Shown here piece after piece: positions 1-32,000 of a DNA stretch of 32,000 nt. Origin of the DNA: an uncultured Lentisphaeria bacterium (GTDB lineage Bacteria > Verrucomicrobiota > Lentisphaeria > JABSQK01 > JAJFLO01); contig OX638337.1 in the NCBI GenBank assembly GCA_951812855.1, positions 390,001-422,000 of the forward strand, given 5' to 3'. The notes beneath the pieces were generated by a model. That model saw only the letters and a list, made by a program, of their open reading frames with translations. It was not told where the DNA came from and searched no databases. The translations under genes and the position numbers were made by a program. The first letter of the stretch is position 1. Each line of letters begins with the position of its first letter.

Positions 1-766
1 TCGCAGCTCCACGAACTTTGTCGTTCTGACCGTTGAATACAAAAAGACTAAAATCCACCATGTCACTCTTCATACCCAAAACAGCACCGGTATCACGGGT
101 TTCATATAATTGTCTGGTTAAGGTGTCATTGATAAAATTTCCAAATTCATTTATATTACCAAAAGGCATGTATTGTTTACCTAAAATACTATATATTCCA
201 CGATCGCCGCCTATAAAAACATACGCTTCATCGACATAAAGTGTATCCTCTTTTTGGTCAGTATCTGCACCACCAGGACCGGCGAATGAACTGTTTCTAT
301 AATCCTCGTACTGGAGTCCGATAAATCCGCTAACACTTTCGGCGATATCAATATCAAGGTTTAACCTTAGCTCATCCATAATTATATCGGAAGTGTCTTC
401 CTTATTTGCCTTTGGATGGGTATCGATATCAGAGAAAAATCCGACAATATCGATATTACCGCTGATACTGACAAAATCATAATTGTCTTTTATTGCACTG
501 AATCCTTCCAGAAATGCCATGCGTTCTTTGTTTTCCAACGCATCAAAATCAGTGTTCTTTCTGATATCAGCCGGAAGTGTCGAAACAATACGATCTGTTT
601 CGACAGCTTTTTCTTCCTGAGCCTGTAACCTATTTTCAAGTTCTGACAATTTCTGTTTCAATAACTTAACCTCTTCGCGTAATAGTGAATTTTCACTGTC
701 ATTACTCCACGTTACAGGTGTAATAATTGAAACGATTAAACATAATGTAAATATTTTTTTGACCAT
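1..766 (-). CDS. Porin-like outer-membrane protein, N-terminal part (signal peptide, coiled coil, beta-rich region); C-terminus lies beyond the window
   Basis: Absent from the ORF track because it has no stop in the window. I checked every reverse-frame codon from the ATG (revcomp of 764-766) down to position 2 and found no stop. Translation: MVKKIFTLCLIVSIITPVTWSNDSENSLLREEVKLLKQKLSELENRLQAQEEKA... then beta-strand-like alternation (..LRLNLDIDIAESVSGFIGLQYEDY.. LYVDEAYVFIGG..). That gives a signal peptide, a heptad coiled coil and porin-like sequence. The + ORFs 33-239 and 416-628 are shadows of it. Confidence 0.6.
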   Translation of the reverse strand, partial: MVKKIFTLCLIVSIITPVTWSNDSENSLLREEVKLLKQKLSELENRLQAQEEKAVETDRIVSTLPADIRKNTDFDALENKERMAFLEGFSAIKDNYDFVSISGNIDIVGFFSDIDTHPKANKEDTSDIIMDELRLNLDIDIAESVSGFIGLQYEDYRNSSFAGPGGADTDQKEDTLYVDEAYVFIGGDRGIYSILGKQYMPFGNINEFGNFINDTLTRQLYETRDTGAVLGMKSDMVDFSLFVFNGQNDKVRGAA

Positions 767-1103
767 TGCTGAAACCTTTGTTTTTGGATTAATTCATAAA
801 CCTAAAATCGGGAAATAATACTAAGTTCCCATCCTCAATAAGATAGATACTGCTTACTGAATTTATGTTGATAAGTTTATGTCACCTCCTTTCAAATGAT
901 AGTTATTATTAGCCAATTCCCATTATTAAACTGTTCGTTGAACTCACAAAATAAAATGATACTGTTACCGGATAAATTATCTATAACTGTTTTATATGCA
1001 AGGACTTTTCAAAAAAAAAATCAGGGGAGCGTTAGTTTTCTAACATTTGCATTTTCACCAATCAAAACTAATTTCCATCCTCCATGCAATTTCAGATATT
1101 CTT

Positions 1104-1128
1104 TCACCTATTGGATCCCAATAGGTGA
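1104..1128. repeat. Perfect palindrome TCACCTATTGG-ATC-CCAATAGGTGA (11-bp arms, centre GGATCC) in the icd upstream region
   Basis: Read directly from the sequence. It lies about 150 bp upstream of the icd ATG in a 500-bp non-coding stretch. Function unknown (operator or hairpin). Confidence 0.9.
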
Positions 1129-1278
1129 GTGTTAAGAATTTATTGCTCATTTTAGGTAACAAAACAGAAAACAGAGTCATCGGTCTTGAAAAATTGATGC
1201 ATTGAATATATCAAACGATTTCCAACCCAAATATTAAAAATTAAAACCTTGAACTGAACCTACACAAAGGAAAATATA

Positions 1279-2487
1279 ATGCCAGAAAAAATTATTATGG
1301 AAAACGGGAAACTCTCCGTGGGAGATAATCCAACTATACCATTTATAGAGGGAGATGGTATTGGACCGGATATATGGCGTGCTGCAGTCCGAATACTTGA
1401 CAGTGCCGTAACTATCGCCTATTCAGGGAACAAAAAGATCTCATGGAGAGAAGTATTAGCTGGCCAGAAAGCCTTTGATAAAACGGGGAATTGGCTTCCT
1501 GATGAGACTGTTGAAGACTTCAGGGAATATCTTGTTGGAATTAAAGGGCCGTTGACAACTCCTGTCGGGGGTGGTTTTCGCAGCTTGAATGTTACGCTGA
1601 GACAAGTTTTGGATTTGTACGTATGTTTGAGACCCGTAAAATATTTTTCCGGTGTGCCGTCACCGGTTACTCATCCAGAATGGGTCGACATGGTCATTTT
1701 CAGAGAAAATACTGAAGATGTTTATTCCGGAAAAGAATTACAGGCTGATACCGAAGAAGCAAAGAATTTGATTTCATATTTCAAACAAAAATATGATTGG
1801 GACATCCGTACCGATTCAGGTATAGGAATAAAACCAATAAGCGAAACTGGAACAAAACGACATGTTCGTGCAGCAATAAATTATGCTGTTAACAACAACA
1901 AAAAGAGTGTGACATTGGTTCATAAAGGTAATATAATGAAATTTACAGAGGGTGCTTTTAGAAACTGGGGTTATGAATTAGCAAAGGACGAGTTTCCAGA
2001 CCAATGCGTAAGCTGGGAAGATTGTGGTGGAAATTGTCCAGATGGAAAAATATTGATTCAGGATGCTATTGCGGATATTTTTCTACAGCAGATTTTAACC
2101 CGCCCCAGAGAATTTGACGTTATCGCGACAATGAATTTAAATGGCGATTATATATCGGATGCCCTTGCTGCCCAGGTGGGTGGTATCGGTATTGCTCCTG
2201 GAGGGAATATTAACTATGTAACAGGACATGCTATTTTTGAAGCAACACATGGTACCGCACCGAAATACGCGGATATGGACAAAGTTAATCCCGGCAGTGT
2301 AACATTATCGGGTGAAATGATGCTAAGATATTTAGGTTGGACTGAAGCTGCTGATCTAATTATTAAAGGTATTGAGAGTGCAATTTCAGAAAAAATCGTA
2401 ACGTATGATTTCGCTCGATTAATGGACGGTGCAAATGAAGTTAAATGTTCAGAATTTGCCGACGCTGTCATTCAACGAATGAAGTAG
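1279..2487 (+). CDS. icd: Isocitrate dehydrogenase (NADP-dependent, homodimeric type)
   Basis: 402-aa ORF with IDH/IMDH family hallmarks in the translation: [60 protein letters not shown]. Confidence 0.95.
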
Positions 2488-2598
2488 TATAGACCCTTCG
2501 GCACTCCGCAGCTGTCAGTTACTCGTTTTGCATTGCAAATTGTTTCTTTGAAACTTGGCTGTCTTGGCACACATTTGCATAGACGGGTTTGGTTAAAT

Positions 2599-3804
2599 TT
2601 AACAATTCAATATTAATTTCATCAGAGAATCACCAGTTAAATAACCAAGACTCCCGTGCTTTGCTTCGACTTCAGAAAAACAGCTGCACCTGTCCTTTTT
2701 GATATGATTTCCCAAAATCGCAAACGGCACTGGATCCCTGGTGTGAATTCGAAGTCTTACCGGGACAGGATGATCAGGCAAAACTGCATACGTAATATCT
2801 CGTTCTGCTAACTTCTCTCTAACTCTGCCAATCATACGTTTATCGATATCTTCGACAGCCTTTAACTTCAAATCAAGATCGCCAAGATGTGAACACTCAT
2901 CAACCGCCTCAACATGAAGGTAAACAAAATCATGGTCTTCCAGTGCCGCAACTGCAGCATCGGCTTTTCCTTCATAATTTGTGTCAACAAATCCTGTTGC
3001 ACCAGGAACCTTTATCATTTCAAGTCCAACACATTTTCCTAAACCGAAAATTACATCTACAGCACTGATAATTGCTCCTGAAATATTACCATATTTTTGT
3101 TTAAATGATGGTAGATTCGGCTTCTTCCCCGGACTCCATGGCCATATCATGTTTGCAGATTGAGACCGGGTTTTGTTAATCGGATGCTGCTCTAAAAACG
3201 GCCGTGTTTTATACATAAGATCATTAAGAAAGTCTGCGGTAAATTTGGCTTCTGGACTATTATCTGCGGGTTTGAGCAGCAGATCTTCAATCTTCTTTCC
3301 CTGTGACGCGTCCGGCTTTTCGTAGTTTAGATTTGTACTGAATTTATCACCATGCAGCATCAATATATTGCGATAGCTGACTCCGGAATAAAACGTAAAA
3401 TCATCACAGTTAAATTCCTCTCCAAGACCCTCTATCAAACATTTTGCATCAGCATTATTGATATGTCCACCGGAATAGCCCTCTAAAGTATCCCCGTCTG
3501 CATGGATCAAATTACACCGCCATGCACTATCCTCAGCGTTCATTTCAATGCCTTGACTAAATGCTTCCAACGGTCCTCGCCCGGTGTAGTGTTGTGCCGG
3601 ATCATATCCCAGTACCGACATATTCGCCACATCCGATGAAGTTGGATAGCCTTCAGGCAATGTTAAAAAAGTACCCGATGCACCTTCTGAAGCAATCCAA
3701 TCCATATTTGGAGTATCTGCATACTCCACCGGTGTTTTTCCGCCCAGTTCAGGCAAGGGATCGTCAGCCATTCCATCAGTTAATATCAATATTGTTTTAT
3801 TCAC
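2599..3804 (-). CDS. apgM: Cofactor-independent phosphoglycerate mutase, archaeal type (ApgM family)
   Basis: 401 aa. N-terminus ILILTDGMADDP..GGKTP..ADTPNMD, then SSDVANMSVLGYDP, FVYLHVEAVDECSHLGD and LPDHPVP. These are the alkaline-phosphatase-superfamily metal ligands in the ApgM arrangement. Confidence 0.88.
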   Translation of the reverse strand: MNKTILILTDGMADDPLPELGGKTPVEYADTPNMDWIASEGASGTFLTLPEGYPTSSDVANMSVLGYDPAQHYTGRGPLEAFSQGIEMNAEDSAWRCNLIHADGDTLEGYSGGHINNADAKCLIEGLGEEFNCDDFTFYSGVSYRNILMLHGDKFSTNLNYEKPDASQGKKIEDLLLKPADNSPEAKFTADFLNDLMYKTRPFLEQHPINKTRSQSANMIWPWSPGKKPNLPSFKQKYGNISGAIISAVDVIFGLGKCVGLEMIKVPGATGFVDTNYEGKADAAVAALEDHDFVYLHVEAVDECSHLGDLDLKLKAVEDIDKRMIGRVREKLAERDITYAVLPDHPVPVRLRIHTRDPVPFAILGNHIKKDRCSCFSEVEAKHGSLGYLTGDSLMKLILNC

Positions 3805-4195
3805 TATTGCATTCTTTATTGTTAGAATTACGACCGATTACTCCAGCCCGTTCCAAAATTACCTCTGCAATTTTTCTATGAACCCCCAGTGGTTCAGTAA
3901 CCCTGTATGATATTTCTGGATAGTTTGACGCACAGTCCGCTACCATTTCAGGGATATCACAGGTTGAATGCCGTCCGGGTGAAAGCATATAGGGATGGAC
4001 AATAATCTCTGTTGCACCCGCCTCTACACAGGCCCTGAATCCATCTGCAATCATCGGTCTGGCAAGCTCCATGTGTGCAATTTTTACAATTATCTCAGGC
4101 TGGAGGTCTCTTAAAACATCTGCAACATCTTCCAACATCAGATTCGCCGCATCTTTTTGGGATCCATGATCAATTATTAAAAGTGCTTTGGACAA
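3797..4195 (-). CDS. cbiX: Small CbiX/SirB-type sirohydrochlorin chelatase
   Basis: 132 aa: LLIIDHGS..., ...IIVHPYMLSPGRHS..., the class II chelatase CbiX(S) pattern. The start is TTG at 4195, with a stop 8 codons upstream and no ATG. Its 3' end overlaps the apgM start by 8 nt, so the two are probably co-transcribed. Confidence 0.72.
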   Translation of the reverse strand: MSKALLIIDHGSQKDAANLMLEDVADVLRDLQPEIIVKIAHMELARPMIADGFRACVEAGATEIIVHPYMLSPGRHSTCDIPEMVADCASNYPEISYRVTEPLGVHRKIAEVILERAGVIGRNSNNKECNSE

Positions 4196-4919
4196 TTCAG
4201 TACCTGAAACCAGAGATTAACGTAAAAGGAAAATTCAAATTAAAAATCAATAAGCGGAGTAAAATCGTGTCGAAATCACAAAGATTCAAATGAATATCAA
4301 TCGTGATCGGGAAAACTCTGCTTGAAATCCGACTTTTTATTCTCACTCAGGGCGATACCATGACAGGAAAAAATCCACTCTTAATCGTTAAATTGTTGAT
4401 TCTGGCTGATTATCTGAAGTTGATGCTTCTGAAAGCGTGCAGGTTGTGTCAATAAAATGGCTGGTCCAGTGAAGATAAACCGTATTGGGGATATGATTCT
4501 GCAGATAATTCTCACAGCGTAAAACTGGCGGGGATCCTCATTTCCCCCTGATATCAAAAATCTTTACCTGAAAATTTTCAAGCATGTTATAAAGAATAAC
4601 AGCTGATATGAGTGGTTTGTCATCTATTTGAAGAGCCTGTTGGTTTTTGATCAACACTATTCTGGTCAGTTTTTTTTTACACACTTGATTCTAAAAAGTC
4701 TCTGAAGGGAGTATACCTTCGACTCTCAAGTCATTGAAATTTAAGATTACATCTACATTTTATTGATATCGCTTTATTTACCAATTCGCAACCCGTTGCA
4801 TAACTCGTATAGAATATAACGAGCAAAGCCCCTTCATATATGAATGATTCAGCCGAGCACAGTCCATAGGTTTTAATCGGGTTCAAGATAATTTAAGTTG
4901 TCTTGAGCCTTTAATTATT

Positions 4920-7697
4920 ATGAGTAAACAAAAAAAAATAGTTGCTGAAATTGATTTTGATCATTCTCCGGATGATGTGACACTTCGTTTTTACCAGTCA
5001 ACGGATGATGGAAACATCATTTTAAGAATTCAGGAATTATTTAATATCGTTAAATCTATTCAGCGTGATGAATCAAATAATTGGCGTGATATAGATCAAC
5101 GTTTATTGCGACAGCTCTGGCCGCATATTAATAAGCCTTATATTATCAAATCCAACCTGCAAATATTGAAACTGTCAAAAGTGAAATTTAAAAATTTTCA
5201 TGAATCCTGGTCTGATTATCCGGAGCGATTCATCGAAAAAAATTCCCGGGCATTTTATGAATACAATGTACCTACGGCAAAAATCGAATTTGAGTTAGAA
5301 AGTTTAGGTGCAAAAAGTAAACTCTCAGCTAAGATTAAACTCGCTGACAACACGAGTTATGACTATTTCAAAGTAAAAAATTTTAAGGCAGGAACTGAAA
5401 CGTTAGTATCGATAAAGAATTTACTTTACCGAATTACAGAATTTCCAATAAAGAAAGAAATTTTAGATAGTGTCTTTGGAACCTCAATCCCTGTTATTCC
5501 TACATCAAAAATAGTTGAACATCTGCCATCCCTTTTACAAAACCGGTTTGATATATTAAGTGGGCCATCCGTTAATCATATTCAAAAACCAGTAAAACCT
5601 CACGTAAAACTTTGCGACGACGGTGCCGATATTATGATTTCAATTCAATTAAACGGCACTGAAATTGATCTGTCTAATACACATCTAATCAGTCACATTA
5701 AACTCATAAGAAACGGAAATGTTTTTGAGGTTGTGCACTACTCAAGTAAGAGTATGAAAAGCATGATAGACCAGTTGAAAAACCTCAATATTAAACATGC
5801 ATATGGAAAAAAATGGAAACTCGCCGGCACCACAGAAAACCTAAGCAGACTGTACAAAATTCATCAATCCTCGAAGGATAAAATGACCTGCGGAACAGCA
5901 CCAAATCTCAGGTCAATTTTTGAGGATGCAAGGGTATTTAATCCAGTCTTGTCGCTGCAGAGGAACGAGGGTTGGTTAGACATGTCAATTTCGTGCGAAA
6001 GTGATTCATTGGAAATTGATCAGGATCAATTTAATCATATCAAAAAATTTCAACCTGAATTCATTCGGACCGGGAATGGAAGCTGGATAAGAATTGATAA
6101 TAATTCCATTAATAATGTTGCACAGAAATTGGATAATTCAGGATTTGAGCTGGGCTATCAGCGAGTCCCGATTACCCTGTCCAAAAAAATCATTGACAGA
6201 GTTAATTGTGAACCGGATCTTAGAATTCAAAAGTCATCAAGAGATTTAATCAATGAATTAGTAATTTTGAACAAATTGCCCATCCCTAAAATGTCATCTG
6301 TACTGGCTGCAATATTACGGGAATATCAAAAATCCGGTGCAGAATTTTTATTTAATAGAAACCACTTTAAACTGGGATGCATTTTAGCTGACGAGATGGG
6401 CCTGGGTAAAACGATTCAGCTTCTTGCATACATTGATTGTATAATTAATCAAAATAAAAACAGCAAATTTTTAGTGGTATGCCCTTCCTCAGTAATCTCA
6501 GTATGGGTAAACGAATGTCATAAATTCACTCCAAATATCACGATACTCAATTCATCAGAGGTATCGCGGACAAATCGTAAAACCCTGATAAATAAATCTG
6601 AAAATTGGGATGTGTCGGTTACCTCATATGCACTGCTTCGAAATGATATAGACCAGCTTAAAAACAGACATTTTCACGCAATTATTCTTGATGAAGCCCA
6701 TTATATTAAAAATCCGGAAACTGAAATCTGCAGAGCGGTTAAAAAACTAAACTCGGATCACCGAATCGCTCTGACAGGAACGCCGCTTGAAAACAAATTA
6801 ATTGATCTATGGTCAATTATTGATTTTCTAAATCCCGGATTTCTGGGCAGTTTGAATGAGTTTAAATCATCTTATACAAATTCATTTATTCCTCCAGAGA
6901 TTTTTAAGCAAAGAATTTCGCCGTTAATATTGCGTCGGACGAAACGTGAAGTGGAAACGGAATTACCGGAGCGAACGGAAGAAATTATTTCAATGCCACT
7001 TTCTGCAATGCAGGCAAAATTATACAAAACAGAGCTGGAATCAATTAGAAAAAGCTTGAACAAAAATGGGATATTTGAAATTTTTGCAGGTTTAACACGA
7101 TTACGGCAAATATGTTGTGACGCAAGATTACTGAAAACATCAATGCAGCAATCAGACTCGGAAGACACTGCCGATTTTTCATATTCTGCTAAATTGGCCT
7201 GTCTTATTGATCGATTACTCGAGCTAAGAGAAACTAACCATTCTGTTCTGATATTCAGCCAGTTTACAAGTATGCTGGAGTTAATTGAAACCGAATTAAA
7301 TCGTCATAATTTCAATATATTCAAGATCACTGGGAAAACACCCGTAAAAAAGCGAACCGGATATGTCGAAGAATTTCAAGAATCGACGAACCCGTCAGTG
7401 TTTTTATTAAGTCTTAAAGCCGCATCAACCGGCTTAACGTTAACCAGAGCTGATTACGTATTTATATACGATCCCTGGTGGAATCCGGCTGTTGAGAATC
7501 AGGCGATTGACAGAACCCACAGAATTGGTCAGGACAAACCCGTCATTGCCTATCGACTCGTTGTTGAAAATACGATTGAAGAAAAGATAATTTTAATGCA
7601 AAACGAAAAGCGCAAATTATTCTCTGAGGTTATTGAAAACCAAACACACACCGCATCCAACTTATCAGCCGATGATTTAATCGAATTATTAAGCTAA
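4920..7697 (+). CDS. SNF2-family DNA-dependent ATPase (YwqA-like: about 450-aa uncharacterised N-terminal region plus C-terminal SNF2 core)
   Basis: 925 aa. All SNF2 motifs are intact: ADEMGLGKT (I), ILDEAHYIKN (II), LTGTPLEN (III), LSLKAASTGLTLT (V), WNPAVENQAIDRTHRIGQ (VI). I recognise no domain in the N-terminal half. Confidence 0.9.
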   Translation: MSKQKKIVAEIDFDHSPDDVTLRFYQSTDDGNIILRIQELFNIVKSIQRDESNNWRDIDQRLLRQLWPHINKPYIIKSNLQILKLSKVKFKNFHESWSDYPERFIEKNSRAFYEYNVPTAKIEFELESLGAKSKLSAKIKLADNTSYDYFKVKNFKAGTETLVSIKNLLYRITEFPIKKEILDSVFGTSIPVIPTSKIVEHLPSLLQNRFDILSGPSVNHIQKPVKPHVKLCDDGADIMISIQLNGTEIDLSNTHLISHIKLIRNGNVFEVVHYSSKSMKSMIDQLKNLNIKHAYGKKWKLAGTTENLSRLYKIHQSSKDKMTCGTAPNLRSIFEDARVFNPVLSLQRNEGWLDMSISCESDSLEIDQDQFNHIKKFQPEFIRTGNGSWIRIDNNSINNVAQKLDNSGFELGYQRVPITLSKKIIDRVNCEPDLRIQKSSRDLINELVILNKLPIPKMSSVLAAILREYQKSGAEFLFNRNHFKLGCILADEMGLGKTIQLLAYIDCIINQNKNSKFLVVCPSSVISVWVNECHKFTPNITILNSSEVSRTNRKTLINKSENWDVSVTSYALLRNDIDQLKNRHFHAIILDEAHYIKNPETEICRAVKKLNSDHRIALTGTPLENKLIDLWSIIDFLNPGFLGSLNEFKSSYTNSFIPPEIFKQRISPLILRRTKREVETELPERTEEIISMPLSAMQAKLYKTELESIRKSLNKNGIFEIFAGLTRLRQICCDARLLKTSMQQSDSEDTADFSYSAKLACLIDRLLELRETNHSVLIFSQFTSMLELIETELNRHNFNIFKITGKTPVKKRTGYVEEFQESTNPSVFLLSLKAASTGLTLTRADYVFIYDPWWNPAVENQAIDRTHRIGQDKPVIAYRLVVENTIEEKIILMQNEKRKLFSEVIENQTHTASNLSADDLIELLS

Positions 7698-7784
7698 ACA
7701 AAAAAATTTGTGCTCAAAATAATAAATTATATATTGCATTCAGATTATTTATCGAATACTCGAGCACTTTCTCATAATTGGATT

Positions 7785-8216
7785 ATGGCAATAGATGTTC
7801 CGATCTTTAGATTTCTCAATAAAGAACAAGGAAAAACAATAGCAAAGGCATTTAAAATCATTAAATGTAAAAAAGGTGAAACCGTGCTTACCTATGGTGA
7901 ACCTGTTCCCGGCATCTTTAGTGTAGTTGAGGGTGTTGCAGAGATTTTTACCGGTAATTTTGATCCCTTTTTGACCAAGCTTGAATACGGTAATACTATC
8001 GGAGAAATGTCGTTAATTGAAAACCGAACAGCATCTGCAAATGTCAGAGTTTCTCAGGATGATACAGTGCTGTTATTATGTAAATCTGATGACTTCAGGA
8101 AAGTCTTAAATGATGATCTGATCTGGCTGCCAATCTTTACAAAAGTGCAGCAACAGGCATACTGTCAAATCGGATATAGATTCCCCAAAAAAATTGAAAT
8201 CCAGTTTGTGCCATAA
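7785..8216 (+). CDS. Cyclic-nucleotide-binding (cNMP/CAP-effector) domain protein, single domain
   Basis: The ORF track starts it at GTG 7710; ATG 7785 (MAIDVPIFRFL...) fits the domain boundary better. The domain reads GETVLTYGEPVPGIFSVVEGVAEI....GNTIGEMSLIENRTASANVRV. The last ~30 aa look non-homologous. An alternative frame reads SDLAANLYKSAATGILSNRI*, so a 3' frameshift is possible. Confidence 0.7.
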   Translation: MAIDVPIFRFLNKEQGKTIAKAFKIIKCKKGETVLTYGEPVPGIFSVVEGVAEIFTGNFDPFLTKLEYGNTIGEMSLIENRTASANVRVSQDDTVLLLCKSDDFRKVLNDDLIWLPIFTKVQQQAYCQIGYRFPKKIEIQFVP

Positions 8217-8646
8217 CCGGATTCGCTGATGGTATCGGCAAGGTGCCGGCCCATCACTATGCAAAATACGGTTATGATATAGTCGGGATCAACAGGGATC
8301 AGGAAAAATCAAAACAGACAGTATCTGAATTGATGAAATATAACTCTCTTAACAGCTGATCTTGCTCAGAAATCAGATTTAGCAGAGTTAGAAACAAGAC
8401 TTATTAATAATCATGCATTTAATGTTTTCATTCACAATGCCGGCATTAGTTCGACCAGTCGATTTACTGATTCAAATTTAAACTCCCACGCGAATGTTTT
8501 ATCAATGAATTTAAATGCCCCAATCCGATTAATATTATCATTGCTAAAACATAACAAACCCGCCGGCGGCGGGGTCGTTAGTATTTGTATTTTCATTGAG
8601 CAAATATGTCCGTTCCCCGAGTACAGCAGTATATGCAGCGACAAAG
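8198..8646 (+). pseudogene. Short-chain dehydrogenase/reductase (SDR) pseudogene: no start codon, at least 2 frameshifts, truncated after YxxxK
   Basis: Three frames must be joined. Frame 1: NPVCAITGFADGIGKVPAHHYAKYGYDIVGINRDQEKSKQTVSEL..(stop 8357). Frame 2: TADLAQKSDLAELETRLINNHAFNVFIHNAGIS...NLNAPIRLILSLLKHNKPAGGGVV. Frame 3: VFVFSLSKYVRSPSTAVYAATK. These give the TGxxxGIG, NNAG and S..YxxxK SDR motifs in the right order. Confidence 0.65.
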
Positions 8647-8873
8647 GATGGGAGTGGTGCCTTGACCAAGGTGATTGGAAGAGTGGCACATTTACTGACA
8701 CTTATATTAATAAAATTAAAAATCCATTGTGCAAAAAAGGAAGTGGTCCTGTTATTCGGGGTGGATGCTGGAGTCTTGATGCAGATCGATGTCGATCATC
8801 GAATCGCGGCGTTTATGCACCATCGGATTCAAATAATTATCCGGGATTTAGAATTGTCTTTTCCCATGATTGA
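8647..8873 (+). pseudogene. C-terminal fragment of a formylglycine-generating-enzyme (FGE/SUMF1-like) domain protein
   Basis: The tail of ORF 8505-8873 reads GWEWCLDQGDW...NPLCKKGSGPVIRGGCWSLDADRCRSSNRGVYAPSDSNNYPGFRIVFSHD. This matches the family pattern WEW..D..Y...P.GP...rV.RGG.W......R...R...P.....GFR. The N-terminal ~200 aa of such a domain are missing. Confidence 0.6.
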
Positions 8874-9218
8874 TACGAATCAGGTTCTTGAAAAAATTAT
8901 GTATTTCTACTTGCCGTTTTAACAATAATGTATAGTTTACTTTTTTCCTTCACCTTAGGAAAGACAGTTTTAGACAATCCACCATTCAAGGATTTAACCC
9001 GAATTCCGAAGTTGGCTGTGGATGCAGAGTGGCAAGATAATACTGAAAAAGGAATACGAAATATCAGTATGTCTAAAGACAGACTTCTTTAGAATGTGTT
9101 TTAAACTTGGTCTCAAACCATTGATTATTACCAGACGCCACACTGCAATTTCGAAACTCGGGCTTCATAATCCTTGAGCAATTTTAATTAGCAGTTTTAC
9201 AATTTAAGGAGATTCATT

Positions 9219-10088
9219 GTGAGTAACGTACCTGATGTATTAAAACCTGAATATTTTTTTGACATGAACTTACTGGGCTATAGTGAAATATTTGAAAATG
9301 TTTCATTCGTCTGGGAAGCAGTTAAAAACATGCAGGACAAAACGGCAGTTGATAATTTAGCACGAAAGCAATGTCAGTCAGAACACTGTTCAGACAGCCC
9401 GGCAGATAACGTTTGTGGAAATGTTGACGTTCGCATCTCACCCGATGCAAAGGTCTGCCCGAATGTAGCATTTTGCGGAGATGATGGTGGAATTGTCTAT
9501 ATCGATGACGGTGCAGAAATCAGACCGGGAACAGTAATTCTGACTGGCAGGAATGCGGTGTACATCGGCAAAGGAGCAAAGGTAGGACCGAACGCACACA
9601 TTGATGCGGGTAAAGGAAGCTGTATTGTCGGTGATAACGCCACCCTTCGACAAGGAGCCTATCTTCGTGAACTCTCCATCGTTGCAGCTAAAGCAACCAT
9701 TGGTAACAGTTGCGAAATCAAATGTGCATTGATCGGTCCTGAAGCTGAAGTGCCACATTTTAACTATGTTGGAGATAGCGTCCTGGGTTATAAAGCTCAT
9801 ATGGGTGCAGGAGTAAAAATTTCAAATCTCAAGATCACACCGGACCCAAATAAAATTAATTCCGTAAAGGTCAAACATGACGGTCAAACCTATGATTCAG
9901 GCATGCGTAAATTTGGTGTAATTTTAGGAGACAAGGCTCAGATGGGATGTAATTCTGTAGCGAATCCCGGCACGTTTGTAGGAAAAAACTGCCTAATCTA
10001 TACAAATAGCAGTGTTGTAGGATTTATTGCAGGAAACACGATTGTTAAATTAAGACAAAATTTCGATCAAGCTGAATTAAAGTTCTAA
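9219..10088 (+). CDS. Left-handed beta-helix (hexapeptide-repeat) transferase resembling the GlmU C-terminal acetyltransferase domain
   Basis: 289 aa. GTG start with AAGGAG 8 nt upstream. Hexapeptide repeats run throughout. The segment PHFNYVGDSVLGYKAHMGAGVKISN...KFGVILGDKAQMGCNSVANPGTFVG parallels GlmU HLSYIGD..IG..VNIGAGTIT.N. There is no nucleotidyltransferase domain. Confidence 0.78.
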   Translation: MSNVPDVLKPEYFFDMNLLGYSEIFENVSFVWEAVKNMQDKTAVDNLARKQCQSEHCSDSPADNVCGNVDVRISPDAKVCPNVAFCGDDGGIVYIDDGAEIRPGTVILTGRNAVYIGKGAKVGPNAHIDAGKGSCIVGDNATLRQGAYLRELSIVAAKATIGNSCEIKCALIGPEAEVPHFNYVGDSVLGYKAHMGAGVKISNLKITPDPNKINSVKVKHDGQTYDSGMRKFGVILGDKAQMGCNSVANPGTFVGKNCLIYTNSSVVGFIAGNTIVKLRQNFDQAELKF

Positions 10089-10120
10089 CGGGCAATAATT
10101 TTATATCGAATTAACTTTAA

Positions 10121-10162
10121 ACATCTCCTCTTAATTTCATATTAGAGGAGATGTTTTTTTTA
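10121..10162 (+). terminator. Rho-independent terminator
   Basis: ACATCTCCTCT - 12-nt loop - AGAGGAGATGT (perfect 11-bp stem) followed by T8, 33 nt after the stop at 10088. Confidence 0.85.
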
Positions 10163-10249
10163 GCAGTGCAGTATTATTGAAAAAAGTTGAACAACTGTGA
10201 AGAATAAGACATAATTTCTTTGATTTTTGACCAGTAATAAGTACTCATC

Positions 10250-11827
10250 ATGTCCGATATCCCCTTACTTTCCTCTTCTAAATTACTACAACACTTTCTT
10301 ACTAATAACCCTGAAAAAATTGTCCAGACTGAACGACGGAACAAATCCTATGATCTTATATCGTTTGGTGGAGGTTCATGTCCCAAAGTTATAGGCCCTT
10401 ACGCAAAACAATTTGGCTGGGATGAGATTTGTTTTATTACCAATGGCTCTGATAATGGCGGCAGCACCCAGAAAATTGTTGAGAGTTTAAAACCAAAATA
10501 CGGTGCAACACTTCCTGTGGGTGATATAACCAGCGGTCTCATTGCATTACTTCCGGAAATTCACTATGAACTGTTAAATTTAAGGAAGTGGAATCTTGAT
10601 CCTATTCGATTTTCACAAGCTGAGATTGATTCATTTAGGAAAATCATTAATCCCATTAAAACATTCCACGGACGTTTATCTATAACAATTGATTGTTACC
10701 GCAATAATCTCTGTCAATCAAAATCTCCCGTCCCTGATTCATTTGATAAATTTTGTAAAGAACTTTTATTTTTAGCAACACTTGTTGACGATCATAATCT
10801 AATAATCGAGACGCTTCCCGGTCTTGAAATTGACAGTGCCAGTGTCCGCCACCAGATCTTCAATGCCATTATGATTCACGTTGGTGCATATGACTCTGAG
10901 ACAAAAAAAGCGGACCGCGAGAAGTTTATGGTTGGCTTACGGCTGTTAGAATGTGCACTTGGATTAAATCATATTATTTTTCCTGCATCAATCGATGAAC
11001 AAGTACTCTTTGCAGAATGGGCAGATGAAATTGGCAATCCAATTACGAATACAAATGCACGTGATGTTAATCGACCTGAAATTAAGATTAACGGCCAGGC
11101 AGCTCTTAGTAATATTACAGATAAAGCAAAGCGATTAAAAAATAACAAATTGGCAAAAATCGGAAAATTCGGATTCATCTCCGAATTGCCGACTCCAGGA
11201 GCTTATCCGGAAGCCCTGAATGCAATACAACAACTCAAACCGGGGTGTCCCATTATATTTGGACCATCAAGTTATGTTGCCAGTACGTCTCCCTGTTTAG
11301 CGGTACACGAAATTTCCATTGAAGTTTCAAAACGAATTGATTGTCCAAAACTATTAATTTTAAACCTTACAAGAAACAATGAAACTGTCGGTTGGAGTGT
11401 CAGCGACTATCTCGATTTTTGGGAGTTAAATACAAAAATGGAAATCCGAAATACAGTCGATTATGTCATTGTCAACAATGACATTACCAGTACAAGAGAA
11501 ATTGTCGAGGCACTGTCTGATAAAGGTGATTCACTCAATACATTTAAATTTCGCGGCCCGGTTGCAGTCGAATCCAGTGAAAGAGACAAAATCATTCAAC
11601 GAGGGATTAATCTGGCTGAAGCACCGCTTGCAACGGTGAAACGACAATTAATGAGACTTAGCTCGGATGGTGACCGTCAATTCACCTACACTCCGGCACA
11701 TCATAATGAACGTTTAATGTCCCTTTGTTATTGCCTGACCAACGAATTCAATCAAAATAAAGAATCTGAAAAATTAACGCTCTGTGATGGATCAATTGCG
11801 AATGTGTTCAAGTCATTATTATACTAA
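10250..11827 (+). CDS. CofD/YvcK (UPF0052, GlmR-like) family protein, unusually long (525 aa)
   Basis: ISFGGGSCPKVIG...ICFITNGSDNGGSTQKI...LPVGDITSGLIALL parallels the family pattern GGGTG....I.tv.DdGGSSG.lR...lP.GDiRn.l.AL. Typical members are about 320 aa, so roughly 200 extra residues are inserted or appended. Confidence 0.62.
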   Translation: MSDIPLLSSSKLLQHFLTNNPEKIVQTERRNKSYDLISFGGGSCPKVIGPYAKQFGWDEICFITNGSDNGGSTQKIVESLKPKYGATLPVGDITSGLIALLPEIHYELLNLRKWNLDPIRFSQAEIDSFRKIINPIKTFHGRLSITIDCYRNNLCQSKSPVPDSFDKFCKELLFLATLVDDHNLIIETLPGLEIDSASVRHQIFNAIMIHVGAYDSETKKADREKFMVGLRLLECALGLNHIIFPASIDEQVLFAEWADEIGNPITNTNARDVNRPEIKINGQAALSNITDKAKRLKNNKLAKIGKFGFISELPTPGAYPEALNAIQQLKPGCPIIFGPSSYVASTSPCLAVHEISIEVSKRIDCPKLLILNLTRNNETVGWSVSDYLDFWELNTKMEIRNTVDYVIVNNDITSTREIVEALSDKGDSLNTFKFRGPVAVESSERDKIIQRGINLAEAPLATVKRQLMRLSSDGDRQFTYTPAHHNERLMSLCYCLTNEFNQNKESEKLTLCDGSIANVFKSLLY

Positions 11828-11874
11828 TTTTAGATTTTTCTCTATATTTTTCATATATTCATTAGCATGTATTT

Positions 11875-11901
11875 AGCTGTACGGTTAAGTTACAGCTTTT
11901 C
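11875..11901 (+). terminator. Rho-independent terminator
   Basis: AGCTGTA - CGGTTAAGT - TACAGCT followed by TTTT, 48 nt after the stop at 11827. Confidence 0.72.
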
Positions 11902-12017
11902 CGCTCAATTTGAGTAAGGAATCACGTCACTTTATTCCGTACATACAAATACGTGTTCAAGTATGACACACTACATTCAAAACGTTAATCTATAAAACTA
12001 AAATCATAGGGGATACA

Positions 12018-13106
12018 ATGATAACGCATGACGAGGTATTAGGAGACTGGACTGGCCGAATAGATAAAAAAATAGATGAAACAAAAGAAAAGTATGATCT
12101 CTCAAAAATCAGTCCGGATCCCGTACACCAGGCATTTGCACTAAATGGTATTGCTGTTCGCGACTTTTTTGATCCTTACCAACGAAATCAGACAAAGCTT
12201 ATTCGCGAGCTGGGCCAAAAAATAGATGATAAAAACTTGAATGATACATCATTTGTATACGATTACGTTGGCGGCCATGGACTTATCAAAGTATTTAATG
12301 AAGAGATCATTCAAAAGGGCCATCTATCCGGAATCAAAGGTTTTGACGAAGAATTTAAAAAATGGGTAGAACATGGTTCAGCTCCATTCAAAGTTGCAGG
12401 AACAGATCCGGTTGATAATTCAGATCCCTGGGATTGGGGCTATCCGCGCTGCATTAACAATGCTGCCTGGATCGGCGGCGAAACAGCAGATTCTACTCCG
12501 GAAAATCCAAAATATGAAATGGACTTTGGTTGTGTCGTTGACTTCCAAACCGATGCTGTCTGGACGATACGCAAAGACGGTGTTCGGTTGTTTTACGCAG
12601 ACATCAATACAGGAGAAATTACCCGGCAGACTGATTTGGACGGAAATCCTAATATCTGTAAAGTCGGTAACCGGACTGAGATCAAAGGGTCAATCATGGC
12701 AATTCCCTGCTGCAAAACACCGCGTCGTATTGCCTTGCAGAAATCCGCTTTAGGCGAATGCAAATTTAGCGATATTAACATTATCGGCCCACTGGCATCG
12801 CTCGTTTTCTGCGACAGTATCGATAATCGTATCGAAGTTATTGCCGATCCATTCGTTGGTCAACCGTTATATGAGGTATTATATCTTGCAGGTGCTGCTG
12901 TTTCTGGTGCTCACATTGTTGGTGTTACCGCGAACACTGATGATACGGATGTACCGCCGGCACGCGAATGGCCGGAATTTGATTTTAATACAATTCTTCA
13001 GCCATTATTAGAAAATCCTCAGTCAAAACTCCGGTATCGTTTTATCGGTGCTCAAACAAAAGAGCTCCTCGATGCCGTTATTGAAAAAGTGGATACATCT
13101 TTATAA
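12018..13106 (+). CDS. Hypothetical protein, 362 aa, no domain recognised
   Basis: Long ORF in AT-rich DNA with AGGGGA 5 nt upstream of the ATG and its own strong terminator. No family motif that I can name. Cys-rich central part (PRCINNAAW, ICKVGN, IPCCKTP, GECKF, VFCDS). The embedded ORFs 12373-12753(+) and 12593-12781(-) are shadows. Confidence 0.75.
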   Translation: MITHDEVLGDWTGRIDKKIDETKEKYDLSKISPDPVHQAFALNGIAVRDFFDPYQRNQTKLIRELGQKIDDKNLNDTSFVYDYVGGHGLIKVFNEEIIQKGHLSGIKGFDEEFKKWVEHGSAPFKVAGTDPVDNSDPWDWGYPRCINNAAWIGGETADSTPENPKYEMDFGCVVDFQTDAVWTIRKDGVRLFYADINTGEITRQTDLDGNPNICKVGNRTEIKGSIMAIPCCKTPRRIALQKSALGECKFSDINIIGPLASLVFCDSIDNRIEVIADPFVGQPLYEVLYLAGAAVSGAHIVGVTANTDDTDVPPAREWPEFDFNTILQPLLENPQSKLRYRFIGAQTKELLDAVIEKVDTSL

Positions 13107-13134
13107 GTTCACCATTAGTTAAATTAATATTATG

Positions 13135-13177
13135 CCCTTATCGGAATGTGAACATTCGGATGAGGGTTTTCTTTTTT
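13135..13177 (+). terminator. Rho-independent terminator
   Basis: CCCTTATCGGAATG - TGAA - CATTCGGATGAGGG (14-bp stem, one mismatch, one GU) followed by TTTTCTTTTTT. Confidence 0.85.
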
Positions 13178-13352
13178 AAATCAAATTCTGTCGATTATCT
13201 GTGTGATTTACAGTGATTGTTTCAACACAAGACGAAGATTCATTACTAATATGAATTATTATCCATAAACGATCAGATCGTGTGATTACGAGAAACTCAG
13301 GATGAATGCAATGTCATTCACCACAATTGAATCTGAGGTAATAAAGGATTGT

Positions 13353-14231
13353 TTACAGTTGACCAACCTTAAACATACCCTCAATTATTATTGTCATAAA
13401 TACAGCAAGTAAATAAATTATTGAATATCTGAACAGGCTTTGTTCCAATCCCGAATTTCTATTATGTTTCAAATCATTCAATTTTTTTAGAAAGATACCT
13501 CCAAGTACAGTAGCAATAATCAGGTACACTACTCCCGAATTAAAAAGTGCTAAACTCATGCTGATAACAACCATGAGTATTGTATAATAATACATTTGCT
13601 TAATGGTAAATTCATCCCCTTTTGTAATAGGAAGCATAGGGAGATTGACTTTTTGATAATCATCTTTTAAATATAATGCCAGTGCCCAAAAATGGGGCGG
13701 TGTCCATAAAAAAATGATGAGAAATAATAACCAGGGCTCAAAGGTAAATAATGTATTTGCAGAAGCAGCCCAGCCAATGACAGGTGCCATTGCTCCTGCA
13801 ATACCTCCAATTACAATATTTTGAGATGTATTAGGCTTTAGCCAGAGTGTATAAAAGAATCCATAAAAAATAATTGTGAAAAGTGCCAATAAGGCACTAA
13901 GACCATTAAATCGGAACAAAAATAATAAAACACCTGCAATGCCAATAAAAATAGCAAAAAACAAGGCTTCTTGATCACCTAATTTTTTTAAAGGCAATGG
14001 TCGACGACGTTTTGTCCTTGACATTAATGCATCAATATCTCGTTCGAAATATTGATTAAGTGCGTTTGCTGATCCACCCGTTAAAAACAATCCCAACAGC
14101 ACTAATATAAAATCGACTGGTTTGCTGGCGAATGACTTTTCTAAAACCAATGCTGCCGTCCCGGTAATCAGAACTAACAACATAATTGTAGGTTTTGTTA
14201 ATTGAATATAATATTTTAATCGTCTTATCAA
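13353..14231 (-). CDS. ctaB: Protoheme IX farnesyltransferase (heme O synthase)
   Basis: 292 aa polytopic UbiA-family protein: LTKPTIMLLVL.., NQYFERDIDALMSRTKRRPLP (NxxxDxxxD plus R-rich loop), TPPHFWALAL. Confidence 0.9.
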   Translation of the reverse strand: MIRRLKYYIQLTKPTIMLLVLITGTAALVLEKSFASKPVDFILVLLGLFLTGGSANALNQYFERDIDALMSRTKRRRPLPLKKLGDQEALFFAIFIGIAGVLLFLFRFNGLSALLALFTIIFYGFFYTLWLKPNTSQNIVIGGIAGAMAPVIGWAASANTLFTFEPWLLFLIIFLWTPPHFWALALYLKDDYQKVNLPMLPITKGDEFTIKQMYYYTILMVVISMSLALFNSGVVYLIIATVLGGIFLKKLNDLKHNRNSGLEQSLFRYSIIYLLAVFMTIIIEGMFKVGQL

Positions 14232-14358
14232 CGGAATACGCTCTTATATCAGAAGATTAAACTCTTGTGATATCAGATACTGATATCCTGAGTGATTATT
14301 ACTATAATATGCAGTTTATCGAAAAAAGTAACCTAACTAATAGATGCTAAAATAACAA

Positions 14359-15141
14359 ATGAAAATCATTGCATTAGATTTTGATGGAGTATTATGTAAC
14401 AGTGTCGAGGAGATGGCTGTAACCAGTTTTAATACAGCACAAAAATTATTTCCTCACATTATTATGCCTGCCGTCAGGTCAGCCGACTATATTAAAGACT
14501 TTTCCACTCTCCGACCAGTGATTAAGTTCGGATTTGAGGGCGTAATGCTGTGTCTGCTAATTATAAACAATACTGAACATTGTGACATTTTAGATAATTT
14601 TACTGGATTAGCTCAAGATTTACGAAAAGAATTGGGTATACAAAATGAAATATTGGAAAAAAAATTTTCACATGAACGAGACAACTTCATCACTGATGAA
14701 ACAACGCAGTGGTTAGATTTGCATACCTATTACCCCGGTACGATCAGTACGTTACGGGAACTGCAAAAATTAGATATTCCACTTTTTATTATAACCACAA
14801 AGGAAAAGCGTTTTGTATGCCGCCTATTGCAATCTCAGGATTTGCATGTGTCTGAAAATTGCATATTCGGGATGGACGAGGGTAAAAAAATAGATATTTT
14901 ACAACAATTAACAGCCCGGGAAAAATTTCAAAACGGTACATTCTATTTTATTGAAGACCGGTTAAAGACATTAGTAGAAGTTTCTGAAAATAAATGCCTT
15001 AATTCAATTAAGCTATTTCTGGCCAATTGGGGGTATAACACTGAAAATCAACGAAAGACAGCTGAAAACCATTCGAGGATTTCATTGATTTCTTTATCTG
15101 ATTTTAATCAAATGCGATTCATATCTGAAAAGCAGCATTAA
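14359..15141 (+). CDS. HAD-superfamily hydrolase
   Basis: 260 aa. Motif I is IIALDFDGVLCNS at the N-terminus. ITTKEK (motif II-like T) and FIEDR (motif IV-like acidic) follow. Substrate unknown. Confidence 0.72.
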   Translation: MKIIALDFDGVLCNSVEEMAVTSFNTAQKLFPHIIMPAVRSADYIKDFSTLRPVIKFGFEGVMLCLLIINNTEHCDILDNFTGLAQDLRKELGIQNEILEKKFSHERDNFITDETTQWLDLHTYYPGTISTLRELQKLDIPLFIITTKEKRFVCRLLQSQDLHVSENCIFGMDEGKKIDILQQLTAREKFQNGTFYFIEDRLKTLVEVSENKCLNSIKLFLANWGYNTENQRKTAENHSRISLISLSDFNQMRFISEKQH

Positions 15142-15181
15142 TTAATAGTACTGTAACTCTATTGTTGCCAAGAGATTTTAA

Positions 15182-15865
15182 TTGTGTATTGATGCAAAAA
15201 TTGAAATTAAAAATTTAGCAAGAGTTTATAATAATGTTACGACTGTTGCCGGAATCAACCTGACAGTTAGCAGTGGATCGATAACCGGCTTACCGAACCC
15301 CGATGGTGCAGATAAAACATCCACACTAAGAATGTTGGCAGGAATATTAAAACCGACATCTGGATCCATTAAAATATGTGGTTTTGACATGTTGACTGAG
15401 GTTATGAAAATCAAAAAAATCGTCGACTTTTTGTCTGCAGATACCCAGTTATATGGCCACTTACCGTAATCGGGACTCTTATTTTTGGGAAAGCTTCACC
15501 AGATGAATGATACCGTTTTAAAGACTCGGGTTGATCATATTATTCAGGAGATGGACATGGCGAATTTTGTTTATGGGCAAATAAAGACTCTTTCATCGGG
15601 TCAAGCACAGAAAACGAATATTGCCAGAGCAATTCTCCATGATCCTGATGTGTTGATTCTGGATGAGGCAACGGTTTCACTGGACATAATCAGCAGCCCG
15701 TTTATCATCGAATCACTTCGTGAGTTAAAATCCAAAGGTAAAACGATTTTATTTTCTACACATATTATGAGTGAGGCAGAATATCTATGTGATCAAATTG
15801 CATTTATTCATATGGGGAAAATTTTTGATAAAGGAACGACTGCTGACCAAACAAAAAACGATTAG
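15182..15865 (+). pseudogene. ABC-transporter ATP-binding protein, inactivated (in-frame TAA at 15470-15472, degenerate Walker A)
   Basis: ORFs 15182-15469 and 15485-15865 are in the same frame (offset 303 nt) and separated by one TAA. Walker A reads GLPNPDGADKTST, against the consensus G.GPNGAGKTT. The signature LSSGQAQK and Walker B VLILDEAT remain. No permease gene follows. Confidence 0.8.
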
Positions 15866-16122
15866 TAATGTTATTGGACAAATCCTCCCTCTTATCTCAT
15901 ATTTTTGATTGTTATTGGCGGGCTTTGTCCGGTCATGGAGTAAAACCGATGATTATCGGGATGTATATTTCCAGCTTCAACATGATTAAACCGGCGTTGG
16001 ATAAAGCAGAAATAAAGATTCCATTTCCACAAATGGATATTCACCATCATGGGCTGCCGACGCAGAATGGGTAATTGTTAAGAAACTATAATCTACCTAA
16101 GAATAATAGAAAGAAACAGTCT

Positions 16123-17187
16123 ATGGAAACAACTGATTACAGGTTCAGATTTACACTTGTTTTTCTCTTTGTTTTCTATGCTGTCTCCGGTTATGCAGAT
16201 GTTATTAAAACAAAAGATGGATCTCATTTAAATGTGAACGTTAAAAGTTTTGCAAACGGAAAGTTCATCGTGGAGAGTCAATTTGCCGGTTTATTAAGTA
16301 TAAAACAGGCAGATGTAAAAGACATCATTACTGATCAGGATATCTTTATCGCACTGGATAATGGCACAACCCTATTCGGTAAACTCGAAATTAACGGCAG
16401 CATAAAAAAGGTTTATTCTCAGGATGGAATTCTTGAAGTGAACAGTCATAACATTTTGGCTTTGTGGGAAAAAGGCGCCGATAATCCAATTGCTCAAAAA
16501 CCGGACGAACCCAATGAAAAAGAAGAACGAAAATGGGGGTACAAAGCAAATATTAACATCGCCGGGAAGTCTGGAAATTCAGAGAAATTCAGCTCAGGGG
16601 GCGGCATTAAAACGACGTGGGCTGGATTAAATGATAAATTATTATTATATCTTAAAGGAAAGCGTTCAAGAGAAAATTCGACAACTACAGTTAAAGAAAT
16701 TATTACCGGGATTGACTATGAATCATCTAAAAAATCATCTAACCATTCAAAATATACTCGTTTGGAATTAGAAACAGATGATATTGAGTCTGTCGCCCTA
16801 AGGGCAACGGGTGCATTGGGGTATGGATATTTTTTCATAAAGTCAGACAAGCAGGTATTAAGAGGTCGAACGGGTTTTCAAGTTCGAAACGAAGAGCTTG
16901 ACAGTGGAGACGTAAATACATCGGTCGGTATCGATCTGGGGCTCTATCAAATGAAAATGTCAAAAAACTGGGGTAAGCTGACATCGAATTTGACCTATAC
17001 GCCCAGTCTTGAGGATTCAGGAGATTACCGAATTTATCATGAATCAGCACTTGCAGTCCCCTTGGCCAGATCCGATTTTTGGAAATTGAGAATAGGGATT
17101 TCTAATGAGTACAATAGTCTGATTGCAAAAGGACGAAAACGATTAGATACAACCTATTTTACTAATTTGGAACTGTCCTGGGATTAA
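16123..17187 (+). CDS. DUF481 (YdiY-like) outer-membrane beta-barrel protein with N-terminal soluble repeat region
   Basis: The track ORF starts at TTG 16075. ATG 16123 gives METTDYRFRFTLVFLFVFYAVSGYA/DVIKTKDGS, a signal peptide. The C-terminal two-thirds is beta-barrel-like (GKSGNSEKFSSGGGIKTTW..., ends ..TYFTNLELSWD). The family call is from memory of the pattern. Confidence 0.6.
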   Translation: METTDYRFRFTLVFLFVFYAVSGYADVIKTKDGSHLNVNVKSFANGKFIVESQFAGLLSIKQADVKDIITDQDIFIALDNGTTLFGKLEINGSIKKVYSQDGILEVNSHNILALWEKGADNPIAQKPDEPNEKEERKWGYKANINIAGKSGNSEKFSSGGGIKTTWAGLNDKLLLYLKGKRSRENSTTTVKEIITGIDYESSKKSSNHSKYTRLELETDDIESVALRATGALGYGYFFIKSDKQVLRGRTGFQVRNEELDSGDVNTSVGIDLGLYQMKMSKNWGKLTSNLTYTPSLEDSGDYRIYHESALAVPLARSDFWKLRIGISNEYNSLIAKGRKRLDTTYFTNLELSWD

Positions 17188-17195
17188 TTTTCTGA

Positions 17196-18221
17196 TTATA
17201 AAGAATCGATTAAATCTATACCTTCAAGTGCCAGTCCTGTACCTTTAGCAACACAGTAAAGCGGCTCTTCTGCAATCGAAACGGGAAGATTTGTTTCTTG
17301 AGCAATGGACTGATCGATTCCACGCAGTAAGGCACCGCCACCGGCGATAACAATACCATGATCGATTAAATCACTGGATAATTCAGGAGGGCAGCGTTCC
17401 AGGGCGTTACGGACTGTTTCAATGATTGTCATCATGGGTTCCTGCAGAGATTGTCGGATTTCCTCAGAATTAATCTCAATTGATTTTGGTGTACCTGTGT
17501 TTAGATCCCGACCTTTGGCATCAAGAACTAATTCCTCTGTTAAAGGATAAGAACTGCCAATTTGAATTTTAATATTTTCGGCTGTTCTGGGGCCAATCAA
17601 GAGATTATAAGATCGTTTGATAAAACGTTCAATGGCTGCATCCATACTATCGCCACCGGTACGGATACTACGCCATTCAACGGTGCCTTTTAATGAAATC
17701 ACTGCGACTTCTGTTGTGCCACCGCCAATATCAACAATCATGTTTCCAGTGGGTTCATCCACAGGCATACCAGCTCCTAATGCTGCTGCCATAGGTTCAG
17801 TAATTAACTTTATTTCCCTGGCACCGGCACGTTCAGCACTGTCTTTTACTGCTCTAATTTCGACTTCCGTTATTCCTGATGGTACGGCGACTAATACTCT
17901 GGGACGCATCAACTTTGTCCGGCTGTGAACCTTCTGAATAAAATAGCGTATCATTTCTTCAGCAATTTCCAAATCTGCAATAACACCTTCTTTGAGTGGA
18001 CGAATTGCCTCAATATTTCCAGGGGTCCTGCCTAACATATTCTTTGCTTCAATTCCTACAGCCAGAATTTTTTTGGAGGTGACATTGCGTGCCACAACTG
18101 ATGGTTCGCTTAGTGCAATTCCCTGGCCCCTTACATAAACGATGCTGTTTGCTGTTCCTAAATCTATGCCAATATCACTACTGACTATATTTTGAACTTT
18201 ATTAACTATATTTACTGACAT
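17196..18221 (-). CDS. mreB: Rod-shape-determining actin homologue MreB
   Basis: 341 aa: IGIDLGTANSIVYV, EPSVVA, DIGGGTTEVAVISL, VIAGGGALLRGID. These are the actin/Hsp70-fold phosphate and adenosine motifs in MreB order. Confidence 0.95.
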   Translation of the reverse strand: MSVNIVNKVQNIVSSDIGIDLGTANSIVYVRGQGIALSEPSVVARNVTSKKILAVGIEAKNMLGRTPGNIEAIRPLKEGVIADLEIAEEMIRYFIQKVHSRTKLMRPRVLVAVPSGITEVEIRAVKDSAERAGAREIKLITEPMAAALGAGMPVDEPTGNMIVDIGGGTTEVAVISLKGTVEWRSIRTGGDSMDAAIERFIKRSYNLLIGPRTAENIKIQIGSSYPLTEELVLDAKGRDLNTGTPKSIEINSEEIRQSLQEPMMTIIETVRNALERCPPELSSDLIDHGIVIAGGGALLRGIDQSIAQETNLPVSIAEEPLYCVAKGTGLALEGIDLIDSL

Positions 18222-18770
18222 TTGTTACTTTCTCGAAAAAAATGAAATTGTCGCCCTAACATGGTTATAATTTATAATTATTAAGCCATCCAATGCCGCA
18301 TTAAATCTAAAACTGTTTTTTGTTCCGGCTATAAAGTTGAATTGTCATGTTATCCAAATTATAAATTCATGTTTTGGGATACACAATCGACCCTCTTCTC
18401 TGCGTAAAGTTATAAATGGTCAGGCTGCAAATCCAATCATTACGAATAAAGTCAAGATATTCCCTAATAAATATTATGTAGATAAAAAAAATCAGTACCC
18501 TGATAAAACCGATATAACAGTAACTTTTTTTATCTTAAGATAAAAATTTCAATCGAAAAATCTTTGGCGAAACCAATAATACCGAATAGACAATTTTAAG
18601 ATTAATATTCAAGAATAATCAAAGAGTATTTTTATTTTTCAATCTAAATTCTATTAATTTATTTGTTTAAAGCTCTATGCCCGGTTAAGAGTAATACGTT
18701 ATATGTATGTTAACTGTGCACTTACCTATTTGGACCACAGATTCAAGATCCCATCCTGAATAGCTTCTAA

Positions 18771-19586
18771 CTAACGTCCAAATCGACGTTTCCGCAAATG
18801 GTATGATCGTAATGATCTCAGGAAATCAACTTTCCTGAATTGCGGCCAATGGGTATTACAAAAATAATATTCTGAATAGACACTCTGCCATAATAAAAAT
18901 CCAGATAAACGTACTTCTCCACCTGTTCTGATGATTAAATCTGGATCGGGGTGACCTGAAGTGTATAAATATGGATCAAGTTTTTCGGGTTCAAGGGACT
19001 GGATGATTTCATCCAGTTCAAGGCCGAGTTTTTTTTGTTCACTTAAAAAAGACTTACATGCATTAGTGATCTCTTCTCTTCCACCATATGCAACAGCGAC
19101 ATTTAAAAATTGTTTACCATATTTTTTAGTCGCGGATTCCATCTCGCCTATTGCCTCACGTAAACCTTGAGGAAGTAAATCGAGTTTTCCAATATAACGA
19201 ACGCGGACTTGTTTTTTATGAACATCATCATTATCATGAGTGTATTCTTTAGCCTTTCGTTCAATAAGAGCCAATATCGCATCGACTTCTTCCTTCCCTC
19301 TGGAAAAATTATCCAGTGAAAATATCCAAATACTAATAACTCTTATATTAAATTCGGTACACCAGTCCAGCACTTCGAATAGTTTGTCTGAACCTTGTTC
19401 ATGTCCAATAATAATATTTGACAATCCCAGACTTTTAGCATATCGACGGTTGCCATCGAGGATGATCCCGACATGTTCAGGTTTCGTCCAATTCTCAGAT
19501 TCTCTTGCTAATCTTTTTTCATAGAGTCTATACAAAGGGGCTTTGATGTATTTACCAAGTACAGACGTTACAAATTTAGTATCCAT
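18771..19586 (-). CDS. uppS: Isoprenyl (undecaprenyl) diphosphate synthase, cis-prenyltransferase family
   Basis: 271 aa: PEHVGIILDGNRRYA, ISIWIFSLDNF.R, DLIIRTGGEVRLSGFLLWQSVYSEYYF. It has an N-terminal extension and a GNRRYA variant. Confidence 0.9.
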   Translation of the reverse strand: MDTKFVTSVLGKYIKAPLYRLYEKRLARESENWTKPEHVGIILDGNRRYAKSLGLSNIIIGHEQGSDKLFEVLDWCTEFNIRVISIWIFSLDNFSRGKEEVDAILALIERKAKEYTHDNDDVHKKQVRVRYIGKLDLLPQGLREAIGEMESATKKYGKQFLNVAVAYGGREEITNACKSFLSEQKKLGLELDEIIQSLEPEKLDPYLYTSGHPDPDLIIRTGGEVRLSGFLLWQSVYSEYYFCNTHWPQFRKVDFLRSLRSYHLRKRRFGR

Positions 19587-19825
19587 TTTAACGATCGATA
19601 TTCATTTTTGCAGCATGCTTATATGGTGGAGTCCAGTTTTAAGTGTCTTCAAAATGTTTGTAACACCGAAGATTACGGGAATTGAGTCTCTTGTAATATT
19701 CCCAAAATAAACTTATACAAGTGAATTGAGTAAGAATTTATTTTATCATTCAGTTGTTGATTATACTAAAAAAATAGTTAACAATGCTTTTGATCTTTTA
19801 GTTTTAAAACACAGTTAGTATATCT

Positions 19826-20044
19826 ATGCAAAAAATTATAACTATTTTAATTACTGCTGGAACCATATCGTATTTTTTTTGTATTAATAATACTCAAGCT
19901 GTCGAACTGCCAAATGTCGAGATAGTTGACGTCGCCAAACCGGGAATAAAAACTGCAGTTGAGACACCAGGAAATTACCTGAAATTGCATCCGATATTTC
20001 ATAGTTGCCGAAGGGATTGGCAAAATTATCAAAGTCAATATTGA
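19826..20044 (+). CDS. Possible small secreted protein (72 aa)
   Basis: Signal-peptide-like start MQKIITILITAGTISYFFCINNTQA/VELP. No homology recognised. Competing antisense ORFs of similar size exist. Weak call. Confidence 0.25.
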   Translation: MQKIITILITAGTISYFFCINNTQAVELPNVEIVDVAKPGIKTAVETPGNYLKLHPIFHSCRRDWQNYQSQY

Positions 20045-20060
20045 TTGGATAACCGAAGAA

Positions 20061-20807
20061 ATGCAATTAAATCTGTTTGATGATAATCCATCTGTAAGTA
20101 ATCCTCCGGAAAATGAAATTCATAATCAAAAGCAAAATCCACCCAATATAGAATTATCCTGGCTTAATGAACTTGAAGAGGAATTTCGCAAACCCTATAT
20201 GAAAAACCTCAAACAGTTTTTAGTCGATGAGAAACAAAAATTTACAGTCTTTCCAAAAGGAAAAGATATCTTCAATGCATTTTGGTTGACACCATTTAAT
20301 CAGGTTCGAGTTATAATTATCGGACAAGATCCCTATCATGGAATTAACCAGGCTCATGGTCTGTGTTTTTCTGTAAACAAAGAAATTCCAATACCACCAT
20401 CATTAGTCAATATTTTTAAGGAATTAAACTCAGATTTAAATATTCCGATGCCGAAACACGGCTGTTTAACGTCATGGGCGAAACAAGGTGTTTTTTTACT
20501 CAATACATCATTAACGGTAAGAGCGAATCAGGCAAATTCACATACAGGGAAAGGTTGGGAGATTTTTACTGACAGAGTTATTTCAATTCTAAACGAAAAA
20601 AAAGAAAATCTTATATTCCTCTTATGGGGGCGTAATGCAAAAAATAAAATGCAATTGATTGATGAAAATAGACATTTAGTTTTAGGTGCTGCACATCCTT
20701 CACCATTTTCAGCACACAATGGTTTTTTAGGATGTAAACATTTTTCCAAAACAAACAATCATTTAGTAAACATAAACCAGCCACCGATAGATTGGCAAAT
20801 AGTATAG
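20061..20807 (+). CDS. ung: Uracil-DNA glycosylase, family 1
   Basis: 248 aa: VRVIIIGQDPYHGINQAHGLCFSV, PPSLVNIF.EL, GVFLLNTSLTV, AAHPSPFSA. About 33 aa of N-terminal extension. Confidence 0.93.
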   Translation: MQLNLFDDNPSVSNPPENEIHNQKQNPPNIELSWLNELEEEFRKPYMKNLKQFLVDEKQKFTVFPKGKDIFNAFWLTPFNQVRVIIIGQDPYHGINQAHGLCFSVNKEIPIPPSLVNIFKELNSDLNIPMPKHGCLTSWAKQGVFLLNTSLTVRANQANSHTGKGWEIFTDRVISILNEKKENLIFLLWGRNAKNKMQLIDENRHLVLGAAHPSPFSAHNGFLGCKHFSKTNNHLVNINQPPIDWQIV

Positions 20808-20840
20808 ACGATACTCATTAACCTTCAACAGGATCCAAAT

Positions 20841-21563
20841 ATGACTCGTGCAGATAATAGAACGCCCAATCAATTAAGAAAATGTACATTTCACAAAAAC
20901 TTTTTAAAAAATGCTTCAGGATCTGTATTGGTTGAACAGGGAAATACGCGTGTTATCTGTGCAGTGTCAGTTGTTCCCGAGGTCCCCGCATGGATGAAAA
21001 ATCAAAATGTTCCAGGAGGGTGGCTCACCAGTGAATATCAAATGCTGCCTGCTTCCACACACACTCGAACATCCCGCGACATAAACCGCGGACGTTTAAA
21101 TGGCCGATCTCAAGAAATTCAACGACTAATCGGGCGAAGTCTTCGAGCTGTTGTAGATCTTGAAAAAATAGGTCAAAATACTGTTTATATTGATTGTGAT
21201 GTTATCGACGCAGATGGTGGTACTCGATGTGCGAGTATAAATGGTGCAGCAGTTGCCCTGCAGATAACATTTCAAAACATGCTGAAAAATAATCTGCTCG
21301 AAGCAGATCCATTTATTGAGGGCATTGCAGCGATAAGCGTAGGAATAGTTGATGGAACTCCAATGCTTGATTTATGTTATAGTGAAGACTCCAGTGCAGA
21401 TGTCGACATGAATGTTGTTATGACTGAAAGCGGCCGATATACAGAGATTCAGGGAACCGGTGAATCCCGGGCATTTTCAAAAGATGAATTGGCAGGCATG
21501 ACAACAATTGCTGAAGAGGGCATTCTATCAATCTTATCACTTCAGAAACAATGCACCGGCTAA
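20841..21563 (+). CDS. rph: Ribonuclease PH
   Basis: 240 aa: RADNRTPNQLR, GSVLVEQGNTRVICAVS, GRLNGRSQEIQRLIGRSLRAVVDL, DCDVIDADGGTRCASINGA. Confidence 0.95.
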   Translation: MTRADNRTPNQLRKCTFHKNFLKNASGSVLVEQGNTRVICAVSVVPEVPAWMKNQNVPGGWLTSEYQMLPASTHTRTSRDINRGRLNGRSQEIQRLIGRSLRAVVDLEKIGQNTVYIDCDVIDADGGTRCASINGAAVALQITFQNMLKNNLLEADPFIEGIAAISVGIVDGTPMLDLCYSEDSSADVDMNVVMTESGRYTEIQGTGESRAFSKDELAGMTTIAEEGILSILSLQKQCTG

Positions 21564-22492
21564 TTCATAAACAACGTGCTGATTCAGCACTTTCTCAATT
21601 TAATGAAAAGTGGAATAACAAATACAAAATATTTACCAATTACCTTCGCCCGCCCTGGTGGGCACCGGGTCTGATCCTCACAGACGAAATTCGATATAAT
21701 TATCAAAATTATTTACCCGTTGAAGAGTACTTGAGTGATTTAAAAACAGTTTTTTTAAAATCCTTTAGTAACCCCATCCTGATACCGCGTTCAATCTCAA
21801 ACCACACGTATAAATCTATTCCTGATTTTTGGTGCACTCTGCCAAATGAATTTAAGGGAAATATTATATGGAAATCAAACCAATTATTAAATCTGGCTTG
21901 TGCGATTGCCAGTCCCGCTAAATTTGGATCAAAGCCCAATCGATACCCCGAACAGCATCATTATATTTTAGAATGGTTAATGCAAACAGAAAACCCTTTT
22001 ATGACAGGCGTTGAATATGGCTGCAGTACTGGATATGGAACGTATGAACTTGCATTGCTGTTAAAACAATCAGAGAAAAAAGGAATGGTTTTGGGAGTAA
22101 CCGTAGAACCATTGGAAATTTGGATGGCTTTAAATAAATATTTGCCATACCGGGATCACTGTCAAAACCACAGTTACCCCTCTAATGATCTCTACGATGA
22201 AAATTCAACTTTTTTTGTTGTAGGTGACTTCCGAAACTTTAATTTAAAAAGAAAGACAGATTTCCTTGTTATCAATGGTTTAGTCGGAGGCCCGGCTTTT
22301 AATTCACCGAAAGAAATGACCAATCTTTGGCTAAAATTGCAATCAGAATTAAAATCGAAAGGATTACTTGTTGTTGGAAATTATTTTCACGATGGTTATC
22401 GATCTTTCCATGATACGTTTTGTGAAATTGGGCAATGCTATTCAAACCTTGAATGCAAAATTTCCAATAGCCTTTTCTTCAAAATGAAATGA
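21551..22492 (+). CDS. Putative SAM-dependent methyltransferase with CheR-like motif I
   Basis: 313 aa. GVEYGCSTGYGTYELALLL resembles the CheR pattern W.AGCSTGEE.YS.A. Later TDFLVINGLVGG resembles FD.I.CRNV. The ATG overlaps the rph stop by 13 nt and the stop overlaps the next gene (ATGA). Divergent; the start is uncertain. Confidence 0.5.
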   Translation: MHRLIHKQRADSALSQFNEKWNNKYKIFTNYLRPPWWAPGLILTDEIRYNYQNYLPVEEYLSDLKTVFLKSFSNPILIPRSISNHTYKSIPDFWCTLPNEFKGNIIWKSNQLLNLACAIASPAKFGSKPNRYPEQHHYILEWLMQTENPFMTGVEYGCSTGYGTYELALLLKQSEKKGMVLGVTVEPLEIWMALNKYLPYRDHCQNHSYPSNDLYDENSTFFVVGDFRNFNLKRKTDFLVINGLVGGPAFNSPKEMTNLWLKLQSELKSKGLLVVGNYFHDGYRSFHDTFCEIGQCYSNLECKISNSLFFKMK

Positions 22493-23082
22493 ATAATGAC
22501 CACATTTTTCGTACTATTCTTATTGCCGGTTTAATATTAGTCGTTCCGGTCGGCATATACCATCGATTAAAAGCCCATAAATCAGGCGAAAGACTTGATC
22601 GACGTCAAGAGGGGCGGTTGATTCTGTTTACCTTGCGACCGGTTGCTCTTTTTCGAATGATTTCATTAGTGATGTACGTTATTGATTTCAAATTGATGCA
22701 GTGGTCTTCAATGCCCATGCCTGTTACTCTGCGTTGGTCAGGAGTCGTTCTCGGTATTTTTTCCGGGATTCTACTTATATCTACATTTAGATATCTGGGA
22801 AGTAATTTAACTGATACGGTTGTAACCAGGACAAATCATATGCTCCTTACCACGGGACCGTATCGTTTTGTTCGTCACCCTTTCTATTTGGCGTTCACGG
22901 GAGTAGTTATAGCAGATTCAATTGTCATGGCAAACTGGTTTATGGGGTTAACGGGTGGTGTATGTGTCGTTTTGCTGGTATTGCGTACACGAATTGAAGA
23001 AATGAAGTTGATCGAGCGATTTGGTGATGATTATCGTGAATATATGATGTCTACCGGTCGATTCTTCCCGAGATTACGATAA
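22489..23082 (+). CDS. Isoprenylcysteine carboxyl methyltransferase (ICMT/PEMT) family membrane methyltransferase
   Basis: 197 aa with 4-5 TM segments. LLTTGPYRFVRHPFYLAF...EE..L...FGDDYREY is the family's C-terminal signature. Confidence 0.8.
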   Translation: MNNDHIFRTILIAGLILVVPVGIYHRLKAHKSGERLDRRQEGRLILFTLRPVALFRMISLVMYVIDFKLMQWSSMPMPVTLRWSGVVLGIFSGILLISTFRYLGSNLTDTVVTRTNHMLLTTGPYRFVRHPFYLAFTGVVIADSIVMANWFMGLTGGVCVVLLVLRTRIEEMKLIERFGDDYREYMMSTGRFFPRLR

Positions 23083-23202
23083 GAGACGTGTTTATGCAGG
23101 GTGGGATTTTTGTTTAATAAATTTTGACATTATATTACTGAAGTAACTACGCCGCATAAGAAGTGGTGCCCTGAATGTGCAGCGTATCGCCACACAGGTC
23201 AA

Positions 23203-23691
23203 AACCAAACCGGTTTTAGGGATGGCATCTATGGTGCCGGAAGTTGGAAACCGAAACGACGCTTGATTATCAAGGCAGAATATCGTCATAAAGGAGTCCG
23301 CCCGCGTTTTCTGATTACCCGTTTCAGCGGTGAACCTGAAAGTCTGTATCGTATTGCCTACTGTGCCCGGGGCACTATAGAGAATCGTATCAGAGAACAA
23401 CAGCCTGACTTGTTTGAAACACACACCCGTTGTCATCATTGGCGGGCAAATCAATTTCGATTCATACCGGCCGCATGTGCCAATATATTGCTCCGGAAAA
23501 TGTGCACTGTTGCGTTGGCTGGAACTGAATCGGCACGGGCCGCCTGTGATTCAATTTGATTAAGACTGTTAAAAACTGGAGGTGTGGTTACCTGGAATAT
23601 CCGGCGACTATACTTTCATTTATCATCACATTATCCATATCAGAAATTATTCCGGACAGTTGGACAGCGTCCGGCTTTCAATACCGGTTAA
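23203..23691 (+). mobile_element. IS1380-family transposase, 3' remnant (5'-truncated, one in-frame TGA)
   Basis: ..GIYGAGSWKPKRRLIIKAEYRHKGVRPRFLITRFSGEPESLYRIAYCARGTIENRIREQQPDLFETHTRCHHWRANQFRFIPAACANILL...CDSI*LRLLKTGGVVTWNIRRLYFHLSSHYPYQKLF. This follows the IS1380 C-terminal pattern (Y..RG..EN.IKE.K...., AN.., I.LKLLKI.A.V....R.....S.YPY...F). The TGA at 23557-23559 sits where family members usually have R. The first ~270 aa are missing. Confidence 0.7.
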
Positions 23692-23704
23692 TTGTAAATC
23701 AATA

Positions 23705-23870
23705 TATATATAGCATTTGAAAAATTCGATTTAACCCAGGTAGATTTGCCTATAGCTCCAGTACCAAATAGAAAAAGCTCTTACCAGAAGAATATTGTAT
23801 TATTCTGGGATACATAACTCCAAATTATATCGAAAAATAGAGTTTTTAACTCCAAACACAGAAATATCTA
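23705..23870 (-). pseudogene. Possible N-terminal fragment of a P-loop ATPase
   Basis: The reverse strand reads ..ELFLFGTGAIGKSTWVKSNFSNAIYI.. (Walker-A-like G.G..GKST, revcomp of 23739-23765), preceded after a stop by ..NSIFRYNLELCIPE.. in another frame. It ends where the IS1380 remnant ends. Very fragmentary. Confidence 0.3.
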
Positions 23871-23949
23871 CGGCGAAAATCATATTCCCGACCAATTTTT
23901 ATCCGGCATCACAGAATCTAATTATTTCGAACATCTTTTACATTCCTCT

Positions 23950-24150
23950 TTAACACAACAATGAACAACTGACTTTAGGGGCATATTGATGAACATCCCT
24001 ATCCCATACATAGTCAGTTTCTGTTCTGCTAATCATGTCAATGTACCCAACTTCCTTATAATGCCGCTGCTGATACTGGTTAAACCAGGAAAAAATATCA
24101 GATGGAGAATCTCTTCGCCGAATCCATGAAGCTGGTATATTGACATAAAT
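23950..24150 (-). pseudogene. Orphan coding remnant (about 70 open codons, no start); candidate displaced 3' part of the GT-C gene at 30242-30910
   Basis: The reverse frame is open from the repeat at 24151 to the stop at 23950-23952: ..YVNIPASWIRRRDSPSDIFSWFNQYQQRHYKEVGYIDMISRTETDYVWDRDVHQYAPKVSCSLLC*. About 70 stop-free codons is unlikely by chance in DNA this AT-rich. Identity unknown. Confidence 0.3.
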
Positions 24151-24181
24151 TAAGGGAATTATATACTTATACTTAAATAAG
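24151..24181. repeat. Copy A of island repeat (left inverted repeat): TAAGGGAATTATATACTTATACTTAAATAAG
   Basis: Inverted partner at 30241-30266. The shared exact 16-mer GGGAATTATATACTTA is at 24154-24169. It is flanked outside by AAAT (24147-24150). With the upstream TTGACA (24140-24145) it forms TTGACA-N16-TATACT (24162-24167), a near-consensus sigma70-like promoter reading rightward. Confidence 0.8.
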
Positions 24182-24227
24182 TAAAATCACTCATTTTATC
24201 TTTAACCTCAACGGTTTAAATATCCTC

Positions 24228-24255
24228 TTTACAACCCAAAACTGACTGGTATAAT
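24228..24255 (+). promoter_or_regulatory. Sigma70-like promoter TTTACA-N16-TATAAT upstream of the IS1595 transposase relic
   Basis: TTTACA at 24228-24233 and TATAAT at 24250-24255, about 40 nt upstream of ATG 24297. Sequence match only. Confidence 0.4.
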
Positions 24256-24296
24256 AATAAGCATATTGCATTCAATTACTTATCCAATCATAAATT

Positions 24297-25217
24297 ATGA
24301 ATATCAGAAAAACAGCAGATACAATCAGTATTACAAATTTATTTAAACTATTTTCAACAGAGCATTAAGGTTATTAAATGGCTAGAAAAAATCAGATGGA
24401 ACAACAAACCTATATGCGGGTTCTGTGGCACTCAAACGGGTATAAAGAGCTTACCATCACATAAACACAGTTAGTTGGTGTAAAGAATGTAGAAAGATAT
24501 TTACAGTAAGAACAAACACATTTATGCACGCTAGTAAAATACCAGTGACTAAATGGGTTATAGCCCTATATCTTATTATTACAGCCCGCAAAGGTATATC
24601 TAGTTTACAGTTAAGCAAAGAACTAGGCATAACCCAGAAATCAGCCTGGTTTATGTGCCAACGTATAAGAGAAGAAATGCAAAACGAAGATATGCTAGCT
24701 GGTATCGTGGAAATTGACGAAGCATATTTTGGTGGCAAAGAATCCAACAACATCAACACCAAAAAACTCAAAGCTGGCAGAGGCACAATAGGCAAATATG
24801 CCGTTATAGGTATGCGAGAACGTGGCGGTAATACCAAGGCGATAACTGTCAATAATACCGATATAAATACACTGCAAAATTGTATAACTGATAATGTAAT
24901 AGCAAGAAGTACCATTTATACGGATGATCATAGAAGTTACATAGGATTAGAAAGCCATAATGAATATAAACACGGTGTTGTAAAACACAATGTCTCAGAA
25001 TATGTAAACGGTATGGTGCATACCAACAGTATAGAATCAATGTGGGCGGTATTAAAACGAAGTTATCATGGAATACATCATCACATTTCAGGAAAGCATT
25101 TACATCGTTATGTAAACAAATTTAGCTACAGACTTTAAGGTAAAGCTAATTGCCAATGCGATACTGTGCAAAAACATGGACAACACCCGATTATCGTATC
25201 AGGATTTGACGCGATAA
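24297..25217 (+). mobile_element. IS1595-family (ISXO2-like DDE) transposase gene, pseudogenised by at least 3 frame disruptions
   Basis: Four pieces in three different frames. (1) MNIRKTADTISITNLFKLFSTEH* (24297-24368). (2) ..QSIKVIKWLEKIRWNNKPICGFCGTQTGIKSLPSHKHS*. (3) ..SWCKECRKIFTVRTNTFMHASKIPVTKWVIALYLI...DEAYFGG...IYTDDHRSY...HNVSEYVNGMVHTNSIESMWAVLKR...HLHRYVNKFSYRL* (track ORF 24524-25138). (4) KVKLIANAILCKNMDNTRLSYQDLTR* (to 25217). Together they rebuild the N-terminal zinc ribbon plus ISXO2-like DDE domain architecture. Confidence 0.85.
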
Positions 25218-25240
25218 ATAAGGGAATTAGTTCTTAAAAT
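25206..25240. repeat. Copy B of island repeat (degenerate internal end) between the transposase stop and the mod start
   Basis: TTGACGCGATAAATAAGGGAATTA (25206-25229) matches TTGACATAAATTAAGGGAATTA (24140-24161) in direct orientation, with 21 matched nt and two indels. AATTAGTTCTTAAAAT (25225-25240) resembles AATTCCCCTTAAAAT (30256-30270). Confidence 0.5.
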
Positions 25241-25242
25241 AA

Positions 25243-27342
25243 ATGACTTTTAAAAATATGAATATGAAATTATCCGAATACGAAATACAAGATTTAATCG
25301 AAAGATTGCAGAAGGGAGAGAACATTCCTCAAGACTATAAATACAAACTTTTTCCAACGAAACAAAAGGAATACGAGTTGGTGTATGGCGGTAAAATGAG
25401 AAAGGAAGATATTTTAGCCAATGAAGACGGGGTTTTCCCCGTTCCTTTACAGGTAGAAAAAACATTCAATGGACAGCGTGAATCTTGGAAAGATGGCTGG
25501 AAAAATATAATTGCTTTCGGAGATAACCTTCAATTTCTAAAAACAATCTATGAGAATAAAGACCCTTTAATAAAAGATAAAGTAAAGGGTAAGGTTAAAC
25601 TTATCTATATTGATCCACCTTTTGCAACTGCCGATGAATTTCAAAACAAGCAAGGTGCGAAAGCCTACAATGATAAAAAGAAAGGGGCTGAATTTGTAGA
25701 GTTTTTAAGAAAAAGATTAGTTGTTGCAAGGGAAATATTAGCTGATGATGGAAGTATTTATATTCATCTTGATCAGAAAATGGGACACTATATAAAAGTT
25801 TTAATGGATGAAATTTTTGGAAAAAACAACTTTATCTCAGAAATAATATGGAAACGAACTGGTGCAAGAGCGCAATCTAATTTTATCAATCCAGTACATG
25901 ACTTAATATATTTTTATTCTAAGGATATAAATAGGGTTAAATGGATTTCTTATAGAATACCATATTCTCAAGAATACATAGATAAATATTATCGCCACAC
26001 AGATAAAGACGGTAGAAAATTTCAAGATACTTCTTTGATTGCGCCAGGTAAGGGCTATCAGTTTGAATGGAAAGAGGTAACGAAGGGCTGGAGGCATAAT
26101 AAAGAGAAATTTGAAAAACTAGAGAATGAAGATCGTATTTATTATACAAAAGCAGGGGTTGCAAGATATAAGCGTTATCTAGATGAAATGGAGGGAATTC
26201 CGCCTCAAGATATTTGGTCTGATATATCAAATGTTAATTCACAAAGTGGCGAAAGATTGGATTATCCGACTCAAAAGCCAGAAGAATTGATTGAGAGAAT
26301 TATTAAAGCAAGTTCAAATGAAGGTGACATTGTTTTAGATTTTTTTGGAGGTTCCGGCACAACTGTAACAGCAGCAGAAAAACTAAATCGGAAATGGATT
26401 TCTTGTGATATTGGTAAGCTGTCATTCTATACAATTCAGAAGCGAATATTAAATATTGAGACAAGCAAATCTCTTGAGAATCCAAAAAAGAAACACGGCA
26501 AAAACGCAAAGAGTTTTCTAACAATAAACACGGGTCAATATGATCTTGAGAAGGTGTTTGATCTTAAACATAAAGATTATTCAGATTTTGTACTAAGACT
26601 TTTTGAAATTGAGCCAATCAAAAAAACAATTAGCGGGATAAAAATAGATGGGGAACGCAAAGATGGATATTACGCATTAATTTGGCGTTACTGGGAACAC
26701 AAAGACACATCTGTAGATGAAGTGTACTTAGATAGCCTTCATTCGAACATAGGTAAGAAAGTGGGCGATAGAATTTACATTGTTGCTCCCGCAAATTATG
26801 TAAATTTTATCAGTGACTATTATGAGATTGACAATGTCCGATACTACTTCCTAAAGGTGCCTTATCATATTATCAAAGAACTACATAAAATTCAGTTCAA
26901 GAAATTTAGACAACCACAAAGTAAAAAAAATGTCAATGATTTGGAAGATGCAGTTGGATTTCATTTTATGAAACAACCTGATCTTATAACTGAATTATCA
27001 ACCTCTAAAACAAAAGTAAAAATAAGTATTAAAAAATTCCATTCTGATTTCAGTGAAGATGAAAAAGGTAAAGAATTAGAAAACTTTGAAAGTTTGGCAA
27101 TGGTATTAATTGATAAAAGTTTTAATGGTCAAGCCTTTGATATGGATGAATATTACTTTGCAGAAGATCTACTGCCAAAGAAAAAGGGTACAAAAGATGA
27201 TGGAAATGTTGGCGAAGAATTGAAAGAAACTAAAGAGATTAATTTACCAGCAATTCCAAGAAAAGAGTGCGGGAAAGCCTTAATGATAATCTATGTTGAT
27301 GTTTTCGGAAATGAATTTAAAGAGAAGTTTGAAATTAAATAA
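25243..27342 (+). CDS. mod: Type III R-M methyltransferase subunit (Mod), beta-class N6-adenine/N4-cytosine MTase
   Basis: 699 aa. Motif IV is IYIDPPFAT (DPPF = aa 124-127, nt 25612-25623). Motif X/I is YPTQKPEELIERII...GDIVLDFFGGSGTTVTAAEKLNRKWISCDI (aa ~341-390). The order IV...X-I is the beta permutation used by Type III Mod. About 310 aa follow motif I. Mod lies upstream of a helicase-nuclease Res. Confidence 0.88.
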   Translation: MTFKNMNMKLSEYEIQDLIERLQKGENIPQDYKYKLFPTKQKEYELVYGGKMRKEDILANEDGVFPVPLQVEKTFNGQRESWKDGWKNIIAFGDNLQFLKTIYENKDPLIKDKVKGKVKLIYIDPPFATADEFQNKQGAKAYNDKKKGAEFVEFLRKRLVVAREILADDGSIYIHLDQKMGHYIKVLMDEIFGKNNFISEIIWKRTGARAQSNFINPVHDLIYFYSKDINRVKWISYRIPYSQEYIDKYYRHTDKDGRKFQDTSLIAPGKGYQFEWKEVTKGWRHNKEKFEKLENEDRIYYTKAGVARYKRYLDEMEGIPPQDIWSDISNVNSQSGERLDYPTQKPEELIERIIKASSNEGDIVLDFFGGSGTTVTAAEKLNRKWISCDIGKLSFYTIQKRILNIETSKSLENPKKKHGKNAKSFLTINTGQYDLEKVFDLKHKDYSDFVLRLFEIEPIKKTISGIKIDGERKDGYYALIWRYWEHKDTSVDEVYLDSLHSNIGKKVGDRIYIVAPANYVNFISDYYEIDNVRYYFLKVPYHIIKELHKIQFKKFRQPQSKKNVNDLEDAVGFHFMKQPDLITELSTSKTKVKISIKKFHSDFSEDEKGKELENFESLAMVLIDKSFNGQAFDMDEYYFAEDLLPKKKGTKDDGNVGEELKETKEINLPAIPRKECGKALMIIYVDVFGNEFKEKFEIK

Positions 27343-27343
27343 T

Positions 27344-29929
27344 ATGGAAGAGATAAAACGTTATAAAACATCTGACCTTGTCTTAAAGGTTGACAAAAAC
27401 TATGACCCGACTAAACTTCCGCTACAGCACTGGGATAGATATATTGATATTTTAGTAAGTAACAGACAATATCAAAAAGAAGCAATTATTAACACAGTAA
27501 TATTTTTAGCTTCTGGTTTATATAAAAATACACGTGATTTGGTAGAAAAAAATTGGAATGATAATTCAAATGTGGAATTGAAAAAAAGGTATTCCGATTT
27601 AGATGAATACTTAAATTACCTACAAATTTCATCCAAACTTTCGGCAACAATTGACCTTGCCACAGGAACAGGGAAAAGTTATGTGATATACGGCATTGCT
27701 CAAATTATGCTTGGGTTAGGCTTAGTTGATAGAGTTTTAGTTTTGTGCCCTTCACTAACAATTGAAGGTGGATTAACCGAAAAATTTTTAAATCTAAGTT
27801 CAGATAGCAAATTAGTAGACGCTATCCCTGAGAATGCAAAGTGGAGAAACCCCTCAATAAAATCATCTGATGTAACTATTAAAGAGGGTGATATCTGTAT
27901 TGAGAATATTCATGCTGTCTATGAAACTACCGGTTCATCAATTAAAGATAGTTTTAAAAATAACGGTGAAAAAACCTTGGTACTCAATGACGAAGCACAC
28001 CATATCTACAATAGAGTTGAAGGCAGAGGTAAAGAGACTCAGAATCTAAAGAAATGGAAAGAATTTCTGATAAATTCCGACTTCAATTTTAAATATATCG
28101 CTGGTTTTACAGGTACAGCATATATCGACGATGAATATTTTAATGATGTGATTTATCGTTACTCCTTACGGCAGGCTGTTGACGATCAAATGGTCAAAAT
28201 GGTCGACTATATTAGTAAAGACGACGACCTTGATAAGAATATAAAATTCCAAAAAATTTATGACAATCATGACTATAACAAGCTAAATTATCGCAAAATA
28301 AAACCTCTAACAATTCTAATTACAAAAGACATTAAAAATGCTAAAAGATTACTTACTGAAGTCTCTGATTTTCTAATATCGCGGGAGAGTTTAAGTGAGG
28401 ATGAAGTAAAAGAAAAAACTTTGATTGTTACCTCACACAGCGACCATAAAGCAAATGTTCAGAAATTAAAGGAAGTTGATAATAAAGATAATCCAATAGA
28501 ATGGATAATTTCCGTTTCAATGCTTACAGAAGGTTGGGATGTTAAAAATGTCTTTCAAATTGTGCCTTGGGAAGACAGAGCATTTAATTCAAAATTATTA
28601 ATTGCACAGGTTTTAGGGCGTGGCTTACGAATACCGATTGAATATCAAAGCCCGCAACCAAAAGTAAGAATTTTTAACCACGATGCTTGGAGCAGAAATA
28701 TAAAAGGACTTGTTGATGAAATACTTGAAATTGAAAAGCGACTTATTTCTATTCCTTTAGGAACAGGATATAGGGTACGACATCATTTCAAAGTCCATCA
28801 CATAGACTATACTAAAAAAGCTATCATTAAGAAATCTAGTAAAGAGCATATAGAATTTGACTACACAAAAGGATATATAGAACTTCAATCACAAGTAGAA
28901 AAAAGCGAAAGGGAAACTGAATATACAGATTTTGCAGGGACTATAAATTTAAAAGAAACACTTATCCATTACAACACCTACACTATAGAGGAAGTTGTAA
29001 ATAAAATTATAGATGAACTCAAAGTAAGAGACTGGGAAGGGAAAATAATTAAACTTCCAACTGGTAGTTATTCTAAAGACAAGATTCCACCAAAGGAAGA
29101 GATAACTAAAATTATTCGCACATCAATGGATAGAGTCGGTATCAAAGGAGATAGATTAATCGAAAAAAATAAGAATAAAATATTAAACAGTTTCAATACA
29201 CTTCTTAGAAAAACTAATAAAAGCGTATTTTATGAAAGAGAAGTTCGAGAGTTACAGACAATACATACAAAGGACATGAAACAAGAGAGTGTAGCACTCG
29301 GTAATTTAAGACAGAATGCAACGGTCTATTATTCATCTGAATACAAAACTGAAATTGATGAGAAAAATTTAGAGTTATTAAATATTGTAATCAAAGATGA
29401 AAGTTTGCCAAGAAGTGCGTCAAAAGAAATAGGGAAGTTTCTTTTTAAAACACCTTTGAACTTAATTTTTTCTACAGCACAGCCTGAACGCGAGTTCATC
29501 AAGGAACTTTGTGAAAAAAATAACGCAGAGAAAATTGCAAGTTGGCTGAAGTCAAGAGATATGAATTTTTATTCAATAGAATACTCAATTACCTCTATCG
29601 GCGGAAAACACTCAAAAATTCAATCTTTCAACCCTGATTTTTTTATAAAACTAATAGATGGTAAAATTACACATTTCTTAATTGTTGAAATTAAATCTGA
29701 TGAAGATATAAGTGAAGAAAATAAGGCAAAACTAAAATATGGGACACAACATTTTAAGGACTTGAATAAGGAATTGAAAAAACAGAACGTTGACGAAAAA
29801 TATCATTTTCATTTTTTAAGCCCTAACTCGTATGACGTATTTTTTGACCATTTGAGAAACGGAAAACTGATTGAAGATAAATTTAAAAGTGATTTAGAAG
29901 TCGAATTATTAGCAAAGACTAACGAATAA
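27344..29929 (+). CDS. res: Type III R-M restriction subunit (Res): SF2 helicase-like ATPase plus C-terminal PD-(D/E)xK nuclease
   Basis: The track ORF starts at 27293, inside mod. ATG 27344 (MEEIKRYK...), one nt after the mod TAA, is the plausible start (861 aa). Motifs: YQKEAI (Q), DLATGTGKSYV (I), VLNDEAHHI (II), GFTGTA (III), SVSMLTEGWDVKNV (V), AQVLGRGLRIP (VI). C-terminal FNPDFF...FLIVEIKSD gives PD...(E)xK. Confidence 0.87.
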   Translation: MEEIKRYKTSDLVLKVDKNYDPTKLPLQHWDRYIDILVSNRQYQKEAIINTVIFLASGLYKNTRDLVEKNWNDNSNVELKKRYSDLDEYLNYLQISSKLSATIDLATGTGKSYVIYGIAQIMLGLGLVDRVLVLCPSLTIEGGLTEKFLNLSSDSKLVDAIPENAKWRNPSIKSSDVTIKEGDICIENIHAVYETTGSSIKDSFKNNGEKTLVLNDEAHHIYNRVEGRGKETQNLKKWKEFLINSDFNFKYIAGFTGTAYIDDEYFNDVIYRYSLRQAVDDQMVKMVDYISKDDDLDKNIKFQKIYDNHDYNKLNYRKIKPLTILITKDIKNAKRLLTEVSDFLISRESLSEDEVKEKTLIVTSHSDHKANVQKLKEVDNKDNPIEWIISVSMLTEGWDVKNVFQIVPWEDRAFNSKLLIAQVLGRGLRIPIEYQSPQPKVRIFNHDAWSRNIKGLVDEILEIEKRLISIPLGTGYRVRHHFKVHHIDYTKKAIIKKSSKEHIEFDYTKGYIELQSQVEKSERETEYTDFAGTINLKETLIHYNTYTIEEVVNKIIDELKVRDWEGKIIKLPTGSYSKDKIPPKEEITKIIRTSMDRVGIKGDRLIEKNKNKILNSFNTLLRKTNKSVFYEREVRELQTIHTKDMKQESVALGNLRQNATVYYSSEYKTEIDEKNLELLNIVIKDESLPRSASKEIGKFLFKTPLNLIFSTAQPEREFIKELCEKNNAEKIASWLKSRDMNFYSIEYSITSIGGKHSKIQSFNPDFFIKLIDGKITHFLIVEIKSDEDISEENKAKLKYGTQHFKDLNKELKKQNVDEKYHFHFLSPNSYDVFFDHLRNGKLIEDKFKSDLEVELLAKTNE

Positions 29930-29952
29930 TATTCGACCCCAAAGGCATATAC

Positions 29953-29994
29953 ATTTGCAATTTACAAATTGCAAACCGATTGGCAGTAAATGCC
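29953..29994 (+). repeat. Two adjacent hairpins just after res: TTTGCAATTT-AC-AAATTGCAAA and TGGCA-GTAAA-TGCCA
   Basis: Perfect 10-bp arms at 29953-29962 / 29965-29974, then 5-bp arms at 29980-29994. No T-run follows, so this is not a textbook intrinsic terminator. Confidence 0.5.
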
Positions 29995-30039
29995 AGTAAA
30001 GTTTCTATTGGAAAGAAACTTGATGTATAGCATTAAATA

Positions 30040-30201
30040 ATGATGAAAAATAACAGAAAAGATATAACGATGGAACAATTTAAGACTGTTGTGGGTAAGT
30101 TAATGCAAACAGGAAAACCGACTATAAAATCAGAGAATAAGAAACCTACAAGAAAAGAATTGGAAGAAAGAATTTACCATAACGTTAATTATAAGTGCTA
30201 A
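30040..30201 (+). CDS. Small ORF (53 aa), unknown, inside the repeat-bounded element
   Basis: MMKNNRKDITMEQFKTVVGKLMQTGKPTIKSENKKPTRKELEERIYHNVNYKC*. It is below the track's size cut-off. Lys-rich, no SD seen. It may not be real. Confidence 0.2.
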   Translation: MMKNNRKDITMEQFKTVVGKLMQTGKPTIKSENKKPTRKELEERIYHNVNYKC

Positions 30202-30240
30202 GTAAAACCATAAAAAAATTCATAAGAATTTATAGAATTC

Positions 30241-30266
30241 CTTATTTAAGTATATAATTCCCCTTA
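30241..30266. repeat. Copy C of island repeat (right inverted repeat); revcomp = TAAGGGGAATTATATACTTAAATAAG
   Basis: Inverted relative to 24151-24181. The exact 16-mer is at 30247-30262. It is flanked outside by AAAT (30267-30270). It supplies the last 7-8 codons and the stop codon of the truncated GT-C ORF. Confidence 0.8.
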
Positions 30267-30910
30267 AAATGGTCTGCTCCCTCGGCGGGTGTTAAAAGCC
30301 CTACATATTCACGAGCATGGATAAATGTCCAATAAATGAAATTCTTGAAATTTCCTGACAGAATAAATATTAAGCAGGTGGTTAAATAAGGAAGGGATAC
30401 CCCAATGATAAATATAAGCATACGTATTATTAATTTTTTCCACCGCCGGGTGTTTATCATTATGTCATAAAACATGATTCCGAGTCCGGCAATCACAAAC
30501 GTAAAATCATGTTGTTTTATTAACACGGCACATCCAAGTAATATACCCGCTGTCAGGCAGAAATAATTTTTCTCTTGATTCAGTGATATCAGAAGACACC
30601 AGATTGCACTCAGCACAAACGGTATCATAAAATGTTCTGTATTGGCAAAAATACCCTGTACTGAACTGCTTAAATTATGAATCATGTAAAACCCGGCTGC
30701 GATGACAGCTGAAATTGAACTGGATAACACACGTCCGGCAATCAGAAATATAAGAATAATACTGATAGAATTTGCAATGAGCAAACCGGTATGGATGGCT
30801 GAAATTGAATGACCGAATACAGATAAAGCAGCACCATAAATCACATAAATTCCGGGTAGTTTCATACTGTAAAAATCTTTGTAAGGAACGAATCCCTGAA
30901 GAAGTAGGAT
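30242..30910 (-). pseudogene. GT-C fold glycosyltransferase (ArnT/PMT, GT39/83-like) fragment, truncated at both ends
   Basis: Track ORF 30242-30865 (207 aa, about 7 TM segments). The frame is open upstream to 30910 and reads ..GFVPYKDFYSMKLPGIYVIYG, the loop-1 motif (PY.D...KPP) that normally follows TM1, but TAA TAA at 30911-30916 removes the N-terminus. The 3' end runs into repeat copy C. Full-length relatives are about 450-550 aa. Confidence 0.68.
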
Positions 30911-31182
30911 TTATTAACACAAATATTTAAGAATATTGTTTTAATCAGTGTAATTTCAAAACGGTGGAATATCACCTCAATTTACAGGTATATAATTCAT
31001 GTCCTGTATAGTATAAAACAATATGGAGCTTACTATATCAGGAAATTAGTTTTTTAATCTTATTTACTGTCAATTTAAACAATTTCCGAATATCAAATCC
31101 TCTGCTTAACTCAGCGTTTGAACTGAAGTAAATTTCAACAACCTCCTGAATTCGGATAAAATTTAAACAAATGTGATTTATT

Positions 31183-32000
31183 ATGCGTGTTATAATCGTT
31201 GGTGCCGGTGAAGTTGGAAACCAATTGGCAAAGGTTTTATGTCACAGAAAAAATGATGTTATCATTATTGATCTGGATGATAAAATCTTAGAACAGTTAA
31301 AAAATCAATTAGATGTCATGACCCTGACAGGTAACGGTGCTGCAGGTCAGATATTAGTGAAAGCCGGTATTGATAAAGCAGATATGCTATTTGCAGTCAC
31401 AAATAATAGCGAAGCAAATATCCTAACCTGCGTGGTGGCAAAAAATTATAATGTACGGAAAAAAATTGCGAGAATAAAAACGAATGAGTATTTTGATGAT
31501 GCGAAGGGATTAAAACCCGAATTTTTCGGGATAGATCATGTTATAATTCCGGAATATGAATGTGCCACCGACATTCTCGATGCACTTCTGCGGCCGGCAA
31601 TCAGAGAAACAGTAAAGTTTCGTCACCCGGATGCCCAGATGGTAAATTTTCAGATTAAGCCGGGTTCGCCATTGGCAGGCTCCGCGTTAAAAAACTTTCC
31701 GATGCCCGAATTTATTAATAAATTACGAGTCTGTGCCATATTGAGATACGGGCAGTTAATTATCCCGACCGGTATTAATAAGTTCAATGCCTACGATGAG
31801 ATTTACGTTTCCGGTGACCAGACGGTTATTGACGAATTGATCTCACGGTCTGAAGGTGATGATAAATTTATTTCCAAAGTCATTATAGCCGGCGGTACAC
31901 GATTGGGAGGGATTCTAGCCTCAATGCTCGTTACTGCCGATATAAAAGTATCACTCATCGAACCGGATTTGGTTGAAGCTGAACGCGTGTGTGATCTCCT
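31183..32000 (+). CDS. trkA: Trk potassium-uptake system NAD-binding subunit TrkA, N-terminal ~272 aa; continues beyond the window
   Basis: Not in the track because there is no stop in the window. MRVIIVGAGEVGNQLAKVL...DVIIIDLD (Rossmann GxGxxG plus acidic residue), then a TrkA-C-like segment, then a second Rossmann start KVIIAGGTRLGGILA at the window edge. Confidence 0.88.
   Translation, partial: MRVIIVGAGEVGNQLAKVLCHRKNDVIIIDLDDKILEQLKNQLDVMTLTGNGAAGQILVKAGIDKADMLFAVTNNSEANILTCVVAKNYNVRKKIARIKTNEYFDDAKGLKPEFFGIDHVIIPEYECATDILDALLRPAIRETVKFRHPDAQMVNFQIKPGSPLAGSALKNFPMPEFINKLRVCAILRYGQLIIPTGINKFNAYDEIYVSGDQTVIDELISRSEGDDKFISKVIIAGGTRLGGILASMLVTADIKVSLIEPDLVEAERVCDL

What the first reader, a model, noticed from the sequence alone, without database searches (positions are those of the whole stretch)
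24147..30270. Type III R-M plus IS1595-family relic enclosed by ~30-bp inverted repeats: candidate passenger-carrying IS
Seen in sequence: 24151-24181 (TAAGGGAATTATATACTTATACTTAAATAAG) recurs inverted at 30241-30266 (revcomp TAAGGGGAATTATATACTTAAATAAG). The exact core is the 16-mer GGGAATTATATACTTA. It extends on both sides with one 1-nt indel and one 6-nt indel; the 6-nt indel is a local TTATAC duplication. Both copies read the same way from outside to inside, as terminal inverted repeats do. Both are abutted outside by AAAT. The 6.1 kb between them contains exactly a frameshifted IS1595-family transposase, mod, res and a 53-codon ORF. Established knowledge: the IS1595 family includes subgroups that carry passenger genes between their ends. 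Inference: the whole R-M system is, or was, cargo of an IS1595-derived transporter IS that transposase decay has now immobilised. An R-M system mobilised as IS cargo would be an unusual vehicle for defence-gene spread. An alternative reading is that the repeats are scars of IS-mediated rearrangement or inversion.
Basis: partly seen in the sequence, partly recalled or inferred. Interest (0 to 1): 0.72.

Follow-up and report, generated by a model that had tools for sequence, protein, structure and literature searches.

The report
Dead IS1595 transposon carrying Type III R-M
A 6.1-kb stretch bounded by genuine insertion-sequence ends holds a dead IS1595-family transposase gene and an intact Type III restriction-modification operon, so a phage-defence system sits here as cargo of a now-immobile transposon, a known kind of vehicle that turns out to be common in this IS clade.

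Summary
The repeats at 24154-24181 and 30241-30262 are true IS termini. The same tip, GGGAATTATATAC, ends dozens of IS1595-family elements elsewhere, most with perfect 8-bp target duplications. Between the tips lie four things:
- a transposase pseudogene with 3 frameshifts and 1 nonsense codon;
- a 4.74-kb cargo holding intact mod and res;
- the clade's conserved small ORF;
- the right inverted repeat (IRR).

The cargo begins 10 nt after the tnp stop, the slot where relatives carry their cargo. It is about 80% nt-identical to radC-mod-res cassettes of other phyla, none of which has IS ends.

A sister strain (99.7-99.9% identical flanks) lacks the element, and its GT-C sequence runs uninterrupted across the right junction. 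The flanking TAA/AAAT is target sequence, not IR or duplication. There is no target duplication, because about 610 bp of the already decayed GT-C gene is missing between the two tips. The insertion was therefore followed by an adjacent deletion or by recombination between copies.

Relatives with intact transposases carry Type II R-M cargo with perfect duplications. Together with published IS1595 transporter ISs and TIR-bounded R-M units, this makes the element a new member of a known kind. Movement of this particular 6.1-kb unit is not shown.

The parts
24154..24181 (+). Left terminal inverted repeat (IRL): GGGAATTATATACTTATACTTAAATAAG, 22-nt IR plus a 6-nt TTATAC tandem duplication
   Evidence: The tip is identical to the IS termini in L003-L010, in viral loci and in metagenome loci. 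GT-C homology ends at 24153.
24297..25217 (+). IS1595-family transposase pseudogene (Zn-ribbon + DDE_Tnp_IS1595). It has frameshifts near 24362, 24470 and 25170 and a nonsense codon at 25136-25138. The longest ORF is 24524-25138.
   Evidence: NF033547 scores 192 bits (cutoff 75). PF12762 E 4e-37. tblastn with P0003/P0004 splits into 4 frames. Two of the three frameshifts and the nonsense codon lie outside homopolymer runs; the third (near 25170) is at an A5 run.
25214..25229 (+). Unexplained direct-orientation copy of the left junction (ATAAATAAGGGAATTA), sitting exactly at the transposase/cargo junction
   Evidence: 1 of 300 simulated windows gives such a match. It is not an IS end in either orientation.
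25227..29967 (+). Cargo segment, 4741 bp: the last ~30 nt of a radC gene, mod, res and ~40 nt downstream. It is 78-80% nt-identical to radC-mod-res cassettes from other phyla.
   Evidence: blastn to L035-L037. GC is 30-32%, against 34-43% in the flanks.
25243..27342 (+). mod: Type III methyltransferase subunit (N6_N4_Mtase; DPPF and FGGSGTT motifs). Intact. The start is at 25243 or 25258.
   Evidence: PF01555 E 4e-49. Its length matches homologues of 645-700 aa. The variable TRD 25865-26250 does not align to relatives.
27344..29929 (+). res: Type III restriction subunit (ResIII/SF2 helicase + C-terminal PD-ExK-like nuclease). Intact, 861 aa from the ATG right after the mod stop. The longest ORF starts at 27293.
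   Evidence: PF04851, PF18766, and weak PF19778/PF08722. Homologues are 62-83% identical and 856-869 aa long.
30040..30201 (+). Conserved small ORF of this IS subclade (53 codons), next to the right end
   Evidence: hhalign against the small ORFs at the right ends of L003, L009 and L010: probability 90%, E 1.7e-6. It is unrelated to the ORF downstream of res in radC-mod-res cassettes.
30241..30262 (-). Right terminal inverted repeat (IRR): GGGAATTATATACTTAAATAAG
   Evidence: Identity to the sister strain resumes at 30263/30264.
30263..30865 (-). N-terminal part of the interrupted GT-C (PMT_2) glycosyltransferase pseudogene (target, right flank)
   Evidence: PF13231. It continues as ...DHFKGFFGDIW... 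in the sister strain P0248/L048 and in L011. Stop codons upstream of the ATG are present in both strains.
23950..24153 (-). C-terminal part of the same GT-C pseudogene (target, left flank). About 610 bp of the gene is missing between the two flanks.
   Evidence: L011 2214-2470 aligns to window 24160-23903, and L011 960-1604 aligns to 30906-30261.

Best explanation
Window 24154-30262 (6109 bp) is a decayed transporter IS (tIS) of the IS1595 family. It belongs to a clade whose ends read GGGAATTATATAC.

Architecture: IRL, transposase, cargo slot, small conserved ORF, IRR.

Cargo: the slot, which opens within 10 nt of the transposase stop codon, holds a 4.74-kb Type III R-M operon (mod-res). The operon was captured from a widespread radC-mod-res cassette and still carries the last ~30 nt of radC.

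Insertion (inferred): while its transposase, or a related one acting in trans, was active, the element landed in an AT-rich site of an already decaying GT-C glycosyltransferase gene. This happened after, or around, the split from a sister strain that lacks it.

Later events (inferred): either an IS-adjacent deletion, or recombination with a second copy inserted about 610 bp away, removed about 610 bp of target together with the 8-bp duplication.

Decay (shown): the transposase gene then accumulated three frameshifts and a nonsense codon, and IRL gained a 6-nt duplication. The element can no longer move on its own. The intact mod and res presumably still work as a defence system and possibly an addiction module.

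Shown: ends, gene content, cargo boundaries, junctions, transposase decay, absence in the sister strain.
Inferred: that the 6.1 kb arrived as one unit, the order of events, and R-M activity.
For: (1) Termini. The same GGGAATTATATAC tip bounds many independent elements:
- six identical 1608-bp copies in one metagenome;
- L009, 2043 bp, TSD ATATGATT, and L010, 2487 bp, TSD GTTTATTT;
- paired ends in five viral loci;
- 30 of 80 metagenome loci fetched with the transposase profile, 1176-3632 bp long, most with perfect 8-bp TSDs.

(2) Right-end module. Window orf53 is homologous to the small ORF adjacent to IRR in L003, L009 and L010.

(3) Cargo slot. In L003, L009, L010 and L129 the foreign genes start at or within a few nt of the tnp stop, as they do here.

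(4) R-M cargo moves in this clade.
- L010 carries N6_N4 MTase-HNH, L071 a C5 MTase plus an unassigned 188-aa ORF (no Pfam match), and L093 C5 MTase + HNH + Vsr. All three have perfect TSDs.
- L065 carries an S subunit plus a Type IIG-like RM gene, with a 7/8 TSD.
- L061 and L063 carry a C5 MTase plus, respectively, an unassigned 247-aa ORF and an HNH nuclease.

(5) Junctions. Homology to GT-C ends exactly at both tips. The sister strain L048 reads through the right junction and differs from the window in the 1.7-kb right flank only at 30263.

(6) Cargo origin. Window 25227-29967 is 78-80% nt-identical to mod-res loci of a Campylobacteraceae MAG, an Opitutaceae MAG and an unnamed MAG. Fifteen related loci lack the IS tip, and radC-mod-res gene order is documented in eleven of them.

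(7) Transposase decay.

(8) Foreign composition of the insert.
Against: - There is no target-site duplication (TAAATTAA vs CTTAAAAT), and the two tips abut GT-C positions about 610 bp apart. A simple one-step insertion is therefore excluded and an extra event must be assumed.
- No second copy of this particular tIS, and no transposase closer than 59% identity, was found among 5.8 billion proteins. Unit mobility of this cargo combination is therefore unproven.
- All close mod-res relatives examined lie outside ISs.
- The direct-orientation junction-like sequence at 25214-25229 is unexplained and could point to a more complex history.
- R-M activity is untested.
Confidence: 0.8

Rival explanations
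1. In-situ capture. A plain IS of this clade (IRL-tnp-small ORF-IRR) inserted into GT-C first. The mod-res segment later recombined into its cargo slot in this chromosome, so the 6.1-kb unit never transposed as such.
For: No other copy of this tIS with this cargo was found. Close mod-res relatives all sit in radC-mod-res cassettes without IS ends. The odd junction-like sequence lies exactly at the tnp/cargo boundary.
Against: No mechanism is known that would insert a 4.7-kb segment precisely between the tnp stop and the small ORF. The same slot is filled in many relatives that do carry their cargo between IRs flanked by perfect TSDs, so capture normally precedes transposition in this clade. 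The sister strain has neither the IS nor the R-M.
Confidence: 0.12
2. Two-copy (composite) origin. Two copies of the IS flanked an R-M island, or inserted about 610 bp apart in GT-C. Internal deletions or recombination between copies left one IRL-tnp and one orf53-IRR around mod-res.
For: There is no TSD, and the tips abut target positions about 610 bp apart. This is the classical signature of recombination between two IS copies. Exchanged flanks are seen among the L005/L008 copies of a related IS.
Against: If mod-res had lain between two complete copies, two independent precise deletions would be needed to recreate the standard clade architecture, with cargo starting 10 nt after the tnp stop. 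No inner IR remnants exist apart from the 8-nt GGGAATTA at 25222, which is in the wrong orientation for an IRR. Recombination between two cargo-bearing copies inserted about 610 bp apart remains compatible with the main explanation and is included in it.
Confidence: 0.07
3. The inverted repeat is a chance match in AT-rich DNA, and the transposase relic and the R-M genes are merely neighbours.
For: In an AT-rich window, short matches are frequent. With up to 3 mismatches the 16-mer is expected 0.73 times by chance.
Against: The two copies are exact over 16 nt and 22 nt in register. They sit exactly at the borders of the insert relative to GT-C homologues. They are identical to the termini of dozens of related ISs.
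Confidence: 0.01

Closest known systems
IS1595-family transporter ISs (tIS), e.g. tISCpe8 (lnuP) and MTnSag1/tISSag10 (lnuC); concept from Siguier, Gagnevin & Chandler 2009 as cited in PMC3129680, PMC9330008 and PMC5704250
   Same: An IS1595-type DDE transposase plus non-transposition passenger genes sits between ~25-bp terminal inverted repeats. Relatives show 8-bp target duplication and a preference for AT-rich targets (PMC5704250).
   Different: The cargo here is a 4.7-kb two-gene Type III R-M operon, not a single ~0.5-kb resistance gene. At 6.1 kb the element is larger than any complete element measured here (at most 3.6 kb). The transposase is dead and the TSD is lost. There is also a conserved small ORF next to IRR.
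ISNwi1 / ISNwi1+ subgroup of the IS1595 family (ISfinder classification; ends 'ggnnatTAT', with passenger-carrying members). Recalled from memory and not verifiable with the tools.
   Same: The tip GGGAATTAT fits the remembered consensus ggnnatTAT. Sizes of 1.2 kb without cargo and 1.5-3.6 kb with cargo fit the remembered ranges.
   Different: Subgroup membership was not tested against curated entries. No named ISfinder element could be compared.
TIR-bounded 'transposon-like' R-M units with 8-bp duplications (Furuta, Abe & Kobayashi 2010, PMC2853133), especially the N. gonorrhoeae unit with 26-bp IRs, a Type IIG RM gene, an S subunit and a transposase-motif ORF
   Same: R-M genes lie between short inverted repeats together with a (decayed) transposase-like gene. 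L065 in my census has the same cargo type (S subunit + Type IIG-like RM) inside this IS clade.
   Different: That paper did not assign the units to an IS family and did not report Type III cargo in such a unit with a recognisable transposase. The window element lacks the TSD.
radC-mod-res Type III R-M cassettes in defence islands
   Same: mod and res are 78-83% identical (nt/aa) to these cassettes. The window even keeps the 3' tail of radC.
   Different: In the window radC is replaced by the IS transposase, and the operon is enclosed by IS ends.

Membership tests
IS1595 family insertion sequence | DDE transposase of the ISXO2/IS1595 type with an N-terminal zinc ribbon | tested here: met
   NF033547 scores 192 bits (cutoff 75). 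PF12762 E 4e-37. The CxxC...CxxC N-terminus is recovered across frameshifts and aligns to P0003/P0004. The gene is a pseudogene.
IS1595 family insertion sequence | Short terminal inverted repeats (about 12-32 bp) at both ends | tested here: met
   A 22-nt IR is present. The tip is identical to the ends of related elements that have intact transposases.
IS1595 family insertion sequence | 8-bp target-site duplication | tested here: not met
   The flanks are TAAATTAA and CTTAAAAT, and about 610 bp of target is missing between the junctions. The feature is met in relatives, so its absence here reflects a secondary rearrangement.
ISNwi1(+) subgroup | Characteristic end sequence ggnnatTAT and transposase phylogeny within the subgroup | not testable with these tools
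   GGGAATTAT fits the consensus I recall, but no ISfinder data or paper carrying the table was accessible.
Transporter IS (tIS) | Passenger genes unrelated to transposition located between the IS ends together with the transposase | tested here: met
   mod and res lie between the tnp stop (25217) and the IS's own small ORF and IRR.
Transporter IS (tIS) | Evidence that IS plus passenger moved as one unit (TSD around the whole unit, or several copies) | tested here: not met
   There is no TSD and only a single copy. No close relative of this tnp or this unit exists elsewhere. The criterion is met for clade relatives carrying other R-M cargo: L010, L071 and L093.
Type III restriction-modification system | Adjacent mod (N6/N4 methyltransferase with TRD) and res (SF2 helicase + C-terminal nuclease) genes in mod-res order | tested here: met
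   PF01555 for mod. PF04851/PF18766 plus weak nuclease-domain hits for res. Both are full length relative to homologues that sources annotate as 'type III restriction enzyme'.
Type III restriction-modification system | Methylation and ATP-dependent restriction activity | not testable with these tools
   This needs a methylome or enzymology. Only ORF integrity and motifs (DPPF, FGGSGTT, DEAH, PD...EIK) were seen.

The most novel reading that the evidence does not exclude
The window's relic is one member of a widespread, previously uncharacterised clade of IS1595-family elements, recognisable by the GGGAATTATATAC tip. The clade acts as a recurrent shuttle for DNA methyltransferases and complete R-M systems (Type II, IIG-like and, here, Type III). 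Cargo sits in a fixed slot right after the transposase gene, often fused to or followed by a small basic IS-encoded ORF. Such elements would be a general, compact route for spreading R-M and anti-restriction genes across phyla and into phage genomes.
Probability: 0.45. Interest if true: 0.6.

Novelty: new member of a known kind. Interest (0 to 1): 0.4.

Why it matters
How R-M systems move between genomes is only partly understood. Here a complete Type III system sits inside a bona fide IS. The same IS clade carries Type II R-M systems with intact transposases and perfect target duplications. Simple ISs, and not only plasmids, phages or islands, can therefore ferry defence systems. The intact relatives (L010, L071, L093) give experimentally tractable candidates. 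For this genome the element is a strain-specific defence acquisition. It has become fixed through transposase decay, and it marks a decaying region with a GT-C pseudogene and an IS1380 relic.

Tried and rejected
- AAAT or TTAA as a target duplication: rejected, because both are native GT-C sequence and the flanks are non-contiguous.
- Search for an intact close copy of the transposase: none above 59% identity.
- Genome-collection scan with Res: only 3 loci, none with IS ends. The source genome itself is not in that collection.
- Plasmid searches: the IS DNA gave no match, and Res gave no hit of 60% identity or more (best 47.8%).
- Window-specific IR variant (…CTTAAATAAG): not among the 23 viral hits.
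- The sequence at 25214-25229 as an internal IS end: wrong orientation for an IRR, only 8 nt of IR, and partly made of radC tail. It is left unexplained.
- Homology between the window-type small ORF and the basic '..VLAYRPKPK..' ORF of the wider clade: not significant.
- L130 as a second large R-M-carrying example: an IRL and an intact tnp lie next to a ResIII helicase and an N6_N4 MTase, but no IRR occurs within 9 kb.
- Organism name: the sources give none.
- Papers with the ISNwi1 end-sequence table or the original IS1595 paper: not held.
- Phase-variable repeats in mod: none.
- Promoter and terminator scans: not above background.
Full report
**Observation**

The 16-mer GGGAATTATATACTTA occurs exactly twice in the 32-kb window. 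One copy is at 24154-24169 (+) and the other at 30247-30262 (-). No further copy appears even with up to three mismatches.

The left copy carries a 6-nt TTATAC tandem duplication. Once this is removed, the two arms share 22 nt, GGGAATTATATACTTAAATAAG.

Between the arms lie four features:
- an IS1595-family transposase relic (NF033547 192 bits, PF12762 E 4e-37);
- a mod gene (PF01555 E 4e-49);
- a res gene (PF04851, PF18766, weak nuclease domains);
- a 53-codon ORF.

**Are these real IS ends?**

Yes. The nearest intact transposases are only 52-59% identical, but the DNA around them shows the same tip.
- P0015 sits in six identical 1608-bp copies. They are bounded by GGGAATTATATACCTAAATCTGCAAA and GGGAATTATATACTTGAATCTGCAAA, and 8-bp duplications are present where flanks have not been exchanged.
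- P0003 sits in a 2043-bp element that splits a type I hsdR gene. Its ends read GGGAATTATATACTTAAATCCGC and its duplication is ATATGATT.
- P0004 sits in a 2487-bp element with the duplication GTTTATTT.

A pattern scan of viral contigs gave 23 loci with this tip, five of them with paired ends. A transposase-profile scan of metagenome contigs gave 80 loci. Of these, 30 had both ends, spanning 1176-3632 bp, and most had perfect 8-bp duplications.

The IS tip is therefore the GGG at 24154 and 30262. From memory, GGGAATTAT fits the ISNwi1-group end consensus (ggnnatTAT) of ISfinder. I could not verify this.

**Architecture**

The transposase gene (24297-25217) is dead. tblastn with P0003 and P0004 splits it over four frame segments, with frameshifts near 24362, 24470 and 25170 and a nonsense codon at 25136. 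Two of the three frameshifts and the nonsense codon lie outside homopolymer runs; the third, near 25170, is at an A5 run.

The 53-codon ORF next to IRR is homologous to the small ORFs in the same position in L003, L009 and L010 (hhalign probability 90%, E 1.7e-6). It is unrelated to the ORF that follows res in ordinary cassettes. The right 220 bp is therefore IS-derived.

In L003, L009, L010 and L129, foreign genes begin at or within a few nucleotides of the tnp stop. In the window the foreign segment begins 10 nt after it.

**The cargo**

Window 25227-29967 is 78-80% nt-identical to mod-res loci in three MAGs: a Campylobacteraceae MAG, an Opitutaceae MAG and one unnamed MAG. Res has hundreds of homologues at 62-82% identity across many phyla, including archaea and CPR bacteria.

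In eleven of the loci examined (L037-L047) the gene order is radC-mod-res. None of the fifteen related loci contains the IS tip. The window retains the last ~30 nt of radC upstream of mod, and homology ends ~40 nt after the res stop.

mod and res are full length. The real res start is probably 27344, giving 861 aa like its homologues. GC drops to 30-32% in the insert.

It identifies the donor of the cargo rather than refuting cargo status.

**Junctions and empty site**

The GT-C (PMT_2) gene on the minus strand is the target. A related contig, L011, carries a homologous gene at 71-74% nt identity.
- L011 960-1604 aligns to window 30906-30261.
- L011 2214-2470 aligns to window 24160-23903.

The two IS tips therefore abut GT-C sequence exactly, but about 610 bp of the gene is missing between them.

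A cluster look-up revealed a sister genome, L048, from a 1.94-Mb contig of ENA ERZ18545485. Its flanks are 99.7-99.9% identical to the window. In place of window 24049-30260 it has 514 bp of GT-C sequence. It reads straight through the right junction (…CATTTTAAAGGATTTTTTGG…), and the 1.7-kb right flank differs only at 30263.

L048 has its own ~200-bp deletion covering the left-junction region. Neither allele is therefore ancestral. In both strains GT-C is already a pseudogene, and an IS1380 transposase relic lies next to it.

The flanking TAA and AAAT are native GT-C sequence. The 8-mers next to the tips (TAAATTAA and CTTAAAAT) do not match. The element is thus a strain-specific insertion whose simple-insertion signature was erased. 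The cause was either an IS-adjacent deletion or recombination with a second copy inserted about 610 bp away. The native sequence at the left junction in L011 (AAAATTCC|TAATTTATG) resembles the IS tip, so a microhomology-mediated deletion is conceivable. This is inference.

**Does this clade move R-M systems?**

Yes. Among the complete elements, these carry methyltransferase-based cargo:

| Locus | Cargo | Target duplication |
|---|---|---|
| L010 | N6_N4 MTase fused to or followed by HNH | perfect |
| L071 | C5 MTase + unassigned 188-aa ORF (no Pfam match) | perfect |
| L093 | C5 MTase + HNH + Vsr | perfect |
| L065 | S-subunit-like gene + HSDR_N/N6_Mtase (Type IIG-like) | 7/8 |
| L061 | C5 MTase + unassigned 247-aa ORF (no Pfam match) | none |
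| L063 | C5 MTase + HNH nuclease | none |

The closest intact relative, L129, has an N6_N4 MTase directly after tnp. L003 keeps an MTase remnant (IYADPP*).

Other cargo includes a Lar restriction-alleviation gene on a viral contig, a HIT protein, a P63C protein and unknowns. Eight of the 30 complete metagenome elements are minimal (about 1.2-1.35 kb), and 22 exceed 1.5 kb.

**Comparison with the literature**

Transporter ISs were defined with the IS1595 family (Siguier et al. 2009, as cited in PMC3129680 and PMC9330008). Characterised examples are tISCpe8 and MTnSag1, which have 25-bp IRs, 8-bp duplications and AT-rich targets (PMC5704250).

Furuta et al. 2010 (PMC2853133) described R-M genes between inverted repeats with 8-bp duplications. 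One was a Neisseria unit with a Type IIG gene, an S subunit and a decayed transposase-motif ORF. The same paper cites the IS1595 paper among reports of R-M systems and solitary M genes flanked by IS elements.

R-M as IS1595-type cargo therefore has precedent. The window adds a Type III system and the largest such unit seen in this analysis, but in a dead, rearranged state.

**Verdict**

It is a new member of a known kind. Confidence is about 0.8 that this is a tIS-derived structure with R-M cargo.

Whether this particular 6.1-kb unit transposed as a whole is not shown. In-situ capture (about 0.12) and a two-copy origin (about 0.07) remain possible.

Unexplained: a direct-orientation copy of the left junction (ATAAATAAGGGAATTA, 25214-25229) sits exactly at the tnp/cargo boundary. 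Only 1 of 300 simulated windows gives such a match.

Noticed in passing
window 25214-25229: ATAAATAAGGGAATTA repeats the left junction (9 nt of GT-C flank plus the first 8 nt of IRL, 24145-24161) with one deletion. It is in direct orientation and lies exactly where transposase-derived sequence meets the radC tail of the cargo. Chance is about 1 in 300 simulated windows. No mechanism was found.
   Followed up: partly
window 23263-23559 (+), within 23092-23950: A C-terminal fragment of an IS1380-family transposase (NF033539, PF13701) lies in a non-coding, decayed stretch between the ICMT/PEMT-like gene and the GT-C tail. It is present in the sister strain too.
   Followed up: partly
window 30263-30930 and 23950-24153 (-); L048 9869-10382 (rc): The GT-C (PMT_2) gene is a pseudogene in both strains, with stops upstream of the MKLPGIY start. 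The sister strain has an independent ~200-bp deletion between two GGGTACAT (…GYI…) repeats, so neither allele is ancestral.
   Followed up: yes
L035-L047 (radC-mod-res loci); window 25227-29967: A Type III mod-res cassette, preceded by radC in eleven of the related loci, is ~80% nt-identical between Campylobacteraceae, Opitutaceae and this genome. Res homologues at 62-82% aa identity are labelled by their sources as Bacteroidetes, CPR, Methanoperedenaceae, Desulfobulbaceae and Bacillota. Many sit on ~5-6-kb contigs. This implies very active horizontal transfer by an unidentified vehicle.
   Followed up: partly
L071 1083-, L093 9906-, L061 3464-, L063 1313-, L065 9909-; small ORFs in L099, L113, L116-L118, L125: In the wider clade a ~40-aa basic ORF (..PPELDxIADxVLAYRPKPK..) follows tnp. 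In cargo-bearing elements its N-terminal ~25 aa are fused in frame to the first cargo gene (four different C5 MTases and an S-subunit-like gene). This suggests cargo integration inside this ORF. Its function is unknown.
   Followed up: partly
L017 6230-6544; L012 7107-8583 with inner 7127-7602: Transposase-less derivatives share the same tips. One is a 315-bp MITE-like element. Another is a 1.5-kb element carrying only a DHH/DHHA1-like gene, with a nested MITE-like insert.
   Followed up: no
L019 12888-14809 (IMG/VR contig): An element of this clade on a viral contig carries a Lar restriction-alleviation gene (PF14354) upstream of the transposase. This is anti-restriction cargo in the same IS clade that carries R-M systems.
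   Followed up: partly
L130 7870-16933: An IRL (GGGAATTATATACTTAAATCCGTGAA) and an intact transposase (P0009, 59% id) are followed by a ResIII-type helicase (798 aa) and an N6_N4 MTase (619 aa). No IRR was found within 9 kb. This may be a second large R-M-linked case or a one-ended relic. A second element (2074-5922, TSD ATTTTTAA, 3.85 kb) lies nearby.
   Followed up: partly
L121 8925-10929: This related element has the perfect target duplication TAAATTAA, the same 8-mer that abuts the window's IRL. This is consistent with a shared AT-rich (TTAA-containing) target preference, or it is a coincidence.
   Followed up: no
window 27293-27343: The longest res ORF overlaps mod by 50 nt. Homologues indicate the true start is the ATG at 27344, one base after the mod stop (861 aa).
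   Followed up: yes
window 15707-15735 vs L048: There is a small structural difference (about 28 bp of overlapping alignment blocks) between the two strains upstream of the DUF481 gene. It is unrelated to the finding.
   Followed up: no
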